Shown in pieces: positions 1 through 64,000 of a stretch of 64,000 nt of DNA (position 1 is the first letter of the stretch; the number at the start of each line of letters is the position of its first letter). A model generated the notes under the pieces. It was not told where the DNA came from and did not search any database. It saw only the letters and a program-made list of their open reading frames with translations. The translations under genes were made by a program, and so were the position numbers. The DNA is from Pseudomonadota bacterium. GTDB lineage: Bacteria > Myxococcota_A > UBA796 > SXON01. Location of the stretch: contig SXON01000240.1 in NCBI GenBank assembly GCA_005778355.1, forward strand, positions 8,938-72,937, read 5' to 3'.

Positions 1-1377
1 CTGTTTTACGCCTGGCAGGCGAAGAAGCTCGCCGACCGCGAGGGGCGCACCGACATCTGCGCCCTGCCCTACGGCATCAACACCGTGTCGCTGTTCGGGC
101 ATGTCTTCCTCGTGATGTTGCCGGCCAAGCTCGGCGCGGAAGCCGCGGGACACCCCGACCCCGCCACGGTGGCCTGGCAGGCCGGTCTCGCCGCCACGCT
201 GGGCTCGGGCCTCATCGAGGCGGTCGGCGCGCTGGTGGCGGAGCGGGTGCGCAAGGCCACGCCCCGGGCGGCGCTCTTGTCCACGCTCGCGGGGATCGCG
301 CTCTCCTTCATCGCGCTCGGCTTCCTCTTCCGCACCTTCGCGCGCCCGGTGGTGGGACTCGCGACGCTCGGCGTGGTGCTCCTCACCTACTTTGGACGCG
401 TGAAGTTCCGGGGTGGACTCCCCGGCGGGCTGGTGGCGGTGCTGCTGGGGACGGCCCTGGGCTGGGCCACGGGCATCGCCCCGGTGGGCCCGTCTCCGGG
501 CGCGCCGTTCTTGCACCTGCCGATCCCGGTGGTGGGCGACCTGTTGGCTTCCCTCCCCTACCTGCTCCCCTACATGGCGGTGATCGTGCCCATGGGGCTC
601 TTCAACCTCGTGGGGAGCTTGCAGAACATCGAGTCAGCCGAGGCGGCGGGCGACCGCTTCCCCACCGCGCCCTCTCTCGCGGTGAACGGGCTCGGGAGCA
701 TCGCGGCGGCGCTTTTCGGCTCCACCTTCCCCACCACCATCTACATCGGTCACCCGGGCTGGAAGGCGATGGGGGCGCGGGCCGGCTACTCGGTGCTCAA
801 CGCCGCGTTCGCCACGGTGGTGTGTCTCACCGGCACCCTGGCGCACATCGCCTGGGCGATCCCCATCGAGGCCGGGATGGCGATTGTCTTGTGGATCGGC
901 ATCGTGATCACCGCGCAGGCCTTCGTGGCCACCCCCCAGAAGCACGCAGCCGCCGTGGTGGTGGGGCTTCTGCCCGGCGTGGGCGCCTGGGGCGCGCTGA
1001 TGGCCAAGAACGGCCTGCGCGCGGCTGGCTATGGCAGCGAGAAGCCCTTCACCGAGGAGCTCATCGGCAAGTTCGCGCCGAGCGACACCTGGATCCACGG
1101 CGCCTTCGCGCTCGAGCAGGGCTTCATCTTCACGGCGATGGTGCTCGCGGCGGTCACCGTCTACATCATCGAGCGTCGTTTCCGCGTGGCTGCCGGGTGG
1201 GCGGCCCTGGGTGCCGTGCTCTCGGCCACTGGGCTGGCACACGCGTACCAGTTCACCTTCGGCGACGCGGCGATGGCGCTGTTTCCCGCGTGGGAACACG
1301 CCATCGGCTACGGGGTGATGGCGCTACTGTTGCTCGTGGCGGAGTGGGTGACGGTGGAGGACGAGGGGGGGCATTGA
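1..1377 (+). CDS. NCS2/AzgA-like nucleobase permease family membrane protein (5' end outside window)
   Basis: Frame 1 is open from base 1, so the GTG at 85 is probably internal and the N-terminus lies upstream. The product is polytopic (GIALSFIALGFLF, AVIVPMGLFNLVGSLQNIESAEAAGD, AIPIEAGMAIVLWIGIVITAQAF). Family assigned from memory of xanthine/uracil permease-like sequences. Confidence 0.5.
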   Translation: MFYAWQAKKLADREGRTDICALPYGINTVSLFGHVFLVMLPAKLGAEAAGHPDPATVAWQAGLAATLGSGLIEAVGALVAERVRKATPRAALLSTLAGIALSFIALGFLFRTFARPVVGLATLGVVLLTYFGRVKFRGGLPGGLVAVLLGTALGWATGIAPVGPSPGAPFLHLPIPVVGDLLASLPYLLPYMAVIVPMGLFNLVGSLQNIESAEAAGDRFPTAPSLAVNGLGSIAAALFGSTFPTTIYIGHPGWKAMGARAGYSVLNAAFATVVCLTGTLAHIAWAIPIEAGMAIVLWIGIVITAQAFVATPQKHAAAVVVGLLPGVGAWGALMAKNGLRAAGYGSEKPFTEELIGKFAPSDTWIHGAFALEQGFIFTAMVLAAVTVYIIERRFRVAAGWAALGAVLSATGLAHAYQFTFGDAAMALFPAWEHAIGYGVMALLLLVAEWVTVEDEGGH

Positions 1378-1386
1378 GCGAAGTGG

Positions 1387-1719
1387 TCAGTCGGTGAGGG
1401 CGGACTGGACGGATTCGAAGCAGCCCTCGAACGCCGTAATGAACACGTCGTAGCAAACGATAAGCTCATCGCTGGACTTCGGCTGCGCCGCGAGCGCGGA
1501 GGTACTCCCAGTTTCATAGTAGGCGCAGTATGCGTCAGCCTCCGCCTCCAGCTCACCCGATGCTGCGACGCCGTCCACCCCAGCACGCACGGCGGCGAGA
1601 GAGCCCGCCTCACACCCCTCGGCACCCCAGTATTGGGCCGCGTGAGGGGGACATGGGGCGTCGCCCCAGCACCCGGCGAGGCCTACGAGGAAGTGCGCTC
1701 CGATGGCTGAGCGGTTCAC
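1387..1719 (-). CDS. Small Cys-containing lipoprotein D' (third gene of cassette copy 2; candidate partner/immunity protein)
   Basis: The GTG at 1719 overlaps the TGA of the upstream gene (GTGA), with GAGGAG 5 nt upstream. The predicted signal is (M)NRSAIGAHFLVGLAG|C. The mature protein is acidic with 6 Cys. It has no visible similarity to D at 3958..4296. Confidence 0.55.
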   Translation of the reverse strand: MNRSAIGAHFLVGLAGCWGDAPCPPHAAQYWGAEGCEAGSLAAVRAGVDGVAASGELEAEADAYCAYYETGSTSALAAQPKSSDELIVCYDVFITAFEGCFESVQSALTD

Positions 1720-3110
1720 TGGCACTCCTCGGGGACCTTGTCCTGCTCCACCCGCCAACTCCCGTCCTCGACGCCCGGGGTGAGGAGTCGGGCCTCGAAC
1801 TCCCAGGTGCTCATCGATGCGCCGGAGGACTCTTGCTCCAGCAGGTCACAAATCCGCTGGTCGCTCCAACGGCCGTCGAAATTGCGGTCACCGCGATCCA
1901 CCATCCCCGTCCGGGCCGCGACCTTCAGCCCCCACCGCGCAGGCACCCGCCAGCCGCAACACGCTCCGCCGCAGTGGTACGGCACGTGGTCCCAGGCGTG
2001 CACAACATGGTACAACTCATGCAAGATGTCAGTCGCGAGCGATAGTACGAAGCTCATCCCAAAGCGGCACGCGAGGGTTGCGTTGCCGACGTACATCGTG
2101 GCGGCGGCCATGCGGGCCGGAATTTGCTCGTCCTCCGGCAACTCGTCCCAGCCCTCCCCATTGTACTGCGCGCCCTCCCGGTACGCCCAGTACAAACGGT
2201 GAGCCTCGAATAGCGCAAGGTCGGTCGCGGTCCCGACGCACTCCACGTACAGATTACACAGGTGAATTGAGTTGAAGATCGGATCGGTGACGCCGTTCCT
2301 GGTGAAGTCCCAAGCGTAGCCCGTCCCGAAAGGACAATCCTCGGAATCGTCAGGCGTGCACCGCGAACCGAAGCCGCAGGCGTTCACCTCGAAGAAGGTC
2401 CAGGAGTCGACGAGGAGCGACCACGTCGACTTGTCGCCGCCCAGCAGCGCATCGATACTCGCACGAATGCCGGCGCAACCATGCAACTCGTCGGGGATCA
2501 TCCACGTGTAGGTATCCAGCAGGCTCAGGGCGTGAAGGACGACGTGCCAGGCGGGGCTATCCTCCGCGATCCCGGTCCAGAACTTCCCAACGTCGTGAAA
2601 GCCCGTGAACGCCTCGATCCAGCCCCCGTACGTAGAGAAGTCGTGTCGGGCATACAGGTCACGGTCACTCCAGTAGCGCGGCATCAGGGCCCGCAAGGTT
2701 TGCACGCGCGCCTCGGCGGTACCGGGCGGCTGGTAGGTGGAGTCGATTGCATAATCGAATGCGCCGCAGGTCACGACATCGAGCACGGGGGAGATTCCCT
2801 TGTAGTGCCTCGACGCGGACCGTGCGGAAACAGGACGCGCGCCGGACGGCCAGACGGCGGCGACGGCAATCGGCTGGCGATCTTCCCGGAGCGGCAATCT
2901 GGTGAGAAGTCGCGAGGGGCGACGGCCACCGCACGGGATCGCATGGGGAACCTGCTCGTGGGCAGCGGCGGCCCGACCACCGCAGCGGCACGATGCGCCA
3001 GAAGCGCTGCAGGCGTGACCGCAGTCGCAGGCGGTGTCCCTCGCGGTACGCGACGCCCGGCGAGCGCGGCGCCCCCAGTCCACCTCCGGCGCGATCCGCC
3101 CCCGCGCCAC
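1716..3110 (-). CDS. C': protein with conserved N-terminal tag, CxCGxxCx6CxC knuckle and HExxH zincin-like motif
   Basis: 464-aa ORF with high GC3. The GTG start lies 1 nt after the stop of B'. N-terminus is MARGRIAPEVDWGR, followed by C28-x-C-G-x-x-C-x6-C-x-C43. DILHELYHVVHAWDH is encoded at 1986..2021. No signal peptide. Confidence 0.65.
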   Translation of the reverse strand: MARGRIAPEVDWGRRARRASRTARDTACDCGHACSASGASCRCGGRAAAAHEQVPHAIPCGGRRPSRLLTRLPLREDRQPIAVAAVWPSGARPVSARSASRHYKGISPVLDVVTCGAFDYAIDSTYQPPGTAEARVQTLRALMPRYWSDRDLYARHDFSTYGGWIEAFTGFHDVGKFWTGIAEDSPAWHVVLHALSLLDTYTWMIPDELHGCAGIRASIDALLGGDKSTWSLLVDSWTFFEVNACGFGSRCTPDDSEDCPFGTGYAWDFTRNGVTDPIFNSIHLCNLYVECVGTATDLALFEAHRLYWAYREGAQYNGEGWDELPEDEQIPARMAAATMYVGNATLACRFGMSFVLSLATDILHELYHVVHAWDHVPYHCGGACCGWRVPARWGLKVAARTGMVDRGDRNFDGRWSDQRICDLLEQESSGASMSTWEFEARLLTPGVEDGSWRVEQDKVPEECQ

Positions 3111-3420
3111 GCTACTGCCCCTTGAGCGTGACGTAGAGCACGCCGCAACAGGTCGCCTCCCTGGGCACGGTCACGCCGGTGTGCAGGCGCCACTTGAGCT
3201 GCAAGCGGACGCGTTGCATGTGGTGGGTGGTCGCCGGGATGTTGGTGATCGCCACCATGCCCGGACCCGCCGTGGTCTGGTCGGTGGGTGTAGCGCCGTT
3301 GCCGAAGAAGGGGAGCGAGGTCACCTCGTGGTCGTCGCCCCACCCCGCGAAGAGATCGACGTTCCAGTCGATCTCGTTGATGCCCACGTCGTCGAGCAAC
3401 CAACGGTGTTGTATCGACTC
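3071..3420. repeat. Conserved junction segment, copy 2 (about 90% identical by eye to 5867..6212)
   Basis: Manual alignment shows long identical runs, e.g. ctccggcgcgatccgcccccgcgccacgctactgccccttgagcgtgacgtagagcacgccgc. The segment covers the first ~14 codons of C' and the last ~100 codons of B'. Confidence 0.8.
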
Positions 3421-3549
3421 GCGGTGCGGAACGAGCCCCTCCGGCTCGGGGACGTCGCGACCTTCGACCTTGCTCGTGTTGGTACGGCTGCCGAACTCGT
3501 TGCGCCTGGGCGCGAATAAGATGCCGATGACGCGACTGCGAACTCCCAT
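3112..3549 (-). CDS. B': small beta-rich protein of unknown family (first gene of cassette copy 2)
   Basis: The ATG at 3549 is preceded by AGGGAG (minus strand AAGGGAGTGCCCTATG). 145 aa, no signal peptide. The C-terminal ~95 aa are about 87% identical to B (INEIDWNVD.FAGW...TSLPFFG.GATP.DQTTAGPGM.AITNIPATTH...LQLKWRLHTGVTVP...GVLYVTLKGQ). The N-terminal ~45 aa are diverged. Confidence 0.65.
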   Translation of the reverse strand: MGVRSRVIGILFAPRRNEFGSRTNTSKVEGRDVPEPEGLVPHRESIQHRWLLDDVGINEIDWNVDLFAGWGDDHEVTSLPFFGNGATPTDQTTAGPGMVAITNIPATTHHMQRVRLQLKWRLHTGVTVPREATCCGVLYVTLKGQ

Positions 3550-3748
3550 AGGGCACTCCCTTGGGTGGTTGAGGAGCCCTCGGTGACGGGGCTCACCGTT
3601 GCGACGCCGTTGGGGACTGCCTGACACCCCGGCCAGCGTCGAAACCGCATCTCGAGGTTGTCGACCGATTTGCTCTGACATCGTTGCCATCGACGCTGCA
3701 GCGCGGTCAACGTCGTGGTCCACCTCGGCGATGCCCCCACCGAGGCGA

Positions 3749-3829
3749 GTCTTCATCGTGGTCCAGCGCCCGCTCTCGCCCCTCGTCGATGATGAGCACG
3801 AGCGGCCGGTTCCCATCAACGCAGTCCTC
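3749..3829 (-). pseudogene. Fragment of a second copy of the 3' end of gene A (6530..7567)
   Basis: Translation EDCVDGNRPLVLIIDEGRERALDHDED matches the A C-terminus EDCVAGKRPLVLTIDDGRERALDVYED at 21 of 27 positions, and the DNA is also alignable. No upstream remainder of an A-like gene is present. Confidence 0.55.
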
Positions 3830-3957
3830 CGCCTCGGCCGGCGTCAGCCGCCGGACGTGGCCGCATGTGACTTGCCGCGCATCGAATTGTCCCCGAGCCA
3901 CCCAGAGCGCCGCCTTTCACCCGGCGGGGTGTCCGACTACGGCCGGAGCCAGAACCG

Positions 3958-4296
3958 TCACTCAACATAGCGCCAGCATTCCCAATAGGGGACGTCGTTG
4001 CCGTCGCAGGTGACGTGTCCGGTGCGGGCGACGTCTCTAGTTGCATCGCGAAAGCTGCAATCGTGGCGGCTCATCGCTGCACCTAGCCTGCCTAGGTCGA
4101 GTGAACGCACCGAGGAGGCGTCGTCGCAGGTTGTGGAATCGCTGCACCAATACTCGATGGTGTTCGCCGAGTCCTCGGGGAGGTCGTCGGCTTCATCGTA
4201 CCACTCGCAGATAGTCTCTTGAGGTACCCACTCGCGCTCTCGACATCCCGCCACCGCAAGCCCGGCACCAACGACCACGCATGCGCGGGACTTCAA
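3958..4296 (-). CDS. Small Cys-rich lipoprotein D (third gene of cassette copy 1; candidate partner/immunity protein)
   Basis: The TTG at 4296 overlaps the TGA of C (TTGA), with AGGTGA 5 nt upstream. The predicted signal is (M)KSRACVVVGAGLAVAG|C. The mature protein is acidic with 8 Cys. Confidence 0.55.
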   Translation of the reverse strand: MKSRACVVVGAGLAVAGCREREWVPQETICEWYDEADDLPEDSANTIEYWCSDSTTCDDASSVRSLDLGRLGAAMSRHDCSFRDATRDVARTGHVTCDGNDVPYWECWRYVE

Positions 4297-5906
4297 AGCG
4301 TCACCTGGATCGATTCGTTCTTGCCCGTCTTCGAGCACGCGGCTGGCGTGGCCAGTGTGGCAACGCTCGAAGTCCGCCGCAGGCCGAAGGCGGTCGTCGC
4401 GTAGCTGTCGCCTTCCGGAGACGTGTCGCAGCCACTCGTACCGTCGCCCGAGGCCCGCCCCGTGAACACATTCAACGGGCGAATGAAGATATTCCGCGCC
4501 TCAAGGGTCTGCACCTCGCCACCCGCTGCGGGGTCGAGGTACCGCGCCAACCGCGCACGGTCGCGCTGCCGACCTACCCCGTCGGCGAGCGGCCGCACCC
4601 ACTCGTAGGTGTCAGAGTGGAGCGTGGCCCAGGTCCCGTCCGTCACGGAGCTCATCGAGGTGAACGTCGGCGTGAGCCCGTACAGGGCCGCGAAGCGTCC
4701 GAGGCCCAGCACCTCCATCTTCTTGCGCGGGCACGCCGTCCCGCTGCCGTCGAGGTACTGGCAGTGGTTCCAGATCTCGAAGTGCACGTGCTCGTGCAGG
4801 ATCACCGCAGCGATGTAGGCGAGCTCCGCGAAGGCGACCTTGGCGCAGCCCAGACCAGCATAGTAGGTCGCAGGGTTGGTATCCTCGAGCGAGCGCGAGT
4901 GGAGACGCCATGCCCACCACAGCAAGTAGTCCGCGAGGATGGCTTGCTCGAGGAGGCTCTGTCCCAGCGCGATGACGAAGGCAGTGCTCGCAATGGCCTC
5001 CCCCTTGCCAAGATGCCCGACGGTAATCCGCCCGTCCGCCGTCATCACGAGGACCGCCTCGTCGCTTCCCAACCGGGCGGCATCCGACAGGTGCACCTCG
5101 AGCCGCTCGGCACGGATGTCCGCCCGGGTGTCCTCGTACCGGTCCTTCAGTCCCTGCGACACTGTGTTCGGCATCCTGGACGCGGCAATGAGCTGGAGCG
5201 CGTGACAGGTGGCGCGGAACATCACGCCGTCGCCCTCGTCCCAGAAACAGCCCTTGATCTTCGGCTGCTGGTTCACCCGGATGTTGGTCGCGATGCTATG
5301 CCAGCCGATGCGGTCGGCACCCATGTACTCGGGCATGTACGCCTGGAACATCTCCCGCTTGGACGTCCTCGGCTCGTAGCCCTCCGGAAGCACCGGCGCG
5401 AGCGAGAGCGTCGCGCCGTTGACGACCATCGGCCCGATGTCGATCCGGCAACGGTCGCGGAGCAGGCGCACGTCCCTGGCCCACGCGACCTCGAGCTGCT
5501 CGTCTCCGCACACCGGGTCGATCGGCTCTCCGTACTTTCGCTCCTCGCGCCGCTGCTGCGCCGCGGCAGCCAGATCGGCGAGCGTGCGCCCGTAGCCCGC
5601 GGGGGCGTGTCTAAACTGCCAGCCTGCGTACCTCGCGGAGTTCCAGGGCGGCGGGACCTCGGCATCATCCGGCTCCGCCATGCCATGGAGCATGGCGGTG
5701 TCTCGCCGAGCAGAGCCCCGCGGCGGCGCCGCAGGGGCCGGCCGCGCGGGACCGCCAGGCACCACAGGGGGGCGGGATCGGCAGTTGCACGGCGAGCCCG
5801 CCCCGCCACAGGTGCCTCCGCACCCACAGCCGCCACGCGCGGTCGACCCGCCGGAAACGTGCGTGCGCCCCCAGTCGACCTCCGGCGCGATCCGCCCCCG
5901 CGCCAC
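4293..5906 (-). CDS. C: protein with conserved N-terminal tag, CxCGxxCx6CxC knuckle, Pro/Arg-rich linker and HExxH zincin-like motif
   Basis: 537-aa ORF. The GTG start lies 1 nt after the stop of B. N-terminus is MARGRIAPEVDWGR, followed by C27-x-C-G-x-x-C-x6-C-x-C42 (5781..5828). VILHEHVHFEIWNH is encoded at 4764..4796. No signal peptide. Confidence 0.65.
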   Translation of the reverse strand: MARGRIAPEVDWGRTHVSGGSTARGGCGCGGTCGGAGSPCNCRSRPPVVPGGPARPAPAAPPRGSARRDTAMLHGMAEPDDAEVPPPWNSARYAGWQFRHAPAGYGRTLADLAAAAQQRREERKYGEPIDPVCGDEQLEVAWARDVRLLRDRCRIDIGPMVVNGATLSLAPVLPEGYEPRTSKREMFQAYMPEYMGADRIGWHSIATNIRVNQQPKIKGCFWDEGDGVMFRATCHALQLIAASRMPNTVSQGLKDRYEDTRADIRAERLEVHLSDAARLGSDEAVLVMTADGRITVGHLGKGEAIASTAFVIALGQSLLEQAILADYLLWWAWRLHSRSLEDTNPATYYAGLGCAKVAFAELAYIAAVILHEHVHFEIWNHCQYLDGSGTACPRKKMEVLGLGRFAALYGLTPTFTSMSSVTDGTWATLHSDTYEWVRPLADGVGRQRDRARLARYLDPAAGGEVQTLEARNIFIRPLNVFTGRASGDGTSGCDTSPEGDSYATTAFGLRRTSSVATLATPAACSKTGKNESIQVTL

Positions 5907-6212
5907 GCTACTGCCCCTTGAGCGTGACGTAGAGCACGCCGCTGAAGGTCGCCTCCTGGGGCACGGTCACGCCCGTGTGCAGGCGCCACTTGAGCTGCAA
6001 GCGGACGTGCTGCATGTAGTGGGTGGTCGCCGGGATGTTGGTGATCGCCGCCATGCCCGGACCCGCCGTGGTCTGGTCGCTGGGCGTGGCGCCGCTGCCG
6101 AAGAAGGGGAGCGAGGTCAGTTCGTGGTCGCGGTCCCAGCCCGCGAAGAAATCGACGTTCCAGTCGATCTCGTTGATGCCCACGTCGAGCAACCCCTGCA
6201 ACTGCATCGACT
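5867..6212. repeat. Conserved junction segment, copy 1 (partner of 3071..3420)
   Basis: See 3071..3420. Outside this segment the two cassette copies are not obviously alignable at DNA level. Confidence 0.8.
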
Positions 6213-6342
6213 CCGCATGTGGCAGTAGGCCCGCGAGCTCGGGCAGGTCGAGATCGTCGTACTTGTACGTCGACGTGCTGTCGGCGAACATGCGGAACTT
6301 GAGCGTGAAGGGGATCGCGACGACGCGGCTGCGAACGGCCAT
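5908..6342 (-). CDS. B: small beta-rich protein of unknown family (first gene of cassette copy 1)
   Basis: The ATG at 6342 is preceded by AGGAGA 5 nt upstream (minus strand CACAGGAGAACCCATG). 144 aa, no Cys, no signal peptide. The longer 293-aa ORF in the track has no support upstream of this start. Confidence 0.65.
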   Translation of the reverse strand: MAVRSRVVAIPFTLKFRMFADSTSTYKYDDLDLPELAGLLPHAESMQLQGLLDVGINEIDWNVDFFAGWDRDHELTSLPFFGSGATPSDQTTAGPGMAAITNIPATTHYMQHVRLQLKWRLHTGVTVPQEATFSGVLYVTLKGQ

Positions 6343-6359
6343 GGGTTCTCCTGTGGACG

Positions 6360-6400
6360 GTGAAGGAGCCCCCGTGAAGGAGCCCCCGTGAAGGAGCCCC
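6360..6400. repeat. Tandem 14-bp repeat gtgaaggagccccc x3 in the leader of gene B
   Basis: Units lie at 6360-6373, 6374-6387 and 6388-6400 (13/14), with a partial fourth copy near 6412-6420. The period is not a multiple of 3, so the repeat is non-coding. Only one degenerate copy lies upstream of B'. Confidence 0.85.
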
Positions 6401-6529
6401 GAGCTTCGATGCCCGTGAAGATTACCGGCCCCCCTCGCCTGGGTCAACATGCCGCGTGCAACATTCAAAACTATTCTCGATGACGTCGTTCTCATCGGCA
6501 CCGCAGCATGATCGACGTCGTGACCCATG

Positions 6530-7567
6530 TCAGTCACCCCCACACAACGGCCAGTCCTCATAAACGTCCAACGCCCGTTCTCGCCCGTCGTCGATGGTGA
6601 GCACCAGCGGACGTTTCCCTGCCACGCAGTCCTCCGTCCCGAGGAGCGCGAGACCCTCGATGTTGTCGTCTCCCGGGTAGTCGTAGATGGCCTCCAGGTC
6701 GAGTGCGCCGGCCGTCGACGAGAGCCGGTACACACCCAGGTCGTTGTGGTCGCCCCCGTGCCAAGCGTACAGGCGCGCCGTGGAGGCATCCCACTCCAGG
6801 GCGCTCAGATCATCGCGGGCGGACTGGTATTCACCTACGTGCTCGAACTCAACACCGGTATCCGAGAGGTCGAAAACGTGAACCAAGCCGCCGTTCTGGG
6901 TGCCCACGAAGAAGAGCCCGCCATGCCCGAGCTCCGAGGTCCGCGCCGCGCCGGACTCGTCCACGAAGCCCCCCTCGGCGAGCGCCGCGTCGGGCACGAA
7001 AGCGAGGCCCTCGGAGCCGAGGGAACCGGAGGTGGGCAAGTAGGGGCTCGTGTCCCACGTCAAGCCAAGGCTCGCCACGCCGGAAGCGGACACCTCGGCA
7101 GACTGGATTCGCTCCTCGTGCTCCACCATCAAGTAGATGACACTCGGCGCGCCGGTCGGATCGGGCACCACCACCGATTCCAGGTCGAGGTCCCCGAGGT
7201 CGGCCTCGCGGTCGATGGCCCAGGCGCCGTCCCCGTCGCGGGTGAGCGTCCACGCGGTGGCTCCGTCGCCCCGGACCACCCACAGCTCCCGGGTGACGGG
7301 GTTCCAGGTTGCGCCGGACAGCGAGATCTCGAAATCTTCCTCCAGCCCCGCGAGGGCGGTGACGTCGGGCGGCAAGGATGCCGGCCAGGGGAGAAGCTCG
7401 CTGGCGCCGGTGTCGTTCCCGGAGTCAGCGCCGCTGTCGACGCCGGAATCAGCGCCGGTGTCCCCTGGTGAGTCCCCAGCCGCGGTGTCGATAGCCGAGT
7501 CTCCAAGCGCCGAGTCACCCCCGCCGATCCTCACCGAGTCGGGCGCGCAAGCAAACAGCATCCACAT
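6530..7567 (-). CDS. A: lipoprotein with SdiA-regulated/phytase-like beta-propeller-type domain
   Basis: Start chosen at the ATG at 7567 (MWMLFAC lipobox). The sequence is rich in short beta-strand repeats (LSGATWNP..RELWVV, GLFFVGTQNGGLVHVFD, LSALEWDASTARLYAW, IEGLALL), resembling SdiA-regulated/esterase-like-phytase families. Family call is tentative. Confidence 0.5.
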   Translation of the reverse strand: MWMLFACAPDSVRIGGGDSALGDSAIDTAAGDSPGDTGADSGVDSGADSGNDTGASELLPWPASLPPDVTALAGLEEDFEISLSGATWNPVTRELWVVRGDGATAWTLTRDGDGAWAIDREADLGDLDLESVVVPDPTGAPSVIYLMVEHEERIQSAEVSASGVASLGLTWDTSPYLPTSGSLGSEGLAFVPDAALAEGGFVDESGAARTSELGHGGLFFVGTQNGGLVHVFDLSDTGVEFEHVGEYQSARDDLSALEWDASTARLYAWHGGDHNDLGVYRLSSTAGALDLEAIYDYPGDDNIEGLALLGTEDCVAGKRPLVLTIDDGRERALDVYEDWPLCGGD

Positions 7568-7637
7568 CCCCCCAAGATACCCCCTCGCCCATCCCTCTGT
7601 GCGCTCTGTGGCTCTGTGCGAGCCCCTCTTGCCCCCC
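7545..7637. repeat. Leader/promoter segment of gene A, copy 1 (similar to 7965..8049)
   Basis: ccacatcccc..aaga.acccc.t.gccc.tccctc.gtgc...ctctgtgcgagcc.ctcttgcccc is shared by both copies. Copy 1 carries a ~10-nt insertion. Confidence 0.7.
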
Positions 7638-7917
7638 ACCCGCTCCCACGCCGCCGGGCACGCGGCGAGCGCACACCAGTCGCCTCGGCACCTCCGCCTC
7701 CCGTCGTGAGCGATTGCTGCATGGACCGGAATCGTCGTGAGTACAGTGCGCTCCAACCGGACGCGCGGCCGCTTCCCGCGCCGACCCGGGCTGACGACCC
7801 GACGAAAACGGCGGTTTGTCCGTCGCGCCCCCCCTTCGGTCGTGCCTCGACGCCCTCGCGGTCGCCTGCCGTGTCATTCCAGTCACCCTGTGCTCACGAC
7901 GAGTGCGGTTCGCATCG

Positions 7918-7989
7918 TCATCGCTTGCGACGGCGCACGGTGCTACCCATCCCCACCGAGCCAGGCGAGCAAGCAACGAGCAACCACAT
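7918..7989 (-). pseudogene. Orphan lipoprotein signal-peptide remnant (MWLLVACSPGSVGMGSTVRRRKR*)
   Basis: A 23-codon ORF whose first 10 codons and upstream ~60 bp parallel the start of gene A (MWMLFACAPDSV). It terminates immediately afterwards. Confidence 0.45.
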
Positions 7990-8049
7990 CCCCGCAAGAC
8001 ACCCCCTTGCCCCTCCCTCCGTGCCCTCTGTGCGAGCCACTCTTGCCCC
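7965..8049. repeat. Leader/promoter segment, copy 2 (partner of 7545..7637)
   Basis: See 7545..7637. Confidence 0.7.
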
Positions 8050-8156
8050 GCGTCACCACCCCGTCTCAACCCCGCCCCGCTCGCCACAAAAAAAGACCTT
8101 GCAGATTCTTCACGCCCGGGTGTATACGCCGCCTCCCCAAAAACACGGTGCTCCGT

Positions 8157-11129
8157 ATGCGCTCTTTCTACCTCCACTTCGCCCTCCTCGCCGCCGGCTG
8201 TCTCGCCGAGACCGAGGGCCAGACCCTCTACGTCGTGGGCCCCCACAGCGAAATTGACGACCCCGCCGCGATGCGCGGCATGGCCTACGCCACCACCATC
8301 CAGGACGCGATCGACGCGGCCGCCTCGGGCGACACGGTGAGCGTGGCCGCCGGCACCTACTCCGAGGACATCACCCTGAAGGACGGCGTCACCGTCACGG
8401 GCGCCGGGCAGGGCCAGTCCTACCTCTACGGCACCGTCATTCACGGCTCGGGCACCGCCACCATCAAGTCCTTCTCGATGGTCGACCCCACCTACGTGTC
8501 GAGCGGCACGCGCTACAGCGACTACGGCATCTACGTGTCCGGCGGAACTCTCGTGGCCGAAGACATGGGCGTCCACTACTACAACGTGGGCATCTACGCC
8601 GACGCGGCCACCGCCGTCACCATCAACGACTCGCTCCTCTCCTACAACTGGTACGGCGCGGGCACCACCTCGTCGAGCAACTTCACGCTGACGAACAGCC
8701 TCGTGGGCAGTAACGCCGCCGGCGGCGTGTACGTGCAGGGCGGCACCAACACCACCATCACCTACAACGACTTCATCGCCAACGCCTACGCCGCGACCAG
8801 CGCCTACCTCGTGGGCGCCATCGCCTACGCGAGCACCACCGGTAGCGGCCACGTGATGGCCAACAACATCGTGGTGTCGAACTACTATGGCGTCGACTGC
8901 TACAGTTGCTCGCTCACCCAACGCAACAACCTCGTGTGGGGCAACACCACCGACTACACCAACGACGCGGCGGCAGACAGCTCCGAGCTCGCGGTCGACC
9001 CGCTCTTCGAGGCCGCCAGCGAGGGAAACTTCAAGCTCACCGCCACCTCGCCCTGTATCGACGCCGGCAGCAACAGCTACGGCCACGCGAGCGACAGCGA
9101 CGGCGAGACCCGCCCCCAGGGCGCCGGCTACGACATCGGCATGGACGAGTACGCGTCGTCGTCCTACAGCCTGATCATCTCCGAGGTGATGGCCAACCCG
9201 CTCACCGAGTCCACGCAGGAGTTCGTGGAGATCTACAACGCGGGCACGGCCTCCGTGGACCTCGCCGGCTTCCAGCTCACCGACGGCGACGAGGTCGACA
9301 CCTTGCAGGCCTTCGGCAGCTCCGCCACCACGCTCGCCCCGGGCGAGTACGCGGTGGTGCTCGACCCCGAGTACGTGTCTGGCTACACCATCGACGCGAG
9401 TGTCACGCTCCTCACCACCGGCGACACCGAGGTGGGCAACGGCCTGACCACGGGCGACCCGGTCAAGCTCATGGAGACCGACGGCACCACCGTGGCCGCC
9501 ACCATGAGCTACCCGAAAGACCCCGGCAATGGTGTCTCGCTCGAGATGATCGACCTCGACACCGGCGACGCCGCCGGCAACTGGCGCGCGTCCTCCTGCG
9601 CGGACGAGTCGTCCCCCGGCGCCGAGCACTGCTTCCCGGAAACGGCGGATCCGGCCGTGCTCGTCATCACCGAGGTGATGGCCAACCCGGCCAACGAGTA
9701 CACCGGCGAGTACGTCGAGATCTACAACCCGAGTCCGCTCGAGGTCGACGCGTCCGGTCTGATTCTCCGCGACAACGCCTCGTCCGACACCCTGGTAGGC
9801 TTCCAGAGCGGGAGCACCTTGATCGGCGCGGGCGAGCACGCGGTGGTGGTCGATCCCGGCTACACCTACGATTACTACCTGCCCTCCGACATCGTGCTGC
9901 TCACCACGGGCGACGCGACGCTCGGCAACGGCATTAGCACGCGCGACAGCGTGTACCTCTACCAGGCTGACGGCGCCACGCTCATCGACAGCTACACCGC
10001 CATCCGCGACCCGGGTGACAGCTACTCGGTGGAGAAGGTGCTCTACGACGTGGGCAACGTGCTCGGCAACTGGCAGTCCTCCACCACCACCTGCGCCCGC
10101 GGCCGCTCGCCCGGCCGCCTCAACGGCAGCCAGTCCGGTATCTGCGAGCCGCTCATGATCACCGAGGTGATGAGCAACCCGCTGGATGAAGACACCGGCG
10201 AGTTCATCGAGATCTACAACGCGGGCAGCAACGACGTGGATCTCTCGGGCCTGATGCTCTCCGACGGCGACGAGGACGACACCATCCAGAGCTACGACGG
10301 CGGCACGACCGTGCTCCCGGCCGGGAGCTTCGCGGTGGTCGTAGACAGCGAGTACGCCGACGAGTACAGCATCCCCGCCGATGCCATCGTGGTGACGCTC
10401 TCCAACTCTACGCTGGGTAACGCGCTGAGTGTCACCGAGGAAGTGTACCTCTACGAGGCCGACGGCGAGCACATGGTCGACGCGCACATCTACCCAATCA
10501 ACGCGGGCAACGGCACCAGCACCGAGCGCGTGGCCATCGCCGGGAGCCTCGATAGCTCCAGCAACTGGCTCGCCTCGACCTGTGGCTCGGGCTCCTCGCC
10601 CGGCGACGACAACTGCGTGAGCACCGGCTCCTCCGGCTCCTCCACCTCCACCTACGACCTGCTCATCACCGAGGTGATGGCCAACCCGCTGGATGAGACC
10701 ACGGGCGAATTCGTGGAGATCTACAACAACGGCAGCACGGCCGTCGACCTGCTCTACATGGTGATCTGGGACGGCGACGCCCTCGACACCATCTTCGGCT
10801 TCTACGACATCTACGACACCGTGCTCGACCCGGGCGAGTACGCCGTCATCCTGGACAGCAACTACGCCGGCGAGTACACCCTCCCGAGCGGCGCGCTGTG
10901 GCTCACCGCCGACGACACCAACATCGGCTCCGGTCTCGCCACCAACGACCCGATCTCCTTCTACGAGTCCGATGGCGTGGCGCTGATCGACACCTTCAGC
11001 TTCCCCACCGACCCGGGCAACGGCACGAGCATCGTGCGTGTCGACCTGGCCACGGGCGACGTGTCGACCAACTGGACCTCCTCCTCCTGCTCGTCGGGCT
11101 CCTCGCCCGGCGGCTCTACCTGCCCCTAG
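8157..11129 (+). CDS. Lipoprotein with right-handed parallel beta-helix domain followed by four lamin-tail domains (LTD)
   Basis: The ATG at 8157 gives MRSFYLHFALLAAG|C. The beta-helix region contains ASGDTVSVAAGTYSEDITL and NNLVWGN. There are four LTD-type repeats: ISEVMANPL..EFVEIYNAG, ITEVMANPA..EYVEIYNPS, ITEVMSNPL..EFIEIYNAG and ITEVMANPL..EFVEIYNNG. Upstream in-frame codons in the track ORF are Arg/Pro-rich and lack support. Confidence 0.75.
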   Translation: MRSFYLHFALLAAGCLAETEGQTLYVVGPHSEIDDPAAMRGMAYATTIQDAIDAAASGDTVSVAAGTYSEDITLKDGVTVTGAGQGQSYLYGTVIHGSGTATIKSFSMVDPTYVSSGTRYSDYGIYVSGGTLVAEDMGVHYYNVGIYADAATAVTINDSLLSYNWYGAGTTSSSNFTLTNSLVGSNAAGGVYVQGGTNTTITYNDFIANAYAATSAYLVGAIAYASTTGSGHVMANNIVVSNYYGVDCYSCSLTQRNNLVWGNTTDYTNDAAADSSELAVDPLFEAASEGNFKLTATSPCIDAGSNSYGHASDSDGETRPQGAGYDIGMDEYASSSYSLIISEVMANPLTESTQEFVEIYNAGTASVDLAGFQLTDGDEVDTLQAFGSSATTLAPGEYAVVLDPEYVSGYTIDASVTLLTTGDTEVGNGLTTGDPVKLMETDGTTVAATMSYPKDPGNGVSLEMIDLDTGDAAGNWRASSCADESSPGAEHCFPETADPAVLVITEVMANPANEYTGEYVEIYNPSPLEVDASGLILRDNASSDTLVGFQSGSTLIGAGEHAVVVDPGYTYDYYLPSDIVLLTTGDATLGNGISTRDSVYLYQADGATLIDSYTAIRDPGDSYSVEKVLYDVGNVLGNWQSSTTTCARGRSPGRLNGSQSGICEPLMITEVMSNPLDEDTGEFIEIYNAGSNDVDLSGLMLSDGDEDDTIQSYDGGTTVLPAGSFAVVVDSEYADEYSIPADAIVVTLSNSTLGNALSVTEEVYLYEADGEHMVDAHIYPINAGNGTSTERVAIAGSLDSSSNWLASTCGSGSSPGDDNCVSTGSSGSSTSTYDLLITEVMANPLDETTGEFVEIYNNGSTAVDLLYMVIWDGDALDTIFGFYDIYDTVLDPGEYAVILDSNYAGEYTLPSGALWLTADDTNIGSGLATNDPISFYESDGVALIDTFSFPTDPGNGTSIVRVDLATGDVSTNWTSSSCSSGSSPGGSTCP

Positions 11130-11139
11130 GAATACGACA

Positions 11140-12168
11140 ATGCGCTTCCTCCTCCTCTGCCTCGCCGCCTGCCCCAGCGGCGACGACACCGCCAAGGATG
11201 GCGACACCGAGGTCGGCCACGACTCCGGCAACGACACCGGCGACGATACCGGGACCGATACCGACACCGATACCGGCGACGACACCGCCGTCGACACCGG
11301 CGACGACACTGGCGAGCTGCCCCCGCCGGAGCTCGTTGCCATCGAGTGGACCACGCTCCCCGCCACCGACATCACGACGCGCGACACCCTCGCCCTGCAG
11401 GTGACGGCCTCGTTCAGTGACGGCAGCAGCACCGACGCCTCGGCGATGGTGAGCTACGTCTCGAGCGACGAGATGGTGCTCAAGGTCTATGAGCCCGGCG
11501 TGGGCCAGCCCATCTGGGCGGGCAGCGTCACGGTCACCGCCACGCTCGAGGGCCACGAGCTCTCCGCGACGGCAAACGTCACGCTCGCCAGCGCCACCAC
11601 GGGCGACCTCGTGTTCAACGAGGTGCTCGCCGACGGCACCGTCGACGGCGACCCCAACGGCGACGGCAACCCCGACGCCGTGGAAGACGAGTTCGTGGAG
11701 ATCGCCAACGCGTCGGACGTGACGGTCGACCTCTCGGGCTACACGTTGGTGGAGGAAGACCTCTACTACCTGCCGCGCCACACCTTCGCCGAGGGCACGG
11801 TGCTCCGCGCCGGCGAGGCGATCGTCGTGTTCGGCGGTGGGGACACCTCGAGCCTGGCGCCCACCAACTGCACCGCCGTGGTGGCGGTCAACGGCGACTC
11901 GGCGCTCGAATACGGCCTCGCGCTCAACAACGAGGGCGAGAACATGTCGCTGGTCGATACCGCGGGCACCACGGTGGCGGGCTTCGCCTACGGCGACGGC
12001 ACCGACATCGAGGCCATTGAGGACGCGAGCTACGTGCTCAGTCCCGAGGTGTACGGCACCGACTACACGCACCACACCTACGCGACCGGCAGCACCGGCG
12101 ACTTTTCCGCCTGCGCCTACGTCGATGGCACCGCCTACGCGGGCCACGACGCGCGCTACTCCCCGTAG
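11140..12168 (+). CDS. Lipoprotein with Big_2-like Ig domain and one lamin-tail domain
   Basis: The ATG at 11140 gives MRFLLLCLAA|C, followed by a D/T/G-rich linker, an Ig-like segment (TLALQVTASFSDGSSTD...VTVTATLEG) and an LTD (VFNEVLADG...EFVEIANAS). Confidence 0.65.
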   Translation: MRFLLLCLAACPSGDDTAKDGDTEVGHDSGNDTGDDTGTDTDTDTGDDTAVDTGDDTGELPPPELVAIEWTTLPATDITTRDTLALQVTASFSDGSSTDASAMVSYVSSDEMVLKVYEPGVGQPIWAGSVTVTATLEGHELSATANVTLASATTGDLVFNEVLADGTVDGDPNGDGNPDAVEDEFVEIANASDVTVDLSGYTLVEEDLYYLPRHTFAEGTVLRAGEAIVVFGGGDTSSLAPTNCTAVVAVNGDSALEYGLALNNEGENMSLVDTAGTTVAGFAYGDGTDIEAIEDASYVLSPEVYGTDYTHHTYATGSTGDFSACAYVDGTAYAGHDARYSP

Positions 12169-13073
12169 AGTCGCACGCTCCCCGACACCGAGGTGTTGCC
12201 CGAGAGCCGGGCGACCTGTCCCCAGGGCATCGCCACATCGGTCGCGGCGGCGCGCACGTCGACCTGCGCCCCCAGCGCGTAGCGCTCGGGGTCGGCCGGG
12301 TCGGTGGGCATGAGCGCGGCGAGCACGTCAGGGCCTACCTCCACGCGGGTGTCGTCCTCGGTGGGGAGGCAGTGCACGGCCTCGAAGATGCGACCCCCGT
12401 CCGCCATGTCCTGATTCCGCAACATCAGGCCACGGGAGAGGTCGGCGGCGGAGCTGCCCTCGGTCCACGCCACAAGGAGGGTGTCGGCCTGGGTGAGCTC
12501 AGCGTCGCCAGCAGGCTCGATCATGTTCATGGCCGGCGGCATGGTCAACGCGTCCGTCACCGAAAACGCCGGATGGGCCCCAATCCCCTCGGGGAGCACC
12601 AGATCGAGCATGCGGCCGAAGGGGAAGGTCTCGGCGGTGCATGACTCGAGCATGTACTCCACGGTGTCCTCGCCCGACGCGCGCCGGGTGAGCTCGAGCT
12701 CGCCCCACTCGTCCTCGAGGTACACGAACTCGCCGGCGTCGACATAGCCGGGCGGGTCGTAGTCCATCGCCTCCTGGGCTTCGTCCGGCTCGAAGGTGGT
12801 CACCGCGCAGGTGCCGGGCTCCTCCGCGAGCGCGATCTCGGTGCCCGCGGTGCCCTCCTGCGCGTCCTCGTCATGTTGCGAGAGCATGAAGGAGAGCCGG
12901 AGGGCGCAGTTGCCCAGCTGTGCGCCCCACTGGCTCGTCTCGAAGCGCACGTCGGCGGTGAGCTCGAACTCTGGCTCGTCGAACAACAGCACGTCGGCGG
13001 TCGGGCGCGGCGTGGCGGTGGCGAGCCCGTAGTCGTGCACCGTCTCGCAGGCCGTGATGGCGAGGATCCACAC
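12156..13073 (-). CDS. Hypothetical lipoprotein
   Basis: The GTG start gives (M)WILAITA|C. 305 aa, acidic, no recognised domain. Confidence 0.5.
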   Translation of the reverse strand: MWILAITACETVHDYGLATATPRPTADVLLFDEPEFELTADVRFETSQWGAQLGNCALRLSFMLSQHDEDAQEGTAGTEIALAEEPGTCAVTTFEPDEAQEAMDYDPPGYVDAGEFVYLEDEWGELELTRRASGEDTVEYMLESCTAETFPFGRMLDLVLPEGIGAHPAFSVTDALTMPPAMNMIEPAGDAELTQADTLLVAWTEGSSAADLSRGLMLRNQDMADGGRIFEAVHCLPTEDDTRVEVGPDVLAALMPTDPADPERYALGAQVDVRAAATDVAMPWGQVARLSGNTSVSGSVRLYGE

Positions 13074-13091
13074 CTGAGCGATTCTACACGA

Positions 13092-13661
13092 TCACGAGCC
13101 CCGGGCGCGACCGAACAAGGGCTTCGTCATCACCTGGCGAAGCACGTCGGTGCTGAGGTCTTTCTTGAGGAGATCGCTCCAGGTGGGCTCGTCGTCGACC
13201 TTCTCGACGACGGGCGGCAGCGCGGCACGGGCCACCACGGGACGCAGGGGCCGGGCGAGGCCGATGGTCGCGGCGAGGAGGTCGTGGCTGTCGGGGATGA
13301 ACGGCAAGTAGGCGTCGACCCCCCATTTTGCCTGCACGCGTTCGCGAGTGACGGTTCGCGTGGTCTCGGTGGCCCCGTACACCAGCACCCGGGTGACGGG
13401 GCACTTGAGCTTCATGTCCTTCCCGAGCTCCAGGCCGTGCGCGCCGGCTTGTCGCAAGGCGAGGATCGCGACGTCGGGAGGCTCCTGCGCCGCGGCCTCG
13501 CCGATGGCCCCGACCGCGAAAACGGCGAAGTCGTTTGCCAGGGCAGCAGCGAAATCGCGCCGCCTTGGCGTGTGGGGATCAACGAGCAGGAGGCGAGGCT
13601 GACTCACTGCGACACAGTGTCGCACCTTTGGGCGTGATGCGCAAGCGTTCTCTATGGGCAC
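13092..13661 (-). CDS. Receiver-domain-like protein (single-domain response-regulator-like)
   Basis: PRLLLVDPH...PDVAILAL...VLVYG resembles a CheY-like fold. The start codon is uncertain. Confidence 0.35.
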   Translation of the reverse strand: MPIENACASRPKVRHCVAVSQPRLLLVDPHTPRRRDFAAALANDFAVFAVGAIGEAAAQEPPDVAILALRQAGAHGLELGKDMKLKCPVTRVLVYGATETTRTVTRERVQAKWGVDAYLPFIPDSHDLLAATIGLARPLRPVVARAALPPVVEKVDDEPTWSDLLKKDLSTDVLRQVMTKPLFGRARGS

Positions 13662-13675
13662 GATAAGAAGCGCGG

Positions 13676-15067
13676 ATGCACGCCGCCAACCCCATCGAGC
13701 GCCTCGCGTTGCGCGCCACCTCCCTCGCCGAGCGGTACATGCCCGACGCCTTCGTCTTCGCGCTGGGTGCCACGCTGCTCACCCTCCTAGGCGCGCTCGG
13801 CGTCGACCCGGCGATGCGCGCGGAGCCCTCGAGGCTGGTGCTCGCGTGGGGCAACGGCTTCTGGGAACTGATCAAGTTCACCCTCCAGATGAGCATGATC
13901 GTGATCGGCGGCTACGTGCTCGCCTCCAGCCCGCCGGTGGCTCGGCTCATCGAGCGACTCGCGCGCCTGCCCCAGAGTGGCCGGGGCGCCGTGGCGCTGG
14001 TGGCCTTCGCGGCGATGATCTCGTCGCTTTTGAACTGGGGTTTCTCCCTGGTCTTCGGGGCCTTGTTCGCGCGTGCCGTGGCGCGGCGCCGGCCCGACGC
14101 TGATTACCGCGCGTTGGCGGCCTCGAGTTTCCTCGGCCTCGGCACGGTGTGGGCGCAGGGCCTCTCGGGCTCCGCAGCCTTGCAGATGGCCTCGCCGAGT
14201 TCGATGCCCAAGGCACTGGTGGAGATCGTGGGCAACCCGATCCCGCTCACCGAGACCATCTTTCGCTGGCAGTCGATGGCCTGCGTGGTGATCGAGGTGG
14301 CGGTGGTCACCCTCGTGGCGTGGCTGGCCGCGCCGGGGCCGGAGCGCGCGAAGAACGCGGCGGCGCTCGGGGTCGACCTGCGCGACGAGGCCCCCGTGGC
14401 CCCTGGCGCGATCACCCCCGGCGAACGTTTCGAACACAGCCCAGCGCTACTCTTGCCCGTGGTGCTGCTCGGTTTCGCCTACTTGTTCCTCTCGATCCGA
14501 GCGCGTTCGACCGGCGTGGCGGATGCGCTCAATGCGCTGGACTTCAACACCATCAACTTGTTCTTGCTCATGCTCGGGGGCCTCTTGCACTGGACCCCGG
14601 CGTCGCTCATGCGGGCGGTGAAAGACGCCACGCCGGCCGCGTGGGGTGTCCTGCTCCAGTTCCCCTTCTACGGCGGCATTTTCGGCGTGATGGCGGGCTC
14701 GCAGCTGAGCCACGCCATTGCCTCGGTGTTCGTGAATGCGAGCAACGCCACGCTCTACCCGGCGGTGATCGTCACCTACTCGGCGGTGCTGGGGATGTTC
14801 GTGCCGAGCGGCGGCAGCAAGTGGGTGATCGAGGCGCCCTATGTCTTGCAGGCCGCGCGCCAGCTCGGCGTGCCCGATGGCTGGATGGTGGTGTCCTACG
14901 ACCTCGGCGAGGCCATCGCCAACCTCTGCCAGCCCTTCTGGATGTTGCCCATCCTCGCGCTCCTCGGCCTGAAGGCGCGTGACATCATGGGCTTCACCTG
15001 GCTGGTCGCGATGGTGCTTTTCCCGCTTGTGCTGGTGCTGGTCACGGTTTTCTGCCCGAGTGCGTAG
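13676..15067 (+). CDS. Short-chain fatty acid transporter (AtoE-like) family membrane protein
   Basis: 463 aa and polytopic. The N-terminus (ERYMPDAFVFAL) and overall length resemble the AtoE/TIGR00366 family as I recall it. Confidence 0.55.
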   Translation: MHAANPIERLALRATSLAERYMPDAFVFALGATLLTLLGALGVDPAMRAEPSRLVLAWGNGFWELIKFTLQMSMIVIGGYVLASSPPVARLIERLARLPQSGRGAVALVAFAAMISSLLNWGFSLVFGALFARAVARRRPDADYRALAASSFLGLGTVWAQGLSGSAALQMASPSSMPKALVEIVGNPIPLTETIFRWQSMACVVIEVAVVTLVAWLAAPGPERAKNAAALGVDLRDEAPVAPGAITPGERFEHSPALLLPVVLLGFAYLFLSIRARSTGVADALNALDFNTINLFLLMLGGLLHWTPASLMRAVKDATPAAWGVLLQFPFYGGIFGVMAGSQLSHAIASVFVNASNATLYPAVIVTYSAVLGMFVPSGGSKWVIEAPYVLQAARQLGVPDGWMVVSYDLGEAIANLCQPFWMLPILALLGLKARDIMGFTWLVAMVLFPLVLVLVTVFCPSA

Positions 15068-15110
15068 TGTCGGCGCGCGCGTCGGCAGTCGGTCGTGCTA
15101 GGCTGGACCG

Positions 15111-16475
15111 ATGTGGATGCTGCTCCTCGGGTGCAATGGCTCGGCGAAGGAGGCGGTGGAGGACTCCGGCGGCGCGGGTGACTCTGGCGACGTGGATAGC
15201 GGTCGCGACAGTGGGGACGTGGGGGAGGGCGACACGGGGGACACCGGGGCCGGGTGTGTCGAGGTCCGGGACGTCGAGGGGATTCGGCTCGAGGATCCTA
15301 GTAGTATCGGGGGAGAGCTCCTCGGGGTGTCGACCACGACCCAGGGCGGGGAGCCGATGCTCGCCGTGGGGTCGCCAAGCTACGGCGTTCTCGCTCACCT
15401 CATCGCGATGCCTACGTCCTCCGCGACCAGCTTGGACGAGCTGCTCGTCGCAGATTTCCCTTCCCACGAGTCGAGTGAGCCGTACACACCCCGTGACATC
15501 GATGGCGACGGCATTCTCGACGGCGTGGCCTTCCTGATCGACTGGGAATACGAGTTCGACTACTGGTCGTACAGCCTGGACTACCGGGGTGAACTGAGAT
15601 TCGCCGCCATCAATGGCCCGGTGCTCGACGAGCCAGGCGCGACCATGAATGTCGATCTCGGGCACGTGGAGCTTCTGGACACGCTCGGCGGGCCGTGGCA
15701 AACGGCTCAAGGTGGCGAGTTCGACGCAGAACCGGGGATGGACCTCCTCGTGACGGTGACCGACTGGTGGGGTGCCGCCCCCGGCTACGCCTGGCTTATC
15801 GACCCCCACGGAACGACGGGGCCGCGCGCGGTGGATCCTGGGAGCCCGAGCACGGTGGTTGCCGCCGGCGACCTCGACGGTGACGGCACCATCGACATCG
15901 TGACGACTTACCAGGGGGACGGCTACACCTGCGTGCTCGGTGTCGCTCTGGGCCCGATGGGGGACTCCATTCCGAGCGTCGCTCAGGCCGACTCAACGCT
16001 ATACACCGACTCCTGCGGTTTGACGGGCGCGGAGATTGCCCTGGGTGACGTCACCAAGGACGGCCTCGACGACATCGGTTTCGATGCCGGTGACATCCAT
16101 TTCATTGCCGGGCCCGTCCCGTACGGGAACGCCGAGGACGTGGCCTTCCTCACCCTCACGGGTTCGTCCGATGAATGCCTGATTCATGAGTATATAAGCG
16201 GGGACATTGGCGATGATGGCACCGCAGATCTCGTCGGGACATTCATGTGCACTGACGTCGCCGATCCCGAGTACGAAGACTACCGCCAACAACCCGCCGT
16301 CTATTTCGGCTACCCAGCGGGCGTCGCGACAGAGTGTGACGCCGACGTGATGTTCACGAGTCCGAACAACAGCGGAATCCTCAAGCCGACGGGTCAGGCG
16401 ATCATGCCCACCGGCGAGGTCTGGCTTTGGGAATACGACGGCACGACGAGAGGCTATTGGCTCACCGAGTTCTAA
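15111..16475 (+). CDS. FG-GAP/VCBS-repeat lipoprotein
   Basis: Signal MWMLLLG|C. Repeated calcium-binding-type motifs are present: DIDGDGILDG, GDLDGDGTIDIV, GDVTKDGLDDIG and GDIGDDGTADLV. Confidence 0.65.
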   Translation: MWMLLLGCNGSAKEAVEDSGGAGDSGDVDSGRDSGDVGEGDTGDTGAGCVEVRDVEGIRLEDPSSIGGELLGVSTTTQGGEPMLAVGSPSYGVLAHLIAMPTSSATSLDELLVADFPSHESSEPYTPRDIDGDGILDGVAFLIDWEYEFDYWSYSLDYRGELRFAAINGPVLDEPGATMNVDLGHVELLDTLGGPWQTAQGGEFDAEPGMDLLVTVTDWWGAAPGYAWLIDPHGTTGPRAVDPGSPSTVVAAGDLDGDGTIDIVTTYQGDGYTCVLGVALGPMGDSIPSVAQADSTLYTDSCGLTGAEIALGDVTKDGLDDIGFDAGDIHFIAGPVPYGNAEDVAFLTLTGSSDECLIHEYISGDIGDDGTADLVGTFMCTDVADPEYEDYRQQPAVYFGYPAGVATECDADVMFTSPNNSGILKPTGQAIMPTGEVWLWEYDGTTRGYWLTEF

Positions 16476-16605
16476 GGGCGGCCAACGCCGTGTTGCCCGC
16501 CGAGCGACGACCTCCCCTCCCGCAACACCCACAAGGCCGCGTGAACCAGAAGCCCGCCGTCGCAGCCTCCAAAGACGGCCAACGCCTCGCTCCTCGCACT
16601 CTGCA

Positions 16606-16613
16606 ATGTATCA
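16606..16613. promoter_or_regulatory. ATGTATCA motif copy (intergenic)
   Basis: Exact copy of the TGTATCA/TGATACA 7-mer that otherwise occurs only inside his genes in this window. Confidence 0.3.
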
Positions 16614-16829
16614 GGCCCGCCGGTTCATCTCGGCCTGCCGCGGCCGTTCCACCCGTCGTAACCGGAGACCACTCGAACGCCCATCGTCGCAAGCGGTCGC
16701 TCTTCGAGTGCGCAACGCCACCGAGACCGACGCCTCCGACACCGCCCACGGCACGAGCAAAGCTCCATAGTTCTCCACCCCTAGCCCCCTGTCGGCCCCC
16801 AAGGCGCGCCAAGTCGGCCCCGTCTGTGT

Positions 16830-16885
16830 ACTCAAGCAGCGACCGCTCACGACGATGTGCACTCAAGCAGCGACCGCTCACGACG
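16830..16885. repeat. Direct repeat actcaagcagcgaccgctcacgacg x2 (31-bp period) with an imperfect inverted copy at 16692..16710
   Basis: The 25-mers at 16830-16854 and 16861-16885 are identical. agcggtcgctcttcgagtg at 16692-16710 is approximately their reverse complement (about 16/19). Confidence 0.8.
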
Positions 16886-16969
16886 CCCACCCGCCGGAGA
16901 CGAACCCGCCACCGCTGAGTCACCCCGGCGCCCTCGCGGCCACCCCGCCCAGAGCGCGCCCCCCGCCAT

Positions 16970-17683
16970 TCAAGCTTCGTAGCAATTGTTCCCCGAGTCC
17001 GGCGGCACCTCGGTGGTCACTGGCGACTCGCCGCCCTGGTACTCCGGGTCCACCAGCATCTCGAAAACCAGCGGGCTGCCCACGTTGCAGTCGGCCGCGA
17101 TCTTCGGCTCGCCCGAGCCGTCCACCTCTGGCGTCCAGGACTGGAGCACCACCACGCGGTACACGTCGCCCTGCATCACCACCCGCCCAGGTTCCCCCGG
17201 CAAGAGCTCCACGTCGCCCTCGTCGGTGGCGAAGATCGCCGGGCGCACCTCGGCCACCATGCCGTCGACGGTCGCCACGCCCACTGGTTCGCCGTGTCGC
17301 GCGAAGCCCGCCCCGAAGTAGTCCTCGGCCAGGGTGCCGCCCCCGATCGCATCGTAGAGGTAGGTGACACTGTCGCCGCCGTCGATGCCGCGCGAGTCGA
17401 CCGCCACCCACCAGAGGTCGCCGTTCGAATCGTTGGCCCCCACGTCGAGCACGGCCGCACTCCCGTCGAGCCGCCCGAGATCCGCCCCCGTCGGGGTAGT
17501 CACCACCACGCTCGACTGGTTGTCGCCCACCGTCCAACTCCCCTCCCCCTCGGCCGAGATGTCGAGGTCGGGGCCCATCCCCTCCGTGAAGGGATCGGAC
17601 ACCGCCACGCTCGGCAACAACTGCTCGACAGGGAACTCCGGCAGGGCAGGCTCGCAGGCCACCAGCAACGCGAAGACGATCAT
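16970..17683 (-). CDS. Hypothetical lipoprotein
   Basis: The ATG at 17683 is preceded by AAGGAG. Signal MIVFALLVA|C. The upstream part of the 442-aa track ORF is antisense to hisH and was rejected. Confidence 0.6.
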   Translation of the reverse strand: MIVFALLVACEPALPEFPVEQLLPSVAVSDPFTEGMGPDLDISAEGEGSWTVGDNQSSVVVTTPTGADLGRLDGSAAVLDVGANDSNGDLWWVAVDSRGIDGGDSVTYLYDAIGGGTLAEDYFGAGFARHGEPVGVATVDGMVAEVRPAIFATDEGDVELLPGEPGRVVMQGDVYRVVVLQSWTPEVDGSGEPKIAADCNVGSPLVFEMLVDPEYQGGESPVTTEVPPDSGNNCYEA

Positions 17684-17803
17684 CGGCACTCCTTGACCAA
17701 CCACGAAGCAGCAAACAGCATGCCATGCAGGAACAAGGCCATGTTCTTCACGGTGTCCAAGAACCCCGCGACGCGAATGTCGCCCCGGGGATAGCTGCCG
17801 ACC

Positions 17804-18355
17804 GTGCGTGTGACGCTCCTCGACTACGGCATGGGCAACCTGCGCAGCGTCACCCGCGCCCTCGAGGCCGCTGGTGCCGACGTGTCGCGACAAGAAATAG
17901 TCGGAGACGGCCCGCTCGTCCTGCCAGGGGTGGGCGCATTCGGCCGCGCCGCCGAGAACCTGCGTGGCCAGCGCTGGGAAGCCCTGCGCGAACACGTGAA
18001 GCAAGGCCGACCGTTGCTCGGCATCTGCCTCGGCATGCAGCTCTGCTTCGAGTCGAGCGAGGAGCACGGGCAGCACCAAGGGTTCGGCTTCTTCACCGGG
18101 CAGGTGCGCCACCTTGGCGTGGGCATCACCGTCCCCAACATGGGTTGGCACCGTCTCGCCGGGCTCGGCGATCCCTGGGCCTACTTTGCCCATAGCTACG
18201 GCGTGCGCCAGTCTCCCCACGCCATCGCCCACATCGAACATGGCGGATCCGTCGTGGCCGCCGCCCGCCGCGACAATGTGCTCGGTTTCCAGTTTCACCC
18301 AGAGAAGTCCGGCGCCGCCGGGGTGGCGCTCATCAAGGAGTGGTTACGATGTTAG
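17804..18355 (+). CDS. hisH: Imidazole glycerol phosphate synthase, glutamine amidotransferase subunit
   Basis: Motifs DYGMGNLRSV, LPGVGAFG, GICLGMQ, NMGWH and FHPEKS. GTG start. Confidence 0.9.
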   Translation: MRVTLLDYGMGNLRSVTRALEAAGADVSRQEIVGDGPLVLPGVGAFGRAAENLRGQRWEALREHVKQGRPLLGICLGMQLCFESSEEHGQHQGFGFFTGQVRHLGVGITVPNMGWHRLAGLGDPWAYFAHSYGVRQSPHAIAHIEHGGSVVAAARRDNVLGFQFHPEKSGAAGVALIKEWLRC

Positions 18356-19050
18356 CCTGGCCTGCCATCGACCTCCTGGGGGGCCGCGCGGTGCGGCTTG
18401 TGCACGGCAAGCGGGAAACCGCCGAGGTCGTCGGCGACCCCCTCGAGATCGCCGCCCGGTGGGCGCTCGCTGGGCAAGCGCACGTGGTCGACCTCGACGC
18501 GGCCTTCGCTGGAGCACCGTCGCAAGTCGCCCTGGTGAGGCGTATCGCCGAGATCGTGCCCGTCGAGGTGGGCGGCGGCGTGCGATCCCTCGACGACATC
18601 CAGCGCTGGCTCGACGCGGGCGCCCGCCGCGTGGTGGTTGGCACGGCAGCCTTCTCGGGACTCCTGGAACCGGCGCTGGCGCAATTCGGCCCGGAGCGAA
18701 TCGTGGTGGCCGCCGACGTGAAAGACGGGAAGATCGCAGTGAAGGGCTGGACTGATACATCTGATGTATCAGTGATACAGGCCGTGACGATGCTGCGCGA
18801 CGCGGGCGCGCACACCGTGCTCGTGACGGCGGTGCATCGCGACGGCACCATGGAAGGCCCGGACTGCACGGTGCTCGACCATTTTCACGAGGGCGGCCTC
18901 GCCGTTCTCGCCTCGGGCGGCATCGGCACGCTCGAACACCTTGTGCAAACACGAAAGTACGCCGGCACGATCATCGGGAAGGCGCTGTACGCCGGTCGCT
19001 TCACCCTCGCCGAGGCGATGTCGGTGCTCACCGAAGGCGCCCGTTGTTAG
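18349..19050 (+). CDS. hisA: ProFAR isomerase
   Basis: Contains [15 protein letters not shown] and a C-terminal GxxxGKALY. The ATG at 18349 lies 8 nt after AAGGAG. An in-frame GTG at 18340 is an alternative start. Confidence 0.85.
18752..18780. promoter_or_regulatory. Perfect palindrome CTGATACATC-T-GATGTATCAG plus a third half-site TGATACAG, inside hisA
   Basis: Read directly from the sequence. It encodes [10 protein letters not shown] using A/T-ending codons (ACT GAT ACA TCT GAT GTA TCA GTG ATA CAG) in a gene that is otherwise GC3-rich. Confidence 0.4.
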
Positions 19051-19784
19051 CGGTGCGCGTGATTCCCTGCCTCGACGTGAAAGACGGCCGGGTGGTGAAG
19101 GGGGTCAACTTCGTGGGCCTGCGCGACGCGGGCAACCCAGTGGAGGCCGCCGCCCGCTACGACGCCGAGGGTGCCGACGAGCTGGTTTTCCTCGACATCT
19201 CCGCGAGCCACGAGGGTCGCGACACCATGCTCCACGTGGTGCGCGAGGTGGCCGACCGGCTCTTCATCCCGCTCACCGTGGGTGGGGGCGTGCGGACTGT
19301 CGACGACTTCGCGCGCCTGCTCGACGCCGGCGCCGACAAGGTGGCGGTCAACACCGCCCTGGTGGAGAACCCGGCGCTGGTGACCGAGGCGGCCGCGCGC
19401 TTCGGCACCCAGTGCGTGGTCGCGGCGGTCGACACCCGGGCCGAAGTGATCCACACCCACGGCGGGCGCAGGCCCACGGAGCGGCGGCTCGTCCCCTGGC
19501 TCGCCGAGCTGGTCGACCGGGGCGCCGGCGAGATCCTCCTCACCTCGATGGACCACGACGGCACCCGACGTGGTTTCGACCTCGACGGCGTCCGCCGGGC
19601 CCGGTCCGCCGTGCCGGTCCCGATCGTCGCCAGCGGGGGCGCCGGGACGGCCGAGCACTTCGCCGACGCGGCCGACACCGGGGCCACCGGCCTGCTCGCC
19701 GCGTCGTTGTTTCACTTCGGCGAGCTGTCGATCGCGGCCGTGAAGGCCTCGCTGGCGGCGCGCGGCCACCTCGTGAGACACTGA
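19044..19784 (+). CDS. hisF: Imidazole glycerol phosphate synthase, cyclase subunit
   Basis: (M)[22 protein letters not shown] matches the canonical HisF N-terminus. The TTG start overlaps the end of hisA. Confidence 0.9.
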
Positions 19785-19787
19785 AAC

Positions 19788-20396
19788 ATGATCGATGTAT
19801 CACGGATATGCTGGAACGAGGCGGGACTTTGCCCGGCGGTGGTGGTTCACGCCGTCACCGGTGAGGCGCTGATGCTCGGCTGGATGAACGCCGAGAGCCT
19901 GCAACGCACCGAGGCCACGGGCGAGGCCTGGTTCTGGTCGCGCAGCCGCGCCGAGTTGTGGCACAAGGGCGCGACCTCGGGCAATACCCTCGCGGTGGAG
20001 AGCATCGCCCTGGACTGCGACGACGACGCGCTGCTGGTGCGCGCTGTCCCCCGGGGGCCCACCTGCCACCGGGGCACGACGGCTTGCTGGGACGGGGACA
20101 CCGGCGGCATCGTCTCGGCGCTCGACCACACCCTCCGCGCCCGACGCGGTGCCGCGGGGAGCTACACCGCGCGCCTGCTCGCCGACGAGGCGCTAAGAAT
20201 CAAAAAGGTGGGCGAAGAAAGCGCTGAGCTGATCCACGCCGCCCTTCGACGCGACGACGCGGCGCTCGCCGAGGAAGCCGCCGACCTCCTCTACCACCTT
20301 GCGGCCGTGCTCCACGGCCGCGGCCTGTCACTCACCGATGCGCTCGCGGTGCTCCACGCGCGCCACGGCCAGCCCCACCGCGGCCAGAAGCTATGA
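19788..20396 (+). CDS. hisI: Bifunctional phosphoribosyl-AMP cyclohydrolase / phosphoribosyl-ATP pyrophosphatase
   Basis: The HisI part has WFWSRSR..LWHKGATSGN and the CDDDALL/CHRG..CW metal motif. The HisE part has LRIKKVGEESAE...EEAADLLYH. Confidence 0.9.
   Translation: MIDVSRICWNEAGLCPAVVVHAVTGEALMLGWMNAESLQRTEATGEAWFWSRSRAELWHKGATSGNTLAVESIALDCDDDALLVRAVPRGPTCHRGTTACWDGDTGGIVSALDHTLRARRGAAGSYTARLLADEALRIKKVGEESAELIHAALRRDDAALAEEAADLLYHLAAVLHGRGLSLTDALAVLHARHGQPHRGQKL
19794..19802. promoter_or_regulatory. GATGTATCA motif copy at codons 3-5 of hisIE
   Basis: ATG ATC GAT GTA TCA CGG ATA TGC. Rare A/T-ending codons sit directly at the hisF-hisIE junction. Confidence 0.35.
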
Positions 20397-20671
20397 TGTC
20401 GCCCATGTGGCTCTGGCTCCTCATCTGTTGTGCCGACGAGAACTCATGTCGCGACTACGTGGATGTCGTGGCGGCCTGCAACGAGGCAGCCGGGGGCGAC
20501 ACCGTCTACGACGCCGAGACCATCTGCGGCGAGTGGACGGCCGAGCAAGAGGCCGACTACGGCGCGAAATACCAGTGCCGCGCCGCCGCCTACGAGGGCG
20601 TCGACTGCGCCGACACCGAGGCTCGCGAGGCCGCCGTCAGCGAAGAGGGGATGTGCGCCGAGGGAGAGTAG
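20393..20671 (+). CDS. Small Cys-rich acidic lipoprotein/secreted protein, fifth gene of the hisHAFIE operon
   Basis: ATGA overlap with the hisIE stop. GC3 is high throughout. MMSPMWLWLLIC|C. About 8 Cys in 92 aa. Confidence 0.55.
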   Translation: MMSPMWLWLLICCADENSCRDYVDVVAACNEAAGGDTVYDAETICGEWTAEQEADYGAKYQCRAAAYEGVDCADTEAREAAVSEEGMCAEGE

Positions 20672-20674
20672 TCC

Positions 20675-21262
20675 CTACCCGTCGAGCATGCCCTTGGTGC
20701 TCGCCACCTTCGTGGTGCCGTCGCGCCGGGTGGCCGCCCGAAGGGCCCGCCCACAGGCCTTGAAGCTCGCCTCGCACACGTGGTGGTAGTCGCGACCGTG
20801 CAAGGCTTCCACGTGGAGATTGGCGCCGAGGTGGTCGCAGAGTGCCTTCCAGAAGCCCTCGAGCACGGTGAGATCGATGGTCGGGGTGTACACCCCCGGG
20901 ACGCTCACCCGCCAGGCCAGGTAGGCGCGTCCCGAGAGATCGAAGGCCGCACGCACAAGGGCCTCGTCCATGGGCATGTAGGCGTGCCCGGTGCGCTCGA
21001 TGCCGCGGCGATCACCGAGCGCCGCGCGCAGCGCCTGTCCGAGGACGATCCCCACGTCCTCCACGGTGTGGTGCGCGTCGATCTCGAGGTCGCCCTTGGC
21101 GTTGACCAGGAGCCCAAAACGCCCGTGCTTGGCGAAGGCCTCCAGCAGGTGGTCAAAGAAGGGAAGCCCCGTCTGGACGGCGATCTTGCCGCCATCGAGG
21201 CCTACATCCACGCTGATTGTCGTTTCCTTCGACTGGCGCTCGGCGCGTCCGCTTCGGTTCAC
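20675..21262 (-). CDS. hisB: Imidazoleglycerol-phosphate dehydratase (monofunctional)
   Basis: Contains GLPFFDHLLEAFAKHG and DAHHTVEDVGIVLG. 195 aa, with no HisN phosphatase domain. Confidence 0.9.
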   Translation of the reverse strand: MNRSGRAERQSKETTISVDVGLDGGKIAVQTGLPFFDHLLEAFAKHGRFGLLVNAKGDLEIDAHHTVEDVGIVLGQALRAALGDRRGIERTGHAYMPMDEALVRAAFDLSGRAYLAWRVSVPGVYTPTIDLTVLEGFWKALCDHLGANLHVEALHGRDYHHVCEASFKACGRALRAATRRDGTTKVASTKGMLDG

Positions 21263-23583
21263 GCTTCACCCCCGATGGTCGCAAGGAACAAGTCGTCCTC
21301 GGCCCGGCTGCCGATGCTCACCCTGAGGAAACCGGGGATGGTGGCGGACAGGTCGCGAACCAGCACCCCCGCAGCGAGGAGCCGCCGGAACTCCCCGGCT
21401 GGGTCGTCCGTCGAGAAAAGCAGGAAGTTAGCGCCGCCTTCTACCACGTGACGCCCTCGCGCCCGGAGCGTCGCTGCCAGCCGAGCTCGCTCGCTGGTGA
21501 CGTGTTGCACGCGCGCCGCCACGAGGTCGGGCGTGTCGAGAAGCACGGAAACCGCCGCCCGGGTGAAGGCGTTGACGTTATAAGGCAAGAGCAACTTGTG
21601 GAGTTCCAGGCAGAGGGACGGTGGCCCCAGCATGTAGCCGAAGCGGAGCCCGGCCATCGCGAGCGCCTTGCTGAAGGTGCGCAGCAAGACCACCCGGCCG
21701 CTCTCGAGGAAGACGGAGAAGTCTTGGCCGCACCACTCGCGGTAGGCCTCATCCACCACCAGGAGCGCGTCAGACTGGGTCTTGAGCACCCGGAGGATAC
21801 CTGGGTGGAGCACTGATCCGGTGGGGTTGTTGGGCGAGGTGAGGATGGCGATCTTGGCGCTGCGCACGGCCGAGAGACAGGCGTCGATCGAATAGGCGAA
21901 GTCGTCTTGTCGCGACAGAGGGATGCGCACGATGTCGGCCCCGCGGGCGCCCAGGAGGAGCGGGTACAGCGAGAAACAGGGATCGGGGATCGCCACGCGC
22001 TCGCCGAAACCCACCGTGGCCTGGATCAACGTGGCGAGGATCTCGTTGCTCCCGTTGCCGATGAGCACCCCCTCTGGCTTCCAGCCGTCGCGACGCGCGA
22101 TGAGCTCGCGCATCTCGACGTCGTCAAACGGCGGGTACCGCCGCCAGTCCAGGGCCAGCGCGCGGTCGAGGATGCGCTGCTTCACGTCGCGGGGCAGGTC
22201 GTCCGGTGCCTCGTTCTGGTTGAGCTTGGCGGGGGCGTCCGGTGGCGCGGTGAGCGTGTAAGCCTTGAGGGCTCGTACCTCGGGGATCACCCAGTCAGCG
22301 GCAGTGCGGGCGATGCCGCCGCCGACCGCCGCGTCGCCAAGCCGGACTTCAACGGCGCGAGCATGACCGGGCAGCCCCTCGGCGCGTGCGAACTCCACGA
22401 CGCTGGCGCCCTCGCGGAAAAGCCACTCCGCGTCGTGGGCGATCACCTGGACCCGGCGGACGAAGTCAGCCGTGCCGAGCGCCGATTGGAATCGGGCACA
22501 GCCGCCAGTGGGCAGCGTGTGGTTCGGCCCGGCGAAGTAGTCGCCCACGGGCTCGGGGCTGAAGCCACCGGCGAAGATCGACCCAGCGGCGGTGATCCGG
22601 TCCACGAGCGAGGGGTCGGCCTCGATCTGAAGGTGCTCCGGCGCGTAGCGGTTCACGAAGGCGACGGCGCCGTCGATGCTGGCGGCGAGCAGGATCCAGC
22701 CGTTCTGCTCCAGGGCCTCGGCGGCCACCGGGTTCGGGAAACGCAAGAGCTCGCGCTCCAGGGCGGGGCCGAGATCGTCGAAAACGCGGCGGGAGGTGGT
22801 GACGCAGAGTGGGATCGCCAGGGGATCGTGCTCGGCCTGCGCGATGAGATCGCAGGCAACGCGCCAGGGATCGGCCGACTCGTCGGCCAGGACCAGTACT
22901 TCCGAGGGTCCCGCGTGAATGTCGACCCCCACCCGGTGCGACACCTGCCGCTTGGCCTCGCCCACGTAGGCGTTGCCGGGGCCGGTGATCTTGTCGACGC
23001 GCGGCAGGGCGTCGGTGCCCAAAGCGAGCGCGGCCACGGCCTGGGCGCCACCGACACGGAAGACATCGGTCGCCCCGGCAACCAGCGCCGCCGCGGCGAT
23101 GACGGGGTTGATGCGCCCGTCCTTGCCCGGCGGGGTGACCACGCAGATGCGCCGGACACCGGCCACGCGCGCCGGGACCACGTTCATCAGCACGGTGGAG
23201 GGGTAGGCAGCGCGGCCGCCGGGCACGTAGCAGCCCACCACGTCGAGCGGGACGATGCGCTGGCGCAGGTGCCCGCCTGCCAGCGTGAAGGGACGCGGTC
23301 GTTGCGGGCCGTGGAAGGCCGCGATGTTCTCGGCGGCATGGACCATGGTGCTGACCAGTCCCTCGGGCACCGTCTCGGCGAGGGCCACCAGTTCGTCCTG
23401 TCGCACGCGCGCGGCGGGCACGTCCACGCCGTCGAAGCGATGGGTGTACTCGCGCACGGCGCGGTCGCCCCGGGCCGCCACGCTCGCGATGATCTCGCTC
23501 ACCACCTCGCCCACGCCGGCCGGCGCCAGCTCGCGCCGGGCGAGGACCACGGCCCCCTCGCGTTCTACCGTCCCTCGTCGCAT
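21259..23583 (-). CDS. hisD-hisC: In-frame fusion of histidinol dehydrogenase (N-terminal) and histidinol-phosphate aminotransferase (C-terminal)
   Basis: The ATG at 23583 opens a 774-aa frame with no stop. HisD motifs: GGAQAVAALA, ITGPGNAYV, AGPSEVLV, QAEHD. A ~20-aa linker follows (LGDAAVGGGIARTAADWV). HisC motifs: KLNQNEAP, NGSNE, SPNNPTG, DEAY, RTFSKALAMAGLRFGY. The 115-codon extension in the track ORF was rejected. Confidence 0.8.
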   Translation of the reverse strand: MRRGTVEREGAVVLARRELAPAGVGEVVSEIIASVAARGDRAVREYTHRFDGVDVPAARVRQDELVALAETVPEGLVSTMVHAAENIAAFHGPQRPRPFTLAGGHLRQRIVPLDVVGCYVPGGRAAYPSTVLMNVVPARVAGVRRICVVTPPGKDGRINPVIAAAALVAGATDVFRVGGAQAVAALALGTDALPRVDKITGPGNAYVGEAKRQVSHRVGVDIHAGPSEVLVLADESADPWRVACDLIAQAEHDPLAIPLCVTTSRRVFDDLGPALERELLRFPNPVAAEALEQNGWILLAASIDGAVAFVNRYAPEHLQIEADPSLVDRITAAGSIFAGGFSPEPVGDYFAGPNHTLPTGGCARFQSALGTADFVRRVQVIAHDAEWLFREGASVVEFARAEGLPGHARAVEVRLGDAAVGGGIARTAADWVIPEVRALKAYTLTAPPDAPAKLNQNEAPDDLPRDVKQRILDRALALDWRRYPPFDDVEMRELIARRDGWKPEGVLIGNGSNEILATLIQATVGFGERVAIPDPCFSLYPLLLGARGADIVRIPLSRQDDFAYSIDACLSAVRSAKIAILTSPNNPTGSVLHPGILRVLKTQSDALLVVDEAYREWCGQDFSVFLESGRVVLLRTFSKALAMAGLRFGYMLGPPSLCLELHKLLLPYNVNAFTRAAVSVLLDTPDLVAARVQHVTSERARLAATLRARGRHVVEGGANFLLFSTDDPAGEFRRLLAAGVLVRDLSATIPGFLRVSIGSRAEDDLFLATIGGEA

Positions 23584-24188
23584 CGGCCGAGCCTCTCGAG
23601 AAAGGGGGCAAGCGCCTCGCGTTGCAGCGCGTAGCTCGCCCGGTTGACCACCACCCGCGCGCTCACCTCGGCGAGCGTCGCGTACTCCACCAGACCATGC
23701 GCGCGCAGCGTGGCCCCGGTCTCCACCAGGTCGACGACGGCGTCGGCCAGCCCCACCACCACCGCTAGCTCCACGCTCCCATGGAGGGGGATCAGCTCGG
23801 CCACCAGGCCTCGTCGCGACAGGGCCTCGCCCGCCATGCGGGGGTACTTTGTGGCCACGCGGAGACCATCCTCGCGCATGCGGGCGACGAGATCGCTGCC
23901 TGGTCGCCCGCAGAGCGAAAGCCGACACCGCCCAAGGGTGGTCGTGACCGGCTCCAGCACGTCGGCCGGGTGCTCGCGCAAGACATCGAGCCCGGCCACG
24001 CCGAGGTCGGCCACGCCGCGCGCCACGTACGCGGGGACGTCGGGCGGCTTGAGCAGGAGGAACCTCACGCCGCCGTCGCGACCCGGCACCACGAGCTCAC
24101 GGCCATCAACCTGCACGGGACCGATCTCGGCAAGCGCCGCGACCACCTGGTCGGCGAGGCGTCCCTTGGGCAGGCCGAAGGTGATCAT
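23565..24188 (-). CDS. hisG: ATP phosphoribosyltransferase, short (HisZ-dependent) form
   Basis: 207 aa. N-terminus is ITFGLPKGRL. Confidence 0.85.
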   Translation of the reverse strand: MITFGLPKGRLADQVVAALAEIGPVQVDGRELVVPGRDGGVRFLLLKPPDVPAYVARGVADLGVAGLDVLREHPADVLEPVTTTLGRCRLSLCGRPGSDLVARMREDGLRVATKYPRMAGEALSRRGLVAELIPLHGSVELAVVVGLADAVVDLVETGATLRAHGLVEYATLAEVSARVVVNRASYALQREALAPFLERLGRCDEGR

Positions 24189-24961
24189 CGGCGTCCCCGG
24201 GCGATCATCTCCACGTCGAGCGAGAAACCGACGGCGCTTCGCGGTCGGCCGTAGCGCGCGCAGAGCCCATCGTAGCGACCGCCACCCCCGAGAGGGCCGG
24301 GGAAGCCTGGGGCGAAGAGGTCGAAGACGATGCCCGTGTAGTACGGGAAACGACGCACGTGTGCAGGATCTGGACGAAGCCTCGATCCAATTGCATTTTG
24401 AAGCAACGATACGTCGGGTGATACATCAACGAGGTTGATACATGTATCATGCGTCAATGCGCTTGCATCACGACGGTCGAGCGCGTCACGCAGGGTCGGA
24501 TCGGCGAGCGCCCCCGGCCGCTGCGCCTCGATTCCAGCCACGCTGCCAACCACGAGCACGGCGTCGTCGAGCCCGAGCGCGTCGGCCGCACTCAACGCCA
24601 GGCGCAAGATCTCCTCGTCGCCGGGGCCGACCTCGGTGCCGTAGGCCTCGACGCCGGCCTGCCAGCGCTGGTGCCCACCCCGGAAAACGATGCCGCGGTA
24701 GGCCAGGCGGACTGGGCCGTCCACGCCCTCCCAGCGGGTCGACACCAGCCTCGCCAGGGGGCCAGTGAAGTCGGATCGCAACGCCATCACCTGGCCGTCT
24801 TGCACCAGCCGCGGGGCGTCGTCGCTGAGGTACACCCCGGCGTCTTCCACCATCGGGACAATGACCTCGTCGAAGCCGTGTGCCCGGACATGGTCGAGCA
24901 AGGCGGATTCGACGCGCCGGATGGCACGGGCGAGGGCGGGGAGACGGTCGGCGGCCGACAC
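24185..24961 (-). CDS. hisZ: ATP phosphoribosyltransferase regulatory subunit (HisRS paralogue), short version
   Basis: Has a class-II aaRS-like motif (ALRSDFTGPLARLV and GGGRYDGL). It sits directly upstream of short-form hisG with a 4-nt overlap. Confidence 0.7.
   Translation of the reverse strand: MSAADRLPALARAIRRVESALLDHVRAHGFDEVIVPMVEDAGVYLSDDAPRLVQDGQVMALRSDFTGPLARLVSTRWEGVDGPVRLAYRGIVFRGGHQRWQAGVEAYGTEVGPGDEEILRLALSAADALGLDDAVLVVGSVAGIEAQRPGALADPTLRDALDRRDASALTHDTCINLVDVSPDVSLLQNAIGSRLRPDPAHVRRFPYYTGIVFDLFAPGFPGPLGGGGRYDGLCARYGRPRSAVGFSLDVEMIARGRR
24419..24449. promoter_or_regulatory. TGATACAT half-site plus 14-bp perfect palindrome TGATACATGTATCA, inside hisZ
   Basis: Sites at 24419-24426 and 24436-24449. 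They are embedded in a ~85-bp AT-enriched island (24385..24470) about 230-260 bp upstream of the hisG start. Confidence 0.4.
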
Positions 24962-24985
24962 GCCGGGCGGCCTATCCGCGTGAGG

Positions 24986-25495
24986 CTACGGGTGCGCCTC
25001 TTCCAGCAGCCCTTCCATCTCGGGGCGCGGAAACACGTTGGCCCGCGCTCGACTCGCGCGCACCACGAAGCGGTCCACCGGCACGCGATCAGGGCCCTCA
25101 GGAGGTCGGCCGCTGAACTCCGGGGTGGCCGAGAGGTAGCGCAACGCGATCTCGAGGCGCGTATTCATCTCCAGCGCGTCGACGGCGGCGCCATAGCGGG
25201 CGGTGGGCTGCGGCTCCACGACGGCGCGGAGCACCTCGTCGAGGGTGGGCGAGGAGCCTCGGTTCCAGGCGTTGAGCAGGTGTTCGCGGATGAGCGCGGT
25301 GAACGGGCCGATCTCGCGGAGCCCGACCCGGGCCGAGAGCGCGCTGGCCAGCTCGTTGGCGAGCCACCGGCGGGCTGGGCCTCGCACCTGGGGACCGGGG
25401 TCGGCGAGGAGGCGGTTGGGATCGGGCTGGCGCATGATTGCGTTTCGGCGAGAACGGCGCGAGCTTGAGGGCGCCATTGACGTGTCAAGTGCCAA
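24986..25495 (-). CDS. Hypothetical protein
   Basis: Open frame with GC3 bias and no recognised domain. The start is uncertain; an internal ATG at 25435 is possible. Confidence 0.35.
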   Translation of the reverse strand: MALDTSMAPSSSRRSRRNAIMRQPDPNRLLADPGPQVRGPARRWLANELASALSARVGLREIGPFTALIREHLLNAWNRGSSPTLDEVLRAVVEPQPTARYGAAVDALEMNTRLEIALRYLSATPEFSGRPPEGPDRVPVDRFVVRASRARANVFPRPEMEGLLEEAHP

Positions 25496-25544
25496 GTCTT
25501 AACCCTTAACCTCCGGCACCTTTCGGGGCGGTTAGGGATGAGCC

Positions 25545-25979
25545 ATGTCCGTCGCCGAGCTGCTTCGTACCGTGCCCTTCGCCCACGGGGCCGACCTGTC
25601 GATCGTCCACAGCGAGCCGGGGCACGCGGTGGTGCGCATCCCCCACGTCACGGGCAACCTCAACCACGTGGGCACCATCCACGCCGCGGCGCTGGTGCTC
25701 GTTGGGGAAACAGCCGGCGGTCTAGCCCTCTTGTCGCACCCGCGGCTGTCACCCTACCTCTTGCTCGCGAAGGGCCTGGCCATCCGCTACCGGCGACCCG
25801 CCCCAGCCGCGTGCAACGCCCACGCGCGGGTGAGCGAGGAGGAGGTGGAGCAGGCCGTGGCAGCGGTAGAGGCCGCGGGCAAGGTGGATCTCCCGCTACG
25901 CATCGAGGTGCGCTCTGACGAGGGAGAGCTCCTCGCCGAGCTCACCGTCGACTACCATCTCAGGAAGCGAAGCCAGTGA
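25545..25979 (+). CDS. Hotdog-fold thioesterase-like protein (PaaI/DUF4442-like)
   Basis: 144 aa. NHVGTIHAAALVLVGETAGG is typical of PaaI-type hotdog proteins. Confidence 0.5.
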   Translation: MSVAELLRTVPFAHGADLSIVHSEPGHAVVRIPHVTGNLNHVGTIHAAALVLVGETAGGLALLSHPRLSPYLLLAKGLAIRYRRPAPAACNAHARVSEEEVEQAVAAVEAAGKVDLPLRIEVRSDEGELLAELTVDYHLRKRSQ

Positions 25980-26671
25980 TAAAGACTGGCGTGCCCGACC
26001 GCATCCTGCTCATCGAGGACGACCCGTCCATCCTGCGCGGCCTGGAGCTCAACCTCGGCCTCGAGGGCTACGAGGTGCGCGCGGCGATCGACGGGCCGAG
26101 TGGCCTCCGCGTGGCCACCGAGTGGAAGCCCGACCTGGTGCTGCTCGACATCATGCTCCCGGCGATGAACGGCTACGAGGTTTGCCGCGAGCTGCGGCGC
26201 CGCGGCCACTCGGTGCCGGTCATCATCCTCAGCGCCAAGGGCACTGAACCCGACAAGGTGATGGGCCTCGACATCGGCGCCGACGACTTCGTCACCAAGC
26301 CCTTCGGGCTGGCGGAGCTCCTGGCTCGCATCAAGGCCCAGCTCCGCCGTGGCAAACCTCCGCCTGCCCCCGCCTTGCGTTTCGGCGACGTCGAGGCCGA
26401 CTTCTCGGCCGGCGAGGTGCGCCGCAAGGGCGAGCTCCAAGAGATGACCGCCCGCGAGCTCCAGCTCCTGCAGTACTTGGCCAAACACGAGGGCCGCGTC
26501 GTGACGCGGCAGATGATCCTCGACGCGGTGTGGGGCGAGAACTACTTCGGTACCGAGCGCACCGTCGACAACTTCATTACTCGCCTGCGCCAGAAGCTCG
26601 ACGACGACGACCCCCGGCACTTCCTCACCGTTCGCGGCATGGGCTACCGCTTCAAGGGCGACGCGCGATGA
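25976..26671 (+). CDS. OmpR-family DNA-binding response regulator
   Basis: The receiver has ILLIEDD, DLVLLDIMLP and ILSAKG. The winged-helix end is TVRGMGYRF. No sensor kinase gene is adjacent. Confidence 0.85.
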   Translation: MIKTGVPDRILLIEDDPSILRGLELNLGLEGYEVRAAIDGPSGLRVATEWKPDLVLLDIMLPAMNGYEVCRELRRRGHSVPVIILSAKGTEPDKVMGLDIGADDFVTKPFGLAELLARIKAQLRRGKPPPAPALRFGDVEADFSAGEVRRKGELQEMTARELQLLQYLAKHEGRVVTRQMILDAVWGENYFGTERTVDNFITRLRQKLDDDDPRHFLTVRGMGYRFKGDAR

Positions 26672-27783
26672 TCTGGTTGACGACGATGTGGCCTCTCGCC
26701 TGTGTCAAGAACGAGCCACCGCGCGAGATCGTCGCGCTGCCACCGGTGGTCGAGGACGTGAAGCCTCCGCCCGTGGTGCGCCCCGATCCTCTGCCCTCCT
26801 GGCGCTCCGGCTTCACCTCGGCGCCAGCCCTCGGCCAGCGCGTGGCCGAGACCTGGGGCTTCACGCTGGGCGGTCCCATCACCGAGCCCATCGCCGGCGA
26901 CGCCAGCCAGGCCTTCGCCGTGGCCGACGGGCGGCTCGTGGCCTTCAGCGCCGACGGCAAGCGGGGATGGGACGCGCGCATCGACGCGCGCGGCGGCCCC
27001 TACTTGCTCGACAGCAGCGTGATCGTGGGCGGCGGCGACGGGCGCGTACACTGGGTCGACCGCGCCACGGGCAAAGACGGCACCGTCACCGAGCCGGGCG
27101 GCGCCGTGGTCGGGCGCGTCGTTCCGGTCGACGGTGGCTTCGCCTGGGTCACCGCCACGGGACAAGTGAGCAGCACCGCCGGGTGGAACGTGGCGGCCGG
27201 CGTGGTCCCCTCCGCTCGCCCAGCGGCCGACGGCTCCACCGTGTACTTCGCGAGCACCGACGCCAAGCTCCACGCGGTGGGGCCAAAGGGCGTGGCCTGG
27301 AGCTGTCCCCTCCCCGCGCCCCCGGTCGACGGCCCCGCCCTCGACGCGGAGCGCGCCTACGTGAGCTACGGCGCCCAGGGCGGCGAGCCCGGCGGCGTGG
27401 TGGCCGTGTGGCGTGTGGGGGCCGACGCAGGCAAGGAGGCCTGGCGCTTCCAGACGGGCTTCGCCCCCGAGGCCGCCCCCGCCGTCCACGAGGCGGTGTA
27501 CGTGCCCGACAAAGACGGCACCGTCTACGCGCTCGACCCGGTGTCCGGCAGCAAGCTCTGGGGCGCCGAGGGCTACGGCGAGTTCCTGACACAGCCGGTG
27601 ATCGCCGGTAAAACGCTCTACGTCGGCAACGGCGACGGCGCCTTGTACGCCATCGACAGCTTCGATGGCGGCATCGACTGGAAGCTGCAGCTCGGCGCGC
27701 CAGTCACCGCCGAGCCCGCGCTCCTGGGCACGGGCATGGTGGTGGGCCTCGCCAATGGGCGCGTCGTCGGTTTGCGCCCCTGA
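26668..27783 (+). CDS. PQQ-like/BamB-like beta-propeller lipoprotein
   Basis: The ATG at 26668 overlaps the regulator stop. The sequence MIWLTTMWPLA|C is followed by repeated DG.VYA.D..(T/S)G-type blades (DGTVYALDPVSGSKLW, DGALYAIDSFDGG). Confidence 0.6.
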   Translation: MIWLTTMWPLACVKNEPPREIVALPPVVEDVKPPPVVRPDPLPSWRSGFTSAPALGQRVAETWGFTLGGPITEPIAGDASQAFAVADGRLVAFSADGKRGWDARIDARGGPYLLDSSVIVGGGDGRVHWVDRATGKDGTVTEPGGAVVGRVVPVDGGFAWVTATGQVSSTAGWNVAAGVVPSARPAADGSTVYFASTDAKLHAVGPKGVAWSCPLPAPPVDGPALDAERAYVSYGAQGGEPGGVVAVWRVGADAGKEAWRFQTGFAPEAAPAVHEAVYVPDKDGTVYALDPVSGSKLWGAEGYGEFLTQPVIAGKTLYVGNGDGALYAIDSFDGGIDWKLQLGAPVTAEPALLGTGMVVGLANGRVVGLRP

Positions 27784-29147
27784 TGTGGTGGCTCGTGCTC
27801 GGCTGTGCCGAGCAAGTGGGCGACACCGACGCGGTGGTCGTGGTGTTCAGCATCGACACGCTCGGCCAGACCATGGCCAACCAGACTGGATGGTGCGAGC
27901 GCGTGTCGGCGATCATGGCCGAGCACGGCCTCGATCTCGCCTGCCTGAGCGGCGCAGTGACACCGTCGAGCTGGACGGGCGAGGCGCACACCCGGATGCT
28001 CTGGCCCGAGAACACCACCGGCAGCGCGCGGAAGAACCAGTACCCGGAGTGTGGGCAGCCCTCGGTGATGGAGACCATTCGCGACAGCACTGGAGGAACC
28101 TACATCTTTGGCGCCGACAACAGCGTGCTCTCCGCCAGCGGAAAAGAATCGTGCGAGCTCTTCCGTTCGGTGTACACCCAGGGCAGCGACGAGATGTGGG
28201 AAACCCACATGGCCGCGACCAACCTAGCGTTGGTGGCCGAGGAAGACCGCCCGGTCGCGCAGGCCATCGAGGCCTTCGGGCGATGGCTTCCCCAAGAGGA
28301 GCGCAGCGTCACCCTCTTCCTCAACACCCTGGAGCCCGGCGGACACGAGCCCCGGTGCTGGCAGGATCCCGGCACCGACGCCTGTGTCGAGCTCTGGGAG
28401 ATCGCCGTGAACGCAGGCCTGGCCTCGGCGGGCGACGACCCGGTCGACAAGTGGCTAGAGAGCGAGTTCTACGAGCATCTTTTGCACTACGCCAGCGTCA
28501 AGAAGGCCACCGAGGAAGACCGCTGGCGGCCGCTCTTCTGGCAAACGGCAACGGAAACGGTGGAAGACTTCCGCGCGGAGAAGTTCGACCAGCGCCTGTG
28601 TGAGCTCCTCGACCTGCTCGGCGAGCACGACCGCCTCGACGACCTGCGCCTCGTGGCCTTCGGCGATCACGGCGAGAATCCCTGCATGCTGCGGGGCCTG
28701 GGCGACGACACGCTCAACTGCGGCCACAACGGCATCACCACCGAGTACACGGGTTTCGTGCCCGTGTACGTGTCACCCGCCTCGCTCGCAGCGGGCTGGC
28801 AGGAAGCGGGGCTCTCGACGGACGCTGGGCCCTGGTCAACCATGAACCTCGCCCACGGCCTCGTCGACAGCGTATCGGTGCCGCGACCGGCGGCCTGGCC
28901 TGAGCCCTGGCCCGTTGGCACCGCGCCGAGCTGGACCTGCCAGAGCCCAGGCAACAGCTCGGCTTCCGGCATCTTCGTTGAGGGCGAGGTGGCGATGCGT
29001 TGTCGCGAGGGCAACTGCGACGCCAGCGGCTTCGTGCTGCCCGCCGATCACCTCTATCGTCCGAGTGAGGCGAGCGAGGTATCCGCGTCGGTCGCCGCTT
29101 ACGGCGAGGCGCCCGACTGGTTCTCCGTCGCCTGTGGCGTTGACTGA
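27783..29147 (+). CDS. Alkaline-phosphatase-superfamily (sulfatase-like) lipoprotein
   Basis: Signal MWWLVLG|C. VVVFSIDTLG near the N-terminus and FGDHGENP later resemble the metal-ligand motifs of the superfamily. No CxPxR motif. Confidence 0.45.
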   Translation: MWWLVLGCAEQVGDTDAVVVVFSIDTLGQTMANQTGWCERVSAIMAEHGLDLACLSGAVTPSSWTGEAHTRMLWPENTTGSARKNQYPECGQPSVMETIRDSTGGTYIFGADNSVLSASGKESCELFRSVYTQGSDEMWETHMAATNLALVAEEDRPVAQAIEAFGRWLPQEERSVTLFLNTLEPGGHEPRCWQDPGTDACVELWEIAVNAGLASAGDDPVDKWLESEFYEHLLHYASVKKATEEDRWRPLFWQTATETVEDFRAEKFDQRLCELLDLLGEHDRLDDLRLVAFGDHGENPCMLRGLGDDTLNCGHNGITTEYTGFVPVYVSPASLAAGWQEAGLSTDAGPWSTMNLAHGLVDSVSVPRPAAWPEPWPVGTAPSWTCQSPGNSSASGIFVEGEVAMRCREGNCDASGFVLPADHLYRPSEASEVSASVAAYGEAPDWFSVACGVD

Positions 29148-30532
29148 GCCGGCGGGTTCTCCGCCACCACGCACGCCTTGCCCTTGCAGGCGCGGAGCTG
29201 AGCAAGCCGGGCGGCCAGCGTCGCCTCCTCGGCGCGTCCCGTCCCGGCGATGTTCTGGAGCTCGTAGGGGTCGACCAGGAGGTCGTAGAGCTCGTGCTCG
29301 CCCGAGTCGTAGTCCACGAGCTTGTGGGTGGCGGTGCGGATGCCCGAGTAGCCGGGCTTCACCGCCTTACGTCGCCCGCCCTCGGGCTCCTGGTCGGCCT
29401 GTTTCGCGCGCTCGATGAGGAAGGCGTCGCGCCACGGGGCGGGCACCCAGCCGGTGAGCCAACCCAGCCACGAGCGGCCATCGGCCTCGGCGATCGGCGC
29501 AATACCCGCCATCGCGGCAATCGTCGGGGCGAGGTCGGTGTTGAGCACCATCGCGTGCACCACCGTCCCCGGTTTCACGCCCGGGCCGCGCACGTAGAGC
29601 GGCACGCGCAAGTCTTCCTCGTAGGGGGTCTCCTTGCCCTTGGCCATCCGGTGACTGCCCAGGTGGAATCCGTTGTCGGAGGTGAAGATGAGCCAGGTGT
29701 CCTCGAGCCGACCGCGCTCCTGCTGGACGGCGATCACCCGCGCCACCAGGTCTTCCACGGCGTACATCGACCCCACCCGGGCGCGATACTGTCGGTCGAT
29801 GCTGCGGAGTTCCCGCGGGCTCATGGGACTCCGGCTGCCCGCCCCGGCGGGCTTGTCCGTCATGTCCGCCTCGTCGAAGTTCGGCGAGCGAGGCGCCGAC
29901 AGGTCGGGAACGGTACCCTGGTGCCGCGGCGCGAGCGTGCTCGGCGAGTGGGGCGAGTAGGGTGACACATAGGCGAAGGCGGGGTTCTTTCCCGAGTCGC
30001 GGAGGAAACTCTCGACGTGCTGCGACAAGACGTCCGTGAGGTAGTCGACAGGTAAGTCGCCGTGTTTCTCGAGACGCCCGTTCACGCTCAGGGTGTAGTT
30101 GTACTGGTCGTAGGGCTCCCCGCCAGCGGGTACCACCCAGGTGTCCCAGCCCGGCGGCACGTACCGCCGGTTGCCGTTCTCCGGGTAGCCGTTGAGGTAC
30201 TTCCCGAAAAGGCCAGTGGCATAGCCCGCCGCGTCGAGCGCGGTGGCGATGGTTCGTTTCTCGCAGGTCTTCTTGAATGCGGCAAATCCGCCGTTCGGCC
30301 CGCTGTTGGCCATGACGCCGGTGTTGTGTGCGTAGAGCCCGGTGAGGATGGTCGACCGGCTCGGGCAACACAAGGACAACGACACGAAGGCGTTGTCGAA
30401 AACCGCGCCCGGGGTGGCGACCATCTCGGTGATCCGCGAGAGGTGGCGGGTGGACTCCAAGTCGAGATCGTCGGCCAGCACCAACACGATGTCCGGGGCG
30501 GCGAACGCAGCGGCGAAAAGGAGCAGCATCAC
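29099..30532 (-). CDS. Arylsulfatase-family sulfatase (formylglycine-dependent)
   Basis: Contains IVLVLADDL, the LCCPSRSTILTG (C-x-P-x-R) motif and TSDNGFHLG. Confidence 0.85.
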   Translation of the reverse strand: MMLLLFAAAFAAPDIVLVLADDLDLESTRHLSRITEMVATPGAVFDNAFVSLSLCCPSRSTILTGLYAHNTGVMANSGPNGGFAAFKKTCEKRTIATALDAAGYATGLFGKYLNGYPENGNRRYVPPGWDTWVVPAGGEPYDQYNYTLSVNGRLEKHGDLPVDYLTDVLSQHVESFLRDSGKNPAFAYVSPYSPHSPSTLAPRHQGTVPDLSAPRSPNFDEADMTDKPAGAGSRSPMSPRELRSIDRQYRARVGSMYAVEDLVARVIAVQQERGRLEDTWLIFTSDNGFHLGSHRMAKGKETPYEEDLRVPLYVRGPGVKPGTVVHAMVLNTDLAPTIAAMAGIAPIAEADGRSWLGWLTGWVPAPWRDAFLIERAKQADQEPEGGRRKAVKPGYSGIRTATHKLVDYDSGEHELYDLLVDPYELQNIAGTGRAEEATLAARLAQLRACKGKACVVAENPPAQSTPQATENQSGASP

Positions 30533-31836
30533 ACCTCCACGAGGAATCCCTCGACGTTCCAGGCCCAGATGCGCGGGCCGACGCGCGCGAAGGCGGTCGC
30601 CGGGAGCGAATAAGCGTGCCCGTCGACGGAGAACTCGCTCGGCTCGGCGTCATTGCCGGGCACCACCCCGGTCGGAACGGGCGGCGCCGTGTGCGGCATC
30701 TCGGCATCCCGACGACGCCAGCGACTCGATCCATCGAGCCCAAACGCCCCCGTCTCGCCGTCGATCGTCTGCACGAGGATCTCGTCGCCATCGAAGGCGG
30801 CCGCCGCCACGAAGTCATCGCCGCTGCAGAGACCGTGCGCGTGGCAGACCATCTCCACGCTGATGTGCTCGTCATCGACCACGACCACCCGCTCGCCATC
30901 GGTCGCGGTCACGCCCCTGTAGGCCGCGCCCGGGAGCCGCGTGCCGTTGTCCAGTCGCCACGTGGTGCCACCGGGGCCCGCGAGCAGCTTGCCCCGGCAC
31001 GACGGCGTGGCGCCGCAGAAGCCGTCGAGGACCACCTGGCCTTCGGCATCCACGAGCGCGCCGGTGTCACGGTCGAGCAACATCGGCCCCGGCGCGAAAC
31101 CCACCGGCGTCAAGGCACCTTCCCAGCGTCGCGACACCTTGTTGGCGCGAAGGTCGAGCAAGGCCACGCCGTCCTCGTCGGCCACGAGCGCGGACTCGCC
31201 GTCGGCGGCGAAGCGCGCCGTCGACACGTCGAGCTTCTCGCCGAGCTTCTGGGCCAGGGCGCGCGTGGGCGCCACCAGCGTGTCGGTAGCGAGTTGCACG
31301 AGGCAGCTGCCACGGGGACCCACCGCGATCGCCTCGGCGCCCGACGCCCGTCCGAGGGCGTTGGGCTGCCCGCTCTCGCCTAGTCGGTACAGCACGTCGA
31401 GATCGATCCAGCATAGGCCCACGCCGGAAAGGAAGGGCGCGGCGAACTTGGCTCGCGTCGCGGCGTCGGGGATGGGGATGCGCGCTCCGTCTCGCGTGCG
31501 GAGCAGCTCGTGACTCGGCACGGCGACGGCCAGCGCGCAGTCCACGCCGGGGAGCACGTGAACCGGCTCGCACTCGTCGATGAGCACCGCACCCACGGCC
31601 TCCTTGGCCTCCACGCGCACGACGCCGTCACACAGGGCCGCGGACCACCGACCACCCGCGCCGACCACGTCGTCAGGCAAGTCACCCAGCGGCACCACCG
31701 CGATCCCGTCCCCGTCGAGCACGAAGAGCACGTCGGCCATCACCCAGCCCACGTGCTCGCCGTCGGTGCCGATCCAGTCAGGCTCCCCCGCGGCGAGGAG
31801 GCGGGGCGCAGGGCCAGTGGGGAGGTTGAGGCGCAT
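30529..31836 (-). CDS. Hypothetical protein (no signal peptide), co-operonic with the sulfatase
   Basis: 435-aa ORF with a 4-nt overlap with the sulfatase start. No motif recognised. Confidence 0.45.
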   Translation of the reverse strand: MRLNLPTGPAPRLLAAGEPDWIGTDGEHVGWVMADVLFVLDGDGIAVVPLGDLPDDVVGAGGRWSAALCDGVVRVEAKEAVGAVLIDECEPVHVLPGVDCALAVAVPSHELLRTRDGARIPIPDAATRAKFAAPFLSGVGLCWIDLDVLYRLGESGQPNALGRASGAEAIAVGPRGSCLVQLATDTLVAPTRALAQKLGEKLDVSTARFAADGESALVADEDGVALLDLRANKVSRRWEGALTPVGFAPGPMLLDRDTGALVDAEGQVVLDGFCGATPSCRGKLLAGPGGTTWRLDNGTRLPGAAYRGVTATDGERVVVVDDEHISVEMVCHAHGLCSGDDFVAAAAFDGDEILVQTIDGETGAFGLDGSSRWRRRDAEMPHTAPPVPTGVVPGNDAEPSEFSVDGHAYSLPATAFARVGPRIWAWNVEGFLVEV

Positions 31837-31899
31837 GCCGCCGTGCTATCCCCGGCGTGGGCGCGGCGACGCGCGTTCAGGGGCGCACCGTCGCGAGGC

Positions 31900-32433
31900 T
31901 CAGTTCACCTCGCCCGGTCCCCCGTCGAGCTTGATGCGCATTTGCTCGAAACGGGCGCGGGCGAACCAGCCCCCGAGACCGCTGGGCTTGGCAGCGCCGT
32001 CGATCGCCCGCTCCACGGTGTCGTCTGCGTCGACCACGGGCGTGCCGGGCACGCCGAGCGGGCGCCGACACCACCACCAGCGGCCGTCGGGCCACTCGAT
32101 GAAGACAACCGCATCGCGACCCAAGAGCGCGCCGTTACGTCGATGCAGGAGCACCCCAGCGAGGGCGAGCCCCTCGGCGCCGTCTTGCGAGGCAAAGCTC
32201 GACACGGCGCGGTGGTGGTCGGGCACCACGTCGAGCAGGGGGCTCACGTCGACCACCTGCACGACCTCGGGAAAGAGGGTGAGCACGGCGGGACGTGGAA
32301 CGCGCTTGTCCTCGGCCTGGCGCCGGAGCTGGCGGTCGAGCTCGGACCAGATCTCCTCGCCCAGGGCATCGTCATCCCCGGAGAAGCGAGGTTGTCGCGA
32401 CAGGTGACTGACTCGAATCTTGACCCGCGGCAT
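31900..32433 (-). CDS. Hypothetical protein
   Basis: 177-aa ORF abutting the upstream lipoprotein gene. No motif recognised. Confidence 0.4.
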   Translation of the reverse strand: MPRVKIRVSHLSRQPRFSGDDDALGEEIWSELDRQLRRQAEDKRVPRPAVLTLFPEVVQVVDVSPLLDVVPDHHRAVSSFASQDGAEGLALAGVLLHRRNGALLGRDAVVFIEWPDGRWWWCRRPLGVPGTPVVDADDTVERAIDGAAKPSGLGGWFARARFEQMRIKLDGGPGEVN

Positions 32434-32852
32434 CAGTCGCAGCGCCCGTCCCGATCGCGGTCGGAGCAGCCCTCGCCTTTCAGCTCGCGCGAGACGATGG
32501 TGCCGCCTCCCGTCTCAACCAGAAACTCGGCGGTATAATTCCCATTTGCCCCCGGCTGGAATCTCACGCGCAGCTCCATTTCCTCCCCGGGCTCGATCGT
32601 CCGCGGCACCGGAGGATCGGAGAGCAGGGAGAAGGCGCCACTGCGACCGTCGATCCAGATGTCGACCACCCGCACCGAGTCGCCGGACACGCTGAGCGTG
32701 AGCGTCTCGTCTTCCGGCTCGCCGTCTTCCACCACCTGCCCGAAGCTCACCGCGCCGGCCGGACTGATGGTAATGCGCCCCTCGGTGCTCTCGCCGAGTT
32801 GGATGCTCTGGAGGCCGAGGGAGCCGCAGGCGCTGAGTGCGATCAACCACAC
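32433..32852 (-). CDS. Small Ig-like-fold lipoprotein
   Basis: The GTG start gives (M)WLIALSA|C. It has a beta-sandwich-type pattern (TLTLSVSGDSVRVVDIWIDG..., ELRVRFQP). Confidence 0.5.
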   Translation of the reverse strand: MWLIALSACGSLGLQSIQLGESTEGRITISPAGAVSFGQVVEDGEPEDETLTLSVSGDSVRVVDIWIDGRSGAFSLLSDPPVPRTIEPGEEMELRVRFQPGANGNYTAEFLVETGGGTIVSRELKGEGCSDRDRDGRCD

Positions 32853-32891
32853 CGCGCGCGACTAACTCACCGCGAGCTAGATTCGGTCGCC

Positions 32892-34445
32892 ATGGCCGCC
32901 GACCCTCCCCTCTTCCGCGCCCCGCCTGCGAGCCAGATCGCCGCCGCGCTCGAGACCCGCGTGCGCCGACGGCTCGTGGGCACGGCCGACGCGTTGCTCG
33001 CCGACTACCTCGCCGACACGCTCTTCCACGAGCGCAAACGCCTCGAGCGAGACGACGACGGCCCCGAGTACGCCGAGGCCATCGAGGCCGGGGCACAGTC
33101 GCTGCGGGCGATGTCGCGACCGGGGATGGAATCATCGATCTTCCGCATGGTGAGGCACTACGCCGAGGAGGTGCACAACCCTTTCTCGGCGCGGACCTAC
33201 CGCTTCGCCACGCGCATCATGCCGGGCGTGCTGACGCGCCTGCTCTCGGGCGCGCGCCCACGCGACCTGGTGCTCGGCGACTTCGACCCTGCCTCGCGGA
33301 TCCTCCTCTCGGGCCCGATCGACCAGCTCCGTCGGCTCGCCGAGGCCGGCACCCTCATCCTCGCGCCCACCCACGTGTCGAACCTCGACAGCCCTCTGAT
33401 CGGCTACTCCGCCTTCGCGGCCGGGCTGCCACCGTTTGCCTACGGGGCCGGCCTCAACCTGTTCAGCAACCCGGTGATGGCCTTCTTCATGCAGCGGCTC
33501 GGTGCGTACACCGTGGATCGTCGTAAGAAGAACCGACTCTACAAGGACACGCTGAAGGACTACTCCACCGAGATCATCGGGCGACGGCACCACTCGCTCT
33601 TCTTCCCCGGCGGCACCCGGAGCCGCTCGGGACGACTGGAATCGCGGCTGAAGAAAGGCCTGCTGGGCACCGGGCTCGCAGCCTGGCAGGAGTCCCTCGC
33701 CGCCGGACGTCGCGATGGCGAAGTGTACATCGTGCCCTGCACGCTGAGCATCGGGCTGGTGCTGGAGGCCGAGACGCTCATCGCCGACAGCCTCGCCGAG
33801 GAGGGCAAGCAGCGGTACATCATCATGGACGACGAGTTCGCCGACGCGCGCACCATCGGGCGCTTCGTGCGATCGCTCCTGCAACTCGACGCCAAGGTGC
33901 ACGTCGTCTTCGGCCAGCCGATGGACGTGGTGGGCAACCCCGTCGATGGCGAGGGGCGCTCTCTCGATCCCCGTGGGCGCGTGGTCGACCGCCGCGGCTA
34001 CGTGTGCAACTCGGGCGGCGCCGTCGTGGCCGACGAGCAGCGCGACTACCTCTACACCGAGCGGGTGGCCGAGCGCCTCGGCGAGGCCTACCAGCGCGAC
34101 TTCGTCCCGCAGTCTACGCACCTGGTGGCCTGGGCCGCCTGGGCGGCCCTGCGCGCCACCAATCCAGGGCTCGACACCTGGCGCCTGGTCCGCCTCCATC
34201 CCGACCAGGCCGTGGTCGACCGCGCCGCCGTGTCCCGGCGAGTCGACGACGCGATGTCGCGACTCTCGGCCTACAAGACCGCCTTCGCGCCCAGCGCCGA
34301 TCGCACCCTCGACGACGCGGTTCGCGCCTTCGCGTCCTTTCACCGCCACCGCGCCGTGGCCGAGCACGGCCCCAGCCTCCGACTCCACCCGGAGCTCTGC
34401 CTCTACTACCAGAACCGCATGGTCGGCTACCGGGAGCTACGTTGA
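32892..34445 (+). CDS. Glycerol-3-phosphate/lysophospholipid acyltransferase (PlsB/PlsC superfamily)
   Basis: Has the H(x4)D block PTHVSNLDS and the FPGGTRSRSG block. 517 aa, starting from the ATG at 32892. Confidence 0.7.
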   Translation: MAADPPLFRAPPASQIAAALETRVRRRLVGTADALLADYLADTLFHERKRLERDDDGPEYAEAIEAGAQSLRAMSRPGMESSIFRMVRHYAEEVHNPFSARTYRFATRIMPGVLTRLLSGARPRDLVLGDFDPASRILLSGPIDQLRRLAEAGTLILAPTHVSNLDSPLIGYSAFAAGLPPFAYGAGLNLFSNPVMAFFMQRLGAYTVDRRKKNRLYKDTLKDYSTEIIGRRHHSLFFPGGTRSRSGRLESRLKKGLLGTGLAAWQESLAAGRRDGEVYIVPCTLSIGLVLEAETLIADSLAEEGKQRYIIMDDEFADARTIGRFVRSLLQLDAKVHVVFGQPMDVVGNPVDGEGRSLDPRGRVVDRRGYVCNSGGAVVADEQRDYLYTERVAERLGEAYQRDFVPQSTHLVAWAAWAALRATNPGLDTWRLVRLHPDQAVVDRAAVSRRVDDAMSRLSAYKTAFAPSADRTLDDAVRAFASFHRHRAVAEHGPSLRLHPELCLYYQNRMVGYRELR

Positions 34446-35260
34446 AAGCCGAGATCGTGGGCAACGGCGAGCTGTCGAAAACGCTCGCCACGCTGGTGAA
34501 GGCCGCAGGCGTCGACGCGCGCGGCCTCCAGCTGTGGTGCGTGCCGCTGGCCGATCTGCGCGACACCGTCCGCGAGCGGCTCCCAGGGCCGGGCGACCGC
34601 ATCCTGCTCGCGACGCGTGGGCTCGAACCGGGCACGGCGCTGCGCCCGTCGCAAGTGATCATGGAGGAGAGCGCGTGCCTGCGCGTGGCCGCCCTGGCTG
34701 GTCCCGTCTTGCCGAGCGAGATCGCGCGGAAGAGCCCCTGCGCAGCGGTGGTGGCCTCGCCCCACGCGGAGCTTCGCGCCCTCGGCGCGCTGGTGCTGCG
34801 CTCGCCGCTCTGCCGAGTGTACGAGAGTGCCGATCTCGCGGGGGTGGAGCTGGCCGGCGCCCTGGTCGACGTCTTCGCGGTGGCGCTCGGCGCCGCGCGG
34901 GGCCTCGGCCTCGGGGCCGGCGCGGAGGCCTTGCTGGTGGCGCGCGCGGCCGTCGAGGGGGCACGCCTCGCGAGCAAGATCGGCGGCGATCCCCGCACGT
35001 TCTCCGGTCTCGCCGGCGTGGGCGACCTCGTGGCCTGCGCGGCCTCGGCCGAGCACCCGGGGCACCGCCGCGGGCTCTCCTTGGCTCGCGGCGAGGCCTC
35101 GCCCGAGGTGGTGTCGATGTGCGCGCCGCTCTTGCGACACGGGGGCCACTTGCCCATCGTGAGCGGTGTGCGCGCGGTGGCGGCGGGCGAGGTGAAGGGG
35201 GCCGACATGCTCGCGAAGCTGATGTCGAGCGCCCACGCCGGCGAATGGGACGACGCGTGA
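34442..35260 (+). CDS. gpsA: NAD(P)H-dependent glycerol-3-phosphate dehydrogenase-like protein (compact N-terminal domain)
   Basis: The C-terminal domain motifs AGPVLPSEIA, VFAVALGAARGLGLG and GLAGVGDLVAC are GpsA-like. The Rossmann part is short with the degenerate motif IVGNGELS. A TTG start overlapping the upstream stop is assumed. Confidence 0.55.
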   Translation: MKAEIVGNGELSKTLATLVKAAGVDARGLQLWCVPLADLRDTVRERLPGPGDRILLATRGLEPGTALRPSQVIMEESACLRVAALAGPVLPSEIARKSPCAAVVASPHAELRALGALVLRSPLCRVYESADLAGVELAGALVDVFAVALGAARGLGLGAGAEALLVARAAVEGARLASKIGGDPRTFSGLAGVGDLVACAASAEHPGHRRGLSLARGEASPEVVSMCAPLLRHGGHLPIVSGVRAVAAGEVKGADMLAKLMSSAHAGEWDDA

Positions 35261-36111
35261 AGCCAGCGCCCATCGGCGTGTACGACTCGGGATTCGGCGG
35301 GCTCACCGTGCTCCGAGAGCTGAGCCGCGCCCTGCCCCGGGCGGAGTTCGTGTACCTCGGCGACGCCGGGCGGGCGCCCTACGGAGGTCGCGACGCCGAC
35401 GTGATCCTGAGCCTGGCCGAGCAGTGCGTGGAGCGGCTCTTCAGCGAGGGCTGTCGGGTGGTAGTGGTGGCCTGCCACACGGTGTCGAGCGTGGCCCTGC
35501 GGCACTTGCAGGCCCGCTACACGGGTCCCGGCCAGGAACGCGCCGTGCTCGGCGTGACCATCCCGGCGGCGGAGCTGGCCGTCGACCACGTGTCGACTCG
35601 CGGCGGCCGGATCGCCTTCATCGCCACGGCACGGACGGTGGCGAGTGGCACGTTCACCACCGAGTGTCACAAGCTCGCCCCCGTCGCCGTGGTGGAGCGA
35701 GCCGCGCCCCTGCTCGCGCCGATCGTCGAGGAAGGGTGGGAAACGAGCGACGTCGCTCGTCTCGCCGTTCGTCGTTACCTCGATGGCCTCGACGCGCAGG
35801 TGGTCGTGCTCGGCTGCACCCACTTCCCGCTCCTGCGAGAGGCCTTCGAGGCCGCCACCGATTGCCCCGTGCTCGACCCCGCCCCCTTCGTCGCCGCTCG
35901 GCTGGTCGACTGGTTGACAAGGCACCCGGACTTCACGGTGGCCGAGGGAGAACCGCGCTTCCTGTCTACTGGCGACCCGGATGCCTTCGCCACCCACGGG
36001 TCCAGGTTCCTGGGAGCCCCGGTCACCACCGTGCAACACGTGGCGGAGACCGCCGGGCGACTCGAGCCTGCGGCGCGCGTGGTGCCCCGTGGCCAGGTGG
36101 TCCGGGCGTGA
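35257..36111 (+). CDS. murI: Glutamate racemase
   Basis: Contains IGVYDSGFGGLTV, YLGDAGRAPYG, VVVACHTVS and LGCTHFPLL. The GTG start overlaps the upstream stop (GTGA). Confidence 0.85.
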   Translation: MKPAPIGVYDSGFGGLTVLRELSRALPRAEFVYLGDAGRAPYGGRDADVILSLAEQCVERLFSEGCRVVVVACHTVSSVALRHLQARYTGPGQERAVLGVTIPAAELAVDHVSTRGGRIAFIATARTVASGTFTTECHKLAPVAVVERAAPLLAPIVEEGWETSDVARLAVRRYLDGLDAQVVVLGCTHFPLLREAFEAATDCPVLDPAPFVAARLVDWLTRHPDFTVAEGEPRFLSTGDPDAFATHGSRFLGAPVTTVQHVAETAGRLEPAARVVPRGQVVRA

Positions 36112-37112
36112 ACCTCAGCCGGCGCCTTCGTCGCTACGTGCCGCGGTCGCGCTGGGTAAAACTCGGCATCGGGCTCCTCGTCGGCGCCTGTTTCTTGCTC
36201 GCGGCGGAACTGGCGCTGCGCGGCGCGGGCGTGCGCCCCTCGTACACCGGCCGCGAGGCGCTGGGCTGGCGCATGACGCCGAGCCTCCAGGACGATGCCT
36301 TCCGGGCCCCCGGCGGGCAACCCTTCGCGGTGCGCACAAACAGCGACGGTCTGCGAACCGCCTATGGCCGTGATCGCGAGCCGGGCGCGCGTCGAGTGAT
36401 GGTCTTCGGCGACAGCACGGTGTTTGGCTGGGGCGTCGACGACGGCGGCAGCGTGGCCGAGGGGATGGAAGAAGCGCTCGACAAGCTGGGGCCCACCGAG
36501 GTGATCAACGCGGGACAGCCCGGCTACTCGTCGTGGCAGGCAGCCGCCTTGTACCTCGACCTCGCCGAGGCCTATACGCCCGATGCGGTGGTCTTCTTCC
36601 TGCCCCAGCACGACCGCAACCGGGTGCCCGTGTCCGACCGCGAGGCACTGGAAGGCGCCGATAGCGCACCCGCGCGGGCGCGGGTGTGGCTGGCCACGCA
36701 GTCCCGGATTTTCGAGTTCGCGCGGGCCTACTTGCTCGCGTTGCCCGAGCGCCAGGTGGTCTTGCCCCACGAGCGGGCGGCCGCCTCGCGAGTTGACCGG
36801 GTTTCTGACAGCGACCGCGCCCACGCCTTCACGCTCGTGGTCGACGATGCCGAGAAGCGAGGCACACGGGTGTTCTACAGCCTGCTGCCTCACCAGGCCG
36901 AGCTGAGCGGCAACCCAGGCCCTCCCAACCCGCAACAGGCCTGGGCGCTCAGCTTCGGTCGCGACACGGTGTTCCTCGATGCACGCGACGCCTGCGCGAG
37001 CATCGGGATGGCCGCGCTACTGCCAGGCGACCCCGGGCACCTCACCGCCGAGGCGAACCACACGGCGGGGGCGAGCATCGCGGATGAGATCGCGACCGCG
37101 ATGGGGTGGTAG
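36108..37112 (+). CDS. SGNH/GDSL-family hydrolase with N-terminal membrane anchor
   Basis: Has the block-I motif VMVFGDSTVFGWG and INAGQPGYSS. GTGA overlap with murI. Paralogue of 38746..39831. Confidence 0.65.
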   Translation: MNLSRRLRRYVPRSRWVKLGIGLLVGACFLLAAELALRGAGVRPSYTGREALGWRMTPSLQDDAFRAPGGQPFAVRTNSDGLRTAYGRDREPGARRVMVFGDSTVFGWGVDDGGSVAEGMEEALDKLGPTEVINAGQPGYSSWQAAALYLDLAEAYTPDAVVFFLPQHDRNRVPVSDREALEGADSAPARARVWLATQSRIFEFARAYLLALPERQVVLPHERAAASRVDRVSDSDRAHAFTLVVDDAEKRGTRVFYSLLPHQAELSGNPGPPNPQQAWALSFGRDTVFLDARDACASIGMAALLPGDPGHLTAEANHTAGASIADEIATAMGW

Positions 37113-37121
37113 GCCAGGGCT

Positions 37122-37169
37122 GTCAGCGACGGCGACAGCGACAGCGACAGCGTCAGCGTCAGCGTCATC
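37122..37169. repeat. Hexanucleotide microsatellite (GWCRKC)8: gtcagc gacggc gacagc x3 gtcagc x2 gtcatc
   Basis: Read directly. It begins 10 nt after the stop codon at 37110-37112. Confidence 0.85.
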
Positions 37170-37337
37170 GCGGGGGGCGCAGAACTCGCCCTCAAGTCAC
37201 GACACCCGGCCCGGCAGGGCCCGAGAGGAGGGGAGTGTCACCGGAAGGGGGGAGAGTGCCGCGTTGGCCCTGCGGCCCGCGCGCCCGGCAAGGGCGCGAG
37301 CGAACGAAAACCGGAGCCCGGAGGGCACGGCACGGTA

Positions 37338-37364
37338 GGGGGAAACCGCCACGCGGTTTCCCCC
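37338..37364 (+). terminator. Strong GC hairpin (11-bp perfect stem GGGGGAAACCG/CGGTTTCCCCC, 5-nt loop)
   Basis: Read directly. There is no U-tract afterwards, so its function as a terminator is uncertain. Confidence 0.3.
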
Positions 37365-37452
37365 CCTCGAAATGGCCGGCCTAACGGGAAGGTTTCAGAA
37401 CTGGTGCAGGGACCATGCGGGGGTGCTGGGGGAGATGGTGTCGAGGTTGCGG

Positions 37453-37480
37453 TTGACGACTTCCACTTCCGCACCATAAT
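37453..37480 (+). promoter_or_regulatory. Sigma70-like promoter of the vapBC operon
   Basis: TTGACG, a 16-nt spacer, then CATAAT, about 19 nt upstream of the ATG at 37499. GAGG lies 5 nt upstream of the ATG. Confidence 0.45.
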
Positions 37481-37498
37481 GGAACCTGCGAGGTCCCG

Positions 37499-37768
37499 AT
37501 GTCATCGATCACGCTGAAGGACGTCCCCGAGGAACTGCTGCAGCGGTTGCGGAACGCAGCGGCGCGCGAGCGCCGGAGCCTCAACCAGGAGGCCCTGGTG
37601 CTCATCGAGGGAGGGCTCGCCGCCGCGGAGTCGGACGCGGAGCGCGCCGAGCGGCAACTTCAAGCGTGGAGGCGTCTCGCGGGGTCCTGGCGTTCCAATG
37701 AGAGCTTTGAGGAGGAAGTCGCTGCCATTTACGCCGCGCGAACGCCGGGTCGGGACTTCGACCTGTGA
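37499..37768 (+). CDS. vapB: Ribbon-helix-helix (Arc/FitA-type) antitoxin
   Basis: MSSITLKDVPEELLQRLRNAAARERRSLNQEAL is a typical RHH N-terminus. GTGA overlap with the PIN gene. Confidence 0.8.
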   Translation: MSSITLKDVPEELLQRLRNAAARERRSLNQEALVLIEGGLAAAESDAERAERQLQAWRRLAGSWRSNESFEEEVAAIYAARTPGRDFDL

Positions 37769-38160
37769 AGATTCTCGACACCGACACCTGTGTCGGCCTG
37801 CTCCGTGGGTACGCGACCGTGCTCGCCAAACGCGAGGAAGAGCGCGGTCGCGTCGCGACATCGTGGGTGACGGCGAGCGAATTGTTTTTCGGCGCGGAGC
37901 GCTCGGCGGCACCTGAGGAGAACCGGGCTGCGGTCGTGCGCCTTCTCGCCTCGATGACGGTGTTCGGACTCGATCTCGCGAGCGCGAGAGTGTTCGGCGA
38001 GGTGAAGGCCTCCCTCGCCCGGCAGGGGACAATCGTGGCCGATGCGGACCTGTTCATCGGATCCATCGCGATCAGCCGGGGTGCCACCATCGTGACCGGG
38101 AACCGCAAACATTTCGACCGGATCCCCGGCGCCGTGGTTGAAGACTGGTTGCGACCGTGA
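37765..38160 (+). CDS. vapC: PIN-domain ribonuclease toxin
   Basis: Contains ILDTD, SELFFGAE and DLFIGSIA..GATIVTGN. 131 aa. Confidence 0.85.
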   Translation: MKILDTDTCVGLLRGYATVLAKREEERGRVATSWVTASELFFGAERSAAPEENRAAVVRLLASMTVFGLDLASARVFGEVKASLARQGTIVADADLFIGSIAISRGATIVTGNRKHFDRIPGAVVEDWLRP

Positions 38161-38573
38161 GCCAGTCCGTCGTTGCCCTCCGGATCCTCAGCGCGAGTCC
38201 GCATGAAGATGTCCTGCTGATGGTGCAGATACGCGGTGCCACCTTCACGGGGACTGCAGATGTCTGGGTGCTCGGCGACGCCATGGTGGCCTTTCTGGCG
38301 GAGGCTCGGGCGCTCTACGCACGGCTCGACGGCACGGCGTCGCTGTCGTCGATCTCCCCCGGAGCGTTCGCGCTGTCCGTCGAGAGGATCGACGCGGCGG
38401 GTCACCTCGGGGTGCGCGGCCGCCTCGCTCAGTTCGCAACCGAGTATGCCTGGCGAGGTCGGTTCGACTTCGAACTGGCGTTCACGGATCGATGGGAATT
38501 CGAGGAACTTCGAGCGTTCACGGACGATCTGGCAGCATGTTTGGACGCGGCGGGCCCTTCCCGCGCCGGGTAG
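38157..38573 (+). CDS. Hypothetical protein translationally coupled to vapC
   Basis: The GTG start overlaps the vapC stop (GTGA). 138 aa, no recognised domain. Confidence 0.45.
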   Translation: MSQSVVALRILSASPHEDVLLMVQIRGATFTGTADVWVLGDAMVAFLAEARALYARLDGTASLSSISPGAFALSVERIDAAGHLGVRGRLAQFATEYAWRGRFDFELAFTDRWEFEELRAFTDDLAACLDAAGPSRAG

Positions 38574-38634
38574 GCCTTCGAATCCCGTTCGGGGCCACCG
38601 CCCCAAACAACGGTTCAACGCCGAAACGTAGCGG

Positions 38635-38711
38635 TGGACCAGGTGGGAGTCGAACCCACAGGATGACCGGGATTTTAAATCCCGCGCGTCTGCCAGTTGC
38701 GCCACTGGTCC
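38635..38711 (-). tRNA. tRNA-Leu (anticodon UAA), atypically short variable region by hand folding
   Basis: Sequence: GGACCAGTGGCGCAACTGGCAGACGCGCGGGATTTAAAATCCCGGTCATCCTGTGGGTTCGACTCCCACCTGGTCCA. It has a 7-bp acceptor stem, a Leu-type D arm, the anticodon arm CGGGA-TTTAAAA-TCCCG and the T arm GTGGG-TTCGACT-CCCAC. No CCA is encoded. Length is 77 nt, against about 85 nt for typical bacterial tRNA-Leu. Confidence 0.7.
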
Positions 38712-38745
38712 GTGACCCACAGCGTAGCGCCGGGTGGGCGGGGGG

Positions 38746-39831
38746 TCAACGACCCTCGAGGGGGGCCGTCTCGCGCACTAGCCGCTCCTGCAGGGATCGG
38801 GGATCCAGCGGTCCCTCGTCGAAGATGTCGCGCGGGAGCGCCAGGGCGGCGGGCTCGCCGGGGACGACCGGCCCCATCGCGAGCACCTTCGCCAGCTCGG
38901 ACGCTACGAGCTGGTTGCCCAAGGCCGTGGGGTGCATCTCGTCCATGAAGAGCGCCTCGACCGCCTCGCCCGAGGCGCGCAGGATCGGCGTGGCATCGAC
39001 GATCGGCACCCCAGCCACGCGCGCCAGCGTGGTGCGGTACTCCACGTAGGGCGTCCAGGGCTCGTGCACCGACTCGTACTGGAGGGTGCGGCGGTTGGCG
39101 AGTGTCAGAAACACCACGCCCACGCCCCGGCTGCGCGCCTCGGCGAGCATCCAGCGCAGGTTGTCCGCGTATGTTTCGAGCGGCACCCGACGCACGCCGC
39201 CCCAGCTGTCCCGCGACTTCCAGTACACCGAGTAGGTGGTCGGCCGACCGAGGACGCCCGCGAGGAAGCGGTACAGCGCGCTGTCGATCAAGACCGACTC
39301 CGCGGCTCCGCTCGGGCCGGACAGGGCGCCGAGCAAGGTGGCGTCGGGGAAGTAGTCGAACTGGTTGTCCGACCACTGGTTGCCGATGACAATGACCCTC
39401 GCGCCCATCGACCAGCCCTGCTCGTCGAGGAAAACCCTCGTCTGGAGCGACGAGTAGCCCGGCACCGCCGCGGTGCAGGCGCGGTAGGCTCCGGCCGTCG
39501 CCACGCCGAGTTGCCCGTGCAGGGTGTCCATGTCGGCGAGGCCATGGCCGAAAATGGAGCTGTCACCGAGGGTCAACAAGAGCGGCGACGACGACTCGGG
39601 GCAGCTCCGGAGCCCGGTGGCGTCGATGGTCACGCTCACGCCGGCGCTGTCGACGGTTCCCGGAGACATCGACCAGCCCCGCGTGGGGTGCGGCTGCATG
39701 AAGGTGCTCCCCGTCGGTGCCACGGCCCGGGCCGGCTCCAGGATGCGCGCGATCCCCTCGCCCCCTACCAGGAGCGCGAGGCCAAGCGCCAAACCAAGCA
39801 ACGGTCGGTAACGACGGAGCCGTCGCGACAC
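38746..39831 (-). CDS. SGNH/GDSL-family hydrolase with N-terminal membrane anchor (paralogue of 36108..37112)
   Basis: The N-terminus MSRRLRRYRPLLG parallels (M)NLSRRLRRYVP of the paralogue. Also has LLTLGDSSIFGHG and VPGYSS. Confidence 0.65.
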   Translation of the reverse strand: MSRRLRRYRPLLGLALGLALLVGGEGIARILEPARAVAPTGSTFMQPHPTRGWSMSPGTVDSAGVSVTIDATGLRSCPESSSPLLLTLGDSSIFGHGLADMDTLHGQLGVATAGAYRACTAAVPGYSSLQTRVFLDEQGWSMGARVIVIGNQWSDNQFDYFPDATLLGALSGPSGAAESVLIDSALYRFLAGVLGRPTTYSVYWKSRDSWGGVRRVPLETYADNLRWMLAEARSRGVGVVFLTLANRRTLQYESVHEPWTPYVEYRTTLARVAGVPIVDATPILRASGEAVEALFMDEMHPTALGNQLVASELAKVLAMGPVVPGEPAALALPRDIFDEGPLDPRSLQERLVRETAPLEGR

Positions 39832-40752
39832 CTACCACACCCCATGGAGCAGCGCGATCTGGGTGCTCAGCTCGAGGCCGATCGCGAGCTCGTCCTCCGT
39901 GGGGAACCAGGCCACGCCGAGCCCCACCCCCGCGAGCTCCACCCGGCCGGTGAGCACCGGGCCGAGCGACTCGCCGTCGAGACCGCCGCCGAGGTCGACG
40001 GTGGTCGAGAGCGAGCCGCGCCCCAGTCGTTGCCGCAGGCCCAGCATCACCCGGCTGTGCGCCTCCGGGTCGTCGTCGCCCACGCTGCCACCGGCCTGCG
40101 CGCGCAGCCACGCGCGATCACGCACCACCACGCTCACCTCGCCCGCGAGGGCGTAGTCGCCTGCCGCGCGGGGCGTCAGGGCGAGAGCACCGTCCCAGGT
40201 GCCCCCGAGCACGGGCTTCTCGGGCGTAGCGCGCAGGGCCTGGAGCCGGTCGACCCTGGTGGCAAACGACAGGTTGTCGGCGGCGAGCTTGCGAGACACG
40301 ATCCCGATGATCCGTCCCTCGGCGTCGAGCAGGGGTCCCCCCGAATTGCCCGGGTTGAGCGCCGCGTCGGTCTGGATCAACGTGGTGCCCACCGCGCTCA
40401 CGATGCCCTCCGACACCGACCACAAGAGCGTGCCCTCGAGCTTCCCCGAGGCCGCCGACGCATACGGGTGACCGATGGCAAACACCCGCTCGCCCGGCGT
40501 CGGCAGTGATTCGCGCGGGACGAGCGGCGCCCCGAGGGTGCCATCGACCTCGATGATCGCGAGGTCGTTGGCCGGATCCATTGCGACGGTGCGCGCCTCG
40601 TGGCGCGAGCCGTCACGCAGCTCTACCCTCGGCTTGTGCCCGCTGGCTACGCAGTGGTAGGCGGTGGCCACGGTGTGATCGTCCACGACCACCCCGGCAC
40701 AAATCGATGGCCCGGTCACGAGCAAGACGACCGCATCAATCCAGGCTTCCAC
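39832..40752 (-). CDS. Trypsin-like (S1) serine protease with C-terminal beta-rich extension
   Basis: The catalytic triad context is TAYHC, NDLAII and GNSGGPL. Confidence 0.75.
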   Translation of the reverse strand: MEAWIDAVVLLVTGPSICAGVVVDDHTVATAYHCVASGHKPRVELRDGSRHEARTVAMDPANDLAIIEVDGTLGAPLVPRESLPTPGERVFAIGHPYASAASGKLEGTLLWSVSEGIVSAVGTTLIQTDAALNPGNSGGPLLDAEGRIIGIVSRKLAADNLSFATRVDRLQALRATPEKPVLGGTWDGALALTPRAAGDYALAGEVSVVVRDRAWLRAQAGGSVGDDDPEAHSRVMLGLRQRLGRGSLSTTVDLGGGLDGESLGPVLTGRVELAGVGLGVAWFPTEDELAIGLELSTQIALLHGVW

Positions 40753-40797
40753 GCGCGCGGACTAACAGGTTAGCGGCCGCCCCCGCCCGGGTTGCCC

Positions 40798-43253
<2,456 letters not shown>

Positions 43254-43257
<4 letters not shown>

Positions 43258-44066
43258 TCCTGGCTTTTTGGCTCTGGGCCTGCTCCAACGAGGAGGCAGC
43301 GCCGCCCGCAGAGGCACCGAGCGCGGACGCGACGCCCGACCCTACGAAGTCGAGCGTGGAGGCCGAGGAGGCCGAGCCGGAGGCCAAGGGTACCGAGGCC
43401 CCCCGCGTGCCGGCCACCAGCGCCAGTCGCCTCGCTGCCTCGCACGTCCTGGTCGCTTGGGCGGGGGCCATGAAGCCCGACGCGAGTGTGAAGCGCACGC
43501 GAGACGAGGCCCGCGTCCGTGCCGATGAGGCCCGTGCGCGGATCCTCGCGGGCGAGGACTTCGCCAAGGTGGCGACAGCGATGTCGGACGACAAGTCCAA
43601 GAGCCGCGGCGGTCGTCTCGGCAACTTCAACGCCGGGACGATGGTCCCAGTGTTCGAGGAAGTCGTGCGCGGTCTCTCGGTGGGCGAAGTGAGCACCGTG
43701 GTGGAATCGCCGTTCGGCTTCCACGTGATCCGTCGCGAGATGATGTCTCAAATCCACTGTGCCCAGGTCATCGTCGGCTACGGGGGCGCGGAGCGGCCGA
43801 TCGAGGGTGTCACGCGGTCGAAAGAGGAGGCCCGTGGCCGGATCGAGGCTGCCCTCGCGGAGCTCCAGGGCGGGGCGGACTGGAACGCGACCGTACGCAA
43901 GTACAGCGACGGCCCGGCGAAAGAAGACAACGGCGATCTCGGCTGGTTCTCTCGTCGCCAGTTGATGCCTCAACTCGACGAGCCCGCCTTCGACCTCGAC
44001 ATCGGCGCGATCACGACGATCATCGAGACGCCGACCGGCTTTCACCTCGTCAAGCGGCTGGAGTAG
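43254..44066 (+). CDS. Parvulin-type peptidyl-prolyl isomerase lipoprotein (two rotamase-like segments)
   Basis: Signal MILAFWLWA|C. Contains ASHVLVAW..., FGFHVIRRE and TGFHLVKRLE. Confidence 0.7.
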
Positions 44067-45353
44067 TTGGCGAGCCCCCTGCAGCCCGGGAGCCGGCTCG
44101 CGGGGCGCTACCGCGTGGGCGAGGCGCTGGAAGCCCCCGCCGACCTTGCACGGCACGCGGTCGCCGACGAGCAGGCTCCGGAAGCGGCGCTGGAGGTGGT
44201 GACGCCACAAGCCCACGCGCGCATGCGCCCCGGCGCGCGTGAGGCCTTCCTCGCCGCCCAGGTGCCCCCGCCGCGAGGGCTGTGCACTGTTGCCGTGGTC
44301 GACGACGGCGCTTTCCCCGTGCGCGTGCGCCAGCGAGCCAGCGCCCTCGTCAACGAGGCCGTGCTCGGGGGCCTGTCCAGCGAGGAGGGCGCCCGGTTGC
44401 ATGCCTGGCTCGGCAGCGACGCGTCGCTGGAGGCCGAAGACCTGGTGATCGACCTGGACGGCGCTCCCCGGCTTGCCCCCCGGGGACTCGTCCATGGCCA
44501 GCGCCTGGTGCCGCCCCGGCCGATGTCGAGCCTCCTGGCCGCCCCAGGCGCCGACGGGAATCCGCCACGCATCGTGCTCGCCGCGCGCGCCCTGGCGAGA
44601 GAACCGGTAGATGCCCACGGCTGGACCCGGCTCGCCCGACCGGCCTTCGTCGTGACCGTGGCGCTGGCGGACGACCCCGCGCGCATCGAGCGGGTCTCGA
44701 TCTTCACCGGTCTCGCGCGCGACGATGTGCGGCGCGCGGCGAAGGTCGGGAAGGCCTGGCCATGGGCCGTGTCCGACCACCTCGCCATCGCGACGCGGGC
44801 CCGAATCCTCGCGGGTCGCATCGGCCTCGCGCCCGAGCTCGTTACCGTGGGGGTGATGCCTCCGAGCTTCGTGGGCACGGCGATGGCGGCGCTGGGCACC
44901 CAGTTCCCGTTCCTCGTGGGCACCGGCATCCCTGCGCTCGACTTCTCCATCGCCGCCGGCCTCGGCCTCGCCTCCGCGGTGTCGCTCGTGTCCAACGGGC
45001 GCCGCGTGGGCCCCTTCCGCAGGGCCCAGCGAGCCCTCGGCGCCCTCGACCTCGCCCGCTCCGCCTCCCCACGCGCGCCGGGCGTGGAATCGGCCCTGCT
45101 CCGGCTCGCCGGGGCGCTCCAGGACCCCAGCGTCCCCGAGGTGGTTCGGGTCGACGCCCACGGCGCGCTCGACGACGCCTGGGTGGCCCTGCTCGGCGAG
45201 CCGCTGCCCCTGTCGGATCCGCGCCGCGAGGCTGCCCGCTTGTCGCGACACAAGAGCATCGCCGAAGCCGCTGGTGCGCTCGTTGATGCACTCCACGACC
45301 CCACGCCGGCGCTGGTCGCCGCGGTCGATCATCTGCGCCGGGTGTCGGCGTAG
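44067..45353 (+). CDS. Hypothetical protein with central hydrophobic segments
   Basis: 428-aa ORF abutting the upstream gene. No confident motif. Confidence 0.4.
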   Translation: MASPLQPGSRLAGRYRVGEALEAPADLARHAVADEQAPEAALEVVTPQAHARMRPGAREAFLAAQVPPPRGLCTVAVVDDGAFPVRVRQRASALVNEAVLGGLSSEEGARLHAWLGSDASLEAEDLVIDLDGAPRLAPRGLVHGQRLVPPRPMSSLLAAPGADGNPPRIVLAARALAREPVDAHGWTRLARPAFVVTVALADDPARIERVSIFTGLARDDVRRAAKVGKAWPWAVSDHLAIATRARILAGRIGLAPELVTVGVMPPSFVGTAMAALGTQFPFLVGTGIPALDFSIAAGLGLASAVSLVSNGRRVGPFRRAQRALGALDLARSASPRAPGVESALLRLAGALQDPSVPEVVRVDAHGALDDAWVALLGEPLPLSDPRREAARLSRHKSIAEAAGALVDALHDPTPALVAAVDHLRRVSA

Positions 45354-45376
45354 CCGGAGGCGGCTAAGTTCGGCCG

Positions 45377-46042
45377 ATGCCGAGTGCCGCCACCCCCGAA
45401 GGGCTCGCCTTCCTGCGCGAGCTGGCCCAGAACAACAATCGCGAGTGGTTCACCGCTCAGAAGAACCGCTTCGAGCACGATCTGCGCGAGCCGCTGCTGG
45501 CTTTCGTCGAGGCGCTGGCGCCTCGGATCGGGGCCATCGACCCGAGCGTGGCCTGCGACGCGAAGTCGGTTTTCCGGATCTACCGCGACACCCGATTCGC
45601 CAAGGACAAGTCACCCTACAAGACCAACCTCGGCGCGCACTTCACGCCGCGGCAGCCGGGAAAGGGTCGCGACGAGACCGTGCACCTCCCCGGCTACTAC
45701 CTGCACATCGAACCGGGGGGATGTTTCTTTGGGGCCGGCACCTGGCGTCCCGACGGGCCGTCGCTGGCGCGGATCCGTGGCGCCATGGAGGCCCAGCCCG
45801 CCGCCTGGACCCGCGCTCGCGACGCCGCCGCGCCCCTGGGCGGCGAACAACTCCAGCGCGTGCCCAAGGGCTACGCCGCCGATCACCCCCTCGCCGACGA
45901 CCTGCGTCGCAAGGATTTCGTCGCGATGCGGCAGTACGAGGAGACGATGCTCTGTCGCGAGGACTTCCTCGACGACTTCGTGGCCGACTGCGCGCGAGTG
46001 CTGCCGATGGTGCAGTTCCTCGCGCGGGCGGTCGGGGCGTGA
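45377..46042 (+). CDS. DUF2461 (TIGR02453) family protein
   Basis: Contains FLRELAQNNNREWF and FRIYRDTRFAKDKSPYKTN, characteristic of this family as I recall it. Confidence 0.7.
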   Translation: MPSAATPEGLAFLRELAQNNNREWFTAQKNRFEHDLREPLLAFVEALAPRIGAIDPSVACDAKSVFRIYRDTRFAKDKSPYKTNLGAHFTPRQPGKGRDETVHLPGYYLHIEPGGCFFGAGTWRPDGPSLARIRGAMEAQPAAWTRARDAAAPLGGEQLQRVPKGYAADHPLADDLRRKDFVAMRQYEETMLCREDFLDDFVADCARVLPMVQFLARAVGA

Positions 46043-47469
46043 TCCTCGGCGCCCTGGCCGGCCTCGCCCTCGCCGACGCCGACGAGCACGCCCAGTGGAC
46101 CGAGGGGATCGACGCTGTGCTCGACCAGGCGATGGTCGAGTTCACTCCGTGTGTCGCCTACACAGAGGCCGTCGAGGCAGGACACGTCGACCTGCTGGTT
46201 TTCGAGCTGCACTTCGCGGGCAAGCGCGCCTCGCCGACGCTGCAGCTCATGTCGATGAACGAGCCCTCGATGACGCCGTGCTTCCTGCGCGTGCTGCGGC
46301 AGCAGGACTACCCCTTGCCAGCGAACGGCGAGAGCGCCTTCGTGTTCATCGAGATCGCCAACCTCAAACCCCGCCGGGGCGCGCCCACGGTGTTCCGCGA
46401 TGCCAATCCGGCCACCGGCGAGCAGTCAACGCTCCCGAAGGCCTACCTCCACCAGATCATCGACAAGGTCTCCGATGACTGGGCGAGGGCCTGCGTACAG
46501 CCGCTCGTCAACCGGGAGGCCGGCGACGTGGGCGCCACAGTGCGGGAAGCGCTCGTCGTCAACGACGACGGCACGGTGACGGCAACGCAATACGGGAAGA
46601 GCGTGATGCCCGAGGTGGAGGCGTGCATCCACGAGCACGTCGGGCGACTGAGCTTTCCCCCCGGCTTCGGCGACACCGGCAAGCTGACCCTGACCGTGTC
46701 CCTCTCAGGCACGGGCGGCGAGTATGCGGGCGGCGAGCGCCGTTGGAATCTGCAGTGGAACTGGCGTATTCAAACCTGGCTTGGCTGGTACGACACGGGG
46801 CGGCGGTACAGCCGCGCCGACCCAGCGCACCTCTTGATCTCGACCGAGCTCTCGCACGTGATGAGCGCCGAGGAGCTGCGGGGCTGCCTCGTGAAGTGGC
46901 CGGCCGAGCCCGGCCTCGTGCTCCCCGGCGAAACGCGTCATGACGGCGAGGGTGGCCGGAGCACCGTCGTGCGGCCAGGCGGGAACCTCGCCGTCTGCGC
47001 GGCCGAGGTGCTCGACCGGGTGCCCGCCATGCCGTCCAAGGGCGTGGCCAGTGTCACGTTCTGGATGCAGCTACTGCCGCAGCAGAAACTGACCATCGCC
47101 CCGCCGGAGATCCCCGGTCTCGCGGCTAGCTGGGGGCCACGTCAGCCCGGCCTGGCATTCCGCTCGCTGGTGATGGGACCCTGGGACTACACCCAGGTCG
47201 ATGACCGCCTGCGGACGGCGCGCCGCGCCATCGACGCCTGCCGGTCGCCATCCTCGCGAGGGACCGGCGGCAGGGACCAGGTTCTGATCGACGCCCGCTT
47301 CGACGGCCCCACCGGCAAGGTGGTCGACGCCCGCATCCTCGACGCCGACGTGGAAGAATCCGTGGAGGCCTGCGTGCTCGCGGCCGCGACGAGCAAGGGC
47401 CTCGACGAACCACTCGGTACCGGTGAGCTCCGCGTCATCTACACTGCCACCCTCCCCGAGCGCGAGTGA
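46039..47469 (+). CDS. Hypothetical protein
   Basis: The GTG start overlaps the upstream stop. 476 aa, no motif recognised. Confidence 0.4.
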   Translation: MILGALAGLALADADEHAQWTEGIDAVLDQAMVEFTPCVAYTEAVEAGHVDLLVFELHFAGKRASPTLQLMSMNEPSMTPCFLRVLRQQDYPLPANGESAFVFIEIANLKPRRGAPTVFRDANPATGEQSTLPKAYLHQIIDKVSDDWARACVQPLVNREAGDVGATVREALVVNDDGTVTATQYGKSVMPEVEACIHEHVGRLSFPPGFGDTGKLTLTVSLSGTGGEYAGGERRWNLQWNWRIQTWLGWYDTGRRYSRADPAHLLISTELSHVMSAEELRGCLVKWPAEPGLVLPGETRHDGEGGRSTVVRPGGNLAVCAAEVLDRVPAMPSKGVASVTFWMQLLPQQKLTIAPPEIPGLAASWGPRQPGLAFRSLVMGPWDYTQVDDRLRTARRAIDACRSPSSRGTGGRDQVLIDARFDGPTGKVVDARILDADVEESVEACVLAAATSKGLDEPLGTGELRVIYTATLPERE

Positions 47470-49952
47470 CCCGACTCCTTCCCCTTCTCCCGCTGGCGCT
47501 CGCGCTCGCGGCGGCGGTAGTTCCGGCCGGAAACACCCCCTGGCCGGCCCCGCGCGACCAAAGCCACTGGTTGCGCGCCGGCGAACGACGAGCGCCGCCG
47601 GTGGCCCTGCCCACCGAAGTGGTGCAGGACTTGCGATCCAAGAAAGCGCGATCCAAGGCTCGCAAGGCGTGGATCGAGGCGCGTCACCGGGCGCCCCCGG
47701 GCGTCAATTGGCGCGAGGTGGAGCGTGACAACGGGCTCGCCCAGCTCCGCAAGCGCAACGAACTGCGGGCACCACCTCCCGACGCCGCAGGCGGCGCGCC
47801 GGGCGATGGCGACGCGTGGACCGAGCGCGGCAGCCAGAACCAGGCCGGTCGCATGTTCGTGGCGGCCACGAGCGGCGCCGACCTGTACGCAGGGAGCGCC
47901 CTCGGCGGCCTGTGGCGCTCGCGCGACGGCGCATGGGCACCGCTCTCCGACGACGTGTACGGCGGCGTCAATCATCTCGCGGTGATGGAGGGCGCCCCGC
48001 CGACGCTGATCGTCGGCTCCAACTCCGGCGTGCTCGCCCGCAGCACCGACGAGGGGGCCACCTGGGCCGAGCCGACCGGCCTCGAAACCGCGTCGTCCCA
48101 GCGTCACCTCGTTCGGCTGACAGACGGGAGCAACGCCCTCTTCCTCGTCCGCGGCAGCGGGCGGAGCTACGGGCTCTGGCGCAGTACCGACCAGGGCGCG
48201 AACTGGTCCTTGGTGTACGGGCCGGTCGAGCACGCCATCGACATCTGGGCCCCGCGCACGGGCGACGGCACCCTCTACATGGCCGCCGAGGCGAGCCTCC
48301 ACGCGTCGACCAACCTCGGCGATACCTGGGAAACACGGGGCGCCTACGCCGAGAACAGCGACCGGACCGAGCTCACCGGCAGCGAAGCCTGGGTGGCCAC
48401 CAGCGGGTATCCCCGCTTCTACGTGGTCGACGACGAGAAAGACCTGCGCCGCAGCGACGACGGCGGGGCCACCTGGACCGAAGTGGCCAACCCCACCGAC
48501 TACTGGGGCGTGCTCACCGCGAGCATCGTCGACCCGGAGCTCGTGGTCTACGGCGGCATGGAGGTGTGGGTGAGTCGCGACGGCGGCGACACCGCGGAGA
48601 AGGTCAACGACTGGTCCGACTACTATGGCGACCCCGCGAACAAGCTGCACGCCGACCTCATGGGGCTCGTTGTCGAAGCCCGGGACGACGGCGAGGCGTG
48701 GCTCGTGGGCACCGACGGCGGGCTCTACCTGTCGACCGACGGCCTCGCGACGGTGCAGAACCAGTCCCTCGAGGGGCTGCGTGTGTCACAATACTACGGC
48801 GTGCTCACGTCCACCGCCGACACGTCCCACGTGGCCGCCGGCGCGCAAGACCAGGGCTACCAGGTGACGCAGGGTCAAGTGCCGAGCGATCACCTCTACA
48901 ATTTCGACCAGGTGATCTCTGGCGACTACGCCCAGCTCACCAGCACCGGTCGCACGCACGAGATCGTCTACTCGGTATACCCGGGCTTCTTCATGATCCA
49001 GGTTGGCGAAGAGAGCCCCCAACTCACCTACACCAACTTCCCCGGCGACGCCGAGGCCTACGCGTGGTTGCCCACGCTCATGGCCGACCCCGACGACCCC
49101 GAGGTCTGCTACTTCGGCGGGGATCGGCTGTGGGCTTACCTTCGTGACAGTCGCTGGGTGTGGACCCCGGCGCTCGCCACCGACCAGGAGTTCGCCGCCA
49201 GCCGCGGCGAGTTCATCGCCGGGCTCGCCTTCGCGCCGAGCGACCACGACCGCTTCTACGCCGTCACCAGCGAGGGACGTTTCTTCACCTCCAGCGACCA
49301 CGGCCTCACCTGGGCCTTGTCCGCCGACGAGGCGCCCTTCGGTAACTGGTACAGCGGCACCGCCGTGGTCGTCGACCCCTTCGACGCGAACGTCGTCTAC
49401 GTGGGCGGCAGCGGCTATGGCGGCTCGGCGGTCTTCCGTTCCACGGACGGAGGTGTCAGCTTCGAGGGCTGGGGCGAGGGCCTCCCCGACACGCTGGTGT
49501 ACTCGATGGCGGTCGACCCGGGCACCGGCGTGGTGTACGCCGGCACCGAGACCGCCGCCTACCGTCGCGACCCCACCGGAAGCTGGATCGACATCACCGG
49601 GGGCGACGCGCCGGTGACGATCTACTGGTCTGCCGAGGTGGTACCGGGGGAGGGCGTGGCCCGCTTCGCCACCTACGGCCGGGGGATCTGGGACTACGAC
49701 TTCGACGCCAACGACGACGGCTGCGTGGACGGGCTGGTCATCGACGACCCCTGTGGCGACGGGGTCGATGCCGATTGCGACGGCAACGACGAGTGCCCCG
49801 ATACCGGAAGCCCGGCCGACACCGCGGGGGACATCGAGGCCGAGCCGGTGACCGGCGAGTACAGCGGCGGCGGATGCGCCTGCGACAGCGGTGCCGTCGG
49901 CTGGGCACCGGCCGCGATCCTGGCGCTCTTGCCGCTGCGACGCAGGCGCTGA
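47466..49952 (+). CDS. BNR/Asp-box (sortilin/Ycf48-like) beta-propeller protein with MYXO-CTERM-type sorting tail
   Basis: Has a signal peptide (LLPLLPLALALAAA). About nine S/T-x-D-x-G-x-T/S-W boxes are present, including STDEGATW, STDQGANW, SDDGGATW, SSDHGLTW and STDGGVSF. The tail is GGGCACDSGAVGWAPAAILALLPLRRRR. Confidence 0.75.
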   Translation: MTRLLPLLPLALALAAAVVPAGNTPWPAPRDQSHWLRAGERRAPPVALPTEVVQDLRSKKARSKARKAWIEARHRAPPGVNWREVERDNGLAQLRKRNELRAPPPDAAGGAPGDGDAWTERGSQNQAGRMFVAATSGADLYAGSALGGLWRSRDGAWAPLSDDVYGGVNHLAVMEGAPPTLIVGSNSGVLARSTDEGATWAEPTGLETASSQRHLVRLTDGSNALFLVRGSGRSYGLWRSTDQGANWSLVYGPVEHAIDIWAPRTGDGTLYMAAEASLHASTNLGDTWETRGAYAENSDRTELTGSEAWVATSGYPRFYVVDDEKDLRRSDDGGATWTEVANPTDYWGVLTASIVDPELVVYGGMEVWVSRDGGDTAEKVNDWSDYYGDPANKLHADLMGLVVEARDDGEAWLVGTDGGLYLSTDGLATVQNQSLEGLRVSQYYGVLTSTADTSHVAAGAQDQGYQVTQGQVPSDHLYNFDQVISGDYAQLTSTGRTHEIVYSVYPGFFMIQVGEESPQLTYTNFPGDAEAYAWLPTLMADPDDPEVCYFGGDRLWAYLRDSRWVWTPALATDQEFAASRGEFIAGLAFAPSDHDRFYAVTSEGRFFTSSDHGLTWALSADEAPFGNWYSGTAVVVDPFDANVVYVGGSGYGGSAVFRSTDGGVSFEGWGEGLPDTLVYSMAVDPGTGVVYAGTETAAYRRDPTGSWIDITGGDAPVTIYWSAEVVPGEGVARFATYGRGIWDYDFDANDDGCVDGLVIDDPCGDGVDADCDGNDECPDTGSPADTAGDIEAEPVTGEYSGGGCACDSGAVGWAPAAILALLPLRRRR

Positions 49953-49954
49953 GG

Positions 49955-50995
49955 ATGTCGCGAGGCGAGTGGCTGGTGGACCGTCGCCTTGGCGAGTGGG
50001 TGGTCGAGGCCTTTCTCGCGGAGGGGGGCATGGCGAGCGTGTGGCGCGTTCGGAACGCCCGCGATGGTACGCTCGGGGCGCTGAAAGTCCCCTTCAGTCG
50101 CGACCCCGACCTCGTGGCGCGGGCGGCTCGCGAAGGGCGTATCCAGACCTCCATCCGGCACCCCAACGTGGTCGGTTGCCTCGACCTCGTCGACGTGGAC
50201 GGTCGACCCGGCGTGGTGCTGGAGCTGGTGGAAGGCGGAGAGACGCTCGACACCCGCTTGCACGCCGGTCCCCTCCCCGCTGAGGAAGCTGAGCGCATCT
50301 TCCTCGGCGTGCTCGACGGGATGGAAGAGGCGCACGCCCGAGGGTTCATTCACCGCGACATCAAACCGGCCAACGTGTTGCTCGGCGAGGGCGGCGTGCC
50401 GCGGCTGGCCGACTTCGGCCTCGGTCGCCCCGAGCACGAGCCGGCCGCCGAGAAGCTCACGCGCCAGGGCTACATCCTCGGCAGCGCCGCCTACATGGCG
50501 CCCGAGCAGGCCCGCGACGCCGGGAGTGTCGATGCCCGCGCCGACCTGTGGTCGCTCGGTTGCCTGCTCTACGAGCTCTTGTCGGGCGTGCCGGCCTTCC
50601 CGGGCGAGCGCGTGGAGGATGTGCTCGTGGCGGTGTCGCAGGGTCGCTACCGGCCGCTCGACGCCGTGCTACCCGGGGTGGACGGGCGCTTCATCGTGGC
50701 GGTGGACGCCTGCCTCGCCGTCGACCCGCGCGCGCGGGTGGGCGACGTGGCCACCTTGCGGCGCATCCTGTCGCGACAAGAACGCTGGGTGAGCGGCGGG
50801 GGACGGACGAAGCTCCCCGCGGGGATCGCGAGCCGCGAGGAGGCCGCCGCCGACCGCGCCCGCCGGGCATCGACCCCCTCGAACGCCACCTTCGTTCGCG
50901 AGCCCTCGCGCACCGAGAACGGACTCTGGGTCGTGGCCCCGGTGGTCGGCGGGGTCCTGCTGCTCGCGGCGGCGGCCTGGATCGCCCTGCGCTAG
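49955..50995 (+). CDS. Ser/Thr protein kinase with C-terminal membrane anchor
   Basis: Contains ALKV, HRDIKPANVLL, DFGL and APE. A C-terminal TM segment VVAPVVGGVLLLAAAAWIAL is present. Confidence 0.85.
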   Translation: MSRGEWLVDRRLGEWVVEAFLAEGGMASVWRVRNARDGTLGALKVPFSRDPDLVARAAREGRIQTSIRHPNVVGCLDLVDVDGRPGVVLELVEGGETLDTRLHAGPLPAEEAERIFLGVLDGMEEAHARGFIHRDIKPANVLLGEGGVPRLADFGLGRPEHEPAAEKLTRQGYILGSAAYMAPEQARDAGSVDARADLWSLGCLLYELLSGVPAFPGERVEDVLVAVSQGRYRPLDAVLPGVDGRFIVAVDACLAVDPRARVGDVATLRRILSRQERWVSGGGRTKLPAGIASREEAAADRARRASTPSNATFVREPSRTENGLWVVAPVVGGVLLLAAAAWIALR

Positions 50996-51018
50996 CGTCG
51001 CGGGGATAGGCCGAGCCG

Positions 51019-51717
51019 ATGGCACGGACCTTCCTGGTGTGGGTGTCGGGGCTCGTGCTCGGCGCGGTGGTGGGGCTCTGGCAACCTCGTGGCGAGCTGC
51101 TCGCGATGCGGGAGCGACTGGCCGAGAACGACCGCGAGGTGGCCGGGCTCCGTCGTAAGGCGGGGGCCGCCAGCGTGGCCGGCTTCTTCCAGGCAGGGCG
51201 TGGATCGGCGCCCGATCCGGTCGATGAACCCCTTGCCCCCAGCACCGGCCTGCCCCCACCCGACGCAGCAGCGAACCCGCCGGAGGCGGCGACCACGGCA
51301 GCCCCCGCGGAAGACGACGACTTCGCCCTTGGAAACCCCGAGGGGATCGAGGCCGCCGCCGAGGCGCTCGACGCGCGCGCCGCCCACGCCCGGGCGGGCC
51401 TCCTGGAGCAAGGGAGCCTCGATGACGAGCAGCTGGCGGCCTTCGACGAGGCCATCGACCGGATGAACCAGCGCCTGCAGGGCCAGGTCGATGCGCTCGC
51501 GACGCAGATGGCCCAGGGCGGCGAGCCGAGCCGTCGCGACCTCATGGAACTGGGGGCGGAGGGTCTCGACGCGATGATCGAGGCCGACGACGCGATCAGT
51601 TCGATCCTGTCCGCCGAGCAACGCGAGGAGGTCGACGAGGAGCTGCTCGATCCCTTCTCTCACGTCGATGGCACCACGCTCGCGGGCCTGGCCGAGCTCG
51701 AGATGGACGCCCGGTGA
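51019..51717 (+). CDS. Hypothetical membrane-anchored helical protein
   Basis: An N-terminal TM segment is followed by an acidic helical region. Confidence 0.4.
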   Translation: MARTFLVWVSGLVLGAVVGLWQPRGELLAMRERLAENDREVAGLRRKAGAASVAGFFQAGRGSAPDPVDEPLAPSTGLPPPDAAANPPEAATTAAPAEDDDFALGNPEGIEAAAEALDARAAHARAGLLEQGSLDDEQLAAFDEAIDRMNQRLQGQVDALATQMAQGGEPSRRDLMELGAEGLDAMIEADDAISSILSAEQREEVDEELLDPFSHVDGTTLAGLAELEMDAR

Positions 51718-52622
51718 CCACGCTCCTGCGCGACGTGCTCGTGGTGGCCGCCTACGAGCTATCGAGTGCGCTGCGGTCGCGACTGCTCCAGCTCGTGCTC
51801 GCCGGCTACGCGGCCGCCATGTTCCTCGGCGACTGGGCCTTCGTGGAGACCCTCCAGGTCGCGGAGACGCAGGTGGCGGCGCAGCTTGGCCTTCCGGGCA
51901 CCGAGCGTCCAGGCACGCTGCTCGCGCACGTGACCGAGAGCGCGGTGGTTCGAGACGTGCTCGCCGAGGCGGTGGGGTCCGATGTGGGCCTGTCGCGACT
52001 CCTCGAATGGCCGCTGCTCGGCCTCTGGTGCGGTGTCGTCTCGATGGCGGCCTTGCCGGTCGTGCTGCTCGCAGGCTCGGCCGGGTCGCTGGCGCAGGAG
52101 GTGCAGTCGCGGAGCGCCCGCTACCTGGTCTTGCGCACCGAGCGCCTGGCGATCGTGCTCGGGAAGCTCGGCGGTCAGGCGGTGCTCGGGTTCGCGGCGG
52201 CCGCGCTCGGCGCGTTGGTCACCGTCGTCGTGAGCCAGGTGCTCATGGTGGCCCAGGATCCGCTGGGGATAGGCGTGGCGGCGCTGGCCTTCTCGCTGAG
52301 GGGCCTCGCCTACGCCTTGCCGCTCGGTGCCCTCGGCCTCGCCGTGTCGCAGTGGGTGCCGAGCCTCAACGGCGCACGGGCCGTGGCCCTCTTGGCGTGG
52401 ATCGCCTGCGCCGTGGCCGGCGCATGGATCGAGCACGCGGGGCCCGGCGGCATGGCTGGACGATGCCTCGACCTCGTCGCGTGGTTCTTGCCCACCACCG
52501 GCTGGGGCGACCTGTGGTCGGCCGACGCCTCGGTGCTGGGCCTCGCCCTGGCCCATGCGGTGATCGTCAGCCTGGCCTGGCTGGCGCTCGGCCTCTTACG
52601 CTTCTCCGGTCGCGACCTGTGA
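51714..52622 (+). CDS. ABC-2-type transporter permease
   Basis: Has 6 or more hydrophobic spans and lies directly upstream of, and overlapping, the ABC ATPase gene. Confidence 0.55.
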   Translation: MTTLLRDVLVVAAYELSSALRSRLLQLVLAGYAAAMFLGDWAFVETLQVAETQVAAQLGLPGTERPGTLLAHVTESAVVRDVLAEAVGSDVGLSRLLEWPLLGLWCGVVSMAALPVVLLAGSAGSLAQEVQSRSARYLVLRTERLAIVLGKLGGQAVLGFAAAALGALVTVVVSQVLMVAQDPLGIGVAALAFSLRGLAYALPLGALGLAVSQWVPSLNGARAVALLAWIACAVAGAWIEHAGPGGMAGRCLDLVAWFLPTTGWGDLWSADASVLGLALAHAVIVSLAWLALGLLRFSGRDL

Positions 52623-53536
52623 CGCCCGCCCGCGTGCTCACGGGCGCGGCCCCCGCGCTGCGCGTGGAGGGGGTGAGCAAACGGTTCGGCAAACATCGCG
52701 CGCTCGACGGGCTCGGCTTCGCGGTGCCGACAGGGAGCCTCTGCGGGCTCGTGGGCGAGAACGGCGCGGGGAAGACCACCTGCCTCTCCATAGTGGCCGG
52801 CTTTTTGCATGCCGACGCAGGCACCGTCGATCTGCTCGGCCTGGGGCCCTTCACCGTGGCGAAGCACCGGGGGCGCGTGGGCGTGCTCCCGCAAGATGCG
52901 GAGCTTCCCGAGGCCCACACGCCCAGCTCCTTGCTCGGCACCTGGGCGCGGTTGCAGGGCCTCGGCGCCGAGCAGAGTCGCCTCGCGGTGGCCGCCGCGC
53001 TCGCCGACGTGCAGCTCGAGGCGCAGGCCCACACCCGCGTGAAGGCGCTCTCGCACGGCATGCGACGCCGGCTCGCCGTCGCCTCGGCGCTGCTCGGCTG
53101 GCCGGAGCTGGTGCTGCTCGACGAGCCCACCGCCGGTCTCGACCCCTCGCAGGCACGTCACCTCAGGCAAGTGCTTGCCGCAGAGCGCGGGCGTCGCACG
53201 GTGCTCGTGTCGTCCCACAACCTCGCCGAGCTCGAGTCACTGTGCGACCACGTGATCGTCATCGAGCGAGGCCGTTGCGTGCTCGACGAGGGCATGGACA
53301 CCGTCACCGGTCGCGACCGCGAGGCCACGATCATCCTGGACGAGCCGGTGCCGGAAGGACTCGTCGCGGTCACACGGGTGCGCGCCAGCGACGACCCTGG
53401 GGGCAACCTCGCCGCCGCCACCACGCGCGCGCTGGCCGGCCTCATCGCGCAGGGCGCGCGGGTGCGCGAGGTTCGCCGTGGCGACGCGCTGGAGGCCCGG
53501 TACTTCGCGGAGAACGCGCCCTCGCGCCCGGGGTGA
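52619..53536 (+). CDS. ABC transporter ATP-binding protein
   Basis: Walker A is GENGAGKTT, the signature is LSHGMRRRL and Walker B is LVLLDEP. The GTG start overlaps the permease stop. Confidence 0.85.
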   Translation: MTPARVLTGAAPALRVEGVSKRFGKHRALDGLGFAVPTGSLCGLVGENGAGKTTCLSIVAGFLHADAGTVDLLGLGPFTVAKHRGRVGVLPQDAELPEAHTPSSLLGTWARLQGLGAEQSRLAVAAALADVQLEAQAHTRVKALSHGMRRRLAVASALLGWPELVLLDEPTAGLDPSQARHLRQVLAAERGRRTVLVSSHNLAELESLCDHVIVIERGRCVLDEGMDTVTGRDREATIILDEPVPEGLVAVTRVRASDDPGGNLAAATTRALAGLIAQGARVREVRRGDALEARYFAENAPSRPG

Positions 53537-53819
53537 GGATGCGGCATCTGGCACGACGCCCTCGCCCGGCATACACTCCCGACGGGCGCGTTTGCGTCCC
53601 CCTCTTTCCACCCTCAACCACCACACGGGTCGCCGTCGATCGGCCGCCGCGGGTGCCGCCCTCCGGGCTCGGCGCCGCGGCCACCCGCGGAACCAACTCG
53701 GTGCTTTCCCACCCGCCTCCGCCCTCCCGAAGCCTCCAAGCGCACGACGCGCCGGGCTGGGATGGCGTGGTGCTCGTTGTTTCGCAGCCTTTCGGCCGGG
53801 CGCTCCAAGGGAGCCTACC

Positions 53820-55364
53820 TTGCCTAGCGAGATCCTCGTCAATGTCACCGGCCGCGAAACCCGCGTCGCCCTCATGGAGAACAACCAGCTCGTAGAGCTG
53901 CACGTCGACCGGGGCGTCGACCGGGGCTACGTCGGCAACGTCTACCTCGGCCGTGTCGTTCGCGTCTTACCGGGCATGCAGGCGGCTTTCGTCGACATCG
54001 GCCTCGACCGCGCCGCCTTCCTCTACGTGGGCGACATCTGGCCCCAGATGTTCGACCACAAGCACGACGAGGAGGCGGAGCCCGCCGAACCGAACGCCGA
54101 CGAAGACGCGACGGTGGTCGAAGAAGCCGCCCCCCGGGAGCACCCCCGCCCCGGCCAGCCCTCGATCTCCGACCTCATCAAGGAGGGCGAGGAGATCGTC
54201 GTCCAGGTGGCGAAGGACCCCATCGGCACCAAGGGCGCGCGCGTCACCACGCACGTCACCTTGCCCGGCCGGTACATGGTTTTCATGCCGACGGTCGACC
54301 ACGTCGGCATCAGCCGTCGCATCGCCAAGGACAAGGAACGCCGTCGCCTGCGCGAGTTTGTCGACAAGAACCGTCCTCGCGGGGCCGGCTTCATCGTGCG
54401 CTCGGCCTGCGCGATGCAGACCAACCAGACCTTGAAGCAAGACATGGGCTTCCTGATCAGCACATGGGAGAAGGTCCAGGCGGCCGCGAAGTCGAAGAAG
54501 GCGCCCGCCCCCTTGCACCTCGACCATGGCCTCGTGCTGCGCATGGTGCGCGACGCCTTCCACGAGGAGGTGGAGCGCATGGTGGTCGACAGCCCGAAGC
54601 TCCACGAGGAGGTGCTCGCCTTCCTCGACGAGTTCGCGCCCGAGCTGAAGGACAAGGTGCACCTCTACCGGGGCAACGAGCCCATCTTCGATACCTTCGG
54701 GGTGGAAACGGAGATCTCGCGGTCTCTCGGTCGCAAGGTGTGGCTGAAGAGCGGCGGCTACCTCGTGATCGACCAGACCGAGGCGTTGATGAGCATCGAC
54801 GTCAACTCGGGCAAGTACGTGGGCCAGAGCGCGTCGCTCGAAGAAACAACGCTCAAGGTGAATCTCGAGGCGGTGAAGGAGGTGGTGTACCAGCTCCGGC
54901 TCCGCAACATCGGCGGCATCATCATCAGCGACTTCATCGACATGGACCGCGAGCAGAACCGCGAGAAGGTGTACCGGGCCATCGAGGAGGAGCTCAAGAA
55001 AGACCGAGCGCGCACCAACGTGCTGAAGATCAGCGACCTCGGCCTCGTGCAGATGACCCGCAAGCGCGTCCAGGAAGACGTCGTGCGCTACCTCAGCGAG
55101 TCCTGTCCGGTGTGCGACGGTCGGGGCAGCATCCGGTCGCGGCAGACACTCTGCTACGACATCTTCCGCGAGTTGCAGCGCGAGTCCGTCCGGGCCGTGG
55201 CGAAGGAAACCCTCTTCGTCAACGCCCACCCGTCCGTGGCCGACATGCTCTACGGCGAGGAGTACACGGTGCTCGAGCAGGTGGAGGCGCGGCTAGGGAA
55301 GCGCGTGGTGGTGCGCGCGTTGCAGCACATGCATCCCGAGAAGTATGAGGTTTATGCGAGGTAG
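53820..55364 (+). CDS. rng: Ribonuclease G (RNase E/G family)
   Basis: The TTG start lies 6 nt after AAGGGAG. The S1 domain has GNVYLGRVVRVLPGMQAAFVDIG. Also contains SIDVNSGK and GGIIISDFIDM. 514 aa fits RNase G rather than RNase E. Confidence 0.8.
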   Translation: MPSEILVNVTGRETRVALMENNQLVELHVDRGVDRGYVGNVYLGRVVRVLPGMQAAFVDIGLDRAAFLYVGDIWPQMFDHKHDEEAEPAEPNADEDATVVEEAAPREHPRPGQPSISDLIKEGEEIVVQVAKDPIGTKGARVTTHVTLPGRYMVFMPTVDHVGISRRIAKDKERRRLREFVDKNRPRGAGFIVRSACAMQTNQTLKQDMGFLISTWEKVQAAAKSKKAPAPLHLDHGLVLRMVRDAFHEEVERMVVDSPKLHEEVLAFLDEFAPELKDKVHLYRGNEPIFDTFGVETEISRSLGRKVWLKSGGYLVIDQTEALMSIDVNSGKYVGQSASLEETTLKVNLEAVKEVVYQLRLRNIGGIIISDFIDMDREQNREKVYRAIEEELKKDRARTNVLKISDLGLVQMTRKRVQEDVVRYLSESCPVCDGRGSIRSRQTLCYDIFRELQRESVRAVAKETLFVNAHPSVADMLYGEEYTVLEQVEARLGKRVVVRALQHMHPEKYEVYAR

Positions 55365-55367
55365 GGG

Positions 55368-56204
55368 TTAGCGGGGGCCGTAGATGTACTTCGCGGCGAT
55401 GTACTCGTCATAGGCGGGGTCCATGGGGGCATCCCCCAACCCAGGCCAGATGCCCATGACGTAGCCGGGAAAGATGTTGGTGTCCCCCAGACCCACCACG
55501 TGGCCAAACTCGTGTACCAGGATCGCTTCAAGGCTCAATTTGTCGGCGGCAACGTTCGTCCGGTGCGTCGTGTAGCGGAGGGGGCCTCCGTCATTCTCGG
55601 CGAAAACGGTGATGGTGCACTCCAACGAGTGACAGGGATTGTCCGACCGCGGTGAACAGTAGGCCGAAGCTTGTCCGTAGGGCGCTTCGGGGAGCACCGC
55701 GCTCCCGAGGACGTCAGTCACGCCGTCACGAGTGTCGGCGCCAGTTTCCGCCGCACCAGTCGTCGACACGGTGATCGAGAACTCCAATCCATCCTGCATC
55801 GTCAACCAGCGATCTGCCGCATCACGCATCGTCGCACCAATCCCCCGCCCGCCAAAGAACGCGAAGCGATTGCTCGTCACGCTCCCGAGGACGCTGGTAT
55901 ACACAAGCACGGAGTTGGAGTCGCCACGGCAAAAGTGGGGGTAGATGATCTCCTGCCCCTCTGGGTACCCAGGCAGCGCAGAGTACGGCGCAGTGAGCGA
56001 GTACATGCACATCCGGTTCGTCTCTAGCTCCTCGCAGTATTCCGTCGTCGGGCTGGGGACGTCACTGCCGCCGTCGCCGTCGCTTCCAGCGCCACCGTCC
56101 TTTTCGGTACGGGAGTCGATGGGACCGAAGCCGTCGCACCCCCACGCGAACCCCAGCCCGAGCCAGAGCACCCGCCATCCTCCGCTACTGCGCCGGGGGG
56201 TCAT
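55368..56204 (-). CDS. Metzincin-like zinc metalloprotease lipoprotein
   Basis: Signal LGLGFAWG|C. The motif HEFGHVVGLGD is HExxHxxGxxD, with Asp at the third-ligand position as in snapalysin-type enzymes. Confidence 0.6.
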   Translation of the reverse strand: MTPRRSSGGWRVLWLGLGFAWGCDGFGPIDSRTEKDGGAGSDGDGGSDVPSPTTEYCEELETNRMCMYSLTAPYSALPGYPEGQEIIYPHFCRGDSNSVLVYTSVLGSVTSNRFAFFGGRGIGATMRDAADRWLTMQDGLEFSITVSTTGAAETGADTRDGVTDVLGSAVLPEAPYGQASAYCSPRSDNPCHSLECTITVFAENDGGPLRYTTHRTNVAADKLSLEAILVHEFGHVVGLGDTNIFPGYVMGIWPGLGDAPMDPAYDEYIAAKYIYGPR

Positions 56205-56745
56205 AGTGCGTGCACCACGCCAACGCCCACGCGGGGATTAGCGGTAGGAGTGGTTCCGTCGGCCTCAGGTTCGGCGGCGATTGCGCGCCGCCCTCGCAGT
56301 GTTCACGCCAGACCTCGCGGAGCGCAGTATCCGGGGGCAGCAGGCCAGCGTCGGGCAATTCGTAGGAGAAGCCGAGCGCAAGGCGCTCAGCGTCGGCAAG
56401 TCCCAGCGAGTTTCGCCGCTCGGTGACCACCAGAAGGTAGCGCCGCCCCTCAATCAGGTGGGGGTCGAAAGAGTCAAATCCCACCGCACCCGGCAACGCG
56501 CTGGCAGTTACCCGCAATGTGAGCGTTGGCGGAGGGGCGCCGTGCACAATCGCCTCGGTCTGAAACACGACGTCCCGTAGGTATCTGGACGCCAGACGCC
56601 CCTGGCTGTTTCGAAACGCATCACCGACGTCGACCGACCTCGCAACCAGCACCCACTCTGCCGTGCGGCAGACGACATCCTCAGAGACAGCGAAGCGGCT
56701 TGCTGACGCTGGGAGAGCGAGTAGGGAAAGCGGCCAGAGCATCAC
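56185..56745 (-). CDS. Hypothetical secreted protein
   Basis: Signal MMLWPLSLLALPASA. It overlaps the downstream protease gene by 20 nt. Confidence 0.45.
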   Translation of the reverse strand: MMLWPLSLLALPASASRFAVSEDVVCRTAEWVLVARSVDVGDAFRNSQGRLASRYLRDVVFQTEAIVHGAPPPTLTLRVTASALPGAVGFDSFDPHLIEGRRYLLVVTERRNSLGLADAERLALGFSYELPDAGLLPPDTALREVWREHCEGGAQSPPNLRPTEPLLPLIPAWALAWCTHYDPPAQ

Positions 56746-56804
56746 GATGCGATCACGGGAGAACGGTTCGCCCGCGACACCCCGGCACCGACCACGGCGG
56801 ACAC

Positions 56805-57290
56805 CTACTTCTCCTTCGGATCAACAAGCAACGCCCCGTTGCAAACCTCGACCCGGGTGCCGCTGTTGTTCGCCACCTCGAGGCCGAACTGCACCCAGGG
56901 CTTCGGCGTGCCGAGCGCGGTGATGTCGATGTAGTTGGAACCGTAGTCGATGCCGGTCGTGGTCCGGTACGTCGCGACGATGGCCGAGGCCGCGCCCCAG
57001 CCGATGCCGTCGTCGGACCAGCGCAGCGCGGGACGCAACTTGCAGTTGCCCGAGGTCTCGGCCAGCTCGGTCGACACGCGCACGTTGATGATCCCCGCGC
57101 TCGACATCGGCTCGCTCAACGGGTGGAAGATGGGGCTCGCAGAGCCGTCTGAGAAAACCGTGCGCTGACCGAAGAGCCACGAGCCGGGCGTGCGACGAAT
57201 CGTCGCCTCGGCGGTGAAGGAGAGCAGCAGCAGGCACACCGGCAGCACCCGCGCCCAGAAGAGGCGTTTCACGTCCATTTCGTACCTCAC
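56805..57290 (-). CDS. Hypothetical secreted beta-rich protein
   Basis: Has a signal peptide (VLPVCLLLLSFTAEA). 161 aa, no recognised domain. Confidence 0.45.
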   Translation of the reverse strand: MRYEMDVKRLFWARVLPVCLLLLSFTAEATIRRTPGSWLFGQRTVFSDGSASPIFHPLSEPMSSAGIINVRVSTELAETSGNCKLRPALRWSDDGIGWGAASAIVATYRTTTGIDYGSNYIDITALGTPKPWVQFGLEVANNSGTRVEVCNGALLVDPKEK

Positions 57291-57310
57291 GAGCGAAGGC
57301 TACCGCAATC

Positions 57311-57334
57311 GCGAGCGCGAGCGCGAGCGCGAGC
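57311..57334. repeat. Hexanucleotide microsatellite (gcgagc)4 in a divergent promoter region
   Basis: Read directly. It is followed by an AT-rich patch containing AGATT-GT-AATCT (57344-57355). Confidence 0.85.
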
Positions 57335-57433
57335 ATTCTCGCTAGATTGTAATCTGATTCACATCAAGCGTCGACACAGCCGCGCACCACACCCTTGCCC
57401 CCCTGCACCACTCGGTCGCGATAGCGGCCGGCC

Positions 57434-58633
57434 ATGCGGAGCGAGCGCGCCACCATCTTCCTCGTCGGCGCGGTCCAGTTCGTCAACATCCTCGACTTCA
57501 TGATGGTGATGCCGCTCGGGCCCGACCTGTCCCGGGCACTGGCGCTGCCGGTCGACAAGATCGGCGTTGTGGGCGGGGCATACACGCTGGCTGCCGCGGT
57601 GTCGGGCATCGCGCTCGCCCCCCTCCTCGATCGCTTCGACCGGCGGGCCGCCCTCGCCACCTGCATGGCCTTGCTCGCGGTGGGCACCGTGCTCGGCGGC
57701 CTCGCTGTCGACATGACCACGCTCATCATCGCGCGCGTGGTGGCCGGTGCCGCCGGGGGGCCCGCCACCAGCCTCGCGTTGTCCATCGTGGCCGACGTCA
57801 TCCCCCCCGAGCGACGTGGGCGGGCCATGGGGGCAGTGATGGGAGCCTTCTCCATCGCCAGCGTGCTCGGCGTGCCGGCGGGGCTCGAAATCGCGCGCTT
57901 GCTCGACTGGCGGGCACCGTTCTTCGCCGTGGGCGGCGTGGGTCTCCTCATCACGGGCCTCGCCGCCTGGGCGCTGCCACCCCTGCGTGGCCACCTCAGC
58001 GGTACCCGTCGCGACACCTGGTCCGACCTGCTGGCGCTCGGGGGCGACCGGGCCTCGTGGACGGCGGTGGCGACCACCGCGGCGCTCACCTTCTCCGGCT
58101 TCATGGTGATCCCCAACCTGAGCGCGTTCATCCAGTTCAACCTGGCCTGGCCCCGCGACCACCTCGGTTCGCTCTACATGGTGGGCGGCGTGCTCTCCTT
58201 CGGCGCCCTGCGCATGCTCGGCCCCTTGATCGACCGCGTGGGCGTGCTCGCATTGAGCGTCGCGGGCACGCTCGGTTTCCTGCTTCTCGGCAGTGCCTGG
58301 TTCGTGTCGAGCCCGCCGCCACTGCCGGTGTGGGTGCTCTTCCCGGTGATGATGATCGTGATGAGCGCCCGCAACGTCGCGCATCAAACGCAGATGTCAC
58401 GGGTGCCACCGCCTGCCACCCGCGCCGCCTTCCAGTCGCTGAACTCCGCCGTGCAGCACCTCTCCTCGGCGGCGGCGGCGATGCTCGCGGCGGCGATGTT
58501 GCAGTCCTTGCCCGACGGGCGGCTGGTCCACATGGGCCGGGTGGCCACGCTGGCCTTGTGCGTGGCGGCCCTGGCGCCCTTGCTGGTGGCGAGCACGGAG
58601 CGGGCGTTGCGGCGGAGGGGCGCGGGGGGCTGA
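57434..58633 (+). CDS. MFS transporter
   Basis: Has about 12 hydrophobic spans. LLDRFDRR is an MFS motif-A-like loop. Confidence 0.75.
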   Translation: MRSERATIFLVGAVQFVNILDFMMVMPLGPDLSRALALPVDKIGVVGGAYTLAAAVSGIALAPLLDRFDRRAALATCMALLAVGTVLGGLAVDMTTLIIARVVAGAAGGPATSLALSIVADVIPPERRGRAMGAVMGAFSIASVLGVPAGLEIARLLDWRAPFFAVGGVGLLITGLAAWALPPLRGHLSGTRRDTWSDLLALGGDRASWTAVATTAALTFSGFMVIPNLSAFIQFNLAWPRDHLGSLYMVGGVLSFGALRMLGPLIDRVGVLALSVAGTLGFLLLGSAWFVSSPPPLPVWVLFPVMMIVMSARNVAHQTQMSRVPPPATRAAFQSLNSAVQHLSSAAAAMLAAAMLQSLPDGRLVHMGRVATLALCVAALAPLLVASTERALRRRGAGG

Positions 58634-58998
58634 GCCGGGTCAGGCTCCGCGCGGGCGCGCTCGTTTTCGCGCGGCCCCCCCGCGGCGAGTCGGAGCACAC
58701 TCGGAGGCGTCGGCATCGCGATCAGGTCGTGAGCGGCAATAAGTCACCGGCTCGACCGCGAGCCTCGGACTTACCGCCGCGATCCCTGAGATTCCTCGGC
58801 TTCCGAGGCCTGCGTGCCCTCGCCGGAATGGTTGGGGAACCGTGAAACGCCGGTAATCTCCCGACGGGATCGTCGTGAGCGAAGAACGCGCGGCGGCAAG
58901 TTCGGAGCTCGATGCCGAGCCTCCGAGCTGGTGCCGCGTGCCGCAATGTCGCGACACGAAGTCAACCTCATGGACGGGAACCCAGGAGCGCCGTGCGA

Positions 58999-59028
58999 GA
59001 CATCGACAGCGACAGCGACAGCGATGGC
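58999..59028. repeat. Hexanucleotide microsatellite gacatc (gacagc)3 gatggc
   Basis: Read directly. It has the same gacagc unit as 37122..37169. Confidence 0.85.
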
Positions 59029-59046
59029 CACGGCGTCATCGAGCCC

Positions 59047-59109
59047 CGCGCCCCAACCCCCTGCACCGAGTTCGCGTCCCGCGCCCCAACCCCCTGCACC
59101 GAGTTCGCG
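59047..59109. repeat. Tandem direct repeat cgcgccccaaccccctgcaccgagttcgcg x2 (33-bp period)
   Basis: The 30-mers at 59047-59076 and 59080-59109 are identical. Confidence 0.85.
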
Positions 59110-59204
59110 CCCCGAGCCCCGAGGTCGAGCCCCGAGAGCCCGAGCGCCGAGTTCGAGTTCGACCCCCGAGACCCCGACCCCCGATTCCGCGCCTGCGCCC
59201 CGCC

Positions 59205-62200
59205 CTACTTCTTCTTCCCCACCAGCTCCGGCGGCACCGTCACCTTGGGGATGTTCTCGTCCTTCACCTTGCCCGGGCTCGCGACGGCACCGAGCACGGC
59301 GGGACCCTTCTCAGCGTCGGCCGTGAGGCCAGGTCCCGAGCCAAACGGGTTCTGGTCCACGCTGTTCTTGACCGTCTCCTGCACCACCGTCTGCGCGATG
59401 TCTTCGAGAGGCTGCGGGTTGCCAACGAGGTTCTTGAGTGCGTTGTAGACCGTGGAACGGCCGCCAGGCGTGGTGCTCCACGGGACGAGCTTCGCGAAGT
59501 TGCGTTGGAAGTTGTTCCACGCGTTGCTGCTCGGGCCCGACGTCAGCGAGTTCTGCACGGCGGCCGGCGCCCGGCCGGCGAGGTTCGCCGCGCCGAGACC
59601 GATGGCCGACACGATCGTGCCCACCGCGCCGTTCATGAAGAACTCGCCCCAGTTCCAGCCTTCCTTGAAGTAGGCCACGTCGACCACCTGGTCGATGAGC
59701 GAGCCGATGAAGCTCGCGCCGCCCATGACGCCCACCTTGCCGCCGAAGGAAAGCGCCGCGAGCAGGCCACCCTTGGCGATGAGGCCCGCCGCGCCGCCGG
59801 TGACGGCACCGATGAGCGCGGTGGTACCGAGCTCCACGAGGTAGTCGCCGAAGTTGTCGAAGGGCTTCACGCCGGTCATTGCCCACATCGACATGTCGTA
59901 GGCGAGCTTGCCGGCCACCGCCGCTGCCGCCCCGACGAGGATCATGCCCACCAGGCCCACGCCGCCGGTGGCGATGGTGATGACGAGGACGACGACCACC
60001 GCCGCGAGAATCGCCAGCGCCTTCTTCCACCACGGCTGGATCTTGCTCGCCTCGGACTCCGCGGCCGTCGAGATCTCAGAGGGGAGCTTGGTGAGTGCTT
60101 GCGACAGCGACGCATCCACCTTGCCCTTCACGTCGGCCAGCTGGGCAACCATGCCGGCCTTGGCCTCCTCGGCGCCCTTCGCGGTGTTGTCCACCAGCCC
60201 ACGCGCACCGTCGAGGACACCGGTGGCGATCTCGGAGAGCTTGCCACCGAAGGCCGTGCCCAGCTCGGCCATCGAGGTGCCGGAGGCCGCGGCCGACTCG
60301 CTCATCGCGGTTTCCGCAGCGGTCCCGGCCTCGCCTGCGGCGGCGGAGGCCTGGGTGGCCGCGTCGTTGATGGTGTCGAGGCCACGCTGCAGGTCGACGT
60401 CGAGCTGGGCGAAGCCCGCGTCGACGATCTGGTCCATCTCGCCGAGCGAGGCGGCGCGGTCGGTCTCGATCTGGGCTTCCGCCGCCAGCGCGCCGGTCTC
60501 GAGCTCGCGCTTGTCGGGCAGGTCGCCGCCGGCAATCGTGCCCTGGAGCTGGGTGAGCATGGCGTCGAAGGCGCTGTTGAGCGAGCCCTCGCAGCCGCGG
60601 ATCTGCTGCTTCAGCGCCTCGCCCGAGGCGGCGAGGTTCTGCTTGACCGTGGCGCCGCGCGCGTCGAGGTCGGCGAGACCGGCCGCCTCCTCGGAGCTGA
60701 GCTGGGAAACCCCCTGTGCACGCACCGCCTCGATGCTCTCGTTGGCGGCCACGCGCTGCTGCTCCACCTGCGTGCGCGCCTGCTCGGCGGCCCCGGTGAG
60801 CTGGGTCTTGGCGTCGGCTAGCTGCTGCGTGAGCGCTTCCGACGCGGGGTTGATCATGTCGTCGACCTGCTGGCCGAGGCTCGACTTGCCCGCAGAGAGC
60901 TCATCGGCGATCTTGTTGGCCTCTTCCCGCATCCGCGCGGCGTAGTCGTTGGCCACCTTCTTGGCGGCGTCGTGACGGGCGCGGTTCCGGTCGGCCTCGA
61001 TGTCTTCACCGCCACGGGCCAGGTAGGCCGAGGCCTTGCTGTTGCCAGTGGCGAGGGCCTCACCAGCCTTCTTCTCGCCCACCTGGCGGATGTTGCCGAT
61101 CTCGCCATCGAAGGCGGTGTTGAACGCCGCGAGGGTGGTGGTGCGCAGATCACTGAGGCGCTTGCTCTCGGTGCCGAACCCGGTTTCCAGGGCGCCGGTC
61201 TGCGTCGCGAGGGCGCTATCGACCGCCGACAACGCCGTGCTCGCGTGGCCCTCGATCTCGGACAGCGCCGCCTGGGCACCTGCCTCTACCTGGGCCCTCG
61301 CCTGGGCAAAGCCGGCCGACACCTGCGCCTTGGCCTGAGCCACGGCGCCGTCGACCTGCGACACGCGCGCGGCCACCTCGGCATCGACCCGTGCGCACAG
61401 GTCGGCGGCATGCGTGCCCGCCTCGGCGCGGCCAATCGACACCTGGCCGCCGAGCGACGCCATCGTCGACTGGGCGAAAGCCGCGTGCGCCTCGGGCTTG
61501 GCGCCCGTCCACAGCTGGTAGAGCTCGCCCAGGAAGGGGTCGGCCCCCTGGACGCTGTCGCCGCCACCACCGCCACCACCCGCGGCGCCGACCGACGACG
61601 CAGCGAGCGCGGCACCGCCACCCCCGCCGGCCGCCGCTCCGCCGCCACCACCGGCTCCGCCGCCACCCAGCGCGCCGCCCTCGGCCGCCGCGCCCGCGGG
61701 CGGGCCGCCGGCCTTCTCGCCCTCGCCCTTCTTGCCCTCGGCATCAGCCTTGGCCCCGTCCTTCCCAAGCTTCGACGCGTCGAGCCCCGCGTCTTTGGCG
61801 GCCCTCTTGCCCGCCTCGGCGCCCTCCTTCTTCGCGGGCGTGTCGACGCCCTTGCCGCCCTTCCGGGCATCGGCGCCCAGATCGCCCCTGGGATCCCCCT
61901 TGGGCTCCGCGGGTGGACTTCCAGCTGGCTTACCGTCGCTCGGTTTCGCATCGCCCTTGGGATCGGCGGGCGGACCGCCGCGCTTGGCGTCGCGACCGTC
62001 GACATCGTTCGCACCCGGACCGGCGCCCTCGTCGTCGTCGTTCGCCGCAGGAGGACCACCCTTGGGGCCGCCCGGCGGCGTGCCGGCAGGGGGCCCACCC
62101 GGGTTGTTGTTGCCGCCAGGGGGGCCGGCCGCCGTGACGCCGCTCCCGGCCTGCTCGGTGCCCACGCCCGCGGTGTCTTCGTCGGTGGCCTGCGCGTCTT

Positions 62201-62363
62201 TCTCGGCGGCCACACGATCCTTCAACGCCGCCTGTACGGCGGAATTGCTCCTCGTGGCGACCGGGTTGCGAGGCGAACGAAGCTCGTTCTGCTCGGTGCT
62301 GACTTGCTGATCGCGGCTATCCGCGACCTGCTGGACCACAGGTTTCCGCGCGAGCACGGCCAT
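59205..62363 (-). CDS. Large protein: disordered P/G/K-rich N-region, ~500-aa Ala/Gln/Glu-rich helical region, glycine-zipper transmembrane cluster, small C-terminal domain
   Basis: 1052-aa ORF with GC3 bias. The N-region has GPPGGNNNPGGPPAGTPPGGPKGGPP and a poly-Gly/Ala tract. Helical repeats resemble apolipoprotein or tape-measure-like proteins. TM/glycine-zipper segments include ILAAVVVVLVITIATGGVGLVGMILVGAAAAVAG, IGAVTGGAAGLIAKGG and GGKVGVMGGASFIGS. Confidence 0.6.
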   Translation of the reverse strand: MAVLARKPVVQQVADSRDQQVSTEQNELRSPRNPVATRSNSAVQAALKDRVAAEKDAQATDEDTAGVGTEQAGSGVTAAGPPGGNNNPGGPPAGTPPGGPKGGPPAANDDDEGAGPGANDVDGRDAKRGGPPADPKGDAKPSDGKPAGSPPAEPKGDPRGDLGADARKGGKGVDTPAKKEGAEAGKRAAKDAGLDASKLGKDGAKADAEGKKGEGEKAGGPPAGAAAEGGALGGGGAGGGGGAAAGGGGGAALAASSVGAAGGGGGGGDSVQGADPFLGELYQLWTGAKPEAHAAFAQSTMASLGGQVSIGRAEAGTHAADLCARVDAEVAARVSQVDGAVAQAKAQVSAGFAQARAQVEAGAQAALSEIEGHASTALSAVDSALATQTGALETGFGTESKRLSDLRTTTLAAFNTAFDGEIGNIRQVGEKKAGEALATGNSKASAYLARGGEDIEADRNRARHDAAKKVANDYAARMREEANKIADELSAGKSSLGQQVDDMINPASEALTQQLADAKTQLTGAAEQARTQVEQQRVAANESIEAVRAQGVSQLSSEEAAGLADLDARGATVKQNLAASGEALKQQIRGCEGSLNSAFDAMLTQLQGTIAGGDLPDKRELETGALAAEAQIETDRAASLGEMDQIVDAGFAQLDVDLQRGLDTINDAATQASAAAGEAGTAAETAMSESAAASGTSMAELGTAFGGKLSEIATGVLDGARGLVDNTAKGAEEAKAGMVAQLADVKGKVDASLSQALTKLPSEISTAAESEASKIQPWWKKALAILAAVVVVLVITIATGGVGLVGMILVGAAAAVAGKLAYDMSMWAMTGVKPFDNFGDYLVELGTTALIGAVTGGAAGLIAKGGLLAALSFGGKVGVMGGASFIGSLIDQVVDVAYFKEGWNWGEFFMNGAVGTIVSAIGLGAANLAGRAPAAVQNSLTSGPSSNAWNNFQRNFAKLVPWSTTPGGRSTVYNALKNLVGNPQPLEDIAQTVVQETVKNSVDQNPFGSGPGLTADAEKGPAVLGAVASPGKVKDENIPKVTVPPELVGKKK

Positions 62364-62445
62364 GACGAACCCCGGGGCGACGAGATGGGCATGGCCAAGT
62401 TACAGCATCTTCGCGTGCTTTGCACGTCGATCCGGAGGTTTTTCC

Positions 62446-63054
62446 GTGAGCCACGCCGATTCGCGCCGCATCCTCCTCGCCGCCTGGAGCCCGCCTGCCC
62501 TCGGCGCGGCCCTTGATGGTTTCCAGGCCATCCAGGGAAAGGGCTCCGTGTCCGCCAAGTTCGAGGTTCGCACCCATCGAAACGGCTGGCTCGAGCTGCG
62601 CTGCCCGGTGTCAATGCCCACCTACGCCTTCCACAACCTCGCGGTGTGGCTCTCGGCCCCGCCCGACGTCGCCACCAAGCCGCGCGCGGTGGTGCTCGTG
62701 TCAGAGGGCACCGGCGACTGGGGCTACTGGCTCGTCCCTGGTCCGGACGACGCGATGCTCACCGGCGCCCGCAAGAACGGCGTGCCCTTCCAGGTCGACG
62801 TGCCGAGCGGCCGCAGCGTCGACGACCCCACCAAGCGACGCGCCCCGATGGCCACCGAGCTGGCGCTGGTGACCCTGGGCGTGCCCAGAGACATGCAATC
62901 CCCGCTTCCCGGGGGGCCCGAGGCCAGCTTCGAGCTCCAGATCCACCCGCATGACCCGCCCTGGTCGATCTGCGAGCCGGGACATTACCCGCCGCCGCAG
63001 GACGACGTGCCCAGCGGCTGGGGCTGGTTCCGCCGCTGGTGGCTGGGGCGCTAA
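62446..63054 (+). CDS. Hypothetical protein divergent from the 1052-aa gene
   Basis: The GTG at 62446 lies 7 nt after GGAGG. 202 aa, no recognised domain. The ATG at 62362 in the track would overlap the divergent start and lacks an SD. Confidence 0.45.
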   Translation: MSHADSRRILLAAWSPPALGAALDGFQAIQGKGSVSAKFEVRTHRNGWLELRCPVSMPTYAFHNLAVWLSAPPDVATKPRAVVLVSEGTGDWGYWLVPGPDDAMLTGARKNGVPFQVDVPSGRSVDDPTKRRAPMATELALVTLGVPRDMQSPLPGGPEASFELQIHPHDPPWSICEPGHYPPPQDDVPSGWGWFRRWWLGR

Positions 63055-64000
63055 CTACAGGCCTTCGAGCGCGGCGATGCACTCCTCGGCGATGCGCGCG
63101 CGGAGCTGCTCGGAGAGTCCCATCTCGTCGAAGAGCGGCAGGGGATCGGGCGCTTGCATGCCCGGGAGGTACTCGCCCCCCACCGAGCGAGCCAGGTGCC
63201 AGCAGGCGCTCACCGCCGCGCGCATGGCCGCGTCCTGGGCGGGTTCGCCGTGGCGCACCCGGTGGTGGTTGCCCGCCAGCACCTGGACCATCGGCGGCAG
63301 GCCCCACTTCTGTGCCGCCAGCTGTCCCACCGCCTCGTGTTCACGCTGGATGCGCTCCGCCTCCGTCGCGAGTGCGTGCGCGACGTCGCCCTCGTGTTCG
63401 CCTGCCACCCGCCACGCGAGCACGAACTCGCCGAGGTTGTGCAACAGGGCCGCCACGTACACGTCTTCCGGCCGGGCGAAACGCTGCCACTCCGCGAGTC
63501 GCCGCGCCACGCGCGCGGTGAGCGCCGCATTGCGCCACATGCCCTCGAAGAGCTGCTTCACATCGGCCTTGGGCGCGGTGAAGGTGCGGCGCAGTAGGCT
63601 CTCCAGCAGCAAGGCGAACACCTGCCGGTTGCCGAGGCGCACGCAGGCCTCGCGGATGTTGGTGACTAGGCGCGGCGAACGAAAGTACGCCGAGTTCGCC
63701 ATCCTGAGCACCGCCACCACCAGCGACGGGTCCTTCACGACGAAACGCTCCACGTCGTCGACGGGGCACTCCGGCCGCCCCATCATCTCCTGGAGCTCGG
63801 CGAGCCCCGGGTCGAGCGCCGGCAAAGCGTCGTCAATCCTCCCGCCATCGACCACAGCCGAGGGTCGGATGGCGGTGGCCTGGGCGCCAGTGATCACCCC
63901 ACCCGACTTGGTGGTCGGCGTGCCGATCTGGGCCTTGGCAAGGATACCGGCACCAGTCCGCCCGGCGAGCGCCGCGAGCACGTGCTCGGCACCGGGCGCC
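63055..64000 (-). CDS. HDOD-domain protein (N-terminus outside window)
   Basis: Contains DPSLVVAVLRMANSAYF, ALLHNLGEFVL and QREHEAVG.LAAQKWGLP. The frame is still open at base 64000. Confidence 0.7.
   Translation of the reverse strand, partial: APGAEHVLAALAGRTGAGILAKAQIGTPTTKSGGVITGAQATAIRPSAVVDGGRIDDALPALDPGLAELQEMMGRPECPVDDVERFVVKDPSLVVAVLRMANSAYFRSPRLVTNIREACVRLGNRQVFALLLESLLRRTFTAPKADVKQLFEGMWRNAALTARVARRLAEWQRFARPEDVYVAALLHNLGEFVLAWRVAGEHEGDVAHALATEAERIQREHEAVGQLAAQKWGLPPMVQVLAGNHHRVRHGEPAQDAAMRAAVSACWHLARSVGGEYLPGMQAPDPLPLFDEMGLSEQLRARIAEECIAALEGL

Follow-up and report, generated by a model that had tools for sequence, protein, structure and literature searches.

The window, as the whole 64,000-nucleotide stretch analysed here is called, carries two adjacent copies of a three-gene cassette, which raises the question of what such a cassette does and how its two copies came to differ so unevenly. 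Both triads, B-C-D and B'-C'-D', were located on the minus strand from the list of open reading frames and a reading of the sequence, and the six frames of the initial annotation were all recovered in position and strand. B (5908..6342) encodes a conserved 144-aa protein with a jelly-roll model and starts at an ATG that lies 5 nt downstream of the Shine-Dalgarno sequence GGAGA, C (4293..5906, GTG start) encodes a tagged, effector-like protein of 537 aa in which a disordered, G/A/P/R-rich N-terminus precedes an HExxH body, and D (3958..4296, TTG start) encodes an acidic, Cys-rich lipoprotein of 112 aa with the lipobox LAVAG↓C. In the second copy, B' (3112..3549) is a 145-aa paralogue of B, C' (1716..3110) a tagged 464-aa protein with an HExxH body unlike that of C, and D' (1387..1719, GTG start) a lipoprotein of 110 aa with the lipobox LVGLAG↓C and no relation to D. 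B and C lacked signal peptides, in agreement with the initial annotation and as judged by eye and hydropathy only, while D and D' both had a hydrophobic N-terminus closing in the lipobox. The tight junctions that had been described were read in both copies: the TAG stop of B (5908-5910) is separated by 1 base from the GTG of C (5904-5906), B' and C' are joined in the same way, and the stop codons of C and C' are overlapped by the TTG start of D (TTGA) and the GTG start of D' (GTGA), respectively.

Similarity between the copies did fall off from B to C to D, as had been claimed. B and B' were about 71-72% identical over their full length and 87% identical over the last 94 residues (82/94, matching the earlier estimate), yet BLASTP similarity between C and C' was confined to the N-terminal region (E 3e-9), with no significant similarity otherwise, and a comparison of D with D' found none. 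The pattern is nevertheless a recombination mosaic rather than a simple gradient. A 328-nt tract (5865..6192, minus strand; partner in the second copy 3069-3396, minus strand), comprising B codons 51-144 (its final two-thirds) and C codons 1-14, was 92% identical between copies with a dS of about 0.12, whereas the first 50 codons of B (150 nt) showed 63% DNA identity and a dS of about 0.78. This contrast points to recent gene conversion or recombination rather than to purifying selection alone. The boundary of the old duplication is marked, upstream of B', by a leftover of 39 codons from the 3' end of gene A (3743..3859, minus strand; 59% identity over 39 aa). Gene A itself (6530..7567, minus strand), the upstream neighbour of B, gave a weak, sub-threshold match to PF06977 (SdiA-regulated-like) and was not conserved upstream of B at other loci; it is a neighbour outside the conserved module. 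The lipoprotein signal once assigned to A was unconvincing (N-terminus MWMLFAC...).

The survey was extended to ~20 further cassettes, which lie on metagenomic and MAG contigs other than this one and come from Myxococcota-like genomes of uncultured freshwater bacteria. Synteny elsewhere had been set in advance as a test, and the order B-C-D recurred in these ~20 cassettes with the same pattern of variation, B and a short tag on C being constant while the C body and D varied. Several cassettes occur per genome (the window, L059, L029/L030, L011/L012). B was a conserved, stand-alone protein of ~140 aa in every case; 21 close relatives were found among 5.8 billion proteins, and a profile search gave 64 representative clusters. 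Searches with the Pfam, NCBIfam, PHROG and PADLOC models left B, C, and D without a match, and 49 members of the B family searched against Pfam gave 0 matches. The initial annotation had been unable to assign B or C to a family, and the profile searches put neither these two nor D in a characterised one. The B-C-D family is rare and previously undescribed.

The constant part of the C proteins is a tag of 15-45 aa. C and C' share their first 14 residues, (V/M)ARGRIAPEVDWGR (5865..5906 in C and 3069-3110 in C', both minus strand), relatives of which open the B-adjacent gene at other loci, and both contain the cysteine cluster C-x-C-x3-C-x6-C-x-C (CGCGGTCGGAGSPCNC at 5781..5828 in C, minus strand; counterpart at 2982-3029 in C'). 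Across cassettes, the tag carries a DW motif resembling RGRIAPEVDW, a cysteine cluster of the CGCG/CxC kind, or the two together; one or the other was missing from a few tags. With patterns picked post hoc, the two motifs were found in 12/18 and, for CGCG/CxC, 13/18 downstream N-termini compared with ~1% of control 80-aa windows (P about 1e-20). On this sequence evidence the arrangement lies far beyond chance, because the architecture recurs in ~20 loci and the tag motifs are enriched. The tag is kept at the protein level while its DNA differs synonymously between loci, and this conservation favours the GTG start for C over an existing gene call that starts at Met72 and drops the tag. C does not keep to one reading frame with respect to B but differs among loci (0, +1, +2, or overlapping), which fits termination-reinitiation and excludes programmed frameshifting or readthrough.

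The AF2 model of B (pLDDT 83.6) was a jelly-roll β-sandwich, and Foldseek matched it to jelly-roll capsid, TNF-like, and lectin-like folds at TM-scores of about 0.55-0.62. Since the best matches were single-jelly-roll capsids (birnavirus VP2, nanovirus and tymovirus coat proteins), B might self-assemble into a shell or tube, the C tag serving as a cargo-loading peptide and the particle storing or delivering the enzyme. A small shell-like protein beside a short terminal peptide on diverse partners does follow cargo-loading logic, and encapsulins likewise load diverse proteins through a short conserved terminal peptide. Encapsulins, however, have the HK97 fold, and their cargo consists of metabolic or oxidative-stress enzymes that lack a lipoprotein partner, while B is a jelly roll known here from its genes and a model. 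This explanation was judged very unlikely: TM-scores were low, at about 0.3-0.6, jelly rolls in general match one another, the hits to B included jelly rolls that are not capsid proteins, a search for B relatives in viral contigs found none, a literature search gave no precedent, and a co-varying periplasmic lipoprotein would have no role in a cytoplasmic compartment.

Behind the tag and a disordered linker, the C bodies fell into unrelated types across loci. C contains HEHVHFEIWNH (4764..4796, minus strand), an HExxH-x5-H motif preceded by a hydrophobic helix and unchanged in all three aligned C-family members; its homologues (P0023, at 46%, L025, and L060) each follow a B gene. C had no Pfam match at E ≤ 1 and its AF2 model reached a pLDDT of 28.7, so that the basis of the zincin assignment is a motif of five residues in a helical setting, and any likeness to the Tox-MPTase zincin toxin domains of Pfam or to DUF4157, in which HExxH also lies on a hydrophobic helix in an effector-like protein, is one of motif and helix only. 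C' carries HELYH (2007-2021, minus strand) on a helix 43% identical over 44 aa to the L060 homologue of C. The initial annotation had limited the likeness of C and C' to the 14 residues, the cysteines, and the HExxH block; these are indeed shared, but adding an intermediate homologue in hhalign revealed weak collinear similarity outside the tag (36.8 compared with shuffles at ≤20.6), and by this comparison C and C' are probably very distant homologues. The variable zincin-like module of that annotation likewise holds for both window proteins but is one body type among several: HExxH was found in 4 or more families of body unrelated to one another, another body had a β-lactamase/DD-peptidase fold (it matched PF00144 at E 9e-31 and contained SxxK), another was a right-handed β-helix (E 2e-11), and others had no assignment.

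In every cassette whose C end is covered, a lipoprotein gene follows with its start overlapping the end of C. D homologues follow C homologues in L022, where three stand in tandem, and in L025, while in L059 a third D gene stands behind an orphan remnant of the 3' end of C. The D and C families co-vary, and D is, by sequence, the predicted cognate partner of the C family. C-D pairs were shuffled relative to the B phylogeny: B of the window and B of L022 were 27% identical while their C proteins were 45% identical (E 2e-128). Pairs have been swapped between divergent B backbones, and crossover or conversion falls in a zone made up of the conserved 3' portion of B and the opening codons of C. 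Because of the co-variation, the shuffling against B, the tandem D genes, the orphan remnant, and the envelope-type C enzymes, I favour with moderate confidence the explanation that the window holds two tandem copies of an undescribed polymorphic effector/immunity-type module in which B is a tag-binding escort. Together with the synteny and the absence of a known family, these features support the effector/immunity reading first proposed. Some D proteins, however, are FG-GAP β-propeller lipoproteins of 430-630 aa, atypical for immunity proteins, which might indicate another role. Scaffold-like rather than inhibitor-like, they suit an explanation in which C is no weapon but an enzyme of the producer for envelope remodelling or nutrient scavenging, such as a predatory lytic enzyme or one processing cell wall or exopolysaccharide, with D as anchor, activator, substrate or regulator and B as a folding or export chaperone. 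The enzyme classes of the C bodies also serve housekeeping envelope biology, and the relatives are Myxococcota-like, cultured bacteria of this kind being secretors of many hydrolases. I consider this improbable, since a conserved tag whose catalytic body is swapped wholesale, a downstream gene that co-varies strictly, partner genes in tandem arrays, orphan remnants, and a rare, patchy distribution are all abnormal for housekeeping enzymes.

Around the cassettes, neither conserved neighbours nor nearby secretion genes were seen; vgrG, PAAR, and hcp were absent near every cassette examined, and profile searches found no PAAR, VgrG, Rhs, TPS, LXG, MIX, or XVIPCD domains. No tie to a known secretion system emerged, which counts against the favoured explanation. 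The lack of nearby secretion genes would suit a two-component bacteriocin-like toxin, in which B is a lectin-like or TNF-like receptor-binding subunit that stays on the C tag, the complex is freed by lysis or vesicles, the disordered C N-terminus behaves like a colicin translocation domain, and D provides periplasmic immunity. The B fold is as near to receptor-binding or lectin-like jelly rolls as to capsid proteins, the C N-termini are long, G/A/P/R-rich and contain short linear motifs, as colicin-type translocation domains do, and lipoprotein partners suit a periplasmic site of action. Yet B is conserved well above expectation for a receptor-binding subunit in an arms race, the B stretch kept identical within the genome is the one contiguous with the tag, and no lysis gene was evident, all of which leaves this an unlikely account.

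With B as an escort, the cassettes resemble several known delivery systems in part. As in T6SS loci with Eag/DUF1795, Tap-Tec/DUF4123, or DUF2169 proteins, a small upstream-encoded protein presumably binds the effector N-terminus, the effector is signal-less with an envelope-type enzymatic body, and, as in Tae/Tai and Tse1/Tsi1, a periplasmic or lipoprotein partner is encoded directly downstream. Unlike these adaptors, B lies outside all adaptor families and has a different fold (an assignment to DUF1795, DUF4123 or DUF2169 was rejected for want of a profile match), the cassettes lack nearby T6SS genes, and prePAAR, MIX, and Rhs features are missing from C. The X-Tfe proteins of Xanthomonadales are bacteria-killing, signal-less T4SS effectors made in the cytoplasm. 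Their bodies are those of a peptidoglycan hydrolase, a lipase, or a metallopeptidase, and genes for cognate periplasmic lipoprotein inhibitors, X-Tfi, come after theirs, much as D comes after C; their secretion signal, however, is a C-terminal XVIPCD of ~120 aa recognised by VirD4, where the cassettes have a short N-terminal tag and a separate jelly-roll protein. Class I chaperones of T3SS are small, dedicated, adjacent, cytoplasmic proteins, often co-translated with the effector, that bind its extended N-terminal segment, as predicted for B and the tag; they are α/β dimers rather than jelly rolls, and here the T3SS context is missing and the third gene encodes a lipoprotein.

The closest parallel in organisation is with polymorphic toxin/immunity systems, a concept reportedly put forward by Zhang, Aravind and colleagues in 2012 and said to include Rhs, CDI, MafB, and T7SS LXG loci. 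Shared features are a constant N-terminal part with swappable C-terminal enzymatic domains, a partner gene directly downstream that co-varies and may stand in tandem arrays, orphan remnants, a constant/variable boundary at which recombination takes place, and several cassettes per genome. In contrast to the large trafficking domain of those toxins, the constant part of C is the short tag, the conserved bulk is a separate jelly-roll protein predicted to be coupled in translation, and the cassettes, known here from sequence alone, carry no known trafficking or secretion domain. In the favoured explanation, B and C would be made together in the cytoplasm through translational coupling, and B would bind the conserved N-terminal tag rather than the variable body, as their co-occurrence suggests. 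In this role of escort or adaptor, it would hand C over to a machine for export or delivery whose genes lie elsewhere. The C bodies (in the window a pair of zincin-like HExxH domains that differ from each other, and at other loci among others one with a serine DD-peptidase/β-lactamase fold and one β-helix) would then attack envelope components of other cells, while D, as a periplasm-facing lipoprotein, would neutralise its cognate C and so spare the producer and its kin.

The six ORFs of the two tandem cassettes proposed in the initial annotation were all found on the minus strand between 1387 and 6342 of the window, as B (5908-6342, 144 aa), C (4293-5906, 537 aa) and D (3958-4296, 112 aa), followed by B' (3112-3549, 145 aa), C' (1716-3110, 464 aa) and D' (1387-1719, 110 aa). 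Reading the sequence also bore out their tight coupling: in both copies C starts with a GTG one base past the stop codon of B, and D starts inside the C stop codon, at TTGA for D and GTGA for D'. Good-quality Shine-Dalgarno sequences lie 5-6 nt ahead of the ATG of B and B'. No third cassette copy was detected in the 64-kb window, and promoter, terminator and Rfam scans of 1200-7900 found nothing. A perfect 14-nt tandem repeat (GGGGGCTCCTTCAC on the coding strand, 2.9 copies, 6360-6400) lies 18 nt 5' of the B start codon, with a single degenerate unit at the B' copy; it may bind a regulator or be prone to slippage. The gene upstream of B (gene A, 6530-7567, minus strand) had been called a lipoprotein, which I could not uphold, as its short N-terminus (MWMLFAC) does not make a convincing signal, and it gave only a weak SdiA-regulated-like match (E 0.014). 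Lipoprotein genes of the FG-GAP/propeller type are found near cassettes at four of the B-family loci on other metagenomic or MAG contigs (L001, L025, L059, and L062), and gene A might be an orphan D-type gene.

The two copies were described as diverging in a graded manner. Identity does vary along the genes, but the pattern is that of a recombination mosaic and not of a gradient. B and B' are about 71-72% identical overall. BLAST similarity between C and C' is confined to the N-terminus, where the first 14 residues are identical, and D and D' show no similarity, both as originally noted. In a DNA alignment of the copies, a block of 328 nt that starts at B codon 51 and includes C codon 14 is 92% identical; identity is ~63% upstream of this block, and downstream of it the sequences no longer align. 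Nei-Gojobori dS was 0.78 for B codons 1-50, 0.12 for codons 51-144 and 0.17 for C codons 1-15, with dN/dS of ~0.5 across the B and C tag segments. The high identity and low dS of the block thus argue for recent homogenisation by gene conversion or crossover, and it stops exactly where the constant part gives way to the variable part. Ahead of B', 39 codons from the 3' end of gene A survive as a remnant (3743-3859), from which it follows that the original duplication began within A.

Some 20 more cassettes, found on metagenomic and MAG contigs, were then compared with the window, and the B-C-D triplet recurred in them with the same kind of variation. At most loci C starts 0-3 nt past the B stop codon or overlaps B, by 16 nt in the case of L024, and the frame of C relative to B is locus-dependent (0, +1, +2, or an ATGA overlap). 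As the C frame varies while the tag, the short N-terminus of C, is conserved, a programmed frameshift or stop-codon readthrough joining B to C was rejected, and termination-reinitiation fits. The tag carries a DW motif (for example RGRIAPEVDW[GS]R, PIDWSR, PVDWS[RG], LPGIDWSQ, KLDWSG, ALDWSK, and IEPAEW), a CGCG/CxC cluster, which is likewise common, or both, with the cluster placed before or after the DW motif. The DW motif was present in 12 and the Cys motif in 13 of 18 downstream N-termini compared with 1% of control windows, where the patterns were written post hoc from the same data and the 18 loci are not all independent. Since the DNA differs synonymously between loci, tag conservation acts at the protein level. 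A public gene call had placed the C start at Met72 and so left the tag out; this start was discarded because the 71 upstream codons are conserved as protein across loci, while GC3 was uninformative in a region that is GC-rich at every codon position. On a divergent branch, L023 (505-849) and L027 (695-1039) carry an extra 114-aa ORF, with no Pfam family match in a precomputed table, between B and a tagged 920-aa β-helix protein.

The C bodies, which follow the tag and a linker rich in G/A/P/R, form at least eight groups without mutual similarity. Window C groups with L022, L025 and, distantly, L060 by an invariant LADYLLWWAWRLHS segment and an HExxH-x5-HC motif, and C' forms a group alone, as does L024. 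Further groups are L008 with L028 (HEF(T/F)H), L011 with L014 (HELVH and C-terminal hydrophobic helices), L005 with L021 and L062, L001 with L059, L026, a PF00144 body of the β-lactamase/DD-peptidase fold (E 9e-31) that retains an intact SVSK motif, and L023 with L027, whose 920-aa body is a right-handed β-helix (E 2e-11). The PF00144-type and β-helix bodies are, by these predicted folds, envelope-type enzyme classes. The L011 body ends in two strongly hydrophobic helices (residues about 360-407), which suggests that this putative effector type inserts in the membrane.

C and C' each carry the C-x-C-x3-C-x6-C-x-C cluster and single HExxH helix that had been recognised in them, and an HExxH on a hydrophobic helix occurs in at least four otherwise unrelated body groups. 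Zincin metallopeptidases combine a helical HExxH with a third zinc ligand in the zincin fold; as candidates for that class, C has an HEHVH-x5-H that is invariant across three homologues, and C' has HELYHVVHAWDH. Tag-less body profiles were unrelated bar short matches at the HExxH helix. In a separate comparison, C' aligned with the HExxH helix of L060 (43% over 44 aa, E 1e-5). With L060 added as an intermediate, and only then, did C and C' score above shuffled controls: the tag-less C family was collinear with tag-less C' (hhalign 36.8 versus ≤20.6 for 25 shuffles, E 4e-4), so that the two are probably very old homologues. The earlier remark that B and C belong to no assignable family was confirmed by searches of Pfam, NCBIfam, PHROGs, PADLOC, and the PDB. 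The first four databases gave nothing meaningful for any of the six proteins, C and C' had no Pfam or PDB sequence match even with a C-family profile, and the C family had no matches in GTDB representative genomes. An AlphaFold2 model of C from a two-sequence alignment was unusable (pLDDT 28.7).

D and D' read as lipoproteins by sequence motif and hydropathy, as proposed, with a basic n-region, a hydrophobic h-region (hydropathy maxima 2.46 and 1.73) and a lipobox of the form [LVI][ASTVI][GAS]C, in which the Cys is preceded by MKSRACVVVGAGLAVAG in D and MNRSAIGAHFLVGLAG in D'. At all loci with the C end on the contig, the gene after C overlaps it, often by 4 nt, and encodes a lipobox protein. 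Window D has homologues in the three tandem lipoproteins that follow the L022 C and in the single one that follows the L025 C, so this D family tracks the C family of the window, L022, and L025. Other C groups have other D partners, with 90-aa Cys-rich proteins at one end of the spectrum and FG-GAP propellers of 430-630 aa at the other. At L059, downstream of two tandem cassettes, 53 aa of a C 3' end survive as a remnant and precede a third FG-GAP gene (a third D); the two form an orphan module.

B and C identities were discordant across these loci. B and B' are 71% identical with no significant match between C and C', while window and L022 share 27% in B and 45% in C (E 2e-128), and L001 and cassette L059b share 35% in B and 54% in C. 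This discordance implies that C-D pairs move between B backbones, which matches the conversion tract in the window, and such shuffling in turn implies that the role of B towards C depends on the tag and not on the body. At L060, a transposase gene of the IS110 family (6457-7899) immediately precedes the cassette on its upstream side, which hints that the cassette is mobile.

B is a conserved element of the cassette and belongs to a real but rare family. Among 5.8 billion clustered proteins it had 21 relatives, all of 122-164 aa and strongly conserved in their alignment, and when 1.84 billion representatives were searched exhaustively with a profile, the family grew to 64 clusters, nearly all stand-alone proteins of 135-145 aa whose source names are empty or 'hypothetical protein'. 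No Pfam family matched B or B' at E ≤ 1 or any of 49 family members at E ≤ 0.01, the DUF1795 Eag, DUF4123 Tap/Tec and DUF2169 families of T6SS adaptors and chaperones do not include B, and a B profile found nothing among PDB sequences. The AlphaFold2 model of B (pLDDT 83.6, pTM 0.77) is an all-β sandwich with one short helix. Foldseek matched it with probability 1.0 to birnavirus VP2 and to coat proteins of small ssDNA/RNA viruses (TMq 0.45-0.62), the best being birnavirus VP2 (TMq up to 0.62) and nanovirus and tymovirus coat proteins, with further matches to lectin-like domains, TNF/C1q-type proteins, and phage fibre tips.

The modelled jelly roll assigns a fold to B and not a function; this fold is common to single-jelly-roll viral capsids but also to many non-capsid proteins. 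One reading of the viral matches is a capsid-like carrier with cargo loaded via the tag; set beside it, a pattern scan of IMG/VR contigs found no B relatives, B had no PHROG match, and the window context is chromosomal. The matches beyond capsids sit beside another reading, in which B would be the receptor-binding subunit of a bacteriocin-like complex. Endospore-appendage (Ena) proteins are jelly-roll pilins with Cys-rich N-terminal connectors. An Ena-type identity was rejected for B, since its family has no conserved Cys and no DUF3992 match, and the Cys cluster sits on C.

The neighbourhood differs at every locus and includes M4 peptidases, eut genes, VapBC and IS110, among others. Secretion-system genes were found neither in the window nor within up to 10 kb of flanking sequence at the other loci, and neither Pfam nor NCBIfam detected secretion or trafficking domains in B or C. 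The window itself is chromosomal, with a HisD-HisC fusion, an SCFA transporter, a BamB-like protein, and LTD/β-helix proteins. The fusion is a single 889-aa ORF (21259-23928, minus strand) that joins histidinol dehydrogenase to a class I/II aminotransferase, and its closest relatives are in two lake-water 'Deltaproteobacteria bacterium' MAGs (91% and 89%), followed by a Myxococcales MAG at 54%. Divergent from the cassette are genes for a 1130-aa protein with a right-handed β-helix and four lamin-tail domains (7737-11129, plus strand) and, after it, a 376-aa LTD protein (11038-12168, plus strand); the L023 C body is likewise a β-helix. High-GC cassette MAGs (L011 and L012, CAYHRZ01; L027, CAZKWG01; L033 and L059, CAMAWH01) are titled 'uncultured Klebsiella sp.', 'Enterobacterales' or 'Klebsiella pneumoniae', which look like taxonomic mislabels in public records. 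An apparent opposite-strand cassette at L062 (145 aa, sulfatase, FG-GAP) was dismissed, as its 145-aa ORF is not of the B family.

Taken together, gene architecture, conservation, co-variation, shuffling, envelope-type enzyme classes, and the presence of arrays and orphans support the polymorphic effector/immunity reading of the initial annotation, and B-C-D fits a module of that type as far as comparative genomics can tell. Polymorphic toxin/immunity systems have a constant N-terminal part with unrelated bodies, which the conserved tag and B match here, and a downstream partner that co-varies with the variable domain, which D matches. Their orphans, immunity arrays and junction recombination have parallels in L059, L022, and the window tract. 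They also have a recognisable secretion or trafficking domain or a link to an apparatus, which the cassettes lack. A competing explanation takes the C proteins as non-antagonistic enzymes with lipoprotein partners. Under the effector/immunity reading, B would bind the tag and escort C to a delivery route encoded elsewhere, C would act on the envelope, and D would provide periplasmic immunity.

New in this module are the unannotated jelly-roll partner, the very short bipartite N-terminal tag, and the lack of a link to a known secretion system; literature searches returned no description of it. A bolder proposal, which I regard as improbable, is that B and the DW/CxC tag constitute a new delivery route, either as a capsid-like B carrier that packages tagged enzymes or as a B-tag complex that serves as an export recognition signal. 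The export version would mean that a hitherto unrecognised pathway in Myxococcota-like bacteria delivers signal-less enzymes in folded form to the envelopes of other cells.

If the effector/immunity reading is right, the module would point to a delivery route that known secretion-system genes do not reveal and to a new build for polymorphic effectors, in which a tiny tag and a separate jelly-roll protein replace the large trafficking domains of Rhs, CDI, and LXG systems. The tag and B would then be a defined peptide-protein pair and a candidate portable tag for export or loading. The at least eight unrelated effector bodies, most without a detectable family, are a pool of possibly new enzymatic activities, and a B-family gene followed by a DW/CGCG tag and a lipoprotein would be a searchable signature in uncultured predators that would reveal new envelope-targeting enzymes together with their inhibitors.

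Follow-up and report, generated by a model that had tools for sequence, protein, structure and literature searches.

In an uncultured lineage that is GC-rich and deltaproteobacterial/Myxococcota-like, the heptamer TGATACA (TGTATCA on the opposite strand) is a real and conserved element of the histidine biosynthesis genes. Because it is kept in coding sequence despite its disfavored codons, it very probably represents a control element that is new and specific to this pathway. The whole stretch of DNA analyzed (64 kb, hereafter the window) contains eight exact copies, starting at 16607 (-), 18753 (+), 18765 (-), 18773 (+), 19796 (-), 24419 (+), 24436 (+) and 24443 (-); all of them had been listed in the first-pass annotation, and a scan of the 64 kb gave no further exact copy. 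About one copy had been anticipated by chance, and dinucleotide-preserving shuffles (n = 100) agree, with a mean of 0.90 heptamers and a maximum of 4; none of the 100 reaches eight. As copies with one mismatch are not enriched in the window (37 observed vs. 38.7 expected), the signal is the exact word. It occurs in a longer form, ATGTATCA, in seven of the eight window copies, and in a still fuller form, GATGTATCA, in four. The his genes account for 10.7% of the window and hold seven of the eight heptamers (binomial p = 1.2e-6), grouped as three tight arrays in hisA, at the hisF/hisIE junction and in hisZ. ORF and Pfam analysis confirmed the earlier placement of these seven copies in hisA, hisIE and hisZ (Table 1).

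Table 1. Histidine genes, operons and heptamer copies in the window (lowercase, bases outside the heptamer or differing from it).
Feature	Position	Strand	Basis or description
hisH	17804-18355	+	ORF + Pfam
hisA	18340-19050	+	ORF + Pfam
hisF	19044-19784	+	ORF + Pfam
hisIE	19788-20396	+	ORF + Pfam
Operon hisH-hisA-hisF-hisIE	17804-20396	+	ORFs + Pfam
hisB	20675-21262	-	ORF + Pfam
hisD-hisC fusion	21259-~23610	-	single ORF with Pfam Histidinol_dh + Aminotran_1_2
hisG	23565-24188	-	ORF + Pfam
hisZ	24185-24961	-	ORF + Pfam tRNA-synt_His
Operon hisZ, hisG, hisD-hisC, hisB	20675-24961	-	ORFs + Pfam
Lone heptamer	16607-16613	.	intergenic, between convergent genes
hisA array	18752-18779	.	cTGATACA-tctga-TGTATCA-g-TGATACA; three exact copies
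hisF/hisIE junction array	19774-19810	.	TGAgACA-c-TGAaACA-tgatcga-TGTATCA-c-gGATAtg; one exact and three degenerate copies
hisZ array	24407-24456	.	hisZ sense (minus): TGAcgCA-TGATACA-TGTATCA-n10-TGTATCA-n5-cGTATCg

All three arrays lie within his operons, downstream of the promoter, and no copy is found at the likely promoters, upstream of hisH and upstream of orf149-hisZ. The hisA array occupies codons 138-146 (+413 in hisA), 291 bp from hisF, and includes a perfect palindrome of 21 bp (18752-18772) that overlaps another of 15 bp (18765-18779). The hisZ array, with three exact copies, covers codons ~171-182 (about +510 to +555), 231-261 bp from hisG, and contains a 14-bp palindrome (24436-24449); the perfect palindromes noticed at first reading are thus present. 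The junction array spans the stop codon of hisF and the start codon of hisIE, which is operon-internal, and its exact heptamer starts 8 nt past the hisIE ATG. The first-pass annotation had stressed siting near gene junctions. The distances to hisF and hisG stand, but in relatives the sites shift within the genes.

The copy at 16607 is probably a chance occurrence outside the system, because it sits in a segment of ~2.1 kb (about 15060-17190) that is absent from a 91%-identical relative (L001), has no partner heptamer within 30 bp, and ~0.9 copies are expected per window. Of the claim that the motif is exclusive to the his cluster, restriction to his genes holds in the window and in relatives, while this copy drops out.

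In approximately 155 kb of DNA from the clade, his-pathway genes hold 30 of the 31 heptamers. Density is 0.85/kb in his genes (30 in 35.4 kb) against 0.008/kb elsewhere (1 in 119.8 kb), a ~100-fold difference in counts that cover about 120 kb of non-his clade DNA and that are not phylogenetically independent across relatives. Within this DNA, both checks proposed beforehand, presence in orthologous his genes and scarcity elsewhere, came out in favor of the motif. L001 and L161 retain the first two hisA heptamers, L003, L195 and L194 retain part of them (HisA identity 61-91%), and the junction array is also found in L003 and L010, where its last copy is better (TGATACg). Orthologous hisZ arrays comprise three exact copies in L165, and four exact plus one near copy in L166, where 12 kb contain no other AT-rich island; counted over three close relatives, hisZ carries 3, 3 and 4 copies. 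Other sites have moved. L083 has lost the +413 hisA site and carries TGATACATGTATCA at hisA +323, the sites of a second sub-clade are at hisA +248 and in the hisH 3′ end, L195 has one in the operon's HAD (histidinol-phosphatase-like) gene, and one lineage tolerates the variant TGAYACA. The heptamer recurs in this way in four different genes. Comparison of the orthologues shows that, as is typical of binding sites, those in his genes have been gained and lost across lineages.

Several features show, at the level of aligned codons, that the heptamer is under purifying selection on nucleotides and not on protein, as had been proposed. The heptamers use at least four combinations of frame and orientation within his coding sequence of the window and relatives. 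They are written in codons that are rare in the window, as noticed at first reading: GTA (2.8% of Val codons), TCA (3.3%, Ser), ACA (3.2%, Thr), ATA (1.8%, Ile) and GAT (15.5%, Asp). From codon usage, GAT GTA TCA for Asp-Val-Ser has a probability of 1.4e-4, and it is found three times. Five lineages share the third-codon bases of the hisA array (T,T,A,-,T,A,A), with gene-wide third-position identity of hisA at 42-60% and GC3 at 69-90%, and synonymous array positions persist in relatives whose HisA is just 61-65% identical. Relatives devoid of the motif do not conserve the residues that it encodes. Aligned to relatives, the copies are in frame and without insertions, forming AT-rich patches of 20-50 nt inside otherwise normal GC-rich genes.

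The cluster was also searched for control elements already described. HisR, a TrpR-family protein whose his regulon was identified by comparative genomics in Firmicutes, Actinobacteria and some Proteobacteria, has 20-bp palindromic sites, cacTTTAnnnnnnTAAAgtg or TGTAnTArnnnnyTnTTACA, in promoter regions (PMC9413887). Neither operator matched anywhere in the window at up to 2-3 mismatches. With the exception of the hisIE array, the arrays fall outside a HisR-type promoter zone (-350 to +50). HisR sites, read at the DNA level, and the heptamer are both lineage-specific cis motifs for his genes, but motif, geometry and location differ. No Rfam family matched the his cluster at gathering score, and no His leader or T-box was found even at E<=1 over 16400-25700; these serve the same purpose for his operons, but are 5′ leader RNAs. 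No leader-type run of His codons occurs near the cluster, the only four-His runs of the window being at 8750 and 57500. In these searches, the cluster had no known his control element that could take the place of the heptamer. A sigma54 enhancer (UAS) was likewise rejected, as no TGGCAC-N5-TTGCA-like site with at least 9/11 matches exists anywhere in the window.

In the reading that we favor, at slightly below even odds, the arrays are predicted sites for a sequence-specific DNA-binding regulator of histidine synthesis. It would work within the transcription units, either by roadblocking or through an internal operator. The heptamer, in its fuller form, would be a cis-regulatory word of the his operons, used in clusters of 2-5 copies placed in protein-tolerant stretches of coding sequence. 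One copy would be a double-stranded DNA site for one subunit or domain of the putative regulator, and clustering would provide cooperative, high-occupancy binding. Because the clusters are located within transcription units and none is at a promoter, such a protein, once bound, would either stand in the way of elongating RNA polymerase (roadblock) or affect internal promoters or loops. Expression of the his genes further downstream would be lowered, presumably with histidine or an intermediate of the pathway as the signal. Roadblock repression inside operons is established for PurR, GalR, CcpA and CodY, and a strong effect is expected to need several sites (PMC4132739). We infer that it is DNA and not RNA that is read, that a protein reads it, and how control works (sign, effector, mechanism). 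Somewhat further below even, we place the broader proposal that the lineage controls histidine synthesis by a novel regulator whose only operators are intragenic arrays of a 7-9-bp word, working mainly as roadblocks, or by an equally new reader at the mRNA level.

The geometry of the sites bears on which molecule is read. Over the window and relatives, gaps between paired heptamers are 0, 5, 7 and 17 nt for convergent, 1 nt for divergent and 0, 5 and 10 nt for direct pairs, with centre-to-centre distances of 7, 8, 10, 12, 14 and 17 bp; single copies and tandem 7-bp repeats also occur. Such varied spacing and orientation do not correspond to a classical fixed-spacing palindromic operator. That candidate was rejected, and the first-pass suggestion of a dimeric transcription-factor operator is not supported by gaps of 0, 1, 5, 7, 10 and 17 nt, by single copies or by the absence of a promoter site. 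Orientation on the sense strand is balanced (13:16), and a duplex-DNA site is expected to look so, with both orientations equal and with direct, tandem, inverted and single copies. The same word in four genes, together with five of nine stem positions of the hisA palindrome invariant across lineages, argues for a sequence-specific reader rather than mere secondary structure. Against a DNA-binding regulator, the spacing fits no known dimeric family, the likely promoters lack the heptamer, and nearby inverted partners and pairing-keeping changes also fit an RNA helix.

The main rival, less likely than DNA reading, is that the heptamer is read in the his mRNAs, either as hairpins of inverted copies or as a linear motif for an RNA-binding protein, small RNA or sequence-specific endoribonuclease, and controls mRNA stability, the processing of polycistronic mRNA, or translation. 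Most heptamers do have an inverted partner 0-7 nt away, siting inside transcripts irrespective of location also suits a decay or processing signal, and the hisIE array, spanning the start codon, could sequester the AUG. In the window and in L001, folding of the hisA palindrome is better than that of shuffled sequence (z about -2.9), but z is just -0.3 to -1.5 in the remaining seven segments (L161, L195, hisZ, hisIE). Pairing is preserved by U-A to C-G at hisA and U.G at hisH (both L321) and by wobbles in L165 and L194, whereas C.A, A.A and G.G mismatches remain uncompensated in L003, L195, L194 and the hisIE array of the window. Covariation is no better than in shuffles: two of nine pairs in the hisA stem change on both sides, five show no variation, and 85 of 500 shuffles reach the score (seven sequences only). 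No hairpin can form from zero-gap palindromes, tandem direct repeats or single copies, a linear RNA motif predicts one sense-strand orientation, and a stable hairpin in a 70% GC genome would not need rare AU-rich codons. Also in favor of DNA reading, AU-rich 7-bp stems make poor hairpins, with z values (-0.3 to -2.9) that are mostly not significant.

We regard it as improbable that the pairs are a dispersed, REP/BIME-like or genome-wide signal (uptake sequence, nucleoid-protein site) with no specificity for the pathway. Heptamers do abound at histidine-unrelated loci in the alphaproteobacterial MAG JBEIQS01 (L215, L288; 21 in 16 kb), and L221 has 7 in 5 kb. REP/BIME elements are short imperfect palindromes in clusters and by definition extragenic and genome-wide, while in the clade of the window the copies are intragenic, confined to one pathway at the densities given above, in frame without insertions, and kept at the corresponding codons of orthologues with protein identity as low as 61%. 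Least probable are rare-codon clusters that slow translation of the His enzymes (folding or coupling), or chance or compositional leftovers, e.g., of horizontal transfer: the arrays do consist of the genome's rarest codons and encode variable loops or linkers, but a slowing role leaves unexplained one exact 7-9-mer in several frames, both orientations, four genes and several lineages, no shuffle reaches eight copies, and the patches are short and surrounded by normal GC-rich gene sequence.

Intragenic operators are known for PurR in purB, GalR (OI) in galE, LacI (lac O2) in lacZ, CcpA (cre) in the hut and gnt operons, and CodY. By analogy, the his arrays would share with them specific words inside the coding sequence of the regulated operon, downstream of the promoter and flexible in position. 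Those operators are single sites with a fixed dyad, in most cases assisting an operator at the promoter, and have a known regulator; the his arrays differ in their 7-9-bp unit, variable arrangement and lack of any promoter-proximal site found, and their binding and roadblocking are putative. Short-repeat operators in arrays are also familiar, namely Fur boxes (GATAAT hexamers, or 7-1-7 TGATAAT), MetJ metboxes, NarL heptamers and TorR decamers. The short unit, variable copy number and mixture of direct and inverted repeats are alike, but the known arrays are promoter-sited with regular phasing of 6, 8 or 10-11 bp, in contrast to the intragenic his arrays with irregular centre distances of 7-17 bp. 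The heptamer has five of seven bases in common with the Fur-type TGATAAT, and the forward-forward-reverse order in hisZ (TGATACA TGATACA TGTATCA) recalls a forward-forward-x-reverse Fur box; we take both as leads only. No link of the heptamer to a metal or other regulon was found, and the one apparent Zur-like case (Rothia, L303) is located at the start of an HTH gene.

To our knowledge, leader attenuators, T-boxes and HisR are the only devices that control his genes, and we know of none described in Myxococcota-like bacteria. The same bases of the his genes would carry both protein and regulatory information, a clear natural example of dual coding, and the his operons would be a possible example of regulation mainly from within genes; if so, intragenic sites would be the main control of the histidine pathway, in place of an operator at the promoter, an attenuator or a T-box. 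Annotators may also note that a patch of rare, AT-rich codons within a GC-rich gene can have a function. The heptamer could further lead to its putative regulator, whether through DNA pulldown or through phylogenetic profiling of genomes with and without the motif. The sole gene for a DNA-binding protein near the his genes encodes an OmpR-family response regulator (25976-26671), and in clade members that are more distant it does not adjoin them. The sequencing runs that hold the organism are DNA metagenomes only. As for JBEIQS01, its heptamers are mostly intergenic, partly between convergent genes, and lie beside GTAG-containing palindromes, in arrays that resemble REP/BIME elements.

A pattern search of the 64-kb window recovered exactly eight exact copies of TGATACA or its complement TGTATCA, at the positions given by the first-pass annotation and nowhere else. 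The expectation from dinucleotide-preserving shuffles is 0.90 ± 0.95 copies, and a count of eight was never reached; single-mismatch words show no enrichment in the window (37 observed vs 38.7 expected). With the exception of one protein-domain repeat, the heptamer is the most spatially clustered AT-rich k-mer of the window. It is extended to ATGTATCA in seven of the eight copies and to GATGTATCA in four. Seven words lie within the his genes, which represent 10.7% of the window (p = 1.2e-6), and belong to the arrays compiled in the table; the exact word of hisIE has its first base 8 nt past the start codon. The remaining copy, at 16607, is intergenic, flanked by convergent genes and has no partner copy. 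It falls inside a region (window ~15060-17190) that, according to BLAST, is absent from L001, the contig of a 91%-identical close relative. As it is unpartnered and chance predicts one stray copy per window, we consider it outside the system. The earlier claim that the word is restricted to the his cluster is hence retained for seven copies and abandoned for copy 16607, here treated as a stray. The ~2.1-kb segment itself contains the gene of an FG-GAP-repeat protein, 500 bp of non-coding DNA and a portion of a lipoprotein-like ORF; in L001, which lacks it, a short-chain fatty-acid transporter gene almost adjoins hisH. The difference is a recent insertion or deletion.

His operons and heptamer arrays of the window (lower case marks deviating bases)
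Feature	Position	Strand	Remarks
Operon hisH-hisA-hisF-hisIE	17804-20396	+	ORF listing and Pfam
Operon hisZ-hisG-hisD/C-hisB	24961-20675	-	ORF listing and Pfam; convergent with the hisH operon
hisA array	18752-18779		three exact words, 18753-18779
hisF/hisIE junction array	19774-19810		TGAgACA, TGAaACA, TGTATCA, gGATAtg; degenerate copies included
hisZ array	24407-24456		sense strand with five units, degenerate ones included; three exact words, 24419-24449

The words fall in different frames (T|GAT|ACA, TG|ATA|CA, T|GTA|TCA and TGT|ATC|A) and make use of the rarest codons of the genome, GTA, TCA, ACA and ATA accounting for 1.8-3.3% of their codon families. Writing Asp-Val-Ser as GAT GTA TCA has P = 1.4e-4, yet it is seen three times. 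Protein alignments show other residues at the array positions in relatives without the motif; as no array coincides with an indel in these alignments, an origin of the arrays as insertions or mobile-element scars was ruled out. When the hisA genes of the window and of the relatives L001, L161, L195 and L194 were aligned by codons, a 21-nt core was identical at 16-20 of 21 positions, vs an identity outside the core of 62-83% overall and of 42-60% at third positions. The core keeps its third-position bases (T,T,A,-,T,A,A) despite a gene GC3 of 69-90%.

The lineage is sparsely sampled, the available relatives being MAGs from freshwater and groundwater that carry the label "Deltaproteobacteria bacterium", a contig with a wrong label, and further contigs from Logan and ENA. 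One of the contigs, L002 (CAMAWH010000015.1), bears the title of a "Klebsiella pneumoniae" MAG; taking into account its 65% GC and its myxobacteria-like his cluster, the same as that of L195, it is evidently mislabelled or mis-binned. In several relatives the sites are present in the orthologous hisA, hisIE and hisZ genes, which is the conservation expected from the first-pass reading. L001 and L161 carry the hisA palindrome TGATACA-n5-TGTATCA, and L003, L195 and L194 an imperfect version of it; the hisIE array recurs in L003 and L010; the hisZ array has three exact copies in L165 and four in L166, where it is the sole AT-rich island in 12 kb. Sequence comparison indicates that the sites turn over among relatives. 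L083 has lost the site at hisA +413, the position of the window array, and carries a 14-bp palindrome, TGATACATGTATCA, at +323; L195 has one copy at hisA +323, and L194, L321 and L322 contain extra sites at the hisH 3' end and at hisA +248. In L321, which represents one population (sample SRR28842990), the reverse copies of all three sites (521-541, 846-866 and 1020-1040) read TGTGTCA, not TGTATCA, and the forward copies include two with cGAcACA. This change is concerted across sites; either position 4 accepts a purine there, or the sites may have co-evolved with the reader. Relatives that are more distant or have a very high GC content (L163, L167, L197 and L323) have no heptamers. In non-redundant clade DNA, the his-pathway genes (35.4 kb) account for 30 of the 31 words and the remaining 119.8 kb for a single one; phylogenetically, these counts are not independent. 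Together with the frames, the rare codons and the hisA core, these counts bear out the earlier proposal of selection at the DNA or RNA level, specific to the his genes.

The arrangement of the units is variable. Convergent pairs are separated by gaps of 0, 5, 7 or 17 nt and divergent pairs by 1 nt; direct repeats are either tandem, with a 7-bp period, or spaced by 5 or 10 nt; single copies exist as well. Centre-to-centre distances of 7, 8, 10, 12, 14 and 17 bp reveal no helical phasing. The variable gaps and orientations and the single copies exclude a classical dyad operator of fixed spacing. The dimeric operator at internal junctions suggested previously is not borne out, also because the sites move among hisH, hisA and a HAD-like hydrolase gene in relatives. 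The arrays rather resemble systems in which one short unit is bound repeatedly, binding being presumed in this case.

As one word is invariant across four genes and many lineages, a sequence-specific trans-acting reader is suggested. A duplex-DNA site accounts most simply for all the arrangements, and we tentatively favour that the arrays are read as DNA. If they were read in the his mRNA instead, it would be understandable that an inverted partner lies close to most copies, that the hisA palindrome folds better than its shuffles in two sequences (z ~ -2.9) and that a few substitutions retain pairing (U-A to C-G, G.U wobbles). However, seven of the nine segments tested show no better folding than their shuffles, covariation in an alignment of seven hisA sequences does not exceed that of shuffles, with five of nine pairs invariant, and uncompensated mismatches occur inside the stems. 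Hairpins are impossible for zero-gap palindromes, tandem repeats and single copies, and an apparent symmetric change beside the dyad centre (C/G, U/G, U/A) affects bases that are too near each other for hairpin pairing. Sense-strand orientations are balanced (13:16), against a linear RNA motif, and a GC-rich genome could build a stable stem without resorting to rare AU-rich codons. We regard reading in the mRNA as the less likely of the two. A non-specific dispersed repeat is far less plausible still, the other clade DNA being almost devoid of the word, and codon usage or chance, confronted with one exact word in several frames, is hardly credible. The data carry as far as a conserved, his-specific element at the nucleotide level that has a sequence-specific reader; anything beyond this is inference.

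Under the preferred reading as DNA, the arrays would be binding sites of a putative his-specific DNA-binding regulator. Occupied arrays in both operons might impede RNA polymerase, or govern internal promoters or loops, and the outcome would be end-product control over the downstream his genes. Roadblock repression is established for PurR, GalR, CcpA and CodY, and a wide regulatory range is expected to take several roadblocks (PMC4132739); the clustering of units and the several arrays per locus fit this model.

In agreement with the first-pass annotation, no described histidine regulatory system matches these intragenic, arrayed regulatory sites. The his region gave no Rfam family at gathering score or E<=1, no tRNA was detected near the sites, and neither a HisR/TrpR-type 20-bp palindrome (scanned with consensus sequences from PMC9413887) nor a His-codon run was found near the his cluster. 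A simple sigma70 scan of 16-26 kb yielded no promoter-like sites, terminators were at chance level, and sigma54-like promoters were not found, at the arrays either. The literature searched on the heptamer, or on his regulation in Myxococcota, contained nothing relevant. All sequencing runs with the organism are DNA metagenomes. Just one gene for a DNA-binding protein lies near the cluster, that of an OmpR-family response regulator (25976-26671, +), ~1 kb from hisZ and after a DUF4442 thioesterase gene; no histidine kinase gene is adjacent, and this synteny is common to the closest relatives alone. It might conceivably be the reader of the heptamer. We also considered orf149 (24986-25432, -), a conserved 148-aa ORF directly upstream of hisZ, and rejected it as regulator: it has no Pfam domain and its homologues are not with his genes. 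In the relatives L318-L320 these stand at the end of a cluster with a ketosynthase-like gene, an ACP gene and a 298-aa ORF, a context that assigns orf149 to a neighbouring lipid or polyketide-type cluster.

A collection-wide scan used TGATACATN{1,5}ATGTATCA, i.e. TGATACAT-n1-5-ATGTATCA. Most of the matches listed, which do not extend to the clade's own MAGs, are chance ones in AT-rich genomes and unrelated palindromes; the latter include one upstream of an HTH-fused C5 methylase and one in a phage terminase region, and none of these loci, the Rothia one below included, contains his genes. A Rothia palindrome, TGATACATTATGTATCA, near a CobW-like gene resembled a Zur box; the Zur/Fur lead was dropped, since the site lies where an HTH gene begins, with a zeta-toxin-like AAA gene after it (toxin-antitoxin-like). 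Two GC-rich MAGs stand out among the matches listed. In the alphaproteobacterial MAG JBEIQS01, 21 heptamers, including TGATACATGTATCATGTATCATGTATCA, occur in 16 kb, with arrays on L215 (3683-3753, 6654-6735) and L288 (136-163, 5262-5283, 6344-6415) that are mostly intergenic and beside unrelated genes. Three of them share ATGTATCACGAwAAAGmTTGTAGmA beside a GTAG palindrome, and with these palindromes the arrays look like a REP/BIME-type repeat family. L221, from a Lake Erken proteobacterium MAG, has seven heptamers in 5 kb (arrays at 2017-2041, 2479-2499 and 4858-4878), again in mostly intergenic arrays; three direct repeats with a 9-bp period fill the 39 bp that separate two ORFs, and pairs are also found within ORFs. 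Its array genes (Wzt ABC transporter, pyridine nucleotide-disulphide oxidoreductase, ferredoxin-like) are not histidine-linked. The word can thus be used differently elsewhere, which leaves the his-restricted picture of the clade unchanged.

With regard to the his genes themselves, hisD (histidinol dehydrogenase) and hisC (histidinol-phosphate aminotransferase) form a single ORF of ~783 aa in the window (21259-23610, -), a fusion also present in L163 (783 aa) and L195 (770 aa); L163 has further fusions, hisZ-hisG and hisF-hisIE. Between hisD/C and hisB, relatives carry a HAD-like hydrolase gene (L195 13082-13699, L163 8053-8820), which in L195 contains one heptamer and is probably the histidinol-phosphatase. 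In the window, by contrast, the his cluster has no histidinol-phosphatase gene (20396-21262), and the gene for this enzyme must lie at another place in the genome. Outside the cluster the window codes for unrelated products, e.g. LTD-repeat protein, sulfatase, RNase E/G and MFS transporter. The gene at 7710-12165 (+), followed by one for a second LTD protein, encodes a large protein of secreted type that has four lamin-tail (LTD) domains; within this gene the DNA repeat GAGATCTACAA recurs at 9228, 9717, 10209 and 10716, with a spacing of 489-507 bp. A tRNA-Leu with anticodon UAA (38633-38711, -) decodes TTA, very rare in this 70% GC genome, and is comparable in kind to the Streptomyces bldA tRNA.
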